Shown here piece by piece: positions 1 through 64,000 of a DNA stretch of 64,000 nt. Position 1 is the stretch's first letter. Each line of letters begins with the position of its first letter. Location of the stretch: assembly GCA_050949055.1 (NCBI GenBank), contig JBMNFA010000001.1:11116-75115 (forward strand). The letters are read 5' to 3'. Made by a program: the position numbers and the translations under genes. Source of the DNA: Bacillota bacterium. Lineage in GTDB: Bacteria; Bacillota; UBA994; UBA5500. The notes beneath the pieces were generated by a model. It was given only the letters and a program-made list of their open reading frames with translations. It ran no database searches and was not told the DNA's origin.

Positions 1-2341
1 CCACGCACGTGGGGGTGAACCGGCAGAGAGTGAGCCAATCTATGTGCCGTTTGAATCTGCCCCACGCACGTGGGGGTGAACCTCGACGCACTTGCCGTCG
101 TACATCGAGGTCATCATCTGCCCCACGCACGTGGGGGTGAACCGCTTTCTTCAAAGATTACACTTTACGTCCCTGCATCTGCCCCACGCACGTGGGGGTG
201 AACCGATCGATCAAGTGATCGATCTTTGCGAATCCCTATCTGCCCCACGCACGTGGGGGTGAACCGTAATTAAACAGACCGCATAGCCCGCCAGCTACAT
301 CTGCCCCACGCACGTGGGGGTGAACCGGCGATGGGCAAGATTGTCGTCGCTGGCCGGCTATCTGCCCCACGCACGTGGGGGTGAACCGATCGTTTGCAAT
401 TTTGCCGCTAACAATGGAAGATCTGCCCCACGCACGTGGGGGTGAACCGACGCTGCCCGGGACGAGATACGCCAAGTGCCTATCTGCCCCCACGCACGTG
501 GGGGTGAACCGTTTAGATATTAGTTAGTAGTATGTAGTATGTAATCTGCCCCACGCACGTGGGGGTGAACCGGCGCTAGACACACAGATTGAGAAAGACG
601 AGATATCTGCCCCACGCACGTGGGGGTGAACCGCGGACGAGCTCAAGGCAGCGGCTCCCTGGCACATCTGCCCCACGCACGTGGGGGTGAACCGCGGACG
701 AGCTCAAGGCAGCGGCTCCCTGGCACATCTGCCCCACGCACGTGGGGGTGAACCGCGAGTGCCTGCTTTCTTCGCCTCTCCATGCATATCTGCCCCACGC
801 ACGTGGGGGTGAACCGGCGGAAGCCGGTGTCAGGCATTAGTTGACCACATCTGCCCCACGCACGTGGGGGTGAACCGTGCCTGTCTATAGCGATATTGGC
901 GAAATACTCATCTGCCCCACGCACGTGGGGGTGAACCGTTTTTCTTCCATTTCCTGTTATACCTCCCTGGCATCTGCCCCACGCACGTGGGGGTGAACCG
1001 TTTGTCTCCAGACCTATCAACGCCCGGTTGTAATCTGCCCCACGCACGTGGGGGTGAACCGTCATCCAGTCCCCCCGGCACATCCTCGACAAGATCTGCC
1101 CCACGCACGTGGGGGTGAACCGTTGGAGAGGTTAATTGAGCATTGCACAGGATGATCTGCCCCACGCACGTGGGGGTGAACCGCAGACTCTGCAGTGGCA
1201 GAGGGACGCGGGGCATCTGCCCCACGCACGTGGGGGTGAACCGTTGTATTGCCCTGTTATGTAACGATAGGCAACATCTGCCCCACGCACGTGGGGGTGA
1301 ACCGTACGCGATCCTCTGCAGCGCCGCCGCCATCATATCTGCCCCACGCACGTGGGGGTGAACCGCCCACCAGGGCAGGAAGGAGCAGGACAAATGAATC
1401 TGCCCCACGCACGTGGGGGTGAACCGCAGTACAACTTGGCCAGTTGATTCGTGTTGTCATATGCCCCACGCACGTGGGGGTGAACCGGGTGTCTTGCTGA
1501 TGCTTGTGTCTTTGGTGCCATCTGCCCCACGCACGTGGGGGTGAACCGTGACACAGCTGTACAAACAGCGTTGGATTTAGGTCTGCCCCACGCACGTGGG
1601 GGTGAACCGCAGGAGGAGTTTTTGATTACCTCCTTATTGATATCTGCCCCACGCACGTGGGGGTGAACCGCAGGAGGAGTTTTTGATTACCTCCTTATTG
1701 ATATCTGCCCCACGCACGTGGGGGTGAACCGGCAGAAGGACTGCTCTAGCGCCGGACCCACCCATCTGCCCCACGCACGTGGGGGTGAACCGCTGGGCAT
1801 CTGGACCATGTCTAGCTGCGTGGCATCTGCCCCACGCACGTGGGGGTGAACCGTAGCCTTTTCGCATATAGCGATTACGGGTGTTATCTGCCCCACGCAC
1901 GTGGGGGTGAACCGATCACTTTGTATGTCCCTGCAACTATCAATGTATCTGCCCCACGCACGTGGGGGTGAACCATCGAGAGGAGCCAACCACATGACCA
2001 CACAGACATCTGCCCCACGCACGTGGGGGTGAACCCCCGACAACCTCACCGAACGGCGAGACCCGGACATCTGCCCCACGCACGTGGGGGTGAACCGACC
2101 GTGAGCAGCACCCGGTTGGATACCAAGGCATCTGCCCCACGCACGTGGGGGTGAACCGGGCCTGTCCGCAGCACGGGCAGGTTTCGTCCTATCTGCCCCA
2201 CGCACGTGGGGGTGAACCGCCTGCACTTGCCCTGTGTGCTGCTGTCAGCATATCTGCCCCACGCACGTGGGGATGAACCGAGCAACTTGGATCGCATCTA
2301 TGCACCGCAGAAATCTGCCCCACGCACGTGGGGGTGAACCG
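1..2341 (+). CRISPR. Type I-E CRISPR array 1: 38 full repeats plus 1 partial, 38 spacers, truncated at the window start
   Basis: 29-bp repeat ATCTGCCCCACGCACGTGGGGGTGAACCG with ~61-bp period and mostly 32-nt spacers. The CCCCACG/CGTGGGG hairpin and ...AACCG 3' end are typical of I-E and imply + strand transcription with the leader left of the window. Confidence 0.98.
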
Positions 2342-2373
2342 TGGCGATGTGAACGGTAATATTTAATGGACAG

Positions 2374-2559
2374 ATTTCGGCCATTTCCAATGGATAAGAT
2401 TACCCACTCCCTACCAACCATTCGGTATACTGGACGGGTCGGAGGGAGAGTGGACAGAATGGTGGGATGGCCTATCTGCGGTAGGATAAGGGAACTCAGA
2501 GAACTAGGTTGTTGGAAGATGCTAAAGGAACCTGCCCCCCCACATGCGAGGGTAAACAG
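2374..2559 (+). ncRNA. Candidate degenerate mini-array (pseudo-repeats at 2374-2401, 2467-2493, 2530-2559)
   Basis: 2530-2559 ACCTGCCCCCCCACATGCGAGGGTAAACAG resembles the repeat. The other two are AT..-hairpin-ATAAG.. units, and the first lies exactly 32 nt after the last true repeat. Confidence 0.4.
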
Positions 2560-2892
2560 TAGGCTTGGAGTGTATTCCCTGTTAACTCATAGAACAAGAT
2601 CAAGCCCATGAATCCTACTTCTCATTTTGGGATGCTACGGTCTAGGGCTTTCTTGTCTCATAATGGCGAATTGTGTAAAGGAAAATCATAGTTGGTTGGC
2701 GAACGTTGTAGACAACTGAGGAGCTTTGGATAGGGTTGGATAGGCAATTGAGAGTCATCGCACTTGGCTCTGCTTGCCGTAATGTTAGTCATGTGAGCTT
2801 ATCTGGGCTGCTGCAAGACACAGAAAGTTCAAGCAGTAGGACAGTATTTGACAGGGTGGGTATTTTACAATGTTGAGGGGGAGGGGGAATTC

Positions 2893-3825
2893 ATGCGCAA
2901 TTATCGGATACTGCCTAAGGTCCGAGACAGTTGGAGCTACCTTTATGTTGAGCATGCCCGGATCGATCAGGAGGATATGGGTATTTGCCTGCATGATGCG
3001 CGTGGCCGGGTTCACGTTCCTTGCGCCTCTCTTTCACTCTTGATGCTGGGCCCGGGCACATCTATTACACACGCTGCAGTAATGACTACGTCGGAAGCAG
3101 GTTGCTTGATTGCCTGGTGTGGTGAACAAGGGATTCGCTTCTATGCTCAAGGATTGGGTGAGACGCGTAGCTCAGCCAATCTCCTCCGACAAGCAGCCTT
3201 ATGGGCTGATGAGGGAAAGCGACTGATGGTAGTACGACGAATGTACGAAATGCGTTTTCCTGAAAGGCTGGAGCCTAACCTTACGCTCAGACAGATCCGA
3301 GGAAAAGAAGGCGCACGGGTTCGCGATGCGTATGCCAAAGCAAGCAGGACCTATGGTGTGCCTTGGTTTGGCCGCAACTATGATCGCAAGGACTGGGACC
3401 GTTCCGATCCAATTAACAGGGCCATATCGGCAGCAAACGCTTGCCTTTATGGCGTGGTTCATGCCGCTGTGGTTGCATCGGGTTATTCACCCGCCCTGGG
3501 TTTTATACACACAGGGAAAATGTTGAGTTTTGTTTATGACGTAGCGGATCTATACAAGACCGAAACAGTGATCCCGGCAGCGTTTCTGGAGACCGGTAGG
3601 GGCGAGGTAGACTTGGAAAGTCGGGTGAGGCGCTGCTGCAGAGACCTGTTTGTTGAAATCAGGTTGTTGCAGCGCATAGTTAATGACCTAGACTCCCTGT
3701 TCGATCTGGAGCATCGTGATGAAGCACCAGATGTCGACCTAGAAAAGGCGTTTCCGGGCCAAATTTGGGACCCTGAAGGAAATGTATCCGGTGGTCACAA
3801 CTACTCTGGGAGAAAGCAGAGATGA
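2893..3825 (+). CDS. cas1: Type I-E Cas1 endonuclease
   Basis: SYLYVEHARI, LMLGPGTSITHAA, QIRGKEGARVR, LGFIHTG, SFVYDVADLYK and C-terminal WD..GGHNY. GAGGGGG RBS precedes ATG 2893. Confidence 0.97.
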   Translation: MRNYRILPKVRDSWSYLYVEHARIDQEDMGICLHDARGRVHVPCASLSLLMLGPGTSITHAAVMTTSEAGCLIAWCGEQGIRFYAQGLGETRSSANLLRQAALWADEGKRLMVVRRMYEMRFPERLEPNLTLRQIRGKEGARVRDAYAKASRTYGVPWFGRNYDRKDWDRSDPINRAISAANACLYGVVHAAVVASGYSPALGFIHTGKMLSFVYDVADLYKTETVIPAAFLETGRGEVDLESRVRRCCRDLFVEIRLLQRIVNDLDSLFDLEHRDEAPDVDLEKAFPGQIWDPEGNVSGGHNYSGRKQR

Positions 3826-6800
3826 TTGTCCTGATTGTAGAGTCGGTGCCTCCTTCGCTGCGCGGGCAATTGAGTAAATGGCTGCTAGAGCCGCAGGCCG
3901 GGGTTTTCGTTGGCAATGTATCGGCTGCAGTTCGGGAGTTGCTGTGGGAGACGGCTTGTCAGCAGGCAGCAGCTGGCAATTGCACATTAATACATTCTGC
4001 CGCTAACGAGCAGGGCTATAGCATCCGTACCTGCGGGGATACCAAGCGGGTGATCGAAGACTGGGAAGGACTATTCCTTGTTCGCCGTCCGAAGGCAGCA
4101 GAGGAAGAGAACCCAGCAAGGACAATGGAACACCCTATAAGTGATGACAAAGAATGCGACGATGCATTTGACCCTATTGCGGAGATAACTGAGGCAAGGA
4201 GCCCTGAGCTCGAAAGGAACCATGAGAATCTACATTTCCTTTTGTGGGGCAAGACCACCCCTTACAAGTCCTTATTAGCACACATGATTGATGTAGGCGT
4301 AGTGGCTCAGTCATTGCTAACCAATGGCTGCATGGCACCGATTGCCCTCACCCTAATGGACCTATTTCAAGCCAGTGAAGAACAGGTTCTCTCGCTAGTA
4401 GGTTTCATAGCTGCACTGCACGACCAGGGCAAGTGCCATCCCCTCTTTCAGGGGATGGGGAAGGGCCTGAGAATCACAGAGACTCTCAAGTCACTGGGGT
4501 GGCTGCAAGATGACATCCGGATGAAATTCAGGCACGAGAAGTACTCGGAGCGCATATTTAGGCGCTTGGCCAAAGGCAGTCGGCTGAGCCGCCATGCAGC
4601 CAGGATGATAGCCGCTACTCTGCGGCTACATCACCAAGGCAAACTTGGAGAAGGGGATGAACCTGAAGAGAGGATTCGGTCGGCTTGGCATGCAATGCAG
4701 GAAAACCTAATGAACTCCGTACGGGAAGTGTTTCCGGCGGAACTTTCGATAGTGTCCAAGTGTAGACATTTCGATTGCGCTGGAGTAATCATTAGCGCCA
4801 TAATCATCCTCGCGGATTGGCTAGCGTCAGGGAACGAGCGATTCCTTCGTCTTGGAGAAGCGCGAAACCTGCAAGCTTATACAAACCGCGCTAGAATTGT
4901 AGCGCTGGAAGTGGTTGCAGCCTGTGGGCTGGGCAGGAGCAAGGCATTGCCGGTGACCGGGGCCTTCTGTGATCTATGGAAGGAGATACCAGCAGCCGGG
5001 GTGAGACCGTTACAGCTGGCATGTGTGGAAGCCTGCCGCGCCTATCCTGGCTCTGGACTGGTGATTGTGGAAGCACCTATGGGCGAGGGGAAGACAGAGG
5101 CAGCTGTCTACATCGCTGCCCATTTGATGAAAACCTACTGCAAGGAAGGGATGTACATTGCGCTGCCTACCGCGGCCACCAGTAATCAGATGCACGGCCG
5201 TATTAGCGACCCTGCTGCAGCAGCCATGCCATGGAGGGAGTGCGCCTGCTGCACGGCATGGCTTGGGCGATCGACCAAGAGACAGCGGTTAACTCCCGCG
5301 CTGCTGTTGGCGCCGAGGATGGCACTGAGGCAGCACGCTGGATGGCCCCGTTACGGAGAGGTCTGCTGGCCCCATACGCGGTTGGCACAATAGACCAAGC
5401 CATGCTTGCGGTAATGCCGGTGAAGTACGGCCTCTTGCGGCTTGTTGGGTGTCGCCAACATAAGGTGCTGGTCCTGGATGAGGTGCATGCGTACGACGCA
5501 TATATGAGCCAGATTATCGAACGCTTGCTCAGCTGGTGTGCGGCGCTGAGGGTGCCAGTCGTCTCTGTTGTCGGCAACTCTGCCCACCAAGAAACGAGAG
5601 GCCTTTCTTGCGCGCCTATGGCGCAGAACAAAGCTCGCAAGTGGATACAAGTTATCCGACGATCACCTGCCTTAGTAATGGCCAGATTAACAGCTTGGCA
5701 GTAAGAGACACGTTCATCAAACGAACGATTGCTATCGACGTTTTACCAATGTTGGGTTGCTGGTCGGAGCTGGCAGCAATGCTATACAGCAAGGTCGCTG
5801 ATGGAGGATGCGTCTGTGTCATTGTCAACACAGTCCCCGATGCTCAAGAACTGTATCAGCAGATCAAACGGGCTGCAATTGACGATGATGACCTCTGGTT
5901 GCGCCTGTTCCATGCTCGCTTCCCTGCAGACCGGCGCCAACAGATCGAGCAGGAGTGTCTTGACCGATTTGGAAAGGGGAACCTCAGGGAACCTGGTAAT
6001 CCCAAGTATAACCGTCCCCCTAGGGCTCTTTTGGTGGCTACCCAAGTGGTAGAACAGAGCCTTGACCTGGATTTTGATGAAATGGCGTCTGCATTAGCCC
6101 CCATCGATCTACTCCTTCAGCGCGCTGGTAGGCTGCATCGGCACGACGGCCGCAGTAGGCCAGCAGGCATGAGGACAGCCAGGTTAACAGTGTTCACTCC
6201 AACCAAACCGGGGGAATATGGTGGGACAGGCTTTGTGTATGCCCCATGGATACTACGTAAGACCGAACATTTCCTTGCAGATAAGAACTCATTATCGGTG
6301 CCAGAAGACATGCGGTTGGCGATCGAAGCGGTTTACAGTGCCGAAGAGCCTGAGACAAGTGAAGGGTACAAAGAGTGGTACGAAATGGTCTACAATGACC
6401 AACTGAACGCTGGGCTGGCAAGAGCCAGTGAATTGCCGCCGCCAACTCCGGATAGCTTTTTTGGGACCCAGAACCGCGGAGGAGGGGGTGCACAGGAGGG
6501 GACTCTGTTTAACGATGACGATGCGATCAGCAAAGTGGCTAGTCTCAAGACCCGATTGGGCGAAAGCAGTACACGGATTGCCCTGCTAGACGAAACCTTG
6601 TTCAAGCAGGCTATGGTGCCGAATCCCTCGGCTCAATTGGCCAAGCAGGTTTTGCTCCGGTCATTGTCTGTGCCATCAAGATTGATCGGTGATTGCGGGG
6701 CAGCCGGCTTCGATGCACCTTATGAAGGGGATGGGTTGCTTAAGGGGGTAGTGCTGCTGAAAATGGTCAATCACCGGTACGTATTTGAGTCAGACCAAGG

Positions 6801-6873
6801 CACTGGTGTACTCACTGAAGACGCAGAGCTTGGAATTCTATTTGAAGGGAGGAAAGATATTGGCAGTTTATGA
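3822..6873 (+). CDS. cas3: Cas2(I-E)-Cas3 fusion (Cas2 + HD nuclease + SF2 helicase), frameshifted several times at ~5210-5610
   Basis: The N-terminus MIVLIVESVPPSLRGQLSKWLLEPQAGVFVG (I-E Cas2) is in frame with HD motifs (LLAH, LHDQGK, RHE, HHQG, ADWLAS) and APMGEGKT. DEVH lies in ORF 5231-5704. VNTV, FHARF, VATQVVEQSLDLDFD and QRAGRLHRH lie in ORF 5536-6873. Confidence 0.9.
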
Positions 6874-8389
6874 TCTGCTGAGCGAACCTTGGATTCCAGT
6901 GGAGACTTTGGATGGAACACGGCAATCACTTGGCATTAGAGAGGTCCTGCTATTTGCTCACAAGTTAAGAAAGGTTAACGCCCCCTCGCCACTGATCACA
7001 TATGGCATCCAACGGATGTTGGTAGCGCTGCTGATGGATGCCTATCGCCCTCGGCTGATAGAGGACTTGGCCGATCTGATGGATGCAGGATTTTATAGCG
7101 AGCACACGGTGGAGCAGTATTTCTCACTTTGCCAGAATGAAGCCAACTGCTTCGATTTGTTTGACCCAGAGAAGCCCTTTTACCAGTCCGCATTTGACAC
7201 TAGGTGGGATAACGACAAGAAAATCAGGCCCGTGGCGCTGCTCATTCATGAAGTTCCCGGCGGGAACAATCACATCCACTTCGATCACCGGCTGGAGGCC
7301 GAGATTGCCCTTTCCCCGGCCGCCTGCGCTCGGGCGTTGTGCGCAGTCAACGTTTTCTGTACAGCTGGGCTGCAAGGTCCTTCATCCATCAATGGGGCCC
7401 CACCCCTCTACGTGCTGCACAAAGGAAAAACGTTGTTTGAAACCTTAACGGGGAGCATGATGGCTGTGCGAGAGTACGAGGGCATACCTTTTGACGATCC
7501 ACCGATAGCTTGGTGTGACCATCACGAGGTGGAGCCAGGTAGGGAAGTGCCCACAACTTCCGTGTTGTACGGCTTGACCTGGCAGGCACGTCGTGTGCTC
7601 CTGATTCCTGATGAGGCCGGGGGAACATGTAGCCAAACAGGGGAGGAATGCCCGGTTGTAGTAAGACGCATGTACTTCCAAAAAGGCTTGAAGTTTACAG
7701 GACATGGCATCTGGCAAGATCCTCATGTGGCATACCTGAGGCGGAAAGACGGCAGCCTGTCCTCTTTGAAGCCACAAGAGGGTCGGGCCCCATGGAGAGA
7801 TATTGCGTCCCTCATGCTAAAGGGCGATCGCGAAGGACAGCATATTGAGCCGATTATCGTCAGCCACTACCGCGATGTTCGCGAGGGCATCGACATGATA
7901 GAGACTCCTGCGTCACTGCAAATATTTGGTCTGGTTACTAATCAGGCTCAATACGGCAGTTGGATGCAAGGGGAACTAGGTCTAGACCAACGGATTATGC
8001 AGAGTGAAGATTTGTCCAGATTTATTGAGCAGGCGATAAGGTTAACCGAAGACATTGCGGCTGATTTGCAGAAGTATATGCAGGACGCTCTAGGAGGAAA
8101 TAAGCAGCGCGATCTTGTAGACCAAATCATTGGTCTGTTCTACTCCTTGGCGCGGGAAGCATTCTTTGAAGAATTGTGCCCGGCTGCTGCCGTTGCCAAC
8201 AGGATGGAAGAAGGATGGGCCAGCAAGTTGAACAACTTGTGGAGAACCAAGCTGAGGAGCTTTGCACTAAGCTCGTATTTGGCGGGAGCTGAGCGCTTGG
8301 GCGGTGCGGCAAGACGTTTGGAACAAAGCGCGCGGGCCGAGTTGCTGTTTAGGAGAAGTCTTAGCAAGACATTGGGGAGGGTTGACTAG
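6860..8389 (+). CDS. cas8e: Cascade large subunit Cas8e/CasA
   Basis: YDLLSEPWIPV, FDLFDPEKPFYQ, WQARRVLL, DPH and RAPWRD motifs. TTG 6860 follows a GGGAGG RBS. Operon position fits. Confidence 0.92.
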   Translation: MAVYDLLSEPWIPVETLDGTRQSLGIREVLLFAHKLRKVNAPSPLITYGIQRMLVALLMDAYRPRLIEDLADLMDAGFYSEHTVEQYFSLCQNEANCFDLFDPEKPFYQSAFDTRWDNDKKIRPVALLIHEVPGGNNHIHFDHRLEAEIALSPAACARALCAVNVFCTAGLQGPSSINGAPPLYVLHKGKTLFETLTGSMMAVREYEGIPFDDPPIAWCDHHEVEPGREVPTTSVLYGLTWQARRVLLIPDEAGGTCSQTGEECPVVVRRMYFQKGLKFTGHGIWQDPHVAYLRRKDGSLSSLKPQEGRAPWRDIASLMLKGDREGQHIEPIIVSHYRDVREGIDMIETPASLQIFGLVTNQAQYGSWMQGELGLDQRIMQSEDLSRFIEQAIRLTEDIAADLQKYMQDALGGNKQRDLVDQIIGLFYSLAREAFFEELCPAAAVANRMEEGWASKLNNLWRTKLRSFALSSYLAGAERLGGAARRLEQSARAELLFRRSLSKTLGRVD

Positions 8390-8960
8390 ATGGCCGGGAC
8401 TGACTTGTTCAAACAGGCGAGCAGCTTCGTCGACGCACTAGAGCTTTTGTCTGCTGGTGAACGGGCAGCGCTGAAGCGGGATGTAGGCAAGACGTTGTCC
8501 TTCGCAAGTGGCAACGCGTTAGTGGCGTTTTACCGAGCTCTTCCGAATGGGGTAAGCGCGGGCCTCGAAGGCAGGTTCTTCGCTGTCGCTTGCACCAGCT
8601 GTCTCTGGAAGAGTGCGCAACTCGCGGGAAACAAGAGACCCTATCAGGAATGCCTCAAGGCAGATTAGGGCGGATGGGTACGAGAGTTTTGATAAAAGAG
8701 TAAATTCGCTACTGGATTGTCATTGGGATGACAACGACGGCTACTTGCAGACTAAGCTTTGCCGGATTAGCAAGCAGATGCGGCAGAAAGACCTGCTTCC
8801 GGACTTTAGAGGATTACTGCTAGATTTGGTAGGCTGGAACGATCCGCAACGGAGAGTTCAGAGGCGCTGGGCCAGGGCGTACTACGGCGAGAGGAAGGCT
8901 CGCCTCAACAACAAACGAAAGCAGGGAGGAAGAGAACCATGCTGTTTGAGTTCCACATGA
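8390..8960 (+). CDS. cas11: Cascade small subunit Cas11/CasB, frameshifted near 8655
   Basis: LSAGERAALKR in ORF 8390-8668, and FDKRVNSLL..DFRGLLLDLVGW..VQRRWARAYY in ORF 8613-8960. Confidence 0.85.
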
Positions 8961-10057
8961 TTAAGAATTTCCCGCCGACCAACCTCAACCGTGACGACAC
9001 CGGGAGCCCGAAGTCCTGTTTCTTCGGGGGCGTGCAGCGGGCCCGGATCTCTAGCCAGTGCCTGAAGCGCAGTTGGCGGCAATCTCCGGTGTTCAAAGCG
9101 GCGGTTGACCAGCTTGGTATCCGTACCAGGAAACTGCCAGACCTGGTTTCGGAGGAGCTTCGCAAGCGTGGCATCGATGAGGAGTATGTCCAAGCGGCGG
9201 CTCTCAAGGTGACCGGCTTTGGCAACAGGAAGGGGACCGAGAATAAGGATGGAATCACTGCCCAAATCATGTTCTTCTCTAGGGAAGATATTCTGGCGGT
9301 GGCAGAGCGGGTGGAGCAGGCTATTAGGGAAGCAGGGAGTCTGGACAAGTTTCAGAAGATGAACGTCAAGGATTGGCAGAAGAAGATGGAGAACGTTATG
9401 ACCCGTCCAATTACCCTGGATATGGCACTCTTTGGCCGCATGGTTACCTCGGATGCTTTTGCGGATGTCGAAGCAGCTATGCAGGTCGCTCATGCCATCT
9501 CTACTCATTCGGTCAACCAAGAGAGTGATTTCTACACCGCTGTGGATGACTTGGTGAGTGGAGCAAGCGACGATGATGCCGGCGCCGGCATGATGGGCGA
9601 TACCGATTTCAATGCCAGCTGCTACTACATGTACGCAGCTTTGGATATGGATCAATTGGGGCAAAACCTGAGGCATTCCCCTGATGTTCTTGCTGACGCC
9701 GGGAAAGTAGTTTCATGCTTGCTGGAAGCCATGGCGTTTACAAATCCTTCGGGTAAACAGAACAGCTTCGCCGGCCACGTACTCCCTGACTTGCTTTACG
9801 TGGAAGTGAAGGAAAGGAAGATTCCTGTAAATTACGCCAATGCCTTTGTTGAGCCTGCAAGGCCTTCCGGTGAGCGTGATCTGGTTGCTGAAAGCGCCCA
9901 TAGGCTGGCGCGCGAAATCGAGAGTGTTGACCGTGACTTTGGCATGGAGGCTAACAAACGCTTGTGGTTCTGCCGTAAACATGGTGTGAAGGCCCCAGCT
10001 TCTGCCACGGTGGTGGGAAGCTTCAGAGAGCTATTGACTGAGTTTGCAGGCGTTTGA
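8939..10057 (+). CDS. cas7: Cascade backbone Cas7/CasC
   Basis: NLNRDDTGSPK, RARISSQCLKR, DMALFGRM, QVAHAISTH, DFYTAVDD, PSGKQNSFA. Confidence 0.97.
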   Translation: MLFEFHMIKNFPPTNLNRDDTGSPKSCFFGGVQRARISSQCLKRSWRQSPVFKAAVDQLGIRTRKLPDLVSEELRKRGIDEEYVQAAALKVTGFGNRKGTENKDGITAQIMFFSREDILAVAERVEQAIREAGSLDKFQKMNVKDWQKKMENVMTRPITLDMALFGRMVTSDAFADVEAAMQVAHAISTHSVNQESDFYTAVDDLVSGASDDDAGAGMMGDTDFNASCYYMYAALDMDQLGQNLRHSPDVLADAGKVVSCLLEAMAFTNPSGKQNSFAGHVLPDLLYVEVKERKIPVNYANAFVEPARPSGERDLVAESAHRLAREIESVDRDFGMEANKRLWFCRKHGVKAPASATVVGSFRELLTEFAGV

Positions 10058-10067
10058 GGTGAGGAGA

Positions 10068-10739
10068 ATGCCAATACCAATTCTCCTGTTGCGTCTGGAG
10101 GGCCCTCTCCAAAGCTGGGGAGAACGGGCCCGCTGGGACTATCGCGATTCTTCACCGTTTCCCACCAAATCAGCTGTTATCGGACTAATTGCCTGCGCTA
10201 TGGGTATATCGCGAGCAAGCACAGAGATCGTTGAAATGCATGCCGCTCTGAAGATGGGCGTAAGGGCTGATAGACCTGGGACCATGATGACTGATTATCA
10301 GACCGTCTCTGGAATAATCCGTACTGCAGGGGGCGGCCAGCGGGGTAACAAGGGAGAGGTAACGACCATAATTTCGCAGAGACAATACATACAGGACGGT
10401 GCGTTTCTGGTCGCAGTGACTGGCGAGAAGGGGTTGTTGCAGCGTTGCGCAGCTGCACTACAGCATCCAGTCTGGCCGATCTTTCTCGGTAGAAAAAGCT
10501 GCCCCCCAACCCGTCCTGTCTTTGAGGGAATGACAGAGCAGTATGAATCGTTGTTAGAAGCGCTACGTATTGAGCCGGTGGTCAAACGCAGCGAGGGATG
10601 TTCCCTATTGTGCGAAATCGAAGATGTACAAGGAAACATCATGCGCAGGGACATCGCAACAGCGAGCCCTGGCAGGCAGTATCTGCAGCGCAGGGTCCAA
10701 TTGACGACGGTCGAACCGCAGGGGAAGGGGGTTTCCTGA
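10068..10739 (+). CDS. cas5: Cascade Cas5/CasD
   Basis: LLLRLEGPLQSWG, PTKSAVIGLIACAMG, DYQTV, FLGRKSCPP. Confidence 0.96.
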   Translation: MPIPILLLRLEGPLQSWGERARWDYRDSSPFPTKSAVIGLIACAMGISRASTEIVEMHAALKMGVRADRPGTMMTDYQTVSGIIRTAGGGQRGNKGEVTTIISQRQYIQDGAFLVAVTGEKGLLQRCAAALQHPVWPIFLGRKSCPPTRPVFEGMTEQYESLLEALRIEPVVKRSEGCSLLCEIEDVQGNIMRRDIATASPGRQYLQRRVQLTTVEPQGKGVS

Positions 10740-11380
10740 TGTACCTATCTTGCTTACACCTAGACATCGCCCATCCTGCTGCTCGTCAATGTCTAAAGGA
10801 CTGTCAGGATATGCACCGTACACTCATGCGAGCCTTTCCAGATGAATATCAGGGATCATCCCGAGAAGCCTGTGGTATGTTATACCGTGTTATGCGTGAA
10901 CGCACCGGAGTGAGGCTATTCGTGTTATCAGAGCATTGCCCCGACTGGCGCGCTATCTCCGATCAGGGTTTTGTAATTAGAGGGGTAAAGGATGTCTCTA
11001 ATCTTCCGGCGTCCTTTACGCGTGGAAGGCGCTTTGCTTTCGATGCTTTACTCTGCCCGACTAAGAAAGTCTCACGACAAGGACGTAATGGCCGGCGGGC
11101 ATTTCTTTCATCTGCTGATGACCGTTTACAGTGGCTTGAACGAAAGGCTACGCAAGCTGGCTTTCTCATTGAGTGGGTGCGTGAGGAAGGGCAAAGCAAG
11201 GAGCGTGGTGTGCACCAACCGGACAGAGGTGGGACCATGTACCATGCCGGTGTACGTTACAGAGGAGTGCTTGTGGTTGAAGACAGTAAGGCTTTCTGCA
11301 AAGCATTCGCTAGAGGCATAGGGCCTGGGAAAGCCTACGGGTTTGGGATGCTGATGCTGTTTAAGGCAACTTCAGCATGA
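10739..11380 (+). CDS. cas6e: Cas6e/CasE crRNA processing endoribonuclease
   Basis: MYLS start, MHRTLM, LYRV, WLERK and the G-rich loop GIGPGKAYGFGML. Confidence 0.96.
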   Translation: MYLSCLHLDIAHPAARQCLKDCQDMHRTLMRAFPDEYQGSSREACGMLYRVMRERTGVRLFVLSEHCPDWRAISDQGFVIRGVKDVSNLPASFTRGRRFAFDALLCPTKKVSRQGRNGRRAFLSSADDRLQWLERKATQAGFLIEWVREEGQSKERGVHQPDRGGTMYHAGVRYRGVLVVEDSKAFCKAFARGIGPGKAYGFGMLMLFKATSA

Positions 11381-11531
11381 CACGAGTACAAGCTGCCACA
11401 ACTACCTGTTGAGATCAGCCCGGATAACGCAAGCAAACTACCGCCCAATGCAGCTGTGCTTCTGGTATGCTAACTGATACTTACGGGGCCTTTTCCGCAA
11501 ACGGCCCCGTGTTTATTGGGTTTTTTCAAGT
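11381..11531 (+). promoter_or_regulatory. Leader of CRISPR array 2
   Basis: Non-coding, ends in ...TTCAAGT before the first repeat. Has a TGGTATGCT extended -10-like element near 11463 and the hairpin ACGGGGCC..GGCCCCGT. Confidence 0.6.
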
Positions 11532-11732
11532 ATCTGCCCCACGCACGTGGGAGTGAACGCAACAGAAGAATCTTCTGCTTACCGACAGTATATCTGCCCC
11601 ACGCACGTGGGAGTGAACGGTTGTGGCTGACTGTTAACATGGTTAACTACCATCTGCCCCACGCACGTGGGGGTGAACCGCTAGTCAGGCTGAATCGTGG
11701 ATAAGTTGTGGAATCTACCCCACGCACGTGGG
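11532..11732 (+). CRISPR. Type I-E CRISPR array 2 (4 repeats, 3 spacers, last repeat truncated)
   Basis: Repeats at 11532 and 11592 (variant ..GGGAGTGAACG), 11652 (consensus) and 11713 (ATCTACCCCACGCACGTGGG, interrupted). Confidence 0.93.
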
Positions 11733-11951
11733 TGTGAGTGTTAATCGGAAAGTTGACCACCGCGCTAATCCAAAAGTTGGCCACCCGGCCCGGCGATGGG
11801 ACCCGTCAGGGTCCCGCAAGCAGGGGCAATCGAATCCATCTGGTTGATGGGAGGGGCACGGGATTAGGCTATCCTGGCCAGCAGGCTCCCCTGACCCACA
11901 AAATGCGCTTCCTCGGCGAGGGGGACCTGCTGGCCAGAGCCTGAACTGACA
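11733..11951. mobile_element. Possible IS21-like end or MITE remnant interrupting the last repeat
   Basis: Starts TGT and has tandem AAAGTTGACCACC / AAAGTTGGCCACC boxes, as in IS21-family ends. No transposase is present. Confidence 0.4.
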
Positions 11952-12034
11952 TCTACCTGCGTAGGGTGAACCGCAAACATCCCTTGCGCGCCCTACAAAC
12001 AGTGTACCTTCAACGCCGAGATGTGAAACGAGCC

Positions 12035-12775
12035 ATGGCTGTGCGAACTATAGCCACCTTAGGAGGTGATGATCCTACGAGTTGCTTAAGCAGTCTGCTT
12101 TGTAGGCATGGACAGATATTGATTGTAGACATAGAGACCACTGGCTTGAATCCGGCCAAGGATGAAGTTGTTGAAGTTGCGGCCATCTTGGTGCGAGAAG
12201 GAGCGCAGGATGAGTTGCGCGCTACAGTAGTCCTGGATAATCTGGTTACGTTGCCTTCTGGATACCGCATCCCGAGTGCCGTCAGCGCACTGACGGGAAT
12301 CACAGACTCCATGCTAGCTGCTTATGGAGTGCCCCGTCGACAAATTGCTGCTCAACTCACTCCGTTGCTCTTGGGCAATGTTCTTGTCGTTGCCCACAAT
12401 GTCCAGTTTGATATGTCATTCGTTCATGCTCTCTTGGCAAAGGAAAGTTTCGCAGTGCCAGAACGTTCATTGATCTTGGACACCTTGACAGTGTTCAGAG
12501 ATAGGCGAAGCTATCCCCATACGCTTGCGGATGCCATAAGTGCATATCGGTTGTCTGTGCCAGTAGGAACACCACACAGGGCGTTGGCAGACGCAAGAGT
12601 TGTGTTACGCTTGCTGCAAGCGATGGCCGTGGAAAATGACGACCTATTGTCCTACGTCAATGTCATCGGATACAACCCCCGCTATGGGGTCAGTGGCCCT
12701 CGGCTGGCTGGCGTCAGGTATGTGCCGCAGCCCCTTGTCAACCACAGAAGGTCCAAGCTGCCCAAATTCAAGTAA
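12035..12775 (+). CDS. DEDDh (DnaQ-like) 3'-5' exonuclease, start uncertain
   Basis: DIETTG, AHNVQFD, LDTL and HRALAD motifs. Confidence 0.9.
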   Translation: MAVRTIATLGGDDPTSCLSSLLCRHGQILIVDIETTGLNPAKDEVVEVAAILVREGAQDELRATVVLDNLVTLPSGYRIPSAVSALTGITDSMLAAYGVPRRQIAAQLTPLLLGNVLVVAHNVQFDMSFVHALLAKESFAVPERSLILDTLTVFRDRRSYPHTLADAISAYRLSVPVGTPHRALADARVVLRLLQAMAVENDDLLSYVNVIGYNPRYGVSGPRLAGVRYVPQPLVNHRRSKLPKFK

Positions 12776-12915
12776 TTCCGCATTGATGCAAACTCATTTC
12801 TGTACCAGTACTTCTCCAGCATACAGACCATCTGTAACCTATTTCCTCCTACCCAATGGAACAATTGCCCCGGCCATGCGTCAATAGGGCAAAGACCATT
12901 GTGGAGGTTATCAAC

Positions 12916-14175
12916 ATGAGAAGGTTTTTCTCCCTGTTGCTGGTGCCTTTGTTGCTGCTCGGCATGGTTAGCCCCGCGCTCGCTGCGAATTACCGCGATA
13001 TGGCCGAGGCTTACCTTAACCAGAAATATGGTGGCAACGACGCCACCATCGAGATGCATCAGGACGGAATAATGGAGCTGGAGTTCACGGGCCAATCCTT
13101 CTGGTACGTGGAATACACTGTTGTGCCGGCGGGGGCACCTGCCACGGGCGCGACGGGCGAGAAGCCTGTGCCGGATATCGGCCGGACGGAGCCGCCGCTG
13201 GCACTGCCAGAAGCCAGGGACCTGCCCCTGGCCACAATAGAGCCAGCGGTTATGCCGAGACTGGACAGTTATCATCACAATTACGTCTACGGCGTGCTGT
13301 ATATCCACGTGGAGTCCGGCAAAATCCTGGAGATGGACGAGATGGAGCCCTATTTCACGGAGGAAGCTGCTTTGGCTGAGCAAGAGTGGGCCAGGCTGCG
13401 GCAGGAGGCAGGCAAGCTGGAAGTCTCGCTCTACCGCAAACTTATGACCTTGGCCGCTACTGAAAGCGTCAAGGTTACCATACACCCAGCTCTAACCATC
13501 ACCGCCGAGGTCGAGGCGCAGTTTGCTATACTGCAAGACCAGTACCCGCGCGTATTCGCAGAGATGAACATTGAATTGGGTCAGTTTCTGGATGGCACCT
13601 GGGGAGCGGCTGGCGAGGGCAAGGTGATGCCGGCTATGGACTGTGTCGTAGGATACGCCACTACTGTTACCCCAGCCGTGAGCGTGGATCCGCCTGTGCG
13701 AACTCCCCTGGGCGACGATCCGGTGCCTCCTGTGCCACCCGGGAAAAACGACAGCCAGTACAACGAGCAATACTGGCAGGAGCACAACGCTTTCTGGGCA
13801 GGGATGGAGCAATTGCGCCTGATGACCATGGCCGATTCATTGCGGGAGATCTCTGCCGCGCTGGAAGATATGGGGGTTGCCTATACGGGCACCGATTACT
13901 ACATCTCGGCGGAACTGACAGCGACGCAAGTCCGGGCCATCGCCGAGCATCAGGCTGTGGGAGTGGTCTACGAGGAACTCGGCTATGCGCATGCGATGGA
14001 CGCCAATATGGCCTTGCGCGGCAGGGTGGAGACGGACCAGCTGGCCGTAGCTCCGGCCATGAATGCGGAAGCCGCCCCGGAGCCTGCCGCGGTGAACAGC
14101 CGTGTGCCTTTGATCGTAGGCGGATTGGCAGTCGGCTTGGCGGCAGTGGTGGTCAGCAAACGCAGGCAGGCATAG
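12916..14175 (+). CDS. Exported, C-terminally membrane-anchored hypothetical protein
   Basis: GGAGG RBS, signal peptide ending in ALA, C-terminal hydrophobic segment followed by KRR. Confidence 0.8.
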   Translation: MRRFFSLLLVPLLLLGMVSPALAANYRDMAEAYLNQKYGGNDATIEMHQDGIMELEFTGQSFWYVEYTVVPAGAPATGATGEKPVPDIGRTEPPLALPEARDLPLATIEPAVMPRLDSYHHNYVYGVLYIHVESGKILEMDEMEPYFTEEAALAEQEWARLRQEAGKLEVSLYRKLMTLAATESVKVTIHPALTITAEVEAQFAILQDQYPRVFAEMNIELGQFLDGTWGAAGEGKVMPAMDCVVGYATTVTPAVSVDPPVRTPLGDDPVPPVPPGKNDSQYNEQYWQEHNAFWAGMEQLRLMTMADSLREISAALEDMGVAYTGTDYYISAELTATQVRAIAEHQAVGVVYEELGYAHAMDANMALRGRVETDQLAVAPAMNAEAAPEPAAVNSRVPLIVGGLAVGLAAVVVSKRRQA

Positions 14176-14399
14176 TTGATGGTAGGCACAGCAAGGGCGT
14201 GCCGCCCAGGTTCTAGGAGGAACGTGGGGGGACACGCCCGTTTTGCTGCCGCGTCTACTCTGGGAGAGTGGGAGGTGAGCCGAGGGAGCATCTGTTAGCA
14301 GCAGATGCACGAGTTCCCGCTTGCAGACGGAAATTTCAGATAGCATTTGACCGCCGCAGCCACTCTCCCTGCGGCGGTCAGGCTCTTAGTTGGTGCTGC

Positions 14400-14879
14400 T
14401 CAGTTACCGGTCAGCGACAGGATGATCTGGGCAACGATGGTGCCGCCCAGATAAGTGCCGGCAAAAGTGATCAGGGCGATGACCACAATGCTTATGCCCT
14501 GTTTCCGGAAAGCATCCATGTCTTTGCCCAATGAGATGCCGGCAAAAGCCAGGATGGGGGTACAGAGGGCAAGCAGATTGACCTTGTTTACCTGCGTCAC
14601 AAAGTAATCCGCGATTGGCGAAATGCTGGGGACGCCAACCAGAATCGAAAGCAATGAGATATAGATGATGGTCGGTATCTTCAGCGAGGAATGTCTCTTG
14701 ACGAAATCGTCGACCATGCAGCCGATGACGATGATCACAAACAGCATGCCCAGTGCCGGGAAGATCTCCCACGGCATGATCGGCGCGCCCTTCTTCACGG
14801 AGACAATGTAGTTGCCGACGGAGGCAAAGAGACCGCTCAGGACCAATACCTTTATCCTGGTAATCCACAGATCCTTCAT
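14400..14879 (-). CDS. Membrane protein, partner of the DUF3100-like gene
   Basis: Highly hydrophobic 159 aa, start overlaps the stop of the upstream gene. Confidence 0.8.
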   Translation of the reverse strand: MKDLWITRIKVLVLSGLFASVGNYIVSVKKGAPIMPWEIFPALGMLFVIIVIGCMVDDFVKRHSSLKIPTIIYISLLSILVGVPSISPIADYFVTQVNKVNLLALCTPILAFAGISLGKDMDAFRKQGISIVVIALITFAGTYLGGTIVAQIILSLTGN

Positions 14880-15688
14880 TAGCGTGCCACCTCCTTACCG
14901 GCGGGCTTGGTAATTGCCGGTTCCTTTTTCAGTACCTTATACAGGAGATTGGCCAGGGGCAGGGACACAAACAGGGTAATGTACATCCCAGTCACGCCGC
15001 CCACTATTTGTGCGCCCGCAGTCAACGTCTGCAGCTCGTTGGCGAGCTCGGGGAAAGCCTGAACAGTAGCTCCCAGGATGGCGCTCATCATCGAGGCGGA
15101 GCCAACGCCAGCACCGATGGCCAGCGCCTGAGGAGTGAAGATGCCCAGGCCGCAGACAATCGATGCCAACAACCCACAGAAAATGGTGCCGAGCAGAGTG
15201 CCAGTGATATAGCCTCCCATTATGCCCTGGCCCTCGGGCGAGTCCAGCCCATAGATACTGCCGATAATAGCGATCGCGTTTTCTCTGCTCATGGAGAAAC
15301 CGCATCCAACCAGCGCGCGACCCATTTTGAACACCCAAACCCCCACGGGGATGGAGACAAAGATGAACAAGATCAGCTTGCCAATGGCCTGGCCGATCAA
15401 GGCAGGGCCTGCGTTAAACAGTTGGTTCAGATTGGGTCCGATGGTGGAACCCATCTTGGCGGTGAGATACATGACCGAGATTGTAATGTACGGAGAAGCG
15501 GTAACCATCATCTGGCGATCGATCACTCTTACTTTAGCGAGCACAAGACCTATCACCAGGGCATACAGCATGGGCAGGAGGGTAAAACTCAGTTTACCCA
15601 TCTTTACCGGCTGCGATCCGATCAGCTCACTGACAACAACCATGGCGAAGCAGAGTGCAAACACTTTCCAGTCCTTAAAAAGCTTCAC
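14879..15688 (-). CDS. DUF3100-like membrane protein (putative transporter subunit)
   Basis: Multi-TM with LLPMLYA, YGLDSPEGQG and GVGSASMM. GAGGAGG RBS. Confidence 0.8.
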   Translation of the reverse strand: MKLFKDWKVFALCFAMVVVSELIGSQPVKMGKLSFTLLPMLYALVIGLVLAKVRVIDRQMMVTASPYITISVMYLTAKMGSTIGPNLNQLFNAGPALIGQAIGKLILFIFVSIPVGVWVFKMGRALVGCGFSMSRENAIAIIGSIYGLDSPEGQGIMGGYITGTLLGTIFCGLLASIVCGLGIFTPQALAIGAGVGSASMMSAILGATVQAFPELANELQTLTAGAQIVGGVTGMYITLFVSLPLANLLYKVLKKEPAITKPAGKEVAR

Positions 15689-15926
15689 AGATTCTCCTCC
15701 TCATTGAATTTGGTTGGTGCCAACCGCTCAGTGATTCCGTTCTATCAATATGCCTTGCTGCCTGCCTCCTTTCCCTTTGTTTTTTCCGTTCCCAACTTTC
15801 CGATATTTCGCTGCTGCAGATGTTCCGCGCGCGCCAATAGAATCCCTTTGGCGATGGTCAGAAAAATTGCTATATTCATAACAGTGCATCAGTGGTAGTA
15901 CGCAAACGCAGGTAGGTGTGATAGCG

Positions 15927-15970
15927 GACAGCAAGAGAGCCTTCAGAAACCTGAAGGCTCTCTTGCTGTC
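15927..15970. terminator. Long hairpin terminator after tatD-like gene
   Basis: GACAGCAAGAGAGCCTTCAG / CTGAAGGCTCTCTTGCTGTC, a perfect 20-bp stem. Confidence 0.7.
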
Positions 15971-15994
15971 TAGGAGGGTGGGGGTATGGGCAGA

Positions 15995-16744
15995 TTACGG
16001 GATTGGCCAAGCGATATGGTCCAATACCCGCATGAGGTTGTCGTAGACCGTTGCATGCATTTCTTCCTCAGCAACACCCTTGATCATTGCCGCTTCCCCC
16101 AGTATGCCCCGCAGCACTTGGGGAACATCAGCCATGCTGCAGGCTTCTCCGGTGCCCCAGGCGACCGATTCCGTACCATCGGTCTCGGTGAGCAGGCGGG
16201 GGAGGGGTACCTGGCGGCAAACCTCGCGCACTGCCGGGTTCAGCCTGATATCCGGCCCCAGGGTAAAGTAGCAGTCCAGGTCGACGTAGTCGGCCAGCTG
16301 CTCCGCCGGTCCAGAATACCAGTGTACGATGATCAGTGGGGGAGTGTATTTCCGCAGCCACTGGGCAATCTCGGCCTCTGCGCCCTTGGTGTGCAGCATC
16401 ACCGGCTTGTTCAGTTTTACCGCCGTCTGCAACTGATGCAGGAACGACTGGCGCTGTATGTCCATGGGGGCGCTGCTCCAAACCGTGTCCAGCCCAATCT
16501 CACCGATAATCGGTGCCTGTGCCAGCCACTGGTCCATGCAGTCTAGGGGATATTGGTGGGGCTGCCAGGGGCTCATCCCAAAGGTGGGGATGATGCGCGG
16601 GTGAGCTTTGGCCAGCTCGGACACCGGCTGACACTGGTCCGGATTGGTGGCTGCCACCAGTTGCCATAGGCCTTGCTGGGCCAGCTGGATAGCTGCTTCC
16701 TCCTGTCCGGGGCGAATATGGGTATGGGCATCAACTAGGTTCAA
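15995..16744 (-). CDS. TatD-family hydrolase
   Basis: DAHTH, IGEIGLD, LHTK, VHWYSG, LTETD. Confidence 0.9.
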   Translation of the reverse strand: MNLVDAHTHIRPGQEEAAIQLAQQGLWQLVAATNPDQCQPVSELAKAHPRIIPTFGMSPWQPHQYPLDCMDQWLAQAPIIGEIGLDTVWSSAPMDIQRQSFLHQLQTAVKLNKPVMLHTKGAEAEIAQWLRKYTPPLIIVHWYSGPAEQLADYVDLDCYFTLGPDIRLNPAVREVCRQVPLPRLLTETDGTESVAWGTGEACSMADVPQVLRGILGEAAMIKGVAEEEMHATVYDNLMRVLDHIAWPIP

Positions 16745-16750
16745 CCAAGA

Positions 16751-17500
16751 TCACTCCTCCAGTGCCTGGTGCACCTGCTGCTTGATCTCGCCGGTACCCA
16801 GCAACCACTGCCAGTCGCGTTCCGCGGCCGGCGTGGGCACATCCACCTGCAGCACGATGCGGGCAGGTCGCTGAGAAAACACGTAGATGCGGTCAGACAG
16901 AAAAACCGCTTCGTCAATGTCGTGGGTGACCAGCACGATGGTGCGGCCCAGACGTCTTCTCAGCTCGGCCAACCAGCGCTGCAACCGCTGGCGAGTGATG
17001 GCATCCAAGGCACCAAAGGGTTCGTCCAGCAGCAGCACATCTGCGTCCGACAATACGGTGCGCAGGAAGGCCGCCCGTTGGCGCATTCCCCCAGAGAGCT
17101 GGTCCGGATATTTGTTTTCGTAACCCTGCAAGCCAAACTGCTTAAAATAGCCGGCTGCATACTCCCGGGCGCTAGCCTTGTCCATTCTCTGCTCGCCCCT
17201 GCGCAGCAGCAGGGGCAGGCAGACGTTATCCAGCACGGTGCGCCAGGGCATCAGCAGGTCTTCCTGCGGCATGTAGGCGAAGTGCCCCGAGACGCCCGCC
17301 AGCAGCTGACCATCCAATAGTATCTGTCCCGATGCGCCGGGCAACAGGCCGGCCAGGATGTTCAGCAGGGTGCTCTTGCCGCAGCCGGAGGGACCCAAGA
17401 TGCTGACGAGGGTGCCGGATTCGGCGGTGAAGTTGATTCCGGACAGCACCGGTCCATTGTCGAAGCTGAAGCAGAGGTCCCTCACTTGCAGCTTGCTCAC
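16751..17500 (-). CDS. ABC transporter ATPase (ThiZ-like)
   Basis: GPSGCGKST, LSGGMRQR, LLLDEPF, VTHD. Confidence 0.92.
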   Translation of the reverse strand: MSKLQVRDLCFSFDNGPVLSGINFTAESGTLVSILGPSGCGKSTLLNILAGLLPGASGQILLDGQLLAGVSGHFAYMPQEDLLMPWRTVLDNVCLPLLLRRGEQRMDKASAREYAAGYFKQFGLQGYENKYPDQLSGGMRQRAAFLRTVLSDADVLLLDEPFGALDAITRQRLQRWLAELRRRLGRTIVLVTHDIDEAVFLSDRIYVFSQRPARIVLQVDVPTPAAERDWQWLLGTGEIKQQVHQALEE

Positions 17501-17513
17501 GCGATTAGCCCCC

Positions 17514-18506
17514 TTACTCGGGCAGAAATTCGTTGGTAAAGGCTTCTTCGGCCGGCATATCCTTGTCAATCAATCCATACTCGCGCATGAAATCGGTATA
17601 GGCATCCCACACCTCGGCCTTCATCTCTCCCCAGCGGGGGTTGTCGGCCATATACCGCGGAGCTAGATACTCCTGGCTGCGGCGCAAGAACTCGGCATCA
17701 TATGCATATTCTGGCACTGCTTCCGCCAGGATGTCTGCCGCACCATGGGGGTCTTCGATGGCATCCATGTAGCCCTGCTTGGTGGCGGCCAGGAACTTCT
17801 GGGCCAACTCGGGGTCCTCGTTTAGCAGCTGCTCGGAAGCGATGATCACCGGGGTATAGTAATCCAGGCGCTGGTCCAGATCCCGCAGCTCGATGTAATT
17901 GAGCGGGAAATCCTGCATTTCAGCTTCAATTCCGGTCCAACCATAGAAGATCCAGGTCAGGTCCACAGCGTCCTTCATGGCAGCGAAGCCACCATCTCCG
18001 CCAGAGACCATGCTCAGGGTGGAGAAGTCGGCACCCGCTTTTTCCATCACTGCCTTGATCACAGCTTCTTCGGCAGGGGAACCCCAGCCAGAGTAGACTT
18101 TGCCCTCAAAATCGTTGGGGCTGGTGATGTTCTTGGGCTTGTAGGAAGCAAAGCCCGAGGTGTTATGCTGGATCAGGGTGGCGATGGCCTTGATCGGCAA
18201 CGGTTCTTCAGCCGTGCGGGCGTAGGTAACATCCTCCTGGTAGGAGATGCCAAACTGTCCCTGACCGGTGGCGATCAGCGTCGCAGTAGCACCCTCAGAG
18301 GGCTGCACAATTTCCACTTCCAGACCCTGCTGGGCATAGTAGCCTTTGGCTTGGGCCACGTAGAGACCGGTATGGTTGGTGTTGGGCAAGTAATCCAGGA
18401 TCACCCGCACTTTTTGCGGTTGCTCCGGGTCCGGCTCAGCGGGCGAACAGGCAGCCAGGCTAAACACCAGCACTCCAGCCAGCAGAAGCACTAACCATTT
18501 CTTCAT
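17514..18506 (-). CDS. ABC substrate-binding lipoprotein, NMT1/ThiY family
   Basis: Lipobox LAAC, LDYLPNTNHTGLYVA, ISYQE, DYYTPV. Confidence 0.9.
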   Translation of the reverse strand: MKKWLVLLLAGVLVFSLAACSPAEPDPEQPQKVRVILDYLPNTNHTGLYVAQAKGYYAQQGLEVEIVQPSEGATATLIATGQGQFGISYQEDVTYARTAEEPLPIKAIATLIQHNTSGFASYKPKNITSPNDFEGKVYSGWGSPAEEAVIKAVMEKAGADFSTLSMVSGGDGGFAAMKDAVDLTWIFYGWTGIEAEMQDFPLNYIELRDLDQRLDYYTPVIIASEQLLNEDPELAQKFLAATKQGYMDAIEDPHGAADILAEAVPEYAYDAEFLRRSQEYLAPRYMADNPRWGEMKAEVWDAYTDFMREYGLIDKDMPAEEAFTNEFLPE

Positions 18507-18676
18507 CTTAATGCACCTTCCTTATGGAGTATATTTGTGGCAGGCATGGTCACTTTAATACGAACGTGAAGAGTCCAAAGTCCTATGAATTCGGACGTTT
18601 CTTAGGTTTCTTTGCTGCACTCAGAATGGCACTGAAAAGCCTTCAGTAATCTCAGACCGTCCTCGTCAAACAGCTT

Positions 18677-18742
18677 GGGACAGCAGAACCGTCCCCACGC
18701 CCAGTTCAACGGGCCGGACGGGGAGAACCGTCCCCATGTCCG
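18677..18742. repeat. REP-like GAACCGTCCCC elements (two copies)
   Basis: GGGACAGCAGAACCGTCCCCA and CCGGACGGGGAGAACCGTCCCCATGTCCGG. The same motif occurs at 28469 and 51988. Confidence 0.75.
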
Positions 18743-18759
18743 GGTGTTGGCGACAGGCA

Positions 18760-19545
18760 TCAGTTGTCCTCGGTTTCCGCCTGGCGGCTGCGGCGGCGGT
18801 GAGCCCAAGGGGTCAGCCAGCGCTCAAATCCGCGCACAACGGCGTTCAGCAACAGGCTGAGCAGCACGATCAGCACCACCACGGCGAACACCCGATCCAG
18901 CATGTAGGCGTTTTTCACCCGCAGCATGTAGAAGCCCAGGCCGGCGCTAGCCCCCAGCCATTCGCCAACCACTGCCCCCATGATGCTGTAGGTGGCCGCC
19001 ACCCGCAGCCCCGAAAAGAAGTTGGGGGCTGCTGCCGGCAGCTTGATGATGCGGTAGATCTCCAGCCGCGTGGCGCCCATGGTACGCAGCAGGTCGACTG
19101 TTTTGGGTGATACCTGGCCCAGGCCATCGGCCAGACTGACCGCAATCGGGAAGAAGCACATCAATATCACCGTGACCACTTTGGGGGTGAGGCCAAAACC
19201 CAAGTAGATGATAAACAGCGGCGCCAGGATAATGGTTGGCACCGATTGGGATACCACCATCATCGGATAGACTGCTTGACGAAAGCGCGGCCAAGCGTCC
19301 ATGGCCACCGCCAAGATGGCCGCCATGACTGTAGAAATCAGCATACCCAACACAGCCTCGCCCAAACTGACCAGCGAGTGGGGCAGCAATACCGCCCGCG
19401 TCTGCCACAGGCTGCTGACGATGCGGCTGGGGGCAGGCAATAGATACAGCGGGATGCTGCGCACCCGCACCACCGCTTCCCACAGCAGCAGGAGCAGCAG
19501 GGGAAGGGCCAAAGGGGTCAAGAGTCGCGAGCTGTGCTTTTTCAT
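18760..19545 (-). CDS. ABC permease (ThiX-like)
   Basis: LPAPS, QSVPTIILAPL, GAVVGEWLG. GGAGG RBS. Confidence 0.9.
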   Translation of the reverse strand: MKKHSSRLLTPLALPLLLLLLWEAVVRVRSIPLYLLPAPSRIVSSLWQTRAVLLPHSLVSLGEAVLGMLISTVMAAILAVAMDAWPRFRQAVYPMMVVSQSVPTIILAPLFIIYLGFGLTPKVVTVILMCFFPIAVSLADGLGQVSPKTVDLLRTMGATRLEIYRIIKLPAAAPNFFSGLRVAATYSIMGAVVGEWLGASAGLGFYMLRVKNAYMLDRVFAVVVLIVLLSLLLNAVVRGFERWLTPWAHRRRSRQAETEDN

Positions 19546-19569
19546 GTCAACCTCCAGAAGGCACAGATA

Positions 19570-19710
19570 ACAAGAAAGCTCCACCGGCAAGGTGGAGCTG
19601 TTCTGAATCCAGAATCGCTTTCTCCCTACGTCGGCATTATCCGCATCAGGTATAAGGGTCGAAGCATGCCGCTTCCTCTCAGGCCACCAATCTGACCTCC
19701 CCTGGGCACT
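19570..19710 (-). promoter_or_regulatory. TPP riboswitch with terminator
   Basis: Minus strand reads GGGGAG..CTGAGAGG..GACCC..ACCTGATGCGGATAATGCCGACGTAGGGA, followed by the AGCTCCACC/GGTGGAGCT-TTCTT terminator. Sits upstream of a thiXYZ-like ABC. Confidence 0.93.
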
Positions 19711-20077
19711 ATGAGGTTATCTAGGTTATACCGATTGTCTCCAACCAGATTATAATTAACCCCACAGGGCAAGTCAAACCCAATTGCCTAACAATCATAA
19801 AGCTTGTCTGTGCGACATATTGCTAATCTGTAGGTGTTTTGTTGCTTTGCCAGCTGCACATCCAGGTGGCGATAGCAGCACATAACTCGTCGGTGGGGAG
19901 ACCTTTTGGTTTTATCCAGAAGCAGCATATGCATCGCAGTTTGTTTTCTTAATCTTACGGTTATGAGAAAATTAAAATTCTTGCCTGATTTTTGTCTACT
20001 TCGCCCAGTGTTCATGGTACAATAGATGCGGCGTAAACGTCCGAACCAATATACTCTTACTAAAGGAGGGACCATTT

Positions 20078-21520
20078 ATGTTAAAGACCGATGCATTTAC
20101 TCCTTCACGTTTCACGGGAGAGGGAAGCATCACCTTGCGGGGTAAGGTAATTCCTTATCACACGGTCAGCGAAGACAACGTTTTCTACGACGATGAAGGT
20201 AAGGCCATTGCTTCTATCTTCTCCTACTCGTACTTCCGTTCAGACGTGGAAGATGTCAAATCCCGTCCGGTGCTGTTCTGCTTCAATGGCGGCCCGGGCA
20301 CTTCATCCATGATGGTCCACGTCGGCTTCCTAGGCACCAAGCGGATCAAGTACAGCGATGACATCGATGAGGATGGCATCCCGCTGCCTCCCTATGAGTC
20401 CTGCGACAACGCCCAATGCCTGCTGGACATCGCCGACATCGTCCTGGTGGATCCGGTGGGCACCGGCTTTGGCCGCCTGCTGGACGAGTCGAAGAAGGAC
20501 CTGTTCTGGGGCATCGAGCCGGATGCAGAGGCATTGCTCACCTTTATCCAGATGTGGCTGGCCCGCTACAACCGCTGGCAAAGCCCCAAGTATCTGGTGG
20601 GCGAGAGCTATGGGTGCACCCGTGCCAGCACTGCCGCCGCCATCGGCACTCTGGGCGGAGCAGATCGCGCCTACAGCGTCACCTTCGATGGTTTGATCAT
20701 GATCGGCAACACGGTTAGTCCCGGAAAATTCTTTGCCGACAAGAAGGATGTCTACCCGGCCGTGTTGGCTTTCCCCACCTTGGCAGCGGTCAACTGGTAC
20801 CACAATCATCCTTCGGAGCAAACGGTGGAGGAGTTTGTGGCCGAGGCCAAGCAGTTTGCCGACACCGAGTATCTATTGGCTCTCTATCAAGGCGAATCCC
20901 TGCAGGGTGACGCTCGCGAACATATTATCGAACGCGTAATCTACTACACCGGTGTATCCCGCGAGTATCTGGAGCGGCGGGCGCTGTTTGTAGACGATGT
21001 GGAGTTCCGCAGCCAGGTGCTCCGCCACAAGGGGCGTGCAGTGGCCCGCTTGGATGGCCGCATCACTCGTCCGCTGTACTCGCCGCTGCAGGATGAGATG
21101 ACCTGGGGTATCCGCGATGACGGTTCGCAGGGCAAGTACGATTCCTTCTTCCAGTCGGTGCTGTGCGGCGAGGTATTCCCGCTGCTCGGAATCAAGAACT
21201 GGGATCGCAACTTCGTCAACTCCGCTGGGCTGTACGGCAAGTGGAACAACGATATCAAGGGCCGCAACACCTCGCTCAGCCTCAGCAGTGCCATGCGCCG
21301 GGTGCCGACCATGCGCACGTTCTTCATCAACGGCTGGTACGATATCTGCACCCAGTTCGGCATCCTCTGGTACACGCTCAACCATGCCGGTCTGCCGATG
21401 GATCGCATCTTTGTCAAGGGATATAAGGCCGGCCATATGTCGTACTTGGGTGAGGACAACATCCAAGAGGTTACCGACGACATGTATAAGTTCATCCTGG
21501 GCAACGACCCCACCAAATAG
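20078..21520 (+). CDS. S10-family serine carboxypeptidase
   Basis: FNGGPG, DPVGTGF, GESYG, AGHMSY. Confidence 0.9.
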   Translation: MLKTDAFTPSRFTGEGSITLRGKVIPYHTVSEDNVFYDDEGKAIASIFSYSYFRSDVEDVKSRPVLFCFNGGPGTSSMMVHVGFLGTKRIKYSDDIDEDGIPLPPYESCDNAQCLLDIADIVLVDPVGTGFGRLLDESKKDLFWGIEPDAEALLTFIQMWLARYNRWQSPKYLVGESYGCTRASTAAAIGTLGGADRAYSVTFDGLIMIGNTVSPGKFFADKKDVYPAVLAFPTLAAVNWYHNHPSEQTVEEFVAEAKQFADTEYLLALYQGESLQGDAREHIIERVIYYTGVSREYLERRALFVDDVEFRSQVLRHKGRAVARLDGRITRPLYSPLQDEMTWGIRDDGSQGKYDSFFQSVLCGEVFPLLGIKNWDRNFVNSAGLYGKWNNDIKGRNTSLSLSSAMRRVPTMRTFFINGWYDICTQFGILWYTLNHAGLPMDRIFVKGYKAGHMSYLGEDNIQEVTDDMYKFILGNDPTK

Positions 21521-21876
21521 GGGCTTAAGAACGTCGCGGCCGGCACGATGATGCCGGCCGTGCTTCTTTTTGCCCTCGGCGCTAGCCATGGCCGGCCGAC
21601 CAGGGCATGCCGCCTTACGCGTGCAAGAATATTGGCTTCCCCAAACCTTTCTGCGCAGGACTTCCTTTGGCTGATGGCAAATAGATGCATCAGTGGGCCT
21701 ACGGTCTAGAGCACGTTTTGGGGTTGGGCTGAGGGTTGCAGGCAACCAGTCCGAGATCACTGAAGAAGCCTGCAATGGTCATTCGCATGCGTCGTGAGGT
21801 GGGCGAAGACGACTTGACGCCTGGCGATGGCGGCGGTAAAAGGGACAATCTGACAATCTGCAAAGGAGTGGTGTCG

Positions 21877-23880
21877 GTGTCAAAGATCAACCTGGAAGAG
21901 ATCCTGGCGGTGAAGTATCTGGGAGCCTGGGATTGGTCGCCGGACGGGAGGTGGATCAGCTATCTTTGGAGTGACGGAGGTCTGGTGGACTGCTGGCTGG
22001 TGCCCACCGCTGGCGGGGAGGCCAAACGACTGACCCAAGCGAAGAACAAGGTGGCGGCAGCTGCCTGGAATCGCCGCAGTGGCGCGCTGGCGCTGGTGGT
22101 AGATGGCGACCTGTATCTGGCCGAGCAGGCAGATGGCTGGTTTAGCCTGCGTCGGGTAACAGCCAGCGGCGACATCGGCGCCACGCTGGTCTGGAGCAAC
22201 GACGGAGAGTCGTTGCTGCTCAGCATGGGTGGCGGCTTCTATCTGCTGCAAGGGGAACTGTGGCGCAAGCTGAAGTTTTCCGGCAAGCCGCAGACAGCAG
22301 TGTGGTCGCCGGACAGCCAGCGCCTGCTGATTCGTTTCACCGATCCGGATTACAGGGACAAGTTGCTGCTCGCCACCCGGGAAGGCACCGTCCTCTGGTA
22401 CAGCGATAACAGCCAGGCGGGAGTGTCCGATGCCCAGTGGCTGGATGAAGGGCGCTTTGTCTATCAGGTGAGTAAGGACATATCGCGTGTGCACGATTGG
22501 TATTTGGCCACTCTGCCGACGGACGGGGAGTGGGCAGATTACACCGGGGTGGGCGAGCAACTGAAGCTCCGTCCGACCATCACCCACCTCTACCAGGAGC
22601 GGCAGGAGGACCGGCGGGGCGCGTTACGCTTCTCCGGAGTGATGCCCAGCCCGGGCGGTCAGCATCTGCTGTTCCGGCTGGAGCTGGATGGCTGGGTACA
22701 CTTCTATCGCTATGACTTGGACAGTCGGCAGATGCAGCAACTCACCCGCGGCCAGTGCGAGGACCTGGGGCACGCCACCGATCTGCCTGCTTGGGCTCCG
22801 GAGGGTCAGCGCTTTACTTACTCCAGCAACCGGGACGACCTGATCAGGCGAGACTTGTGGGTCTACGACATGACTACTGGCAAGCAGGAAAAGGTGACCG
22901 ACTTCCCGGTGACCAACCTGCAACCTAAGTGGTCACCCGACGGTTGCCGCATCGCCTTCGTGCACTGCGACCAGTATTTGGCCCCGGATATTTGGGTGCT
23001 TGACCTAGAGCAGGGTGAGCAGCGGCAGCTGACCAACTCCATGCCCCCCTGCCTGGCGGAAAAACTGCAGGCGCAGGAGCAGGTCACTTTCAAGGGAGCG
23101 CAGGACTGGCATATCGACGGCTTCTTGCTCAAGCCCAAGGATTTTGACCCGAATAAGAAATACCCGGCTCTGGTCTGGGTGCATGGGGGACCGATCCGGC
23201 AGCTGAGGGGCAGCTGGCATCCGTCCTATTCCTACGCTCACTTCTACGCGGTCAACCAGTATCTGGCCAGCCAGGGCTATGTCACCCTCTCGCTCAACTA
23301 TCGGGGCGGCATCGGCTACGGCAAGGGGTTCCGTTTCGGACTCTACCAGAAGATGGGCGTGGACGATGTGGTGGACGTGGTCAGTGCCGGCCGCTTCCTG
23401 AAGAGCCTACCCTATGTGGATGAGAACAAGGTCGGCGTCTATGGCCTAAGCTACGGCGGCTACATGACCCTGCACTGTTTGACCCAATATCCAGAGGAGT
23501 TCGCTATCGGCATCAACTTCGCCGGCATCTGGGACTTTGCCCAATGGACCCGCTGGATCGAATCCCGGGGACGGCGCGGCGGCACCCAGTTCGCCTGCTA
23601 TTTCTGCGGCATGCCAGACGATGCGCCCGAGTACTATGCCCAGGGCTCGCCGGTCACCTTCCGCGAGAATCTGTGCAAGCCGCTGATCAACTTCCACGGC
23701 ACCAAAGATGCCAATGTGGACTTTGAGCAGCTGGACCGCATCGTGGAGGATTGCGTGCGGCTGGGCAAGACCTATGAGGCCTATTACTACCCCAACGAAG
23801 TGCACATGTTCGCCCATCGTCGCACCTGGCGGGACGTGTTGCCCAAGATGGAGCGGGAGCTGGAAAAATACCTGAAGTGA
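21877..23880 (+). CDS. S9-family (acylaminoacyl/prolyl oligo-) peptidase
   Basis: WSPDG propeller repeats, VHGGP, GLSYGG, HGTKD, EVH. Confidence 0.9.
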   Translation: MSKINLEEILAVKYLGAWDWSPDGRWISYLWSDGGLVDCWLVPTAGGEAKRLTQAKNKVAAAAWNRRSGALALVVDGDLYLAEQADGWFSLRRVTASGDIGATLVWSNDGESLLLSMGGGFYLLQGELWRKLKFSGKPQTAVWSPDSQRLLIRFTDPDYRDKLLLATREGTVLWYSDNSQAGVSDAQWLDEGRFVYQVSKDISRVHDWYLATLPTDGEWADYTGVGEQLKLRPTITHLYQERQEDRRGALRFSGVMPSPGGQHLLFRLELDGWVHFYRYDLDSRQMQQLTRGQCEDLGHATDLPAWAPEGQRFTYSSNRDDLIRRDLWVYDMTTGKQEKVTDFPVTNLQPKWSPDGCRIAFVHCDQYLAPDIWVLDLEQGEQRQLTNSMPPCLAEKLQAQEQVTFKGAQDWHIDGFLLKPKDFDPNKKYPALVWVHGGPIRQLRGSWHPSYSYAHFYAVNQYLASQGYVTLSLNYRGGIGYGKGFRFGLYQKMGVDDVVDVVSAGRFLKSLPYVDENKVGVYGLSYGGYMTLHCLTQYPEEFAIGINFAGIWDFAQWTRWIESRGRRGGTQFACYFCGMPDDAPEYYAQGSPVTFRENLCKPLINFHGTKDANVDFEQLDRIVEDCVRLGKTYEAYYYPNEVHMFAHRRTWRDVLPKMERELEKYLK

Positions 23881-23932
23881 AGAAAAGTGGGTTTTCGGAA
23901 CCGTCCCCAAAAACCCACCTGATGGGGAAGCC

Positions 23933-23961
23933 TTGACTTGCGACCGGTGAGTTGCTAGAAT
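23933..23961 (+). promoter_or_regulatory. SigA-type promoter for glyS
   Basis: TTGACT-17 bp-TAGAAT with an upstream TG. Confidence 0.7.
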
Positions 23962-23979
23962 GAATTCCAACAACTGCAT

Positions 23980-24180
23980 GAGCGATGAGGAAGAGGAACC
24001 GACTACGCCTGTGTCAGCGAGCCAGGGAGGGTGTGAGCCTGGCCACGGTGGGGAGGGGTGGCGCTTCGGAGCTTGAGGTATGCCATTGAGGTGGGCCGAA
24101 CATTCGGCCAACAAGGGTGGAACCGCGGAAGCTGACAGGCCTTTCGTCCCTTACTAAGGGATGATTGGCCTGTTTTTTCT
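23980..24180 (+). promoter_or_regulatory. Gly T-box riboswitch
   Basis: GCGATGA stem I, GGC specifier near 24059, T-box AAGGGTGGAACCGCG, then a terminator with a T-tract. Confidence 0.9.
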
Positions 24181-24267
24181 CGCCGACAGTGAAACAAAAG
24201 GGACAGTTCTTTTTGTTTCGCCCGTCTGAGCAGAAACATACTACCGCTACTCTCAGGAGGTAATGGA

Positions 24268-25659
24268 ATGATGACAGAACGCGTAACCATGGAGAAACTG
24301 GTGGCCCTCTGCAAAGCCCGGGGCTTCATTTTCGCCGGGTCGGAGATCTATGGCGGCCTGGCCAACACCTGGGATTATGGCCCCTTGGGCGTGGAGATGA
24401 AGAACAATATCAAGCGCGCCTGGTGGCAGAAATTTGTGCAGCAGTCGCCCTACAACGTGGGCTTGGATGCGTCTATCCTGATGAATCCCCAAACCTGGGT
24501 GGCTTCCGGGCACCTGGGCAACTTCGCCGATCCGCTGCTGGATTGCCGCGAATGTCGCGCACGCTTCCGGGCAGACCATCTGATCGAGGAGTTTGGCCAG
24601 GCAGAAGGAAAGGAGCTGCCGGCCGAAGGGTTGAGCAACGAACAGTTGAAGGAGATCATCGACCAACAGCAGATCCCCTGCCCCAAGTGCGGTGCCAAGA
24701 ACTTCACCGATATCCGCCAGTTCAACCTGATGTTCAAGACGTTCCAGGGAGTGACCGAGGACTCCAAGTCGGAGATCTACCTGCGCCCCGAGACCGCCCA
24801 GGGCATCTTTGTCAACTTCCGCAACGTATTGCGCACCAGCCGCAAGAAGCTGCCCTTCGGCATCGGTCAGATCGGCAAGGCTTTCCGCAACGAGATCACC
24901 CCCGGCAACTTTGTCTTCCGCACCCGCGAGTTTGAGCAGATGGAACTGGAGTTCTTCTGCAAGCCAGGCGAGGATATGCAGTGGTTTGAGTACTGGCGCT
25001 CCTTCTGCCGCGATTGGCTGTACAGCATCGGCATGAAGCCGGATTACCTGCGCCTGCGCGACCACGATCCGGAAGAGCTTTCCCACTACAGCACCGCCAC
25101 CACGGACTTCGAGTACCAGTTCCCCTTCGGGTGGGGCGAGCTGTGGGGTGTAGCTAACCGCACCGATTTCGACCTCAAATCCCATCAGGAAGTCTCCGGC
25201 CAGGACATGACCTACCTGGATCCGGAAACCAACGAGCGTTACATTCCGTATTGCATCGAGCCTTCGGTAGGCGTGGAGCGCCTGCTGTTGGCCCTGTTGG
25301 CGGACGCATATGAAGAGCAGGAGATCGCTGCCGGCGATGTGCGCACGGTGTTGCATCTGCATCCCGCCATCGCTCCGGTGCAGGTAGCGGTGCTGCCCCT
25401 GAGCAAGAAGCTGGCCGAGCCGGCGCTGGCCCTCTACGACCAGCTGCGCCGGCGGTTTGCTGCCCAATACGACGAAACCGGCAGCATCGGCAAGCGCTAC
25501 CGCCGCCAGGATGAGATCGGCACACCGTACTGCGTCACCTTTGATTTCGATTCAATGACAGACCAGGCGGTGACCGTGCGCGACCGAGACAGCATGGAAC
25601 AGGTCCGACTGCCCATCGCCGAACTGCCTGCCTACCTGCAAGAGCGAATGGAGTTCTGA
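24268..25659 (+). CDS. glyS: Glycine--tRNA ligase (alpha2 type)
   Basis: [47 protein letters not shown]-box upstream. Confidence 0.97.
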
Positions 25660-25720
25660 GATGCAAAATTGGGGACTGTCCCCGTTTTTGCACAATCACC
25701 GGGAAAGGATTTGCCGCTAG

Positions 25721-26557
25721 ATGAGTCTACGCTTCTGTTCATTGGGAAGCAGCAGTTCAGGCAACTGCTACTTTATAGAGAGCAACGGGGGTACCCGCAT
25801 CCTGGTGGATGCGGGCATCCCGCTGCGCCGGCTGGAACGCCGACTGTCGCAGCTGAACATACACCCCGCGTCCATCCAGGGGGTGTTTTTGACCCATGCC
25901 CACCGCGATCACGTGGCGTCATATCTGATCAAGCATCCCTTCGCCACCCGCTATGGACTGCACAGCTATGCTACGACTCCCACCTGGCATGCATTGCTGG
26001 CTTGCGGATGCGGCCAGCTGAACCACGATCGCTGCCATCGGCTGGAGGCGGGCGAGTCGGTCACGGTCGGTGACCTGAGGGTTGCCGCCCTGGCCAAGCC
26101 CCACGATGCCGCCGGTGCCGTCTGTTATCGCATATCCACTGCCGACGTATCCTTGGCGGTGGTCACTGACTTGGGCTACCTGCCTCCGGAGCTGCTGCAG
26201 GCTTTGCGAGGCTGCCATTATTATGTCTTTGAAGCCAATCACGATGTGGCTTTGGAGCGCCAGTCGCAGCGGCCTTGGTCCCTGAAGCAAAGGGTGCTGG
26301 GGGACTACGGGCATCTCTCCAACGAGCAGGCGGCAGAGAGTTTGGCCCAGTTGGCCACGGAAGCTAAAGGTATCTACTTGGCGCACCTGAGCGAAGAGTG
26401 TAATTTGCCGGATCTGGCCACGTTGGTGGTCAGAGAGCACCTGCACCGCGCAGGTTTGAATGTGACTGTTGTGCATCTGCCGACCAGGGGAGTGAGTCCG
26501 TTCTTTGGTGAGCCCAGACAAGCAGTGCAACTGGCGTTGGTGGGAGAAGAAGACTGA
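25721..26557 (+). CDS. MBL-fold metallo-hydrolase (YycJ/WalJ-like)
   Basis: GSSSSGN, THAHRDH, PHDA, TDLG, EANHD, GHLSN, AHLS. Confidence 0.88.
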   Translation: MSLRFCSLGSSSSGNCYFIESNGGTRILVDAGIPLRRLERRLSQLNIHPASIQGVFLTHAHRDHVASYLIKHPFATRYGLHSYATTPTWHALLACGCGQLNHDRCHRLEAGESVTVGDLRVAALAKPHDAAGAVCYRISTADVSLAVVTDLGYLPPELLQALRGCHYYVFEANHDVALERQSQRPWSLKQRVLGDYGHLSNEQAAESLAQLATEAKGIYLAHLSEECNLPDLATLVVREHLHRAGLNVTVVHLPTRGVSPFFGEPRQAVQLALVGEED

Positions 26558-26634
26558 ACTGAAACACTTGAGATAGGCCGCACGACAGGCCTGCGATGAC
26601 TGAGCGGACTAGTACTAAGAAAAGAGGGTGGACG

Positions 26635-28452
26635 ATGCAGCCACGCTATTTGCTGCACGAGGTAACTGAACAACTGACTGCGGTGGCGATGGGCCGGCAA
26701 CCGGCCCAGCTGGTGATCACCGATGCCCGGCTGGTAAATGTGAACACCGGTGAGATTCAAGACGGTGTTGGCGTTGCCATTACCCACGGACGGATCGCCC
26801 TGGTGGGCGACGTCAGTCACACCATCGGTGAGCAGACTGAGGTGATCGCTGCCGCCGAGCGCTACTTGGCACCGGGCTTCATCGACGGGCACATTCACGT
26901 GGAGAGCAGCATGCTCACCGTCCGCGAGTATTCCCGGGCGGTGGTGCCCCACGGCACCACTTGCATCATCATGGACCCCCACGAGATAGCTAACGTGCTG
27001 GGAATGCAGGGCATTCGCTGCATGATTGAAGAGGGGAAACAGGTGCCGTTGCGCGTGTACGTAGCCATGCCGTCCTGCGTGCCGGCGGCACCGGGATTCG
27101 AGGATACCGGGGCGAGCATCGGTCCGGCGGAGGTGGTTGAAGCGATGTCCTGGCCTGAGGTGATCGGGTTAGGCGAGCTGATGAATTTCCCCGGAGTGTT
27201 GGAGGGCGACGGTCTGATGCACCGCGAACTGCAGGCCACCTTGCAGGCGGGGAAGACGGTTACCGGCCACTATTCCCTGCCGGAGACCGGCCGCGGCCTG
27301 AACGCCTACATCGCCTCCGGCGTCCGCTGCTGTCACGAGTCGGTGCGCAAGGAGGATGCCTTAGCCAAGATGCGCCTGGGCATGTACGCGCAGCTCCGGG
27401 AGGGGTCTGCCTGGCACGATGTGCAGGAGACGGTGCGCGCCATCACAGAGGAGCAGATCGACACCCGTTTTGCCACTCTGGTCAGCGATGACACCCACCC
27501 CCATACCTTGCTGGAGCTGGGGCACATGGACCACATTTTGCGGCGAGCCATCGCCGAGGGCGTGAACTCGGTCACTGCCATCCAGATGGCCACCATCAAC
27601 GTGGCCGAGAGCTTTGGCCTGGCCCGAGACTTGGGCAGTGTGTCGCCCGGCAAGTGGGCAGACATGGTGCTGCTGGACGATCTAGAGCAGCTGCGGGTCA
27701 GCTCAGTGTTGATTAACGGCGAGTTAGTGGCCCAAGATGGGCGGATGCTGCTGTCCTCACCAGAGTTTCTGTATCCTGCGGCCGCCCGCCAAACTGTCCA
27801 TCTGGCTGCGCCGCTGATGTCCATCGACTTTGCCCTCCGCCCGCATAACATCAATGCCAGCGACGTGATTGTGCGGGTGATGCAAGTGATGGAAGCGAAA
27901 GTGGGCACCTGGGCCAAGCAAGCGGTGCTGCCCGTGCAGGATGGCTTTGTGGCGCTGGACCCCGCCCAGGATATCGCCAAAGTAGCGGTGTTTGAACGCC
28001 ATCGGGGTAGCGGCAGCTACGGTTTGGGCTTCGTGCAGGGCTTTGGCCTGCAGGGAGGAGCAGTGGCGTCCACCGTCGCTCACGACAGTCATAACTTGCT
28101 GATCATGGGGATGAACGATGAGGACATGGCTGCGGCTGGCAATGCGGTGGCCGAGGCCGGTGGCGGAATGGCTGTGGTGCGGGATGGACAGGTGCTGGCT
28201 TTGTTGCCGTTACCTATAGCCGGACTGATGTCCGACCGCCCACTGGAAGAGGTGGCGGCCAAGGTGGCTGCGCTGGATCAGGCTTGGAAGGCGTTGGGCT
28301 GCCGGATGGTAGCACCCTTCATGACCATGGCGTTGCTGGCCCTAGCGGTGCTTCCCGAGCTGCGGTTGACCAACCGCGGCCTGGTGGATACGGTGGCCTT
28401 TGAGTTTGTGGACCTGATTGTGGCCGAACGCATGGATCAGGTGAAGCTATAG
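26635..28452 (+). CDS. ade: Adenine deaminase
   Basis: PGFIDGHIHVESS, DPHEIANV, PSCVP, REGS, SDD, VAHDSHN. Confidence 0.95.
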   Translation: MQPRYLLHEVTEQLTAVAMGRQPAQLVITDARLVNVNTGEIQDGVGVAITHGRIALVGDVSHTIGEQTEVIAAAERYLAPGFIDGHIHVESSMLTVREYSRAVVPHGTTCIIMDPHEIANVLGMQGIRCMIEEGKQVPLRVYVAMPSCVPAAPGFEDTGASIGPAEVVEAMSWPEVIGLGELMNFPGVLEGDGLMHRELQATLQAGKTVTGHYSLPETGRGLNAYIASGVRCCHESVRKEDALAKMRLGMYAQLREGSAWHDVQETVRAITEEQIDTRFATLVSDDTHPHTLLELGHMDHILRRAIAEGVNSVTAIQMATINVAESFGLARDLGSVSPGKWADMVLLDDLEQLRVSSVLINGELVAQDGRMLLSSPEFLYPAAARQTVHLAAPLMSIDFALRPHNINASDVIVRVMQVMEAKVGTWAKQAVLPVQDGFVALDPAQDIAKVAVFERHRGSGSYGLGFVQGFGLQGGAVASTVAHDSHNLLIMGMNDEDMAAAGNAVAEAGGGMAVVRDGQVLALLPLPIAGLMSDRPLEEVAAKVAALDQAWKALGCRMVAPFMTMALLALAVLPELRLTNRGLVDTVAFEFVDLIVAERMDQVKL

Positions 28453-28468
28453 CCAAATGACACGACTG

Positions 28469-28528
28469 CGGACATGGGGACGGTTCTACTGTCCGGCGAG
28501 CCGGACAGCAGAACCGTCCCCATGTCCG
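28469..28528. repeat. Inverted REP-like doublet
   Basis: CGGACATGGGGACGGTTCT..AGAACCGTCCCCATGTCCG between convergent genes. Confidence 0.8.
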
Positions 28529-28558
28529 GATAACACGACTTGCTCTGTGCTCAGCCCC

Positions 28559-29662
28559 TCACCGACGGTTCCTCTGGGGCAAAATCAGCGGTGTCTGCTT
28601 GATGTCCAATAGCCCTTGCCGAATGCGCTCTACTGCCTGCGCCACCCGCGCGGGATCGGCACCTGGCGGCACGCGGGCCCCGCGCAGCAATCCCTCCAGC
28701 TGCTCACTGCCAGACATCAGGCCAGCCTGGTCTAGAATCTCCTGCAGTCGCTGCACTTCCGTCAGCAGCTCCACCGGTTGGCGCTGCAGCAGATATTTCA
28801 CAGTCGCCCATAGTGCGCCGATGCATCTATCCATTAATTCTGGACTGAGTACATATCCTACCGGCAGGGTGATCACAAGTTCGCCCGAACCCGGTGCCCG
28901 GTCCAATGCCTGCTGGCGCGCCGCCAACTCGTGCGGAGGCAACAGCTCCGCCAAGGTATGGTAGCCCTCCCTCCAGATTCCCCGCACGATCTGACCGACG
29001 GCATCGGCCGCCGCCCCCATGTCCACTTGCATAGGCTCGGTACCCAGGCACCAAAGGGCGGCCCAGTCGCTCAAGAATGACTTCGGCCGCGGCAACAGGT
29101 TGACCGATCGCTTTGGCAAGACCCGGCCATGGTAAATGCGCAGCAGGGCTTCCGCCTGGTCGGCGAAGTGCGCTGCCGCCCCGAGGTAAGCGTGCCCCCA
29201 GGGCTCGGCGGCCAGCATCTCCTCGGCATGATAACTCAATTGTTCCAGCTGTTTTTCCCACAGGATGCGGCCATATAGCTCCACGCGCGGCAAGCGAGCC
29301 TCGATCATCCGCTGTGCGATGGGCAGGACGCCTGCTGGGTCATGCCAGGGAATTGCTTGCTGCACGTCTCCGGCCAACAGCCACCAGTCGGTCACCTGCC
29401 GCCCCTCCGGTGCATACAGCTCCGCCATGAACAGCGCCAGAGGCTTAACCACCACCTGGGCCAACTCACCCCTGGGGAAAAGAAAGATATGTTCCACATT
29501 CTCTGCGGTCAGCGCCAACAGGTTGACATCCGAAAAGGGCTTGGCGTCTCCCCGGGCCTGGGAGCCTATCAGCAATACCGCCCTGAGCATGGTGCCATAT
29601 CTGTCGGTCAGTTGCCGCATCAGTATTGTCTGCAGGTCGTGTGACTTTTGCTTGGCCAGCAT
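28559..29662 (-). CDS. Nucleotidyltransferase-domain protein (Pol-beta superfamily)
   Basis: LIGSQARGDAKPFSDVNL near the N-terminus, predicted helical C-terminus. Confidence 0.65.
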   Translation of the reverse strand: MLAKQKSHDLQTILMRQLTDRYGTMLRAVLLIGSQARGDAKPFSDVNLLALTAENVEHIFLFPRGELAQVVVKPLALFMAELYAPEGRQVTDWWLLAGDVQQAIPWHDPAGVLPIAQRMIEARLPRVELYGRILWEKQLEQLSYHAEEMLAAEPWGHAYLGAAAHFADQAEALLRIYHGRVLPKRSVNLLPRPKSFLSDWAALWCLGTEPMQVDMGAAADAVGQIVRGIWREGYHTLAELLPPHELAARQQALDRAPGSGELVITLPVGYVLSPELMDRCIGALWATVKYLLQRQPVELLTEVQRLQEILDQAGLMSGSEQLEGLLRGARVPPGADPARVAQAVERIRQGLLDIKQTPLILPQRNRR

Positions 29663-29666
29663 GCGT

Positions 29667-30092
29667 CTATTCTTGCCAGAGGTAAAGCCCTGTCTCCGGA
29701 TCCAGTTTTCGCTGCTGGGGAATACCGTCCAAATCAAAGATAGTCATCTCGGTGACGAATATGCGGCTGCCCGGCATCAGATGTCCAGCGTAGATACGCC
29801 CGCTGGCACCCGCCAAGACCACGTGCACATGGGCTACCGGCTGCCCGTCCTTCTGCGAGATGGTGCCCATGCCGGAAGCTATCTCGGCAAATTCATTGAC
29901 CTCGGTCACCTCATACTCGCCAGTTTCGGGGTTAAAGCAACCCACCCTGGCCTGATAAAGGGCACCGATGAACTGCACCGTCCCCGAATCCACCAACAGG
30001 TTGTCCAACGCCTTGTCCAGCTCTTGCAGCAGATCCTGATTGCGCTGCAAAGGAAGCTGAAAGATGTGGCCGGCATCAAATTGCCTGATCAT
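29667..30092 (-). CDS. PPC/DUF296 domain protein
   Basis: IGAL, EIASGMGTI, HVHVV, AGHL. Confidence 0.88.
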   Translation of the reverse strand: MIRQFDAGHIFQLPLQRNQDLLQELDKALDNLLVDSGTVQFIGALYQARVGCFNPETGEYEVTEVNEFAEIASGMGTISQKDGQPVAHVHVVLAGASGRIYAGHLMPGSRIFVTEMTIFDLDGIPQQRKLDPETGLYLWQE

Positions 30093-30374
30093 CAGACACC
30101 TCTCCTTTCGCTGAGCGGATGCATCATGCTGTTGCACCCTCACTTCACCTCTGATTATACATGAGCGCAGACCTTTATGCCCGTTCTCTGCCGGCACCGC
30201 TCTGAATTATGTGGCAACTCTTCCGGTCCCCCACTGGTGACAGAACAGTACCGACTGCGCGAAACTGGACAGAAGGAGGATATGGAACGATTGCCAGCGA
30301 AGTGTACACGGACCACTATCATCTAAAGGAGGTTCAGGGCCACAAACATACTGCGGCGGCGAGCAGGAGCCATC

Positions 30375-30833
30375 TCAGGACGACTCGCTCATCTTGAACA
30401 GCAGCCAGTTGTTGCCGTCCGTGTGCACCAGCTTATATCCGCCCTTTACCCGTTCGCCCAGCATCGCCAAGGTGATCTTCTTGTCGGTGTATTCGGCTGC
30501 CGCATAGTGCCCCTTGTCCCAAATGAACACTTCGCCGGCACCGTAGTTTCCGGCCGGGATAGTGCCGGAGAAATCGATGTAGTCCAAGGGGTGGTCTTCC
30601 ACTTGCACCGCTAGGCGCTTGATTCCCGGCCGCAGCGGTATGCCTTTGGGCACCGCCCAACTCTTTAGCACCCCGTCTCGCTCCAGCCGTAGATCCCAGT
30701 GCAACCGGCGGGCGTGGTGTTCCTGGATCACAAAGCGGGGAAAGTGAGTAGCCGGTTGGCTGGCAACCCGATCTCCACTGGGCTCGGGGGTCTGGTCAAA
30801 GTCCCTTTTCTGTTGGTAATGTCTCAAAGGCAT
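30375..30833 (-). CDS. Stand-alone LigD 3'-phosphoesterase domain protein
   Basis: YQQKRDFDQTPEP, FVIQEHHARRLHWDLRLE, SWAVPKG, EDHPLDY, GNYGAG. Confidence 0.92.
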   Translation of the reverse strand: MPLRHYQQKRDFDQTPEPSGDRVASQPATHFPRFVIQEHHARRLHWDLRLERDGVLKSWAVPKGIPLRPGIKRLAVQVEDHPLDYIDFSGTIPAGNYGAGEVFIWDKGHYAAAEYTDKKITLAMLGERVKGGYKLVHTDGNNWLLFKMSESS

Positions 30834-31003
30834 TGATCTTGCCTCCCAACTAATGCGACGGTGAGGCAACACCTTTTCTGCTGCCTGGCTCCGAAGCATT
30901 TATTACAGTTTCGTTTCTTTGCGGGAACTTTCTCAAGCCATTGGCGTCAGGAAAAGAGGATAAACATACCAAGAACAGCACGTCTATAAGGGAGTGATTT
31001 GTC

Positions 31004-33193
31004 TTGAAGCGTCGTCTGTGCCTATTCCTGTTGGTGACCATTCTGACCACTGCCTTGGTCCCTGGCTTAGCTGCAGCCGAAAGCCGAATCTCGTTGACAG
31101 AGGCCATTTTGTTAGCCAAACAGGCCTTCCCCGATCTGGAGGATACCGACGAGTTTGAGTTCACCAGCAACTATGCCGATAGCTCTGGTCAGGGGGTCTG
31201 GTACCTGAACTGGTACAACTATCAGGCAGAACAGCGGGCAGAGGTGAATGTTCAGGTCAATGCCTCTACCGGTGAGATCATCCAGTTCAACAAGTGGCAG
31301 GAATCTGACCCGAATCAGGTCTATTCGCCCTTGCCTAAGCTGGACCAGCGAGAGGCTCTTAACATTGCCCAACGCTTCCTCCGGGGTCTGATTCCGGAGA
31401 AGTTCGCCCAATGCTTGTACCAGGAGTCAGCTCCTCCGCGCCCTTACCTGCGCGAGCGCACCTGGCAACAGTCCTATTCTTTCCAATTTGTGCGGCAAGT
31501 AAATGGTATCCCGGCCCCGGCCAATTACATTTCCATCACTGTCAATGGGGACACCGGTGAGATCCTGTCCTACCACCTCAGCTGGAACGACCTGGACTTC
31601 CCGACGCCGGAAGGGATCATCACTGCTGAAGAAGCTACTGAAGCGTTGGCAGAGCAGGGGGAACTGGAACTGCAATATTTCTGGCCGTACGTACAGCGCG
31701 GCGAGGAGGCTGCTCCCGTGTTGGCCTACTCTTATCCCGGCATCAACAACGCCTATGTTGATGCACACACCGGTGAGCTGCATAGCGGCTACTACTATTT
31801 AGATGATAAGCGCCAGGCGGCTGCGCCAGAGGCTGTTGCCGACGCGGATGGCCTCAGCCCGCAGGAGTTGGCCGAGGTGGAGCACGTGGCTGGCCTGCTC
31901 ACCCAGCAAGAAGCGGAATCACAGGCTCGCCAATTGGTTTCTGTTCCGGAGCACCTGGAGTTGCAGGGAGCCAATCTCTATAGAGATGGCAGATTTCCTG
32001 AGCTCCGCACCTGGCAGCTCTACTTCTACAGTCAGTACGAGGGAGAAGAAAGGAATTACGAATACTATCACGTACGCATCGACGCCAAGACCGGGGAGCT
32101 GTACGGCCTGAGGCACTACTGGCCCCATGACAACGACATTAAAGTCGGTACCCTCACCCCAGAACAGGCCAAGAATGTGGCTGACGCCTTCATGCAGCAG
32201 TACAACCCGGATAAGGCTGCCCAAGTGAAGCTGCAGGACATGCCGACCAAGGACGAAGAAGAGGAGAACGCACTCTATTACTCGTTCCACTATCGCCGGA
32301 TGGTCAACGATATCCCCTTCGTCGACAACTACATCACCGTGACGGTGAAGGGCGAAGACCAGGGGATAGTCACAGACTACAATGTGCGTTGGGTGGAAAC
32401 GGAATTTCCGAGCCCGGACATCGCGCTTTCTCAGGGGGATGCCTATGAGCAGTTGGTCGCTTCCTACCCCTGGAAGCAGGAATACCGCCTGGTCAGCGAA
32501 CCTGTAACCTACGACGAAGCAGGTAGATACGTCCAGCCCAAGCTGATTGCTTTGCTCACCTATCGCTTGGAGAACGTTCCCAGCACTCGCTTTACTCCAG
32601 ACCAGATGCTGCCGATGGATTATCGCGGCGAAGTGATCAAAGTTGAAGAGGCGGTGTTGCCGCAGGACGTGGATGGCATCCCTGGCGCTGCCGATATCAT
32701 CTTTCTCAGTCAAGTGGGCATCATTCAGCTGGAAAACGGCATGTTCTACCCACAGCGCGAGATCACCGTCGGTGAATGGTTGGAGATGCTCTCACGGGCT
32801 TGTGGCTGGAGTACGGGCCCGATCATCATCCTGCCGCGCTGGGCAGAAGCTGCTGCCGACGGTCCTAACGCGGCCGCCGCTCAGGCTGCCATCTCCGCCG
32901 GGCTGATTCTCCCAGGAGAGAATTTGGACATGAGCAAGCTGCTCACGCGAGAAGAGCTGGCCGTGTTCGCCGTGCGCGCCCTCGGACATGAGCAAGTGGC
33001 TGCCATTCCGGGCATCTTCCATTTGGATTGCCTGGATGCCGATCAGGTGACTTCTTCCCGCCTAGGCCATGTGGCCATCGCTCGCGGCCTGGGCATCCTG
33101 GTGGGAGAGCCCAACTACTACCGGCCGCAGGCAACCTCCACCAAGGCCACCTGCGCCACCGTATTGATGCGCATGCTGCGCCTCGAGCGCTAG
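31004..33193 (+). CDS. Secreted YcdB/YcdC-like repeat protein with C-terminal SLH-like domains
   Basis: Signal peptide, repeated F.R.VNGIP / DA.TGE motifs, FYPQREIT, LTREE, YRPQATST. Confidence 0.8.
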   Translation: MKRRLCLFLLVTILTTALVPGLAAAESRISLTEAILLAKQAFPDLEDTDEFEFTSNYADSSGQGVWYLNWYNYQAEQRAEVNVQVNASTGEIIQFNKWQESDPNQVYSPLPKLDQREALNIAQRFLRGLIPEKFAQCLYQESAPPRPYLRERTWQQSYSFQFVRQVNGIPAPANYISITVNGDTGEILSYHLSWNDLDFPTPEGIITAEEATEALAEQGELELQYFWPYVQRGEEAAPVLAYSYPGINNAYVDAHTGELHSGYYYLDDKRQAAAPEAVADADGLSPQELAEVEHVAGLLTQQEAESQARQLVSVPEHLELQGANLYRDGRFPELRTWQLYFYSQYEGEERNYEYYHVRIDAKTGELYGLRHYWPHDNDIKVGTLTPEQAKNVADAFMQQYNPDKAAQVKLQDMPTKDEEEENALYYSFHYRRMVNDIPFVDNYITVTVKGEDQGIVTDYNVRWVETEFPSPDIALSQGDAYEQLVASYPWKQEYRLVSEPVTYDEAGRYVQPKLIALLTYRLENVPSTRFTPDQMLPMDYRGEVIKVEEAVLPQDVDGIPGAADIIFLSQVGIIQLENGMFYPQREITVGEWLEMLSRACGWSTGPIIILPRWAEAAADGPNAAAAQAAISAGLILPGENLDMSKLLTREELAVFAVRALGHEQVAAIPGIFHLDCLDADQVTSSRLGHVAIARGLGILVGEPNYYRPQATSTKATCATVLMRMLRLER

Positions 33194-33655
33194 CCTCCCC
33201 CCAACCACCCCAGAGCCAGGCAACCCATGCCTGGCTCTTTCCCATGTTAAGGATACAGCGGGACGTGTACCTCGTATCCTTCGGTATTCGAAACATGCCC
33301 GAAAACCTCGACTTCAGAGAACGCTCAGGGAGGCAGTAGGTGCCATCGTTCAGACCCTGGGCAGTTCCAGTCGCTCAATCTTAGGGATTGGCTCCATACC
33401 GTCGCGCTGAGATATCACAAACACTACGCAGGCTGCTGAAAATTCCTTCGTTGCCCCAGATGACGGCATCAGCAAGCTCCTTCATAGGGCTGAAATCGTC
33501 CGTTATCTTAGTGGGCAACCGGCTTCTGCCCTTTGGTTCTGTCTGCTTAAATCGCCTGGGCATGTAGGAGTTCCACCTTTGACGGCGAAGGAGATATATA
33601 GGAAAAGCTAGGCTTAGCCCAGACTCTACAGGCCGATAGGAGAGGGGAGAAGGGG

Positions 33656-34372
33656 TTGACGGTGCAGGTCTTTGCTTGCGAGATCGAGGGCGAGATGGGC
33701 TTGGATGTGGCCATCACAGACCCCAACGCTACTGTTTTCGACCTGCTGGCGGCCATGCAATGGGCCACCGACGATCCGCGGATTGTGAAGCCCTTTCACC
33801 GCCAGCGCTACGCCAGGTGCGAGGCTTGCGTCAACAACTGCTGCAAGCACAACTACATCACGCCAGACTTAGTTTCGGCAAACGCTTTGGCTGCACATTT
33901 GGGCATGGATTTGAGCAGGTTTGCCCATAAATATCTCTGTCTCAGCCCCGATGTGCCTTACCCGGAGTTCAAGCACCGGCCTTGTCCTTTCTTGATCGCC
34001 AACCGCTGCAGCGTCTACGAGCATCGATCGCTGATCTGCCGCCTGTACCTATGTACCCCGATGAGCGACCGGCTGGAGCAGTTGCGCGCCGCTGTCTCAT
34101 TTGCGGGGGAAGCGGCACTGAAGCAACAGCTGCTGCAATTGGGGCTGGGCCCGCCCACCTGGTCAGCAAGACTGGAGCGACAGACCTTGCGTCAGCGCCT
34201 GCAGCGAGACGAAATCTCTCAACAGCAGTGGCGGGAGCGATCGGAACAACTGGGGATTCTCTGGGAGCATAACCCCTTCCTGCCGGGGCAGAGCTATCAG
34301 GATGTCCGCCTGGCGGACTGCTGCACCGATTTTCTCTGGCAGCAGTTAACCAGCGATAACAGGATATCCTAA
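33656..34372 (+). CDS. YkgJ-family cysteine-cluster protein
   Basis: CEACVNNCC, CPFL, CSVYEHRSLICRLY. Confidence 0.85.
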   Translation: MTVQVFACEIEGEMGLDVAITDPNATVFDLLAAMQWATDDPRIVKPFHRQRYARCEACVNNCCKHNYITPDLVSANALAAHLGMDLSRFAHKYLCLSPDVPYPEFKHRPCPFLIANRCSVYEHRSLICRLYLCTPMSDRLEQLRAAVSFAGEAALKQQLLQLGLGPPTWSARLERQTLRQRLQRDEISQQQWRERSEQLGILWEHNPFLPGQSYQDVRLADCCTDFLWQQLTSDNRIS

Positions 34373-34514
34373 GGATGTCTGCATGCAACATCCTGTGCGT
34401 GCGGCCAGTCAATTTGCCGGACCGGGCAGGAAAACCCTTGCAGTTGTCTAAATATCTTACTGTGTAGAATAGGACAGGTTAGTTAACTAAAGTTTGTCAG
34501 ATGAGGTGAGTTTC

Positions 34515-35564
34515 ATGTGGAGCGGTTTGCTCCAACGTTATGCAGATCTGCTACCCGTCGGGCCAGATACCCCCGTCGTCACGTTGCACGAAGGAAACAC
34601 CCCGCTAATTCCACTGACCAGGCTCAGCCGCGACCTGCCCGGGTTAAATATCTTCGCCAAGTATGAAGGAGCCAATCCCACCGGCTCTTTCAAGGATCGG
34701 GGCATGACCTTGGCGGTGAGCAAAGCGAAAGAAGCCGGGGCCAGGGCTGTGATCTGCGCGTCCACCGGCAACACCTCGGCCTCTGCCGCAGCTTACGCGG
34801 CTAGAGCCCAGCTGGACTGTGTGGTGCTGATTCCGGAAGGCAAGATCGCCCTAGGCAAGCTGGCCCAGGCGGTGCATTATGGCGCCAAAGTGATCGCCAT
34901 CCAGGGGAATTTCGATCAGGCTCTGGCCATCGCCCGCGAGATTGTGCAGGATGAGCCGTTGACCCTGGTCAACTCGGTCAATCCCTACCGCATTATCGGT
35001 CAACAGACAGCCGCTTGGGAGGTGCTGGAGCAGCTGGGCACAGCGCCGGATTTCTTGGCCATCCCAGTAGGCAACGCCGGCAACATCACCGCCTATTGGA
35101 GGGGCTTCCGCTCGGCCCAGCAACGCTCTGGCAGCAGTCTGCCGCGCATGTTGGGCTTTGAGGCCTGGGGCTCGGCAGCCATCGTGCGAGGCCAGCCTAT
35201 TCTGCAGCCCGAGACCATAGCCACCGCCATCCGCATCGGCAATCCGGCCAGTTGGCAAACAGCCGTGGAGGCGGCCGAACAGTCCGCTGGCTTAATCGAC
35301 GCGGTCAGCGATGAGGAAATCCTAGCTGCCTATCGCCAACTGGCACGCCACGAGGGCATCTTCTGTGAGCCCGCCTCTGCAGCCTCCTTAGCTGGCGTGA
35401 TCAAGCTTTATCACCAGGGCTACTTCCGGCAGCAGTCAGCGACAGTGGTCTGCGTGCTTACCGGCAACGGTTTGAAGGACCCAGATAACGCCGTCGCCGG
35501 GGCAAGTGCCCCGATCAGGGTTGCTGCCGAGAAGGCGGCCATCCTGGCAGCCATCAAGGAGTGA
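34515..35564 (+). CDS. thrC: Threonine synthase
   Basis: [37 protein letters not shown]. Confidence 0.95.
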
Positions 35565-35567
35565 GCG

Positions 35568-36518
35568 ATGGGGCCAGATTCCGCTTGCTGGCAGCCCGTT
35601 AACGAGGACTCATCCTACTGGGAAGTGACTGTCCCAGCCACCAGCGCCAATCTGGGGCCTGGCTTTGATTGTCTCGGCCTCGCCCTCAACCTGCATAACC
35701 GCATCTGGGCAAAACCGTCTGAACGGCTTCGTTTCCGGGTGCTGGGGGAGGGGCGGGGGGAATTACCGGAAGACAGCAGCAACCTGGTTTGGAGAGCGGC
35801 CCAGCATTTGTTTGAGCAGGTAGGCTATTCGCCGCCGCCCTTGTCCATAGTAATGAAAAATGATATTCCTACCAGCCGCGGTTTGGGCAGCAGCTCGGCA
35901 GCTATCGTCGGCGGCCTGCTGTTGGCCAATCAGTTGGTGCCGACGCCGCTGACCGAGCAGCAGTTGCTCGATTTGGCCACCCAGCTGGAAGGCCACCCCG
36001 ACAACGTGGTGCCAGCCATGTTGGGCGGAATGGTGGTCAGCGCAACCACCAGCCAGCAGGTAGTCGCTTTGTCCTTTCCTTTCCCGCAGGAGCTGCAGTT
36101 GGTGGCCTGCATTCCCAACTTTCGCCTGTCCACCAGTCTGGCTCGGCAGGTGCTGCCCAGTCAGGTCAACCATGGCGACGCTACTTTTAACGCTTCCCGG
36201 ATTGCGCTGCTGCTGGCCGCTCTGCTGCAGCGGCGATATGATCTGCTGGCGATGGCGGCTGAGGACCGCCTGCACCAGCCCTATCGCTTGGGCTTGATTC
36301 CAGGCGGCGCTGCAGCCTGCCAGGCAGCGCGGCAGGCAGGGGCAGCTGCAGCCATGATCTCCGGCGCTGGACCCACCCTATTAGCCATCGTTCCACCCGG
36401 GGTGGCGGCCGCCGCAGTAGGGCAGCAAATGGCGAGCAGTCTGCTGGCATCCGGGGTGAGCGCTACCTATAAACTATTACAGCTGGATCTGCAGGGAGCA
36501 GTGGCTAGGACACTGTGA
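35568..36518 (+). CDS. thrB: Homoserine kinase
   Basis: PATSANLGPGFD, RGLGSSS, EGHPDN, LHQPYR, ISGAGPT. Confidence 0.96.
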   Translation: MGPDSACWQPVNEDSSYWEVTVPATSANLGPGFDCLGLALNLHNRIWAKPSERLRFRVLGEGRGELPEDSSNLVWRAAQHLFEQVGYSPPPLSIVMKNDIPTSRGLGSSSAAIVGGLLLANQLVPTPLTEQQLLDLATQLEGHPDNVVPAMLGGMVVSATTSQQVVALSFPFPQELQLVACIPNFRLSTSLARQVLPSQVNHGDATFNASRIALLLAALLQRRYDLLAMAAEDRLHQPYRLGLIPGGAAACQAARQAGAAAAMISGAGPTLLAIVPPGVAAAAVGQQMASSLLASGVSATYKLLQLDLQGAVARTL

Positions 36519-36574
36519 CTGTTGCCACCCTGCATTCTGTCTGGAAAACACAATTTTGAAGGGAGTTTTGCAGC

Positions 36575-37747
36575 TTGAACAAGGAAAAGATCTGGAGTGC
36601 CATTGATGTTGTAGCCGACCGCCTCTATCAGATCAGTGACTGGATGTACCACCACCCTGAAATCGGGCATCAGGAAAGGGAAGCAGCCAAACTGTTGGCA
36701 GGCGAACTGGAGCGTCACGGCTTCACAGTCACGACCCCCTTCGCCACCATGGAGACGGCATTCAAGGCTGTCTATCGTGGCGGGGACGGTCCTACCATCG
36801 CCATCGTGGCCGAATATGATGCTTTGCCCGGCCTTGGTCACGGCTGCGGACACAACATTATCGGGACCAGCGCCATCGGTGCGGCTATCGGTTTGAAGGA
36901 AGGCTGGCCGGAATTCCCTGGCACTCTGGTCGTTTTTGGAGCTCCGGCAGAAGAAGGAGCGGTGGACAACGCCGGCGGTAAGGTAATCCTGGTGGAGAAC
37001 GGTGCCTTCGCAGGCGTGGACGCAGCGATGATGATCCATCCTTCTAACCGCAGCGCCCTCGGCGGCACTTCCAACGCCCGGGAAGCGATGGAGATCACCT
37101 TCAAGGGCCGACCTGCCCATGCTGCCGGTGCACCCCACGAGGGCATCAATGCGCTTGACGCCGCCATCCAGACCTTCAACGGCTTCAATGCTCTGCGCCA
37201 GCATGTAAAGTCGGATGTGCGCATCCATGGCATCATCGCGGAAGGCGGCGTGGCCCCCAACATCGTGCCCGAGCGGGCGGTGATTCGCATGTATGTGCGA
37301 GCCGCGCAGGCATCCTATCTGAGCGAAGTGGTGGAGAAGGTGAAGAACTGCGCCCGCGCCGGCGCTATGGCGGCCGGTGCTACGGTTGAGTTCCGGCAAA
37401 CCGCCAACACCTATAAGAATATGATCAACAACTGCACATTGAGTTGTGTGTTCAAGAGAAATCTGGAAGCGTTAGGCGAAGAGGTGCTGCCGGCTGGAGC
37501 TGGTGCAGGTTCCACCGATATGGCCAATGTCAGCCACGTGGTTCCGTCCATTCACCCCTATATCGGGATATCCAGCCAGAAGATTGTGGGGCACAGCCAA
37601 GGTATGGCCGACGCCACCATCTCAGAAGAAGGCCATCGGGGCCTTTTGCTGGGAGCGAAGTCGCTGGCTGCCACGGCGGCAGAGTTGTTTGCGGATGCAG
37701 ACCTCTTGGCCAGGGTGAAGAAGGAGTTCTCCGAGGCTGCCAAGTAG
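36575..37747 (+). CDS. M20-family amidohydrolase
   Basis: HPE, EYDALP, HGCGHN, PAEE, AHA, GSTD. Confidence 0.92.
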   Translation: MNKEKIWSAIDVVADRLYQISDWMYHHPEIGHQEREAAKLLAGELERHGFTVTTPFATMETAFKAVYRGGDGPTIAIVAEYDALPGLGHGCGHNIIGTSAIGAAIGLKEGWPEFPGTLVVFGAPAEEGAVDNAGGKVILVENGAFAGVDAAMMIHPSNRSALGGTSNAREAMEITFKGRPAHAAGAPHEGINALDAAIQTFNGFNALRQHVKSDVRIHGIIAEGGVAPNIVPERAVIRMYVRAAQASYLSEVVEKVKNCARAGAMAAGATVEFRQTANTYKNMINNCTLSCVFKRNLEALGEEVLPAGAGAGSTDMANVSHVVPSIHPYIGISSQKIVGHSQGMADATISEEGHRGLLLGAKSLAATAAELFADADLLARVKKEFSEAAK

Positions 37748-37853
37748 TCGCCGCTCAGTCACTGCCCCTTGGTCTGTCCCTAAGCTCCACCACAGGAGTT
37801 GCCGGCAGAGACCAAGGGGCTTCCTACTGAATATTGTTTTCAGGAGGCAACAT

Positions 37854-38934
37854 ATGCAGAAGAGATCGGCCCACGAGATGATCAGGCAGGAGGTGAGGGA
37901 GCTCTGCAGCTCGGCGGAAGTGTCTGACCGGGGTCTTCCGGCCAGGCTGCTGGCTAACGAGAGCAGCCTCAATCCCACCTGGTTGCTGATGGAGGCACTG
38001 CAGCAGGCCGAGGCTCTGGAGCCGAACCGCTATTGGCTGCCAGAGGTGAGCACCGGCCTGCTGAGGGCTTTGTCTGAGTACTGCGGCCTGCCCGAGAACC
38101 AGATACTGTTGGGTAATGGGGCTGACGAGCTGATCCAGGCCACGCTGCTCGCATTCCTGCGGCCAGGAGACAGCGTAATCTTGCCCTGGCCCTCCTATCC
38201 GATGTATCCCTATCTGGCTAGGGTGCTGGGGATGAACCCGCTACAGGTGCCGCTTAGGGAAGACTGGTCGCTGCCTGTGCAGAGGATTGCCCAGTTAGCA
38301 GCGGAAAGCAAGGCACCGCTGATCATCCTGGCCAATCCCAACAACCCCACCGGCAACCTCTGGCCACAGGAGGACTTGCTGTGGCTGCTGCGCCATACCG
38401 GATGCATTCTGGTGGTTGATGAGGCCTATTACGAGTTTTGCGGGCAAACGGCGGCCGGTTTGCTGCAGCAGCAGGACCGCCTGATTATCTGGCGCACCTT
38501 TTCCAAAGCCTTTTCGCTGGCGGGCATGCGCATCGGCTACCTACTGGCGCAGCCCCAATTGGTGTCTCGAGCTGAACAAAGTGAAGCTGCCCTTTAACAT
38601 ATCTAACCTCTCCCAATGGATGGCTGAAGCGGCGCTCAAACACCGGGCGATCTTTGCGGAACAGGTGCAGCGGACGGTGTCGGAGCGGGAGCGAGTGCTC
38701 AGTGCTTTGCAGCAGCTGCCAGGCATCGAGGTATTCCCATCAGTGACCAATTTCCTGCTCTTTCGCACCGGCGCGTCACCAGACGAGCTACACGCCAGGC
38801 TGTATCAGCGGGGGGTTTCGCTGCGGCAGGTGGCTGCTCTGTCACCGCTGCTGTCGGGGTGCCTGCGGGCATCTATAGGGGCACCGGAAGAGAATGATCT
38901 GTTTCTGGAGCAGCTGAAGCAATGCCTGGAGTGA
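37854..38934 (+). CDS. hisC: Histidinol-phosphate aminotransferase-like PLP enzyme, frameshifted near 38566
   Basis: ANES, GNGADE, NPNNPTG, VDEAY, RTFSKAFSLAGMRIGY. The C-terminus (PFN, PSVTNF, LRASIG) lies in ORF 38581-38934. Confidence 0.75.
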
Positions 38935-39080
38935 ACTCAGGGGGCGCATGCCTTGTACCGCCAGCCGGGGCAAGACATCGCGTTCCCCTGGTTTTCTGCC
39001 GAAAACTAAGCACACTCCGGCGTAACTTTATTGTCCGCGGCGCGTAATAGTCAACAAAGGAGCGACAAGGAGGTGGATAC

Positions 39081-39515
39081 ATGCCAGACTGGGCAATCTG
39101 GATACTGGTAGGGCTGGCTTTCGGGGTGTTGGAGATGGTCTCTGTGGCGTTCTTCGCGGCTCTGTTCGCGCTCGGAGCAGTAGTAGCGTCCTTGTTTGCC
39201 GTGTTTACCGACAGTTGGCCGTTGCAGGCCATCGTGTTCACTGCGTCCTCGGTGGTCTTCATGTGGCTATTGCGTCCCTATTTGGTCAACATCTATGGCG
39301 GGGAGCGCAAGCACACCGGAGCCGAACGGGTGATCGGAACGGTAGGCATCGTGGTGCAAGAGATAGACAACCTCCAAGGTGTCGGACAGATTAGGGCCAA
39401 CGGGGAAATCTGGACCGCCCGCAGCAGCGATGGAGTTCCGATTGCCGCCGGAACGCGGGTGGTAATTAAGCGGATCGAAGGGGTAAAAGCCATCGTCGAG
39501 GAACAGGTAGAATAG
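39081..39515 (+). CDS. NfeD-like protein
   Basis: N-terminal TMs, G..GEIWTARS, adjacent SPFH gene. Confidence 0.9.
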   Translation: MPDWAIWILVGLAFGVLEMVSVAFFAALFALGAVVASLFAVFTDSWPLQAIVFTASSVVFMWLLRPYLVNIYGGERKHTGAERVIGTVGIVVQEIDNLQGVGQIRANGEIWTARSSDGVPIAAGTRVVIKRIEGVKAIVEEQVE

Positions 39516-39534
39516 AAAAGGGAGGAATGTAGCG

Positions 39535-40527
39535 ATGATTTTGGACGATCCAGGCAGCTTGATCGGTCTTGTACTGACGGTGTTTGTGGGCCTCTTTGTA
39601 CTGGCGACGGTAATCTCGGCTATCCGGGTGGTGCGGCAATCCACCCAGGTGGTTGTGGAGAGGCTCGGACGGTATCACAAGGTGATGCATAGCGGTCTCA
39701 ATTTCCTGGTACCTTTCATTGACCATGTGCGTGCCATCGTGGACATGCGGGAGCAAGTGGTCGACTTCCCGCCGCAACCAGTGATCACCAAAGACAATGT
39801 GACCATGCAGATCGACACGGTGGTCTACTATCAGGTCACGGACGTGACCAAGTACGTCTACGAGATCTCCAACCCTAGGAGTGCCATCGAAAACATGACG
39901 GCGACCACCTTGCGTAACATCATCGGTGAGCTGGACCTGGACGAAACGCTCACCTCACGGGACATCGTCAACTCCAAATTGCGGGTGATTCTAGACGAAG
40001 CCACGGACAAATGGGGCATTAAGGTCAACCGGGTGGAATTGAAGAATATCATGCCGCCCAGAGATATCCAGGATGCGATGGAGAAGCAGATGCGAGCTGA
40101 GCGCGAGCGACGGGAGGCTATCCTGAAAGCCGAAGGGGAAAAACAAGCGGCGATCTTGACTGCCGAGGGTAGCAAGAGATCTGTTATCCTCCAGGCAGAA
40201 GCGAATCGCGAAAAGGAGATCTTGAAGGCAGAGGCGGAGAAGCAGCGCCGGATTCTGGAAGCCGATGGTCAAGCGGAGGCTATCCTCAGGGTGCAGCAAG
40301 CCACCGCTGAGGGCTTGAAGCTGATCAAGGCCGCCGGTCTGACACCGGAGTATTATGTGATGCTGCAAGGCATAGACGCCATGAAGGGCTTGGGCCAGAG
40401 CCCGAGCAGCAAGCTGGTTATCCCCACCGATGCCAGCAAGCTGCTGGGTGCGCTGCCGGCCATGGCGGAAGCGCTGGGCAAGAAGGCAGAATCAGCAACC
40501 AAGGTTGACGCACCAAGACAGGACTAA
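39535..40527 (+). CDS. SPFH/stomatin-like protein
   Basis: VVERLG, ITKDNV, WGIKVNRVE, QMRAERERR. Confidence 0.95.
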   Translation: MILDDPGSLIGLVLTVFVGLFVLATVISAIRVVRQSTQVVVERLGRYHKVMHSGLNFLVPFIDHVRAIVDMREQVVDFPPQPVITKDNVTMQIDTVVYYQVTDVTKYVYEISNPRSAIENMTATTLRNIIGELDLDETLTSRDIVNSKLRVILDEATDKWGIKVNRVELKNIMPPRDIQDAMEKQMRAERERREAILKAEGEKQAAILTAEGSKRSVILQAEANREKEILKAEAEKQRRILEADGQAEAILRVQQATAEGLKLIKAAGLTPEYYVMLQGIDAMKGLGQSPSSKLVIPTDASKLLGALPAMAEALGKKAESATKVDAPRQD

Positions 40528-40636
40528 TTGATCATCACTGGTCAGCGTAGGGCAGTCATCGCGGGCACGAACATGGCTCATGTTGTTTGGGATCCCTGCA
40601 CCCTGCGTTAGAATATAGCTAGGGGGGTGGGTAGCA

Positions 40637-41143
40637 ATGATCGACTCGGGTCACCTGCTGTTTATTCTGGAAGCTGTAATGGAACGAATACAAGCGGAAG
40701 ACTTGACACAGCAATTGCCTGCTTATAACCTATCCAAAACGCAGTACCGTGCTATTCGTTTCCTGCGACACAACGGCGGGTCGGAGCTGTTTCGGTTAGC
40801 CGAAGCACTGGAGATCAGCGCTCCGGCTGCCACCAAGCTGGCTGATCGCTTGGAGAAGGGTGGCTTCGTGCAGCGCGTCCCCTGCCAAGCGGATAAGCGC
40901 AGGGTCGATCTAGTGCTCACCGAACAGGCGGAAGACTGCCTTGATGCTTTGGAGCGGCGCACTGGCGCCGCCCTGGCCAAAGTATTTGCAGAGCTCACCG
41001 CTGATCAGCAGCAACAGTTGCTGACAGGAGCGGAGGCTTTCCTGAGGGCTGCACTGAAGTATCTGCCGGCGGAGAAGCTCTGTCAGTATTGCGGTGGCTT
41101 GCACACCAGCGACTGCCCCCTCAGCCAGGGCGAAGAGAAATAG
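40637..41143 (+). CDS. MarR-family regulator
   Basis: LAEALEISAPAATKLADRLE..DKRR, plus a C-terminal Cys/His motif. Confidence 0.9.
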   Translation: MIDSGHLLFILEAVMERIQAEDLTQQLPAYNLSKTQYRAIRFLRHNGGSELFRLAEALEISAPAATKLADRLEKGGFVQRVPCQADKRRVDLVLTEQAEDCLDALERRTGAALAKVFAELTADQQQQLLTGAEAFLRAALKYLPAEKLCQYCGGLHTSDCPLSQGEEK

Positions 41144-41652
41144 GCTAGAGCTGGGCTTTGCTTCGAAGGTGAAGATCGTGCGTGAATAGACGAGGGATCG
41201 GCTTGGCCGATCCCTCTTTTATGTTGAAAGAACCTGTCCTTCCGAGTGTAGCCAGCAAGCTAGATTCTGAAGGTGCGTGCGCCGAGTTCGCGCAGCGTCA
41301 GGATGGCGTCCTGCAACGCTGGGGTAAAGCCGCTTTCAGGAAGGATCGTGATTGTTGTGGAGCGATGACAGGAAGCGCACTGGTCATTCCCATATTGGCA
41401 CAACTCAGCGCTCAGCTCGCGCAGAGGGCGCATGGACTGGATTTGCAGCGGCTTGGGTTGGGACAGCAGGAAGCCGTGGTGTGATTAGCGCGAGGAGAGA
41501 GCACATTCAAGGGCGAGGAGAATAAAAAAAGACCGCCCGAAGACGATCGGGCGGCAGAAGAATAGGTGCTGGGGGGATACGGTAGAACAGTTGTCCTACT
41601 TGTCCCTATTGTACGCCTTTATCACGGCTCAGGCAAGCAATAGGTCGGCAAA

Positions 41653-42534
41653 TTATATTTCGGCGCAGAGGCTGGCCATGTCTGCGGGGAGGGGGGAGCG
41701 CCAGGCCCAGAGCTCTCCGCTGCGACAGTGCTGCAACCGCAGGCTATGGCAATGCAGCGCCTGGCGGTCGATCAGCCGTTGTTCTCCTCCATATTGCCTA
41801 TCACCCAGCAGCGGGTGTCCTATCCAGGCCAGGTGCACCCGAATCTGATGGGTGCGCCCGGTGAGCAGCTCCGCCTCCACCAGCGTGTATTGATCAAACC
41901 TTTTCCTCACTCGCCAGGCCGTCTGGGCAGGCTTGCCGCCCGCATCCGCCTTGCGCGTCACCGGATTGTCTGGATTCACCGCTATGGGCACGTCAATCAC
42001 CCCCTGTTCCATGTCTGGCCGACCGTGCACCAGTGCCAAATAGCGCTTCTGCAGCCTAGCGCCACCTTGCGTGTACTGGTACTGCACCAAAGCATTCTTG
42101 GCCACCAAAACCAGCCCGGTGGTATCCCTGTCCAAGCGGGTGATCACCCGTACCGGGCCAGCAAAGCCGCACTGCCGCCAATGCCAGGCGATGGCATTGG
42201 CCAGGGTGCCACTAGGCTCAGGTGGAATGGGGTGAACGATCATTCCAGCTGGTTTCTCTACCACCAGCAGGTCCTGATCCTCATAGACAATTGACAAGGG
42301 CAACCGTTCGGGAACAACTCTTAGCTCTGCTGTTTCTTCCAGGTGCAAGGCGATCACGTCTCCGGCCTTCACCCGAGCCCGCACGGTTGCTGGCACACCG
42401 TTGATGGTGATCTGCCCCTGGAACTTCAGTGTATGCAGCAAGCGCCGGGAGATCCCCATCTTTCCCCGCAGCACATCCCGCAGCAGGAGCCCATCCTCCG
42501 CCAATGTCGCGGTTCTCTGCCAATGAAAAGCCAT
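41653..42534 (-). CDS. RluA-family pseudouridine synthase
   Basis: KPAGMIVHP, RLDRDTTG, TGRTHQIRVH, GDRQYG, QALH. Confidence 0.95.
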   Translation of the reverse strand: MAFHWQRTATLAEDGLLLRDVLRGKMGISRRLLHTLKFQGQITINGVPATVRARVKAGDVIALHLEETAELRVVPERLPLSIVYEDQDLLVVEKPAGMIVHPIPPEPSGTLANAIAWHWRQCGFAGPVRVITRLDRDTTGLVLVAKNALVQYQYTQGGARLQKRYLALVHGRPDMEQGVIDVPIAVNPDNPVTRKADAGGKPAQTAWRVRKRFDQYTLVEAELLTGRTHQIRVHLAWIGHPLLGDRQYGGEQRLIDRQALHCHSLRLQHCRSGELWAWRSPLPADMASLCAEI

Positions 42535-42688
42535 CTCCTCACCTCTTAGTTCAGCATACCTGGTGTGCAGCCAGCTGGCAACGACGGCTGCACACCAGAC
42601 CAACCGGATTGCGGGTGCAGTACATACATCGCTGCCGAAGTACAGAAAATAACGGGCGGGTAGATTTTGCACCTATCAAGGGAGGTGG

Positions 42689-44143
42689 ATGCCATTGCGG
42701 AGGAGGAAGGCGGGCAGCAGGCGCAGGTTGCGTTCGCAGAAATCCCCGGCAGCATTCTGGGTTAGCGACCTGTTGCCCTTTCTGGCAGGCGCTGCAGCTG
42801 GCAGCATGGGGCTGTTGCTCGGCAGCCGCCCCCTGCTGGCACACCTGGCACGCCGTTCGTTGCGCATCCTGATGACCGATCCCTATGATCAGAATTTGTT
42901 GGAGTTGTTTTCGGCCACCAAACGTTTTGGCGTTCAGACACTAGCCGAAACCGAACTCCGGTGCAGTCGTGGCACGGTGATCGCGCGGCCCCTTGGCTCT
43001 CCCAAGAGTTTCCCCAACTTCAGTCAGCTGATGTTTGACGTTGCCCAACTGCACAGGATGCCGCTGACGTTAGGATCGCCGATTGATTTCACTGTGACCA
43101 TCGGACCCCGCGCCAATCGGCCGCTGAGGCTGGCGATCCCGATCATGATTTCCGGCATGGCTTATGGCTGGGCGTTGAGTGAATCTGCAAAGCTGGCCTT
43201 GGCTCGGGGCGCTAGCATGGCCGGCACTGCCACCAACACCGGGCAGGGCGCTTGGCTGGACTCCGAGCGTAGAGCTGCGGACCTGCTGGTGTATCAGTAC
43301 CACCGGGGGCACTGGGGGAAGCGGATGGAGCATGTCCGGCAAGCGGATGCAGTGGAGATCCAGTTTGGCCAAGGTGCCTCGGCCGGTGTAGGAGCGATTT
43401 TGGAGGCCAAGCTGATGGACGAACATCTGCGGCGGATGTTTGAAGTGCAACCTGGGGAAGGTGCCAAAGCCCAATCGAGACAACAGGAGGTACAGCGCCC
43501 CCAGGACTTGACGGAGTTGGTCCGCAATCTGCGGCTGCAGTCTGGTGGCGTTCCCATCGGTGTAAAGCTTTGCCCGGGCAACCGTTTAGAGCAAGACTTG
43601 GACTACCTGTTGGCAGCCGATGTGGACTACATCGTGATTGACGGCGCTGAGGCGGCGACCAAAGGGTCACCCCCTGTGCTGGAAGACGACTTCGGCCTGC
43701 CCACTCTGTTTGCCCTGGTCAGAACGGTGCGCTATTTAGAACAACGGGGTGTGAAGGACAAGGTGAGTTTGGTCGTTTCTGGTGGATTGAAAAGCCCCGG
43801 CGATTATCTGAAAGCGCTGGCCTTGGGTGCCGACGCGGTGGCCATCGGAACAGCAGCTTTGTTTGCCATCTCCCATCCCCAGGTTATCAGAGCGATCCCG
43901 TTCGAGCCACCCACCCAACTGGTCTGGTACTCGGGATTATCGGCCAAGGATTTCGATTGGCAGCAAGGAGCCGAATCTCTGCGACGCTACCTGCAGGCCT
44001 GTGTGGACGAAATGGCGGAAGGTATACGAGCGTTGGGGAAACACGGGATCGCCGAGTTGAGCCCCGACGATCTATTTGCCTTGGACCAGACGACGGCGGA
44101 GATCTGCGGAGTGTCGTTAGGATATCAGCCTAAGGGGAAATAG
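42689..44143 (+). CDS. FMN-binding glutamate synthase family protein
   Basis: SGMAYG, NTGQG, EIQFGQGA, IDGAE, SGG, ALALGADAV. Confidence 0.88.
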   Translation: MPLRRRKAGSRRRLRSQKSPAAFWVSDLLPFLAGAAAGSMGLLLGSRPLLAHLARRSLRILMTDPYDQNLLELFSATKRFGVQTLAETELRCSRGTVIARPLGSPKSFPNFSQLMFDVAQLHRMPLTLGSPIDFTVTIGPRANRPLRLAIPIMISGMAYGWALSESAKLALARGASMAGTATNTGQGAWLDSERRAADLLVYQYHRGHWGKRMEHVRQADAVEIQFGQGASAGVGAILEAKLMDEHLRRMFEVQPGEGAKAQSRQQEVQRPQDLTELVRNLRLQSGGVPIGVKLCPGNRLEQDLDYLLAADVDYIVIDGAEAATKGSPPVLEDDFGLPTLFALVRTVRYLEQRGVKDKVSLVVSGGLKSPGDYLKALALGADAVAIGTAALFAISHPQVIRAIPFEPPTQLVWYSGLSAKDFDWQQGAESLRRYLQACVDEMAEGIRALGKHGIAELSPDDLFALDQTTAEICGVSLGYQPKGK

Positions 44144-44271
44144 GCAGTGCAATCGCAGCACACGCCACGCCTTGTGCAGAAATTAGCTTGCAGCAGTGCC
44201 TGTCCAATTGGCTCACTCGTGGCAATCCAATTGCATACATTGATATTGACATCTATGCAGGAGGGATAGCC

Positions 44272-44409
44272 ATGCACAATATGTTGTTGGCAAGAGGCAT
44301 TGTGGGGCAGCCGCCTTTGCAGTCGCTTAGTCTGGAGGAACAGGGTAACCTGTTTGAGCAATGGTTTCTACTTTTCTTCTACGGCAGTTGTAGCCCTTTG
44401 GAAGACTGA
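44272..44409 (+). CDS. Small hypothetical protein (45 aa)
   Basis: GGAGGG RBS before ATG 44272. No recognisable motif. Confidence 0.4.
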   Translation: MHNMLLARGIVGQPPLQSLSLEEQGNLFEQWFLLFFYGSCSPLED

Positions 44410-44534
44410 GTGTGCCCACCTAAGCTAATATTGTTCCATTGATCAGTGCTCTAGCGGAGCTTGAACTGAGTGCCTACATGCGGTATGCTCTATGTGCACA
44501 ACGCTGTGCAAATAGAGCTGGGAGGTGTTTCTGG

Positions 44535-44966
44535 ATGGAGATCCAAGAAATAATGGATATTCTGCCTCATCGTTACCCCTTTTTGTTGGTCGATCGCATC
44601 ACCGAACTGGATGCGGGTGTATCTGCCACTGGCATCAAGAATGTGACCATAAACGAGTCCTTTTTTGCGGGCCACTTCCCGGGCTACCCGGTGATGCCAG
44701 GAGTTTTGATCGTGGAGGCATTGGCACAGGTGGGCGCTGTAGCGCTGCTCAGTTTGCCAGAGAATCGGGGCAAAATCGGCCTTTTCGCCGGCATCGATAA
44801 GCTGCGCTTTCGTCGTCAGGTAAAGCCAGGCGACCAACTTAAGCTGCGTGTGGAGATCACCTACCAACGGGGTCCCATCGGCAAGGGGAAAGCGGTGGCC
44901 ACTGTGGAAGGGCAGGTGGCCGCCTCGGGCGAGCTGATGTTTGCCGTCAGCGATGTCAACAATTGA
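44535..44966 (+). CDS. fabZ: 3-hydroxyacyl-ACP dehydratase
   Basis: [30 protein letters not shown]. Confidence 0.97.
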
Positions 44967-45086
44967 CCAGAACAATCGAAAAACACCGCCGCGAAAAAAC
45001 GGCGGTGTTTGCATATTCCGCGGAAAATTGGGAACAAGAAGGAAGAAGAGCGGACACGCGGTCCGCTCTGTAGGCAAAACGACGAG

Positions 45087-45311
45087 TTAGCCCTGGGTGC
45101 GGCTGGACAACGCCTGCTCGGCCATGGCGATCATCTTGCGAACCATGTGCCCACCGATAGCGCCGGTGTCACGAGTGGTCATTGTGCCCCAATAGCCATC
45201 AGCTGGAGTCTGAATTCCCAACTCCTGAGCCACTTCATACTTGAACTGGTCAAGAGCCTTCTTGGAATTCGGAACCACCGGGGTGTTGCTGGAACTGCTA
45301 CCTAGTGCCAC
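45087..45311 (-). CDS. Alpha/beta-type small acid-soluble spore protein
   Basis: ALDQFKYEVAQELGI..GAIGGHMVRKMI. GAGGAGGTG RBS. Confidence 0.93.
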   Translation of the reverse strand: MALGSSSSNTPVVPNSKKALDQFKYEVAQELGIQTPADGYWGTMTTRDTGAIGGHMVRKMIAMAEQALSSRTQG

Positions 45312-45457
45312 TTAGAATCACCTCCTCAAACGTTGCTATCTTCAGTATTTGTCGAAAGCGAAGGTCGAATACTGTCAGTGTTTGGTGCGATCGGGAGAGA
45401 GAGGTAATGACGTTTTGCCTGAACCGATTGAGGGCTTTGATTCTGCGATCAAGGCCC

Positions 45458-46723
45458 TCAATCATTTTTCGGCTTTATGGTCACCTTCACCCTCTCGATG
45501 CTGCGCCGATCCATTCTGTCCACAGCCAACTGCACCCGACCGATGGCAGTTGAGTCTCCCACCTTAGGGATCCGCCCCAGCTGATCATAGATCAGACCGC
45601 CGATGGTTTCGGCTCTATCCACCGGCAGCTGGATATCGAGCTGCTGATTCACTTCCTCCACCGTCAGCCGAGCATCGAAGAAGGTCGTGAACTCGTCCAA
45701 CACCTCCACTGGCGGGTCTTCCACATCGTATTCGTCCACGATTTCTCCCACGATTTCCTCAATCAGGTCTTCGATGGTCACCAGCCCAGCGGTGCCGCCA
45801 TACTCATCGATGATGATGGCCATATAAACACGATGCTTCTGCAACTCCCGCAACACCAAGCCGCTGCGTTTGCTTTCAAACACAAATATGGTTGGCCGCA
45901 GGTGTTTGCTCAACTCAAATGTCAGCCGCTCGTCGTCAGTCAGGGCGCAAACGTCCTTAACATGCAGCAGACCAATGATGTTATCTATATCCCCGTCATA
46001 AACCGGCAATCGCGAGTAGCCTTCGCGCCGAATCACATCCAGTAGCCCCTGGTGCGATATTTTGACGTCGATGGCGGTGATCGCAGTGCGGGGCACCATC
46101 ACATTTCGCACCGGAGTATCGGTCAGCTCCAAGACACTGCGAATCATCTTGCTCTCGGTGCCCTCGATCACGCCCAGTTCTTCACCCACGTTCACCAGGG
46201 TGCGGATTTCGTCTTCTGTCACGTCATTGTCCATGCGAGCGGGGACTCCCAGCATGCGCATCAATGAGCTGGAGAGCAGCGTCAATAGCCAGACGGCCGG
46301 GAAAAGCAAGCGCGTCAGCCAGCGCACAAAGGGAGCAACTCGGCAAGACAACAGCTCTGGGTTGAGTGCAGCCACGCTTTTGGGGGCGATTTCTCCGAAC
46401 ACCAGGATGATCACGGTCAGTACGCCGGTAGCGATTGTGATGGCACCGCCTGTACCCACCAGTTCAATCATCATCGCGGTGAACAAGGCCGAGGCGGCTA
46501 TGTTAGCGATGTTGTTGCCCACCAGGATAGTTGCCAGCAGCCGCTGTGGCCGGCTGATCAACTCTTGCACCGCAAATGCCCTTTTCTCACCGCTTTCCAC
46601 CATCGTGCGCAGGCGGATCCGATTCACTCCCGTCAGCGCTGTCTCAGCAGCGGAGAAAAAGGCAGAGGCGATGATCAGGCCGGCTAGGACAACCCAATCC
46701 CAGATGGATGTCATCTTGCTCAC
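45458..46723 (-). CDS. CNNM/CBS/CorC-domain (hemolysin-family) protein
   Basis: FFSAAETA, GEIAPK, MVPR, YSRLPV, DEYGGTAG. Confidence 0.93.
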   Translation of the reverse strand: MSKMTSIWDWVVLAGLIIASAFFSAAETALTGVNRIRLRTMVESGEKRAFAVQELISRPQRLLATILVGNNIANIAASALFTAMMIELVGTGGAITIATGVLTVIILVFGEIAPKSVAALNPELLSCRVAPFVRWLTRLLFPAVWLLTLLSSSLMRMLGVPARMDNDVTEDEIRTLVNVGEELGVIEGTESKMIRSVLELTDTPVRNVMVPRTAITAIDVKISHQGLLDVIRREGYSRLPVYDGDIDNIIGLLHVKDVCALTDDERLTFELSKHLRPTIFVFESKRSGLVLRELQKHRVYMAIIIDEYGGTAGLVTIEDLIEEIVGEIVDEYDVEDPPVEVLDEFTTFFDARLTVEEVNQQLDIQLPVDRAETIGGLIYDQLGRIPKVGDSTAIGRVQLAVDRMDRRSIERVKVTIKPKND

Positions 46724-47000
46724 CCCCTATCGACCGCTTCTTCTGGCTATTATCTGCAATCATGACGGAACGAATTCCCTCTGTCCAAATGCGACAAGCC
46801 TGTCGCCGGCAGTTGCGCCATGGAAATGCGAGGTTGCGTGCCCACGCAGGAACTGCGGTGGCTCTCCAGCCAGATTTGGTGGAGCGAAAGGCTTCGTCGG
46901 CTGATGAGAATGCTGGCAAGATTTTGCTAGCCAAAGCAGGTTCCTGCATGGTTCAAGAAAGACCGACGGTATACGATGGGATCACACAACGCGCTATGGC

Positions 47001-48629
47001 TTGAATGGAGGGTTAGCCGTGTTCTTCCGTCTAGGGATGACAAATAGCTTGAGACAGTTGGGACGCAGTCTGCTGGTACTGCTCGGCATGGTACTGGCCG
47101 CCATGAGTCTCACATCTGCCTTGTCCTTTGGCCAGGGCAAGATGAGTACCAGTTACCAGTTCTATCGCGACTTCCTGGGAGGAGAGATCCTGGTATCACC
47201 GGTGAAGTGGGTGGGTCAGCAATCACAGGATGTCCGTAACGACCGTCCTTTGGTCCATCGTCAGCTGCCTGCCACTGGCCTCAGTCGCTTGGAGCTGTTT
47301 TATCCAGAGCTCTATCGGCAGGGATACTTGACCAACCTAGGGGTCACAGCACGCCAGACTTTTTCGGAAGCTGAAGTGGCTGAGTTGCTGCAACATCCAG
47401 GTGTGAGCGGCGTTACCATCCATCCTCAGATACCAGTTGATATGACCAACCTTGCGCTGCCCCACGACCACTACTCCGCCTTTACCCTCTTGCCACTGCC
47501 TGCGGATGGATTGCAGGATGCAATTGACCCGGCTACCTACCGGATACAGCCTTTTGATCCGGCTGGTTATCCTGGACAAGGCTTACCATTAGTCTGGATC
47601 AACTTCTACCCCACCTTCCCGGAAGAAGTGATAGAAGCACGTATCCAGTCCATTGCCGACGAGCAGCTGCATTACAATCGCGACAGCGCAGTGCCTCCCA
47701 GCGACGATCAATTGAAGCGAATGAGGCGGGCAGTGGTCTGGAAGCAGTTGGTGGAAGAGGCCTGCCTGCCCCAGCCAGGGGAGCTAGCCGAGCTGCTACT
47801 GCCCCGCATGCGCCTGGACCCAAATGGGGATTACGTACCTGACTATTGTGACCCAATTCGGTTGCAGGTCGAGATAGCAGGCTATGTCACCATGCCTACC
47901 AGGGCAATCAGCTGGGAGCATAGCTTTGGTACATCCACCGAACAGAGCTGTCTACATGCCTCGCATATCTACATGACCAAAGAAGCCTGGCACGAAACAT
48001 GGAAACAGGTGGCTGGGACGGATAGCCCGCCGTTATGCAATGTTACCCTGCAGGTGGCCGACATGGGCCAACTAGAGCCTATTGTGGCGTCGCTGCAAGC
48101 GAGCTTCCCCGACTATTCTTTCATAGACGTGGCTAGCTTCGCCGAACGCATGGAGTTGACGTCGCGGCTCGACTACTTCTACATTGCGCCGCCTTACACC
48201 TATTCTCCGGACCGGGATGCCACGCTGGCAGTGCCCGCAGAACTGGGACCGATTATTGGAGTTCTCTTCCTGCTGATCGCTGGAATGTTGATCGCCAGCC
48301 GCATGCTCACCGGGGCAGCTGCCAGAAGGGAGGAGATTGGCATTTTGAAGACATTAGGCGCCCGCAGACGGGACATAGCGCTGATGGCCATGACGGAGGC
48401 GGTGGTGATCGCGCTACTGGGCTCCAGCGGCGGATTTCTGTTGGTGCGCTTGGGTGGCGTGGCCATCGAAGTCAGCAACGCTGTGCCCTGGCCGGAGATC
48501 CTGCAACGTACTGTCACTGAGGGGGTGACGGTGGTGGGACTGGCGACCTTGGTCTCACTGCTGTTTGCTCTGCTACCAGCGATCCGTTTGTCCAGCCTAA
48601 CAGTGATGGGGGTGCTGCGTGGTGAGTAA
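47001..48629 (+). CDS. FtsX/MacB-like ABC permease
   Basis: N-terminal TM, large extracytoplasmic domain, RREEIGILKTLGA, LPA..S.L.V..VLRGE. Confidence 0.88.
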   Translation: MNGGLAVFFRLGMTNSLRQLGRSLLVLLGMVLAAMSLTSALSFGQGKMSTSYQFYRDFLGGEILVSPVKWVGQQSQDVRNDRPLVHRQLPATGLSRLELFYPELYRQGYLTNLGVTARQTFSEAEVAELLQHPGVSGVTIHPQIPVDMTNLALPHDHYSAFTLLPLPADGLQDAIDPATYRIQPFDPAGYPGQGLPLVWINFYPTFPEEVIEARIQSIADEQLHYNRDSAVPPSDDQLKRMRRAVVWKQLVEEACLPQPGELAELLLPRMRLDPNGDYVPDYCDPIRLQVEIAGYVTMPTRAISWEHSFGTSTEQSCLHASHIYMTKEAWHETWKQVAGTDSPPLCNVTLQVADMGQLEPIVASLQASFPDYSFIDVASFAERMELTSRLDYFYIAPPYTYSPDRDATLAVPAELGPIIGVLFLLIAGMLIASRMLTGAAARREEIGILKTLGARRRDIALMAMTEAVVIALLGSSGGFLLVRLGGVAIEVSNAVPWPEILQRTVTEGVTVVGLATLVSLLFALLPAIRLSSLTVMGVLRGE

Positions 48630-49956
48630 CTTGCTGCGATTAGTCGTTAGGCGGTGGATCGTCAATCGCAAGGCACAGATAGCCAGCATTTTGATCACTG
48701 CCGCTGTGCTGACCGCTTGGATGCTGTTTTGGGGTTATGCGGAGGCAACCAGCCAGGCAACCGTAGGACGCATCGTGGTGCCTGAAGAGCCGACAGACTT
48801 GATCGTGCTTGCTCCAGACGGGGAAGCAAGCTTCAGCGAGCCGCGCTCTGTAGGCAGGGTTGGTGCCTTTCGGAAGATGCTAGTGGATACCTCCTATGGG
48901 TCACTGGATTTGGGTGCAATCACCTATTACAGTGACGGCGAGCTGCTGCCACAGGCTGCCATGGCAGAGGTGTGGGTGAGCGACCAATTGGCTGAACACT
49001 GGCAACTGCGCGTCGGCGATACTTTTCCGCTGCGGTTCCGGCAAGAATTTGAGTTCACTCTGCTGACCGCACATGTGGGCGGCGTCTATCCGGCTTCCTC
49101 CTTCTTGCCTGATGTACTGGTGGATGGCGGTTGGTTAATCGCACAGGGAGTGGAACTACCTGCCGAATCCTATCTCTTCTACAAACAGCTGGAAGCGGGA
49201 GAAATGTGGGAACACTGGCTACACCACCTGACAGCGGGGAATACCAGAGTGACTAGCAACACTATCCTGGCTGAGGCGCAGGAAGTGGTAAAGAGCACCT
49301 TGAGCGGCGGCGGTTCTGCCATTGCCCTCCTATTCATGCTGATGGTGCTGGGAGTTGGCACTTTCTCTATGCTCAGCTACATGGATTCGCGCAAAGAGCT
49401 GGCGATTCTGAAGAGCATGGGGCTCCGACCCAAGGAAGCCGGGGCGATTTTCTGGCTGGAGAGTCTGGTCTCGGTGTCGCTGGGCTGGTTGTTGGCTGCA
49501 TTTACCGCCAACCTGCTGGCGCGGGTGTTTCCATTCCAGGTGCTGCTCACCGCCTCGGTTTATGTCCGTAGCCTCTGCGGTGTGCTGGCCGCACTGCTGG
49601 CAGCGACCATTATTCCCAGCCTGCTGGGACAAAAGGCAGGAGTGCTGGAGCTGATGTTCAACCGTCCGGTGGCCATGTTCCGCAGCCACCTGCGAGAACT
49701 GAAGCGTAGGCACCCCGCATTGGAGGAGAAGGTGGCGGCTGGTTATCGTTGTATCAAGTTGCCTACTCCGGAAGGGCGTTTTGCGGGCATCTGCCTGCGT
49801 CGGGCCGGACAAATGGTCAAGGAGAACGAGACGGTGGCTTGGGAAAGCCATACTTGGGGCATGGGCGAACGGCACTATCTGGCACCTTGTGATGGCGAAG
49901 TGGTGGAATGCGACTTGACCAGCGGGTTGATCGTGATCAAACCGGCAAGCCGTTAG
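48619..49956 (+). CDS. FtsX-like ABC permease with an extra C-terminal domain
   Basis: RKELAILKSMG, TMs, and a ~90-aa soluble tail. Confidence 0.85.
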   Translation: MVSNLLRLVVRRWIVNRKAQIASILITAAVLTAWMLFWGYAEATSQATVGRIVVPEEPTDLIVLAPDGEASFSEPRSVGRVGAFRKMLVDTSYGSLDLGAITYYSDGELLPQAAMAEVWVSDQLAEHWQLRVGDTFPLRFRQEFEFTLLTAHVGGVYPASSFLPDVLVDGGWLIAQGVELPAESYLFYKQLEAGEMWEHWLHHLTAGNTRVTSNTILAEAQEVVKSTLSGGGSAIALLFMLMVLGVGTFSMLSYMDSRKELAILKSMGLRPKEAGAIFWLESLVSVSLGWLLAAFTANLLARVFPFQVLLTASVYVRSLCGVLAALLAATIIPSLLGQKAGVLELMFNRPVAMFRSHLRELKRRHPALEEKVAAGYRCIKLPTPEGRFAGICLRRAGQMVKENETVAWESHTWGMGERHYLAPCDGEVVECDLTSGLIVIKPASR

Positions 49957-49984
49957 CTTGTTGGTACGCATTCCCCTTGCTTTA

Positions 49985-50136
49985 TGCTAGCGGTTAGGCT
50001 GACCGTCTTTTCCCGTACCCTGGCTGAGTACGGCCAAGTGGCTGGTTTGGCGATTTTGGTTAGCCTGTTGTTCAGCCTGCTACCGGCTCTGCGAATGTCC
50101 AATCTTACAGTGATGGGAGTGTTGCACGGTGAGTAA
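49985..50136 (+). pseudogene. 3' remnant of a paralog of the first permease
   Basis: ..CTGCTACCGGCT..ACAGTGATGGGAGTGTTGCACGGTGAGTAA mirrors 48570-48629. Confidence 0.7.
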
Positions 50137-50803
50137 CGTATTGCTGAAGACAATGAACCTACACAAGGCTTTTCACCTTGGCGAGACGATTTATGCCGTG
50201 AACGACGTCAATCTGCAGATCGAGAGGGGTAGCTTAAATATTATCGTCGGGCCGTCCGGCAGCGGCAAGAGCACGCTGCTCAGCCTATTGGGAGGGTTGG
50301 ACCGGCCGATGAGCGGCGATGTAGTGTTGGAAGGGGAGTCCTATAAGCAGCTGAGCGAGGACGGATTGGCCCTGCTCAGACGCCAGAAGCTGGGCTATGT
50401 TTTCCAGTTCTTCAACCTGATTCCCCACCTGACCGCTCTGGAGAACGTCACTCTACCGATGCAGTTCATCAAAGTGCCCCGTAAACAGGCGCGCGAACGG
50501 GGAGAAGCTTTACTGGAAAAGGTAGGCTTGGCCAAGCGGATGCATCACCTGCCGTTGCAGCTCTCTGGCGGTGAACAGCAGCGGGTGGCCATCGCCCGGG
50601 CGTTGGCCAATCAGCCGGCCATGGTGCTAGCCGATGAGCCCACCGGCAATCTGGACTCACATACTCGTGATGGCATTGTGGATCTCTTCAAGCGCCTCAA
50701 TGAAGAGGATGGTCAGACATTCATCATGATCACCCATGACGAGAACATGTTGCAGCAGGCCAACAAAGTCTTTCATATGCTGGACGGCAAGCTGGTGGGG
50801 TAG
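50129..50803 (+). CDS. LolD/MacB-type ABC ATPase, copy 1
   Basis: GPSGSGKST, FQFFNL, LSGGEQQR, ADEPTGNLD. Confidence 0.95.
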   Translation: MSNVLLKTMNLHKAFHLGETIYAVNDVNLQIERGSLNIIVGPSGSGKSTLLSLLGGLDRPMSGDVVLEGESYKQLSEDGLALLRRQKLGYVFQFFNLIPHLTALENVTLPMQFIKVPRKQARERGEALLEKVGLAKRMHHLPLQLSGGEQQRVAIARALANQPAMVLADEPTGNLDSHTRDGIVDLFKRLNEEDGQTFIMITHDENMLQQANKVFHMLDGKLVG

Positions 50804-50829
50804 CATGAAATGAGGTGCTTACTCACACT

Positions 50830-51075
50830 GTCTAGCCGTCGCAGGCTGACCGATTATAAGTCCCATCTGGCCTCGATTGTGATCGCAACAGCGGTGGTCA
50901 CCGCTTGGTTATTCGATTGGGGTTAGCACCGGTCAGAGTGTACTGGCGAGGGAGACGATTGCCTGGGAGAGCTACGGCTGGGGCATAGGAGAGCGTGAAT
51001 GTCCATCCCCGTGCGACGGCGAAGTGGTTGAGGCCAATTTGGAGCGGGGGTTGGTGGTAATCTAGCCCGACTAAC
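50830..51075 (+). pseudogene. Internally deleted remnant of a paralog of the second permease
   Basis: Encodes both an N-terminal-like (..ASIVIATAVVTAW) and a C-terminal-like (ETIAWESYGWG..PCDGEVV) segment of 48619-49956. Confidence 0.65.
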
Positions 51076-51292
51076 GGCGGATGCCCAGGCAGGAGTCCGG
51101 CCAATCAGGTGCGCGACCTTTGCTTGCCAGCGTAGTAGGTCGAGGCTCAACGACTAAGCTAAATTGTGCTAACAGAACAGCATTCTCTCTCGTCATTTCA
51201 ATTGCTGGCGCTTACAATGAAAGAAAGTGCATATGCCTGTCATGCGGAGATGGTGGCCGGTTCTGCCAACCTTACAGCGATAGGAGAGTTGC

Positions 51293-51970
51293 GTGATGAG
51301 TGACGTATTGCTGAAGACAGTCAATTTACACAAGGCTTTTCACCTTGGCGAGACGATTTATGCGGTGAACGACGTCAATCTGCAGATCGAGAGGGGTAGC
51401 CTAAATATCATCGTCGGGCCGTCCGGCAGCGGCAAGAGCACGCTGCTCAGCCTGCTGGGAGGATTGGACCGGCCGATGAGCGGCGATGTGGTGCTGGAAG
51501 GGCAGTCCTATAAGCAGTTGAGCGAGGATGGATTGGCCCTGCTCAGACGCCAGAAGCTGGGCTATGTTTTCCAGTTCTTCAACCTGATTCCCCACCTGAC
51601 CGCTCTGGAGAACGTCACTCTGCCCATGCAATTCATCAAAGTGCCCCGGAAACAGGCGCGCGAACGGGGAGAAGTTTTACTGGAGAAGGTAGGGCTGGCC
51701 AAGCGGATGCATCACCTGCCGTTGCAGCTCTCTGGCGGTGAACAGCAGCGGGTGGCCATCGCCCGGGCGTTGGCCAATCAGCCGGCCATGGTGTTGGCTG
51801 ATGAGCCCACCGGAAATCTGGACTCACACACGCGCGATGGCATTGTGGATCTCTTCAAGCGCCTGAATGAAGAGGATGGTCAGACATTCATCATGATCAC
51901 CCACGACGAGAACATGTTGCAGCATGCCAACCGAGTCTTTCATATGCTGGACGGCAAGCTGGTGGGATAG
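51293..51970 (+). CDS. LolD/MacB-type ABC ATPase, copy 2
   Basis: Nearly identical protein to 50129-50803. Confidence 0.95.
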   Translation: MMSDVLLKTVNLHKAFHLGETIYAVNDVNLQIERGSLNIIVGPSGSGKSTLLSLLGGLDRPMSGDVVLEGQSYKQLSEDGLALLRRQKLGYVFQFFNLIPHLTALENVTLPMQFIKVPRKQARERGEVLLEKVGLAKRMHHLPLQLSGGEQQRVAIARALANQPAMVLADEPTGNLDSHTRDGIVDLFKRLNEEDGQTFIMITHDENMLQHANRVFHMLDGKLVG

Positions 51971-51987
51971 CCACGCAAACTGCAAAT

Positions 51988-52054
51988 GGACATGGGGACG
52001 GTTCTCGCTGTCCGGCCAACTGGTTGGTGGAAAGCGCGAACCATCCCCATGTTC
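51988..52054. repeat. REP-like doublet (degenerate)
   Basis: GGACATGGGGACGGTTC..GAACCATCCCCATGTTC. Confidence 0.7.
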
Positions 52055-52134
52055 ACTCGGCCGTGAACGGCTACCAAATAAAACCGGGGGCGAAAAGCTG
52101 CTTTCGTCCCCGGTTTGATTGTTCCATTTCTGCA

Positions 52135-53607
52135 TCAGTCGAGCAGGACCTGCACAGTTATCTTGCGCTCTTGGGCATTCCATGTTACCTGGGCACCCAG
52201 GTTTTCTGTCACAAACCGCAGCGGCACCATGGTGCGGTCATTGACCAGGGTGGGGGCCAAAGTCAACTCCACGGCTTGGCCGTCCACGAAAGCAGTGGTT
52301 CGGTCGATGAACACCTGAACTCGCTTGTCTCCCCGCTGGAAGATCACACCCCGCTCAGCAGCTAACCATTGCACATGGGCATCCATCAGATCCGCCAATA
52401 CGCTCAGAGGGAGCATCGTGGTGCCGCTCTCCAGATATGGGGCTACATCCATGGCCAACTGCTGCTGGTTGGCCAGATAGGTGGTTCGATACAGCCAGAA
52501 TTCAGCCAGCCGAAATTCAGGAATCACAAACTGCCACGACAAGGAGTCCAATAATGGTGGTGGTTGTTGCTCGCCGCCCTGGCCGATCAGCACCACCTCG
52601 ATCCGGTGTGCACCCAACGTCAGCGGCTCTGTCGGCTGGGCAAAGACGAGGTTTTTGGCCAGGTCGCATTGAAGAGGCAACGGCTGGCCATCGATAGCCA
52701 ATGAGGACCTCTCCAGGTCCACCAGACTGGCATCTGGCACCGCCAGTTCGATGGTCGGTTGGCGACCCAGCCGCACCGTCTGGGCCGGATCCTGGGTCAC
52801 CCAGTGGTTGATCACTACAACGGATGCTAAGGAAATGTGCCCACTGGGGCTGATGGTAAAGGCCTGCAATGAATTGACCAGGCCATCGCTCAGGCGCATG
52901 GATTGGCTGACCTTCCCGTCTTGATCGGCTGCCACCGCCTCCTCGGACGTGCCAAAGTAGACCGGGAAGAACGGTTCTGTATGTACTTCCATCGTCAGGT
53001 AAGGCTCTTGCCCGTAATACTCGCTGCCTGAAACAGGACTGACCACCGAGATGGCAGCCGGTGCCTCGGCATTGGGCTCTAGGTTCCCTGAGACAGTGAC
53101 CTGTAAGGTGAGGGACGGTGCTTCTACCAGCGGTTCAGTCGGCAGGTCTGCCTGCGCCATTCCGGGTGTCAGGAACAGCAGTACATCACCGGCAGCAACC
53201 TCCAGCAACATGCCGGTGCTGCCACCTGACTGAGCGATCACTTCGCCGTGCAGCTGAGACGGCAGGCCATCCTCCGACACCCCGTTGATGATGGAGAACT
53301 GCAGCAACAGCCGGGGGTCCATCTCATCCACGCACAGCTCCCAACTGAGGGGGCCTGCCTGCAGCACGCTATAGCGCAAGAATGCCGATTGTCCCAGCGA
53401 TAGTTTGAGGTCAGCAACTGTATTCTGGACGGCTGCGGTCTCCGCTTCTTCGCCCACCGGATCCTCTTCTGGAGTCACGCTCTCCTCAGTCTCTGTGTTT
53501 GGTGCTGGTGGGGGATTTTCCCCTGGCTCAACTGCCCGCGCAGGGTTTGCAGCAGCCAGACAGACCAGCACCAGCAACATCAGAATAGTCATTTTCTTCA
53601 CTTTCAT
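52135..53607 (-). CDS. Secreted protein with C-terminal copper-amine-oxidase-N (stalk) domain
   Basis: Signal peptide, APYLESGTTMLPL, RTMVPLRFVTENLGAQVTW. Confidence 0.85.
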   Translation of the reverse strand: MKVKKMTILMLLVLVCLAAANPARAVEPGENPPPAPNTETEESVTPEEDPVGEEAETAAVQNTVADLKLSLGQSAFLRYSVLQAGPLSWELCVDEMDPRLLLQFSIINGVSEDGLPSQLHGEVIAQSGGSTGMLLEVAAGDVLLFLTPGMAQADLPTEPLVEAPSLTLQVTVSGNLEPNAEAPAAISVVSPVSGSEYYGQEPYLTMEVHTEPFFPVYFGTSEEAVAADQDGKVSQSMRLSDGLVNSLQAFTISPSGHISLASVVVINHWVTQDPAQTVRLGRQPTIELAVPDASLVDLERSSLAIDGQPLPLQCDLAKNLVFAQPTEPLTLGAHRIEVVLIGQGGEQQPPPLLDSLSWQFVIPEFRLAEFWLYRTTYLANQQQLAMDVAPYLESGTTMLPLSVLADLMDAHVQWLAAERGVIFQRGDKRVQVFIDRTTAFVDGQAVELTLAPTLVNDRTMVPLRFVTENLGAQVTWNAQERKITVQVLLD

Positions 53608-53820
53608 CAGCAACGTCCTCCTTAGCACTGTCTGACTGTTGTTATTCGACAGAGAGATAGCGCTTCCTTCCGCCTATTGCCAAGAGGGCACCATGATCCG
53701 CGAGCCGCGGACGGCGATTAGACTCGCTGCACGCTGTTCAGGCAGGCTAACTGCTCGGACTCTGCCTACTCCCAGTAGGAAGAGGGGCAAGCTGGCCTGA
53801 TTAGCGGGCCTACAGTCCCA

Positions 53821-54909
53821 TTACACTACCCGAAAGCGCCAGGTAGACCCATAGCCGGAGATCAGCACCGCGTGAAAGCGGCGGTCTCCCGGCTGATAGG
53901 AGACATACACGTGAAAATCGCCTGGTGCTACCTCCACTATCTGTTTGATCACAGGTTGCGCGTCGACTTCGAAGTTGTAATACAGCACCATAGTCTTGAC
54001 TTGCTCGTCATCCAGCAATTCCGCCAGCATCCCCTGACCGCTCGCCGGAACCTGAGCTGGTGCGCAGTCACCCTTCCAGCGAGACAAGTGGCGCTCTACC
54101 GGGTACTTCCCCAACGCCTGGGAGGCAAACAGGGTGCCTGCTTGGTCGACGAAGCATACTCCCCGTAAGTCTTTCAGCTGCTCGCGCTCCAGCAGGACGG
54201 CGTCGGCAGGGAAGCTAGGCGGGGCAGCAGGGTCGAACTGTCCTGGCGCAGCATAGTCCACAGCGATCCGCAACCAGTCGCCCACAATGGCCGTATCCAC
54301 GATCTGCAGCCTGTGTCCGTTGCTGGGGCGTTGTCCCCAGGCGGCTAGCACCATCGCCTGCCGGTGCCAGTCGATGTCCCAAGCACCAGACGTGTAGACC
54401 CGGAAATCGGGCGAACGATAAGCCACCGGCAGGATGTACCTGGTGAACGGCAGCGTTCTTCCATCTGCTTGGGCAATATGCCCTGGCACCAGCAAGTCCA
54501 TCTGGCCCGGAAGACTGGGCTTCAGCAGCTTGATCAGCTGGGATGTCTCTTGCCCCAGCTGCCGCGGGTTCTGGTAATCGCTATCAGTCACCAGCCCCTG
54601 CTCCCAGAAGACATAGTAACGGTAGATGCGGTGACCCTCTCGTGCGATCAACTCGTGGCTGACCACGTAATGTCCCGGCTGTGAAGCGATATCCACCAGG
54701 GTGAAGTATTCTTCCGCTTGACGCAAGTCTGACAAAACGGTGGTCACCTGCTCGGCCGATAGCTTGACCTGCTCATGGGTCTGCCTGTAGTGGATGGTCA
54801 ACTCGTCTACGCTGGTCGGCGCAAAGGCAAACATCCAGCCGCTGGTAGCATACATTGCGCCAACAATAATGGACGCCAGAAAGCTCAGCGCTAATAGCAT
54901 TCTCCTCAT
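53821..54909 (-). CDS. Membrane-anchored protein with a PrcB-C-like domain
   Basis: N-terminal TM and an AAWGQRPSNGHRLQI motif. Confidence 0.6.
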   Translation of the reverse strand: MRRMLLALSFLASIIVGAMYATSGWMFAFAPTSVDELTIHYRQTHEQVKLSAEQVTTVLSDLRQAEEYFTLVDIASQPGHYVVSHELIAREGHRIYRYYVFWEQGLVTDSDYQNPRQLGQETSQLIKLLKPSLPGQMDLLVPGHIAQADGRTLPFTRYILPVAYRSPDFRVYTSGAWDIDWHRQAMVLAAWGQRPSNGHRLQIVDTAIVGDWLRIAVDYAAPGQFDPAAPPSFPADAVLLEREQLKDLRGVCFVDQAGTLFASQALGKYPVERHLSRWKGDCAPAQVPASGQGMLAELLDDEQVKTMVLYYNFEVDAQPVIKQIVEVAPGDFHVYVSYQPGDRRFHAVLISGYGSTWRFRVV

Positions 54910-55167
54910 CCGGCGATCACCCCGATTGCAGTGTCTTCTAGTGCAGATTATGTTGGCCCGAGGAGACATATGTAATGGCACAACAGTCGGCTGTCCGTCG
55001 TCAGCGTGTCTCTGCCTGGCCAGGGCAAGCTATCAGCGTTGTTTTGACAATCGGCGGCAGGAGATGGGTGGGCAGAGGCAGAATAGGTGAATACTAAGTG
55101 TGTTCATCTAGCCTGCCAACTCTCACAGGGATGGCGTTGGTGAACCGATAGAGGAGTGAACTTCTGA

Positions 55168-55494
55168 ATGAAGATGGATCGTGAGCAAAAGGCACTGTAT
55201 ATGCAAGCGATGTATCACAAGGATCTCAGCGAGCGCTTTATGCGAGCATCAAAGACCATCCTGATCGGCTCCGTCTTTTTGTGGTTCATCAAGATACCTC
55301 CAGCCTATTTTGGCTCGATGATGGGCCTCGGGGTCTTGCTGTTTGGCATCGGATACTGGCTGCGCCGCACCTATTGGATTTGCCCTTCCTGCGACGCCAA
55401 TCTGCCGAGCAACATGCCCGCCTGGCAGCTGGAGCGCTGCCCCAGCTGCGGACTGATCCTTGATGAGCAGAAGAAGTCTCAGAAAAAGTCATAG
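55168..55494 (+). CDS. Small membrane protein with C-terminal zinc ribbon
   Basis: Two TMs followed by CPSC..CPSC. GAGGAG RBS. Confidence 0.75.
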   Translation: MKMDREQKALYMQAMYHKDLSERFMRASKTILIGSVFLWFIKIPPAYFGSMMGLGVLLFGIGYWLRRTYWICPSCDANLPSNMPAWQLERCPSCGLILDEQKKSQKKS

Positions 55495-55515
55495 TCTACA
55501 TAAGTAAAATAATCA

Positions 55516-55544
55516 AGACGGTCAGGACTCGGTCCTGACCGTCT
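55516..55544. terminator. Bidirectional terminator
   Basis: AGACGGTCAGGAC / GTCCTGACCGTCT between convergent genes. Confidence 0.7.
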
Positions 55545-55555
55545 ATCTTAAACTG

Positions 55556-56890
55556 CTAATGGCCGCCGAGCAGCATGGAGGCCAGCCAGAAGTAGCAAAG
55601 CAGCGCTAAAGCATCGACGATGGTGGTGATCATTGGTCCCGCCATAATCGCTGGGTCTAGCCGCGCAGACTTGGCCAATATGGGTAACAAGCCACCGATC
55701 AGCTTCGCCAACATGACCGTGGTTAACAAGGTGATGCTGACCACAGCTGCTACTTCCACAGCATAACCTTCCACCAACAGGATGCGAACGAAATTGACCA
55801 AAGCAAGACTGACGCCGACCATCGCTCCCACGCCAAGCTCCTGCCGCATCACTTTGAACCAGTCACGCAAGCTGATTTCGCCCAGCGCCAATCCGCGGAT
55901 GATCATTGTCGCTGACTGAGAGCCGGCATTGCCGCCGGTGTCCATCAACACCGGGATGAACACAGCCAGAGACACTATCTGCGACAGGATTCCTTCAAAA
56001 CTGCGGATGATCTGCCCAGTAAACGTGGCGGAGACCATCAACACCAACAGCCACGTCAAGCGTTGACTGGCCAACTTGAAGGTTGAGGACTGCAGGTAGG
56101 GGGCTGCCGGCGGTGCCATCGCCGCCATGCGATGGATGTCTTCAGTTGCCTCTTCATCCACGACCTCCAGGATGTCGTCGCCGGTGATAATCCCCTGCAG
56201 CACACCTGCTTCATTAACCACTGGCAGTGCCAATAGGTGGTAGTGCCGGAACAAAGCTGCTACCGACTCTTGGTCGTCATCCGGCTTCACGGCAATCGGA
56301 TTCTCGTGCATGATTTGCCAAATGGGTGTGTTGGGCGGAGCTAACACCAGTTCCCTCAGCGAGAGCACGCCCCGCAAGCGGTTGGCCCGATCTGTCACAT
56401 AGACATAGTAAGCTGTCTCGGCTTCTCTAGCCTTCTCCCGCACGCTGGTCAAAGCCTTGTCGGTGGACCAGTTGGGCCGTACGGCCAAGAATTCGGTGGC
56501 CATGATGCCGCCGGAAGAGTCCTCGTCATAGGCCAGCAACTGACGCAACTGCTGCTGATCAGTCAATTGAGCCAGAACCTGTTCCATCAACTCTGGAGGT
56601 AGTTCGGCCAACAGGTCAGCGGCGTCGTCACTGGACATCTGGTCCACAGCCGCCACCGCGGTGGCAAGCGGCAGGTCGGCCAGTAAAGAGGCAGCCTGAG
56701 TATACTCCATCTCCTCCAGCACCAAAGCAAAGATGGTGGGAGAGAGCACCTTGGCTACCCGCACCTGTTCATCTCGAGCCAGTTCGGACAGTGCTTCTGC
56801 CAGGTCTGCCGGCAACAAGTCTTTAAACAGCTTGATCAAATCTTGGTCGTCGGCGTCCGCGATCTGCGTCAGTAGTCGGGGATCAAGCAT
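55556..56890 (-). CDS. mgtE: Magnesium transporter MgtE
   Basis: DDAADLL, CBS pair, EEATED, GGNAGSQ, DPAIMAGPMITTIVD. Confidence 0.96.
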   Translation of the reverse strand: MLDPRLLTQIADADDQDLIKLFKDLLPADLAEALSELARDEQVRVAKVLSPTIFALVLEEMEYTQAASLLADLPLATAVAAVDQMSSDDAADLLAELPPELMEQVLAQLTDQQQLRQLLAYDEDSSGGIMATEFLAVRPNWSTDKALTSVREKAREAETAYYVYVTDRANRLRGVLSLRELVLAPPNTPIWQIMHENPIAVKPDDDQESVAALFRHYHLLALPVVNEAGVLQGIITGDDILEVVDEEATEDIHRMAAMAPPAAPYLQSSTFKLASQRLTWLLVLMVSATFTGQIIRSFEGILSQIVSLAVFIPVLMDTGGNAGSQSATMIIRGLALGEISLRDWFKVMRQELGVGAMVGVSLALVNFVRILLVEGYAVEVAAVVSITLLTTVMLAKLIGGLLPILAKSARLDPAIMAGPMITTIVDALALLCYFWLASMLLGGH

Positions 56891-56931
56891 GGGCACACCT
56901 CCCCTGTTGGGGGGCGAGGCTAAAGTGATTA

Positions 56932-57075
56932 AACAAAATAAGCGCCTCCCTTTTTATGGATCAGGAGGCGCAGACAAGCCAAGCGCAGACTAAACCAAGG
57001 AATAGCGGCGCACTCCTGATCCCGTTTTAGGTTTTGGGTCGTAGGAACTGCCACTGTCCAACTTGTTTCACCTCA
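56932..57075 (-). promoter_or_regulatory. Leader peptide (56990-57061) with terminator/antiterminator upstream of mgtE
   Basis: GAGGTG-7 nt-TTG, 23-aa ORF, terminator GCGCCTCC..GGAGGCGC-TTATTTT, competing GGATCAGGAGTGCGC. Confidence 0.65.
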
Positions 57076-57251
57076 CTAGAAATAAGTCTGTGCATTTCCA
57101 CCCGTATACATGTTACGCTCGCCGGTCCGGTTTCGTCAACAGTTGATGGCATTTGGCGAAAAAAACCGACAAGCCGAGATAACAGCTGATTCTGGCTGCT
57201 GGAGGCAGAAAGCGAGTGTTTTCGCTGTGATCGGGTGATCAAGATGCTAGC

Positions 57252-57312
57252 TTGACAAAAGTCGGGCATCCGCATATGATGATTATACGGTAGAGATACC
57301 CCCAGGGGTATC
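57252..57312 (+). promoter_or_regulatory. SigA promoter and CsoR-type operator
   Basis: TTGACA-17 bp-TATGAT and the palindrome GATACCCCCAGGGGTATC (57295-57312). Confidence 0.8.
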
Positions 57313-57346
57313 CCGCAAGTGAGCATTCAATCGAGGAGGGGTCGAC

Positions 57347-57667
57347 ATGTTGAACGTAAACGACAGTACATTTAGGCAAGAGGTGCTGGAGCATGACGGC
57401 GTGGTGTTGGTCGACTTTTGGGCGGCCTGGTGTATGCCCTGCCGGATGCTTAGCCCAATCATCGACCAGTTGGCCGAGGAGTATCGAGGACGCGTGAAGG
57501 TGGTTAAGGTGAATGTGGATGAAAACCAGCTGCTCAGTCAGCAGTACGGGATCATGGCCATTCCCACTGTGATGCTGTTCAAAGGCGGTAAGATGATGCA
57601 GCGCATCCCAGGGGTGTTGCCGCTGGCCCATCTGAAGAGAATGGTGGACCAGGCGCTGGCTGCCTAG
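57347..57667 (+). CDS. trxA: Thioredoxin
   Basis: VDFWAAWCMPC, IPT. Confidence 0.93.
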   Translation: MLNVNDSTFRQEVLEHDGVVLVDFWAAWCMPCRMLSPIIDQLAEEYRGRVKVVKVNVDENQLLSQQYGIMAIPTVMLFKGGKMMQRIPGVLPLAHLKRMVDQALAA

Positions 57668-57668
57668 C

Positions 57669-57956
57669 ATGCCATCATCGTTTGATCAGGCGGTCCTGCA
57701 CAAGATTGTGCCCGATCTGACCCTCAGGTTACGCCGCATCGCTGGGCAAGCGCAAGGGATCGAGCGGATGTTGCTGGAAGGAAGGGATTGCGACCAGATT
57801 GTCAACCAAGTGGCGGCGTTGAAGGCCGCCGTGGAACAGGTGGGAGTGAGCGTCGTCGGTTGTCTGATGGAGAGCGCCATCAGAGAAGCGATGGAACAGG
57901 GCGCAGATACCCGCGACGCCATAGACAGGGCCAAACAATTGTTGAGGAGGATCTAG
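57669..57956 (+). CDS. CsoR/RcnR-family repressor
   Basis: RLRRIAGQAQGIERML..RDC..Q.AA. Confidence 0.9.
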   Translation: MPSSFDQAVLHKIVPDLTLRLRRIAGQAQGIERMLLEGRDCDQIVNQVAALKAAVEQVGVSVVGCLMESAIREAMEQGADTRDAIDRAKQLLRRI

Positions 57957-58090
57957 CTGGCGTTGCCAGCTGCTCCTGAAACGGACAGCCTCCAAAGTAG
58001 CGATGCTACCCAGGAGGCTGTTTTGCTTGCCGGAGCAGGAAACAGGGGCTACGGAAGCAAAATAGGTAGAACAGAGTATAAGGGAAGGAG

Positions 58091-58657
58091 ATGGGTGACA
58101 TGATCTTTGACGCTCCCGGCCAAGAGAACACCGCCAAAGCTGTGCAAGCTGCTGTGGAACGGGCGAGACAGCTGGGGATCAGGCAGATTGTGGCTGCATC
58201 CTATCGAGGGACGACCGCCAGGGAGTTGCTACCCTATGCCCAGGAGTTCGACATCGTCATCGTCGGGCAGGTCTACGGCTTCCGCGGTCTGCACGAGGAG
58301 AACCCCATGACCGAGCCAGTAAAGGCGCAACTGAAGGGAGCCGGCCTGCAGCTGTTGTTCGCTACCCATGCCCTGTCCGGGGCGGAGCGCAGCCTGAGCA
58401 GCAGGTTCAGCGGCATCTACCCGGTGGAGGTAATGGCACACACCCTGCGCATGTTCGGCCAAGGCACGAAGGTCTGCGTGGAGATCAGTTGCATGGCTAT
58501 GGATGCCGGCCTGATCGCCCCCGGACAGGACATCGTAGCCATCGCTGGCACCGGTAAGGGAGCCGACACGGCACTGGTGCTGAGGCCAGCCCATACCCAA
58601 CGGGTAATCGAGACCAAGATTCAGGAGATCATCTGCAAACCGCGGCTGGTGGACTGA
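58091..58657 (+). CDS. Pyruvate kinase C-terminal-like domain protein (uncharacterised)
   Basis: PGQENT, HALSGAERS, LRMFGQGTKVCVE, GTGKGADTA, IICKP. Confidence 0.85.
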   Translation: MGDMIFDAPGQENTAKAVQAAVERARQLGIRQIVAASYRGTTARELLPYAQEFDIVIVGQVYGFRGLHEENPMTEPVKAQLKGAGLQLLFATHALSGAERSLSSRFSGIYPVEVMAHTLRMFGQGTKVCVEISCMAMDAGLIAPGQDIVAIAGTGKGADTALVLRPAHTQRVIETKIQEIICKPRLVD

Positions 58658-58660
58658 GGT

Positions 58661-59584
58661 CTATCGCTGCACCAGGGTGAGCACGATCGGAATGGTGATG
58701 AAGCAGGCAATTGTCGTAGCCAACACTCCTAGCGCTGTCTTGCGGGAGTCCCAACCGTAGCGATCGGAAAGCACGATGGAGCGAACGACGGTCGGCATAC
58801 TGGCCATGATCACCAGCACCTGCCGCAGGGAATCGTTCAGGCCGAGCAATGAAGCTGCTACGGCGGCGATAGCCGGGGAGATGATCAGCTTACCCAGCAA
58901 AAGCGCCCCCGTTTCTCTGCTGCCAGTGCCTTCCTTGAGGCGAATGTCGGCCAAGGAAGCTCCGGTGAGCATCAGCGACAAGGGAGTGGTCAGTCCGCCC
59001 AGCTGACTGATCGGGTAGCTAAGAAACACCGGCAGCTGCAACTGGGCCAATCCGGCCAGGGAGCCAAGAATCAACCCGACGAAGGTGGGGTTGAGCAAGT
59101 GGCGCAGATCCCTGACCGAGAGGGACTTTTGGCCGGAGAGCATGGCCACCCCCAGCGTCCAGAATACCAGGTCGGATCCGATGGTATACAGCAGTACGGT
59201 GCTCGCCGTCTCGGCCCCAAACAGGGCGGTGACCATGGGCAGCGCCAGGTAGATGTTATTGCCAAACATATTCATGAAGGACACCAGCGGGCGCTCCTGT
59301 GGTGCGGTATGAAATAGCATCCCCAACAGCCAAGCGACGCCGCCGTTCAAAATGGAGAGGCCGGCACCAAAAACCAAAGGATAAAGGCTGGTGCCCAGCA
59401 GCTCCCTGGTGATGCTGCCATACATGGAATTGAAGACCAATAGCGGCAGGGTGAAGGAAAAGACCAGCTTGTTCAATCCCGCGCGCATCTTCGCGTCGAT
59501 GTAGCCAGTTTTGGCTAAGCCGGCTCCTGTCAACATCATCAGTACCAAGGCCAAGAGATTATTGTAGAGCTTGATCAGCAGCAT
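58661..59584 (-). CDS. AEC-family transporter
   Basis: About 10 TMs, LPLL, GN..LP, NP, MP motifs. Confidence 0.88.
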   Translation of the reverse strand: MLLIKLYNNLLALVLMMLTGAGLAKTGYIDAKMRAGLNKLVFSFTLPLLVFNSMYGSITRELLGTSLYPLVFGAGLSILNGGVAWLLGMLFHTAPQERPLVSFMNMFGNNIYLALPMVTALFGAETASTVLLYTIGSDLVFWTLGVAMLSGQKSLSVRDLRHLLNPTFVGLILGSLAGLAQLQLPVFLSYPISQLGGLTTPLSLMLTGASLADIRLKEGTGSRETGALLLGKLIISPAIAAVAASLLGLNDSLRQVLVIMASMPTVVRSIVLSDRYGWDSRKTALGVLATTIACFITIPIVLTLVQR

Positions 59585-59737
59585 GTCGTCGCCTCCGAGA
59601 TATTTGTGCCGTTCTAATCATAGCCCATTGCCGCTGGCTCGTAAATGATTGCTCCATTCGGCAGCGCCATGGGAAGATTTACTGTGCTGTTCAATTGGGT
59701 GGAGTAAGCCGGATTTTTGGTACAGGATTAGGCAGCG

Positions 59738-59766
59738 TTGACAGTGGCGCAACGCCGTTATATAAT
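59738..59766 (+). promoter_or_regulatory. Consensus SigA promoter for leuS
   Basis: TTGACA-17 bp-TATAAT. Confidence 0.85.
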
Positions 59767-59786
59767 TCTTGCCAAGCGAATCAAAC

Positions 59787-60020
59787 CGAGCGATGATCGG
59801 GAGTAATAACCAAGCGCTGTCGGCACAGAGAGCCGCCACTGTTGCTGCAAGGCGGTCCGACAGGTTGGCCAACTCGCCCGGGAGCTGATCTGTTGGCGTG
59901 ACAACAGATCCGTTCGCCGCGTTAAGGCTGAGAGTGGAGTCGCGCAATGCGGCTCAAGCGGAGTGGTACCACGGAAGCAGGCCTTTCGTCTCCTCAGGGG
60001 ATGGAAGGCTCTTTCTTTTC
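59787..60020 (+). promoter_or_regulatory. Leu T-box riboswitch
   Basis: GCGATGA..AGTA, CTC specifier near 59873, T-box GAGTGGTACCACG, terminator. Confidence 0.9.
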
Positions 60021-60095
60021 CACCCTGGGCGAGGCGGACTAATCAGGGCGAGACGGTTTGGTCAGGGGACACGACTGAAAAGGGGCGATGATCCA

Positions 60096-62552
60096 ATGGG
60101 CAGCTATTCCACCAAAGTAGACGCAAAATGGCAACAGATCTGGGAAGAGACGAAGCTCTATTCCTTCCAGCCCGAGAGAGTAGACAAGAAATTGTACTGT
60201 TTGGAGATGTTCTCCTATCCATCCGGTGCTAATCTCCATGTAGGACATTGGTACAACTTTGGGTTGACCGACTCCTGGGCCAGGATGAAGCGCATGCAGG
60301 GCTACGAGGTGTTCGAGCCGATGGGCTTTGATGCCTTTGGGTTGCCGGCAGAAAACTATGCAATCAGGACCGGCATTCACCCTGAGGACTCGACCATGAA
60401 GAACATCGCCACTATGGAGAAGCAGTTGCAGGCCATGGGCGCAATGTTTGACTGGGACTATGAGGTGATCACCTGTACGCCCGACTATTACCGTTGGACC
60501 CAGTGGCTGTTCCTGCAACTGTACAAGGCCAATTTGGCTTACCGCAAGCAGGCCCCTGTCAACTGGTGCCCCAGCTGTAACACAGTGCTGGCCAATGAGC
60601 AGGTACACGACGGTTGCTGTGAGCGTTGCGACACGGAAGTAACCAAGCAGAATCTGACCCAATGGTTCTTCCGGATCACCGCTTATGCCGACGAGTTGCT
60701 GGAGCAACTGGATAATATCAACTGGCCAGAAAAGACCAAACTGATGCAGCGCAACTGGATCGGCAAGTCGGTGGGGGCGGAGTTGACCTTCCAGGTGCAA
60801 GGCCAGGACCTGTCCTTCACCGTCTTCACCACCCGTGCTGACACTCTGCTGGGAGCTACCTACGCTGTGCTGGCACCTGAACACGAGTTGGTCAGTCGCA
60901 TCACCACCACAGAGCAGAGGGCACAGGTGGAGCAGTATCAGGAGCAGACCAAGAGGCAGAGCGAGATCGACCGACTGTCTACAACCAAGGAGAAGACGGG
61001 GGTATTCACCGGCGCCTACGCGGTGCATCCGATCAGCGGCCAGCCGATACCGATTTGGATTGCTGACTACGTGTTGGGGTCGTACGGTACCGGGGCGGTG
61101 ATGGCTGTTCCTGGACACGATACCCGCGACTTTGAGTTTGCCAAGAAGTACGGGCTGCCCATCACGCGGGTAGTGAGGGCTGCTTCCGAGTCAGTGGATG
61201 ACCAGCTGCCCTTTACCGATTATGGCATTCTGGTGAACAGCGGGCAGTTTGATGGTCTCACTTCGGATGAAGGCAAGCAGCGGATTGTGGAGCATCTGGC
61301 CGCTGCCGGCAAGGCGGAATTCCGCACCAACTATCGGTTGCGGGATTGGCTGGTCTCCCGCCAACGCTATTGGGGAGCACCGATCCCGATCATCCATTGC
61401 GAACATTGCGGCACCGTTCCGGTGCCAGAGGCGGATCTTCCGGTGCTCTTGCCCTACGATGTGGAATTTACTCCTGATGGGCAATCGCCGTTGGCTAGAT
61501 CGGAGCAGTTCATCAACACCACTTGTCCCGAATGTGGCGGTCCCGCCAAGCGGGATCCGGATACGTTGGACACCTTTGTCGACTCGTCCTGGTATTTCCT
61601 GCGCTATCCCGATAACAAGAACGACCAACAGCCCTTCGATTCAGAGTGGATCAATCGGATGCTGCCGGTGGACATGTACGTGGGCGGGCCAGAACATGCC
61701 TGCATGCACCTGCTCTATGCGCGCTTCATCACCAAGGCACTGCGAGACATGGGACACATCAATTTCAGCGAGCCCTTCACCAACCTGGTGCATCAGGGGA
61801 TCATCCTGGGACCCGACGGCATGCGCATGAGCAAGTCCCGCGGCAACGTGATCTCTCCGGACGGGTATATTCGAGAACACGGGTCCGATGTCTTCCGCAT
61901 GTATCTGCAATTCGGCTTCAACTATACCGAAGGCGGCCCCTGGAGCGACGACGGCATCAGGGCAATCGCTCGCTTTGTGGATCGGGTGGAGCGGTTCGTG
62001 CAGCGCACGCTGGAGCTGCGGGAAGCTGGTCAGGGGGTGGATCGCTTCGGCAAGCCAGAAAAGGAACTCAACTATGTACGGCACTATGCCATTCGCGGGA
62101 TCAGCGAAGACGCCAGCAAGTTCCAGTTCAATACGGCCATTTCGCGGCTGATGGAGCTGACCAATGCTCTCTACCGTTACGATAACGAGCACAATCAGAA
62201 GAACCTCACTTTCCTGACGGAAGTGATGAACGATCTGATCCTGCTGATGGCACCCTTCGCACCCCATTTTTCGGAGGAAATGTGGTCTGTCCTGGGCAAC
62301 GAATACTCGGTCTTCAATCAGAAGTGGCCGACTTTCGATCCAGCCGCCCTGGTGCAGGACGTGGTGGAACTGGCGGTCCAGGTCAACGGCAGAGTGCGGG
62401 ACAAGATTGAGGTCAGTTCCGACGCCAGTGAGGAAGAGATCAAGCAGGCTGCCCTGGCCGCTGAAAAGGCGCAACCCTATCTGACCGGACGGCTGGTGAA
62501 AAAGGTAGTGGTGATCAAGGGCCGTCTGGTGAACATCGTGGTGGGCAGCTGA
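60096..62552 (+). CDS. leuS: Leucine--tRNA ligase
   Basis: MFSYPSG..HVGH, FTTRADT, SRQRYWG, RMSKS, QVNGRVR. Confidence 0.98.
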
Positions 62553-62773
62553 GTGAGAGTCGAGTGGCGTCAAGACTTTCCTGCGCCGCTATACTACCCG
62601 GTATGTAATCACTGTCTGATGCAGGTTTGTGAACGGATTTGGCAGGTGCCTACCAACCCTCGTCGCTAGGTGGCCTAAGTATTGCTGACAGGCAGGATTC
62701 CCGCCCCTTTGCATAGAATGTTCTCAACATTAGCAGATCCTTGGATTTGCGAGCAGAGAGGGGAGGGTCGCAG

Positions 62774-62950
62774 ATGCCCTCGCACAAGTACAGAGGCAAG
62801 ACGCTGTGGAGCATGCCGAGCAGAGGGAAAGGAACTTGTCCCATCTGTGGGCGCGTCAGCGTGAAGCTGTTATGGGACTCCACTGACCGGGCTGGGAAAG
62901 AGACCAAGGTGTGCAAACACTGTCGCGAATGGAAGACCAGACGGGCATAG
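62774..62950 (+). CDS. Small basic zinc-ribbon protein
   Basis: GGGAGG RBS, CPIC..CKHC, hairpin after the stop. Confidence 0.7.
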   Translation: MPSHKYRGKTLWSMPSRGKGTCPICGRVSVKLLWDSTDRAGKETKVCKHCREWKTRRA

Positions 62951-63232
62951 GACAACAGAGGCTCGGGCCAGGCGCCCGAGCCTCTCATGTTACAGGCACT
63001 GAGACGCCAGCAGTAGCAGATTAGCCATTGTGCAAGAAGTAGTCACGGCGTGGACTAGGCAGCTTGTTGTGCAGCCCGGAGGACAGTAAGATGGTAATGA
63101 GCAGTACTAGCTGCGAAAGAATAAGCGGTGGCACCCCTGACCTGCCAGGTCAGATGGGGTGCGGTAGGGCCTTCTGGCGGCCTACAGACTCTGGCAGCAG
63201 ACTTAGTGTCTCTCTTGAAGGGAAGTTGGTTG

Positions 63233-64000
63233 ATGTTTACACGCCAAATAGGGATCAGATTGGTCTTGCTGGCCCTGGTGTTGCCGCTGGCGCTCGGCTC
63301 AGCCGGGGGCAAAGTGACTGCGGCTGTGGCCTTGGTGCAACCACCGGATATCCGGGCTCAGTCAGCAATCCTGATCGAGTTAAACAGCGGGCAGGTGCTC
63401 TATAGCAAAGGCGCAGAGCAGGCTATGTATCCGGCCAGCCTGACCAAGTTACTGACAGCGCTGGTGGTGCTCAAATATGGCGGCGAGCTGGAGCAGACGG
63501 TGGCGGTGGGCCGGGAAGTGTGGTGGGTAAGGCCGAACAGCAGCCGTGCCGGCCTGCAGTTACACGATCGCATCAGCTTGCGCAATCTGTTCTACGCCCT
63601 GCTGTTGCCATCGGGCAACGATGCGGCCTATGTGGCAGCGGTGCACACCGCCCGCGCCTATGTCGGCGACCCTGCTTTGAGCATTGAGGCGGCATTGCAG
63701 ACCTTCTGTGCGTTGATGAACCAGGAAGCGGAGCGACTGGGAGCCAAAAACAGCAACTTCGTCAATCCAGACGGCTATCACGATGACCGCCATTACAGTA
63801 CCGCCCGAGATTTGGCCCTTATCGCCGGGCAGGTGCTCAAGCAGCAGTTCCTGCGACAGGTGGTCGGCCAGGCACAGATCACTGTGGAATACGTCAACCA
63901 GGGGCGGCGCATCTCCCGCAGCTATGTGAACACCAACCGCCTGATCAACCCGGAGGACCCGTTGTACTATCCTCAGGCGGTAGGGCTGAAGACTGGCACC
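63233..64000 (+). CDS. D-alanyl-D-alanine carboxypeptidase (S11), truncated by the window end
   Basis: Manual translation from ATG 63233 gives a signal peptide, PASLTK, SGNDAA, NPDG, STARDLA and KTGT. Confidence 0.92.
   Translation, partial: MFTRQIGIRLVLLALVLPLALGSAGGKVTAAVALVQPPDIRAQSAILIELNSGQVLYSKGAEQAMYPASLTKLLTALVVLKYGGELEQTVAVGREVWWVRPNSSRAGLQLHDRISLRNLFYALLLPSGNDAAYVAAVHTARAYVGDPALSIEAALQTFCALMNQEAERLGAKNSNFVNPDGYHDDRHYSTARDLALIAGQVLKQQFLRQVVGQAQITVEYVNQGRRISRSYVNTNRLINPEDPLYYPQAVGLKTGT

Follow-up and report, generated by a model that had tools for sequence, protein, structure and literature searches.

[quoted passage not shown] I-E Cas1-Cas2 and Cas3 cooperate even without fusion, according to the portion consulted of PMC12661925, while one 2025 paper, in the excerpt available, describes Cas2 as "uniquely fused" to Cas3 in I-F. 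The 2025 classification defines I-E2 (Cas5-HNH), I-E3 (Cas11-PD-(D/E)xK) and I-E5 (telomeric-transposon CAST) among the I-E variants, and its numbering implies an "I-E4" that is absent from its main text and may or may not equal the variant described here (PMC12669027, main text). No description of I-E with a fused Cas2-Cas3 was found in the accessible text of the literature searched, and the family is apparently undescribed, as an earlier note on this DNA had thought possible.

Here we describe a locus in a 64,000-nucleotide stretch of a Bacillota genome (the window) that joins the memory-making Cas2 to the DNA-shredding Cas3 within I-E, an arrangement thought typical of another subtype. As an overall reading, we consider it likely that this is an I-E variant in which the operon opens with the adaptation genes and a predicted disordered linker joins cas2e in frame to cas3, with the assembly errors, mechanism and history proposed below.

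Locus layout and the fusion protein

Pfam and NCBIfam place all eight gene products in I-E families and bear out the order cas1, cas2/3, cas8e, cas11, cas7, cas5, cas6e given in the earlier note (Table 1). An array precedes these genes, and a mini-array and a DEDDh exonuclease gene follow them. No second cas1, cas2 or cas3 was found elsewhere in the genome (99.97% complete). The cas1 gene starts at ATG 2893, behind gggggagggggaattc (a GGAGG-like site), and its stop, ending at 3825, overlaps ATG 3822 of cas2-cas3 (ATGA overlap); against cas1_YPEST its product reaches 74.4 bits, under the cut-off of 150. Judging from the sequence, cas8e likely starts at TTG 6860, behind GGGAGG, and overlaps the end of cas2-cas3, while the cas6e match within ORF 10598-11380 starts at its residue 48, the Met at 10739.

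Table 1. Features of the locus, in window coordinates.
Feature	Position	Strand	Details
CRISPR array 1, window part	1..2341	+	29-nt I-E-type repeat ATCTGCCCCACGCACGTGGGGGTGAACCG, 32-nt spacers, 61-nt period
cas1e	2893..3825	+	TIGR03638 cas1_ECOLI 390.5 bits (cut-off 215.6); Pfam Cas_Cas1
cas2e-cas3 fusion gene	3822..6873	+	single 1014-aa ORF in population; three frames in window
Cas2e domain, aa 1-90	3822..4091	+	PF09707 aa 1-86, E 1.8e-30
Acidic linker, aa 91-141	4092..4244	+	51 aa, 15 D/E, 5 K/R; internal ATG 4125 inside
Cas3 HD nuclease domain, aa 142-341	4245..4844	+	PF18019 (Cas3_HD) E 2.1e-27
Cas3 SF2 helicase and C-terminal domain	4845..6873	+	PF22590 E 5.2e-34
Patch differing from all covering contigs	5195..5607	+	19 substitutions (17 synonymous) and 7 one-base insertions
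cas8e (cse1)	6860..8389	+	PF09481 E 3.8e-70; TIGR02547
cas11 (cse2)	8390..8960	+	PF09485 on second piece; split in window
cas7e	8939..10057	+	PF09344 E 3.5e-109; TIGR01869 275 bits
cas5e	10044..10739	+	PF09704 E 1e-50; TIGR01868; start TTG 10044 or ATG 10068
cas6e	10739..11380	+	PF08798 E 2.3e-44; TIGR01907
CRISPR array 2	11532..11741	+	4 repeats: two variant, one consensus, one degenerate
DEDDh (DnaQ-like, RNase_T family) exonuclease gene	11966..12775	+	PF00929 E 8.7e-19

Array 1, whose leader is at its distal end, extends upstream of the window to G000:C1:~3361 and holds 164 exact repeat cores between C1:3365 and C1:13433; the first repeat and a leader of ~160 bp are visible in L125. Variant repeats lie near its cas1-proximal end, and a degenerate repeat-like stretch is found at ~2531-2558. 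Array 2 is found ~150 bp past cas6e, behind a hairpin and a T-run. The DEDDh exonuclease is possibly an accessory prespacer trimmer; it is 29-31% identical to the DEDDh of the Cas2e-DEDDh fusion of L085 and to the stand-alone DEDDh beside cas3 in L104, and a single-sequence HMM found no DEDDh gene next to the other fused loci. The earlier note had placed the end of its region at 12775, the end of this ORF, without mentioning the gene.

No stop lies between Cas_Cas2CT1978 and Cas3_HD in the ORF starting at 3822, and the HMM check proposed in the earlier note found Cas2e (PF09707, and TIGR01873 at 73.6 bits, above its cut-off of 33.15) and Cas3 (PF18019) in this one ORF. The Cas2 domain is 68-87% identical to those of other fused proteins. 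The histidines and aspartates of the HD motif are invariant in a 23-sequence alignment, and the helicase motifs are present (Walker A GEGKT, DEVH, SAT, QRAGR). The unbroken Cas2-linker-HD-helicase ORF claimed previously holds from Cas2 to HD and fails in the helicase, which is frame-broken in the window. The intact orthologue P0001 is 72% identical to the window protein; its structural model (pLDDT 72.9) has a ferredoxin-like strand-helix pattern in the Cas2 part and a pLDDT of <50 for residues 91-129, which predicts a disordered linker.

The join from Cas2e through the linker to Cas3 is genuine. Contigs of four runs from four studies, taken from similar habitats and the best one possibly from the same sample as the window, carry no substitution or indel over 3985-4619 (X1 and X2 cover it entirely, X3 covers 4119-4352 and X4 3800-4266), and the linker (4080-4250), which the earlier note had singled out for checking, is free of stop or indel. 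The fusion might still exist on paper only, with a restart inside the linker (ATG 4125) or cleavage giving ordinary separate Cas2 and Cas3. The in-frame ATG 4125 (Met102) does lie behind a purine-rich GAGGAAGAG, AAGGA, and the predicted disorder of the linker speaks for this reading too, but Met102 is not conserved in P0001, the closest orthologue, and the linkers of 66 fused proteins measure 3-51 aa, with no conserved start in alignments. A restart would also leave Cas2 without any stop, and a promoter scan of 2300-4300 gave sites no more often than chance. The joined form persists in lineages that are 30-40% identical, a sign that selection acts on it, and we regard separate proteins as quite improbable.

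Frame breaks in cas3 and cas11

The earlier note overlooked that in the window cas3 lies in three frames and cas11 in two. The cas2-cas3 ORF departs from the cas3 frame at ~5208 and ends at 5393; cas3 resumes in a second frame from 5219 to ~5565 and in a third at 5539-6873, the three frames matching positions 23-357, 366-464 and 484-750 of the PRK09694 model, while cas11 is found in two pieces (8390-8668 and 8613-8960). Nine single bases of the window are missing from all covering contigs, seven in cas3 and two in cas11. Bases 5440, 5459 and 5563 are missing in four of four runs, and so is a single base that is 5455 in X1 and 5456 in X2-X4; 5607 and 8659 are missing in all three covering runs (X1-X3), 8895 in three (X1, X2 and X4), and 5208 and 5219 in both covering runs (X1 and X2). 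Deleting the nine bases by script gives one 1014-aa Cas2-Cas3 ORF (3822-6873), 71.7% identical to P0001 and colinear with it over residues 1-1003; Cas11 then has 185 aa and ends near 8949.

The predominance of synonymous substitutions in the cas3 patch suggests purifying selection on it, and seven real frameshifts would fit poorly with that. On this sequence comparison, the breaks in cas3 and cas11 are probably assembly errors. They would be consensus errors located in three short patches at which the assembly switched to the haplotype of another strain, and the Cas2-Cas3 of the organism would be intact, with 1014 aa.

Alternatively, the locus could be decaying in this genome, with real frameshifts, interference lost and only remnants left. 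The extra bases stand in the window sequence itself, array 2 has only four repeats, three of them variant, and the spacers gave no match to phage records that would point to recent activity. However, all nine indels are one-base insertions, with no deletions, and they are limited to three patches of ~550 bp in total, whereas the ~4.6 kb that flank them show two differing sites or none. The mostly synonymous cas3 patch does not look like gene decay, the genes are intact in four independent assemblies, and array 1, with its 164 cores, is very large. Decay of the locus is in our view unlikely.

Distribution and ancestry

A database search for proteins with both domains, which the earlier note had suggested, found many: PF09707 and PF18019 occur in one protein in 65/120 of the top homologues listed. 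Among 23 metagenome loci, the single-ORF fusion is present in 15 and two more have the same layout but are broken, so homologous loci do not all keep cas2 and cas3 separate. Directly upstream of the fused gene we found cas1 in 16 of these 17 loci (L101 starts inside the fused gene), I-E Cascade genes follow in all that reach far enough, and eight have a CRISPR array after cas6e. Fused proteins also make up 21 of the 149 other cluster representatives listed (50% identity clusters), while the fusion was found in one of 40 relatives' genomes and in none of 400 genomes from the phylum. The fused Cas2-Cas3 I-E locus is a recurrent family, rare in species genomes, and not a one-off event.

Nearly all loci in which cas1-cas2 immediately precede cas3 (17/18) form one Cas1 clade (SH-aLRT 96-99). 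In a tree rooted on 12 I-F Cas1, this clade is the most deeply nested in I-E, with 10 or more canonical I-E branches splitting off in succession before it. The unfused L052 (cas1, cas2, 6-repeat array, cas3) branches off as the sister of all other members of the clade. This deep nesting points to an origin of the fusion independent of I-F, as the earlier note had argued and as the I-E family membership of the parts also indicates, and the likeness to I-F is convergent as far as sequences can tell. We give hardly any credence to the converse, that the variant is an intermediate between I-E and I-F and the ancestor of I-F Cas2/3, even if its layout is as in I-F (cas1, cas2-cas3, effector genes, arrays on both sides) and the two subtypes are related by Cas1 phylogeny (PMC3150331, in the part consulted). 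An intermediate is at odds with the most nested position of the clade when I-F Cas1 is the outgroup, with Cas3 halves whose nearest relatives are unfused I-E Cas3, and with Cascade genes that all belong to I-E families, cas11 included. To our knowledge, cas11 is absent from I-F.

The Cas3 halves of the fused proteins fall in four separate clades, each with unfused neighbours, which contradicts a single simple fusion event. A single clade uniting Cas3 lineages A, B and C is rejected by the AU test (p 2e-41), on trees from "quick" or FastTree searches under LG+G4 and with the A+B grouping set after the tree was seen. The four lineages imply, on these trees, that the Cas1-Cas2 module was exchanged onto different Cas3 lineages at the linker. 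Between the window and L089, Cas1 is 78-81% identical (by method) and the Cas2 domain 81%, against only 27% for the HD domain and ~40% for the helicase; as Cas1 and Cas2 evolve slower than Cas3, part of this contrast is rate and not recombination, but the tree conflict stays. The variant would have arisen inside I-E when cas1-cas2 moved ahead of cas3, and L052 is an unfused form in which an array separates cas2 from cas3. Loss of the region between the two genes would then have fused them, with later recombination of the Cas1-Cas2 module onto different Cas3/Cascade lineages.

Proposed mechanism and comparison with known systems

By analogy with I-F and I-E priming biology, we infer a covalent Cas1-Cas2/3 priming complex. 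Two Cas2 domains would dimerise between two Cas1 dimers, like in the E. coli Cas1-Cas2 integrase, and each integrase would thus carry two tethered Cas3 helicase-nucleases, like I-F Cas1-Cas2/3. Cascade (Cas8e, Cas11, Cas7, Cas5, Cas6e and crRNA) would form the R-loop and recruit the Cas3 moiety, whose DNA fragments, possibly trimmed by the DEDDh exonuclease, would be passed directly to the attached integrase in primed or interference-driven adaptation.

The locus shares with canonical I-E (E. coli K-12, T. fusca) the same eight protein families, the 29-nt repeat and the 32-nt spacers, but places cas1 and cas2 ahead of cas3 and joins cas2 to it, whereas 48/51 orderable genome loci are arranged canonically, with cas3 first, then the cascade genes, cas1 and cas2. 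The best structure matches of P0001 are I-E Cas3 (4q2c, E 1.5e-87) and E. coli Cas2 (E 6e-18), while I-F Cas2/3 is matched at E 5e-7 over ~90 residues only; the target-normalised TM of the predicted model is 0.73-0.79 against I-E Cas3 and 0.36-0.43 against I-F Cas2/3 chains. Like the named I-E variants, this one is defined by a domain fusion or association within the subtype, but its Cas5 and Cas11 show their own families only and Cas3 is present. In the Cas2-DEDDh "trimmer-integrase" (I-E, Megasphaera NM10-related; PMC10284694), as here, the C terminus of Cas2e bears an enzyme acting on prespacer DNA, and the Cas2 domain of P0001 matches its chains (8fyc, E 4e-14; 8fy9, E 2.5e-13); the partner here is Cas3 and not an exonuclease, and DEDDh is encoded by a separate gene that follows the locus. 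The I-F systems of Pseudomonas aeruginosa and Pectobacterium atrosepticum share the path from the Cas2 C terminus through a flexible linker into the Cas3 HD-helicase, with cas1 directly upstream and effector genes downstream. They differ in that the families here are I-E throughout, with cas11 and a 29-nt repeat, and in that the linker is up to ~50 aa, compared with ~10 in I-F. The expected outcome would be shared as well, an integrase that carries its own nuclease-helicase and couples interference to spacer uptake (PMC12661925, in the portion consulted).

Organization of the locus and integrity of the fused gene

The cas genes of the window form a tight operon on the + strand, which begins 550 bp past CRISPR array 1. 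All the operon products belong to I-E families by Pfam and NCBIfam, mostly with scores far above the curated cut-offs, which confirms the I-E parts and the gene order cas1, cas2/3, cas8e, cas11, cas7, cas5, cas6e described in the earlier note. The typical, though not defining, order in I-E operons is cas3, the Cascade genes, cas1 and cas2; here, cas1 and cas2/3 precede the Cascade genes. A 29-nt repeat ending in ...AACCG combined with 32-nt spacers is typical of I-E, and both arrays have repeats and spacers of this kind. No second cas1, cas2 or cas3 was found elsewhere in the source genome (2.65 Mb, 9 contigs, 99.97% complete).

Features of the CRISPR-Cas locus, in window coordinates
Feature	Position	Strand	Family matches and remarks
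CRISPR array 1	window opens inside; last repeat ends 2341		29-nt repeat ATCTGCCCCACGCACGTGGGGGTGAACCG, 32-nt spacers
cas1e	2893-3825	+	TIGR03638 390.5 bits (cut-off 215.6)
cas2e-cas3	from 3822	+	ATG overlaps cas1 stop; Cas2e TIGR01873 73.6 bits (cut-off 33.15)
cas8e (Cse1)	about 6860-8389	+	PF09481 E 3.8e-70; TIGR02547 122 bits (cut-off 70)
cas11 (Cse2)	8390-8960	+	second piece: PF09485 E 3.8e-10; TIGR02548 28.7 bits (cut-off 28.5)
cas7e	8939-10057	+	TIGR01869 275 bits, above cut-off
cas5e	to 10739	+	TIGR01868 173 bits, above cut-off
cas6e	10739-11380	+	TIGR01907 77 bits, above cut-off
CRISPR array 2	11532-11741		4 repeats, about 150 bp past cas6e
DEDDh/RNase_T exonuclease ORF, stand-alone	11966-12775		PF00929 E 8.7e-19; directly past the mini-array

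From C1:3365 to C1:13433 of the source contig, on which the window spans C1:11116-75115, array 1 contains 164 exact copies of the repeat core. Its leader is at the end far from cas1, and two pairs of identical neighboring spacers (634-665/695-726 and 1610-1641/1671-1702) mark duplications of the repeat-spacer unit. A comparison of the full 10.7-kb array region with 50,697 phage records returned no match. Scanning from array 1 to the linker, we obtained 2 promoter-like sites, where 1.8 would be expected, and no terminators. Outside the window, on the upstream side, the C terminus of a regulator of the WYL family (WCX in Pfam, E 2.5e-15) occupies about C1:2801-3199 (L125:2-400) and stops some 160 bp before the first repeat, and several unfused Cas3 homologs carry fused WYL and WCX domains (P0090, P0094, P0100 and P0115). 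In the region 2001-12500, the G+C content of the operon is 0.51 to 0.57, compared with 0.59 to 0.61 in the array and the downstream genes, and is mostly under that of the contig overall (0.572), a difference compatible with horizontal acquisition.

The junction is as the earlier note had read it, with the ORF from 3822 running without a stop through Cas2e (aa 1 to 86), an acidic linker of 51 aa (15 D/E) and the HD domain (aa 142 to 341). We compared the region 3800-9000 with Logan contigs from four sequencing runs of four studies (X1 to X4, bioreactor metagenomes), and the linker (4080-4250) contained no stop or indel, as the contigs were identical to the window across 3985-4619. Internal initiation at Met102 may detach the Cas3 part, but this residue is not conserved. 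What did not survive was the claim of an uninterrupted ORF through the Cas3 helicase. A tblastn search with P0001, an intact 1003-aa ortholog (72% identical), placed cas3 of the window in three frames (3822-5207, 5219 to about 5565, and 5539-6870), and cas11 is also split, two breaks that the earlier note overlooked. All three cas3 frames match PRK09694, with a summed score below the whole-protein cut-off because of the breaks.

The window and the contigs differ in three patches only (5195-5607, 8587-8659 and 8888-8956); elsewhere in 3800-9000 there are either no differences or differences at 2 sites. Within the patches, the window has extra single bases that are absent from every contig covering them: 5208 and 5219 from both covering runs (X1 and X2); 5440, 5455/5456, 5459 and 5563 from all four; 5607 and 8659 from X1 to X3; and 8895 from X1, X2 and X4. 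When the differences of X1 were applied by script, we recovered a single 1014-aa Cas2-Cas3 ORF (3822-6873), colinear with residues 1 to 1003 of P0001 at 71.7% identity, together with a 185-aa Cas11 that ends just where cas7 starts (2 extra bases removed). Programmed frameshifting in cas3 or cas11 was ruled out, since none of the extra bases is present in the contigs that cover these sites.

The substitutions behave differently from the insertions. In the cas3 patch, 17 of the 19 are synonymous and 16 fall at third codon positions, and the N terminus of Cas7 beneath the third patch is unchanged, so they resemble genuine variation between strains that is under selection. Adenine-specific, diversity-generating mutagenesis was discarded as their source, as changes at A and T are about equally frequent, leaving no strand bias, and are mostly synonymous; the same evidence rules out pure sequencing noise, and only the indels look like errors. 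Nine one-base insertions and not a single deletion, packed in the same patches, have the appearance of consensus errors. The frame breaks are thus very probably an assembly artifact, and our reading is that the assembly took a minor haplotype at low coverage within the patches. That the source strain has truly lost intact cas3 and cas11, as the assembled sequence would have it, is unlikely given that none of the covering contigs carries the extra bases. Patches of this kind may also be a warning that other parts of the assembly have local problems of haplotype or consensus.

Distribution of the fusion

The fusion is not a one-off event, as searches for proteins with both domains uncovered a family. 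PF09707 and PF18019 occur together in 65 of the best 120 longer homologs of the N-terminal part, in proteins of 977 to 1043 aa. When 1.84 billion cluster representatives were searched exhaustively with HMMER, the 150 proteins listed included 21 fusions besides that of the window, some of them from a more divergent lineage (D, below). The few fused homologs with NCBI names come from MAGs labeled Symbiobacteriaceae, Lawsonibacter and Firmicutes ZCTH02-B6 and are annotated simply as Cas3 or as hypothetical protein, so annotation pipelines that rely on those names may list such loci as lacking cas2.

Scanning metagenome contigs yielded 23 loci (with two duplicate-looking pairs, L095/L100 and L104/L107), of which 15 are single-ORF fusions, 2 have the same layout with breaks, 3 are canonical and 3 are cut off. 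Among the fused-layout loci, cas1 lies directly upstream in 16 of 17, that is, in all those with an upstream region, as L101 starts inside the fused gene. Those that reach far enough have cas8e, cas7, cas5 and cas6e downstream, and eight have an array past cas6e, several of them with another before cas1. One fused-layout locus (L106:9073-17549) has cas1, cas2, cas3 and cas7 in two pieces each, which points to sequence rich in errors or to a copy in decay.

In species-representative genomes, the fused variant is rare, with one occurrence in 40 relatives and none in 400 genomes sampled from the phylum. Among the best 80 genome loci, 29 are cut off and 48 of the 51 that can be ordered have the canonical arrangement; the other three place cas1-cas2 in front of cas3, one of them fused (L005) and two unfused (L052 and L004).

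Ancestry of the fused modules

Both halves of the fusion are of I-E type. The window Cas1 scores 390.5 bits on cas1_ECOLI versus 74.4 on cas1_YPEST (cut-off 150). P0001 best matches the I-E Cas3 structures 4q2c (E 1.5e-87) and 4qqw (E 1.1e-74) and the Escherichia coli Cas2 (E 6e-18), while its match to I-F Cas2/3 is limited to about 90 helicase residues (E 5e-7). An AlphaFold2 model of P0001 (pLDDT 72.9, below 50 in linker residues 91 to 129) gave target-normalized TM scores of 0.73 to 0.79 against I-E Cas3 and 0.36 to 0.43 against I-F Cas2/3 chains. A Cas1 tree of 69 loci united 17 of the 18 in which cas3 directly follows cas1-cas2 in one clade (SH-aLRT 96 to 99), together with L103, whose contig breaks off past cas2. 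When rooted with 12 I-F Cas1 sequences, this clade is the most deeply nested within I-E, so the likeness to I-F is convergent, in agreement with the independently evolved fusion that the earlier note had proposed.

The sister to the rest of the clade is L052, a Bacillota MAG that codes for cas1, a free 92-aa cas2 and a free 917-aa cas3 in the order of the fused variant (8944-13801). A six-repeat CRISPR array with a nearly identical repeat lies between cas2 and cas3. L052 is a plausible prefusion stage. The exception to the clade is a Selenomonas ruminantium MAG (L004:7346-11175), with cas1, cas2 (105 aa) and cas3 (869 aa) unfused and a 29-nt overlap of cas2 and cas3. Its Cas1 falls outside the clade and groups with canonical Clostridia I-E loci, so the adaptation genes were moved independently in this locus.

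The Cas3 halves have a different history. The fused proteins fell into three and then four separate clades on successive trees (121, 42 and 66 sequences): lineage A (the window and P0001), lineage B (14 sequences), lineage C (50 sequences) and lineage D (11 sampled sequences). The nearest neighbors of each are unfused, as illustrated by P0123, an unfused Cas3 that is sister to lineage A (SH-aLRT 98). The AU test rejected a single clade of A, B and C (ΔlnL 440, p 2e-41) and did not reject A and B as one clade (p 0.19), a grouping named post hoc, with the tree already seen. The window Cas1 nests among lineage C loci and is 78 to 81% identical, depending on the method, to that of L089, with which the window shares 81% identity in the Cas2 domain, only 27% in the HD domain and about 40% in the helicase. 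Part of this contrast can be put down to Cas1 and Cas2 evolving more slowly, which leaves the conflict between the trees unexplained. Linkers range from 3 to 51 aa, the longest being those of the window and P0001. From these comparisons, the simplest account would be that one Cas1-Cas2 module lineage recombined onto different Cas3/Cascade modules at or near the linker. Separate clades with unfused neighbors could alternatively reflect independent fusions of the same Cas1-Cas2 module.

The lineage D proteins (P0135, P0141, P0146, P0157 to P0159, P0166, P0192, P0193, P0196, P0198 and P0202, with P0211, P0220, P0235, P0257 and P0262 as further members) are divergent, K/N/I-rich and 877 to 958 aa long, with short linkers of about 15 to 20 aa, and come from metagenomes only. 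In a word-based search for this lineage, 13 of 14 matches were fused, all of them metagenomic, and no fusion of this type appeared in 400 genomes from the phylum or in viral contigs.

Possible function and relation to known systems

The catalytic motifs of Cas3 are present (HD residues, GEGKT, DEVH, SAT and QRAGR), as are the acidic and histidine residues of Cas1, read by eye. Cas1 and the Cas2 domain are a textbook pair, and by homology with the E. coli Cas1-Cas2 and analogy with the I-F Cas1-Cas2/3, a dimer of Cas2 domains would sit between two Cas1 dimers, leaving each integrase with two Cas3 moieties attached by flexible acidic tethers. Cascade at the R-loop might recruit the Cas3 part, whose degradation products could reach the attached integrase directly and so favor primed adaptation. 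The product of the DEDDh gene is a candidate prespacer trimmer. A relative is fused to Cas2e in L085 (PF09707 plus PF00929), and others lie beside or upstream of cas3 in L104/L107; a single-sequence HMM found no DEDDh gene beside other fused loci. Passages of PMC10284694 describe DEDDh exonucleases fused to Cas2e in other I-E loci. Cas2e matches were found in 19 of 401 phylum genomes, 11 of them in open frames of 261 to 326 aa (e.g., L128, L130, L133 and L135 to L137) that are probably Cas2-DEDDh fusions, L085 being the one checked by Pfam. If so, that fusion would be far commoner in the phylum than Cas2-Cas3.

I-E is the model system for primed adaptation, and the handover of DNA from Cas3 to Cas1-Cas2 is still argued from noncovalent complexes and predictions. 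A natural I-E family with the fusion offers a direct comparative test of what tethering adds, making the Cas3-integrase coupling in I-E directly testable, and should be moderately surprising to specialists. We put forward, with confidence evenly balanced, that these fusions are an undescribed I-E variant convergent with I-F, in which the linker was the site where a single lineage of Cas1-Cas2 modules became joined to at least three Cas3/Cascade lineages, with a fourth fused lineage in existence, implying repeated selection for a covalent integrase-nuclease machine for primed acquisition in the CRISPR subtype studied best. One adaptation module joined repeatedly to different Cas3 lineages would be a clean case of modules being exchanged within one gene.

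Neither full-text literature searches nor passages of PMC9335239, PMC12661925, PMC12669027, PMC10910872, PMC10284694 and PMC3150331 yielded an account of a Cas2-Cas3 fusion occurring naturally in I-E. In the passages concerned, PMC12661925, a structural study from 2025, calls Cas2 "uniquely fused" to Cas3 in I-F and uses AlphaFold3 to ask whether the E. coli Cas3 touches Cas1-Cas2. The text of the 2025 classification (PMC12669027) describes I-E2, I-E3 and I-E5, none of which is a Cas2-Cas3 fusion variant. "I-E4" does not occur in the main text of that paper, so a prior listing of a Cas2e-Cas3 variant is conceivable, although by rough estimate unlikely.

Among the named I-E variants, I-E5 is associated with telomeric transposons, an association not seen among the ORFs of 1-16000. 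I-E2 and I-E3 have an HNH domain in Cas5 and a PD-(D/E)xK domain on Cas11, whereas the corresponding genes of the window are Cas5 and Cse2 only by Pfam. In the I-E Cas2-DEDDh trimmer-integrase, DEDDh is fused to Cas2, while in the window Cas3 follows Cas2 and DEDDh is a separate gene. As for I-F, the window Cas1 remains below the cut-off of the I-F family, and no cas3_yersinia match was obtained for the window pieces. The I-F effectors are Cas8f, Cas5f, Cas7f and Cas6f, and cas11 is not known from I-F, whereas the window has I-E effector families with cas11 present. What the window shares with I-F is the architecture, Cas2 fused to Cas3, but its fusion is built from I-E-type domains.
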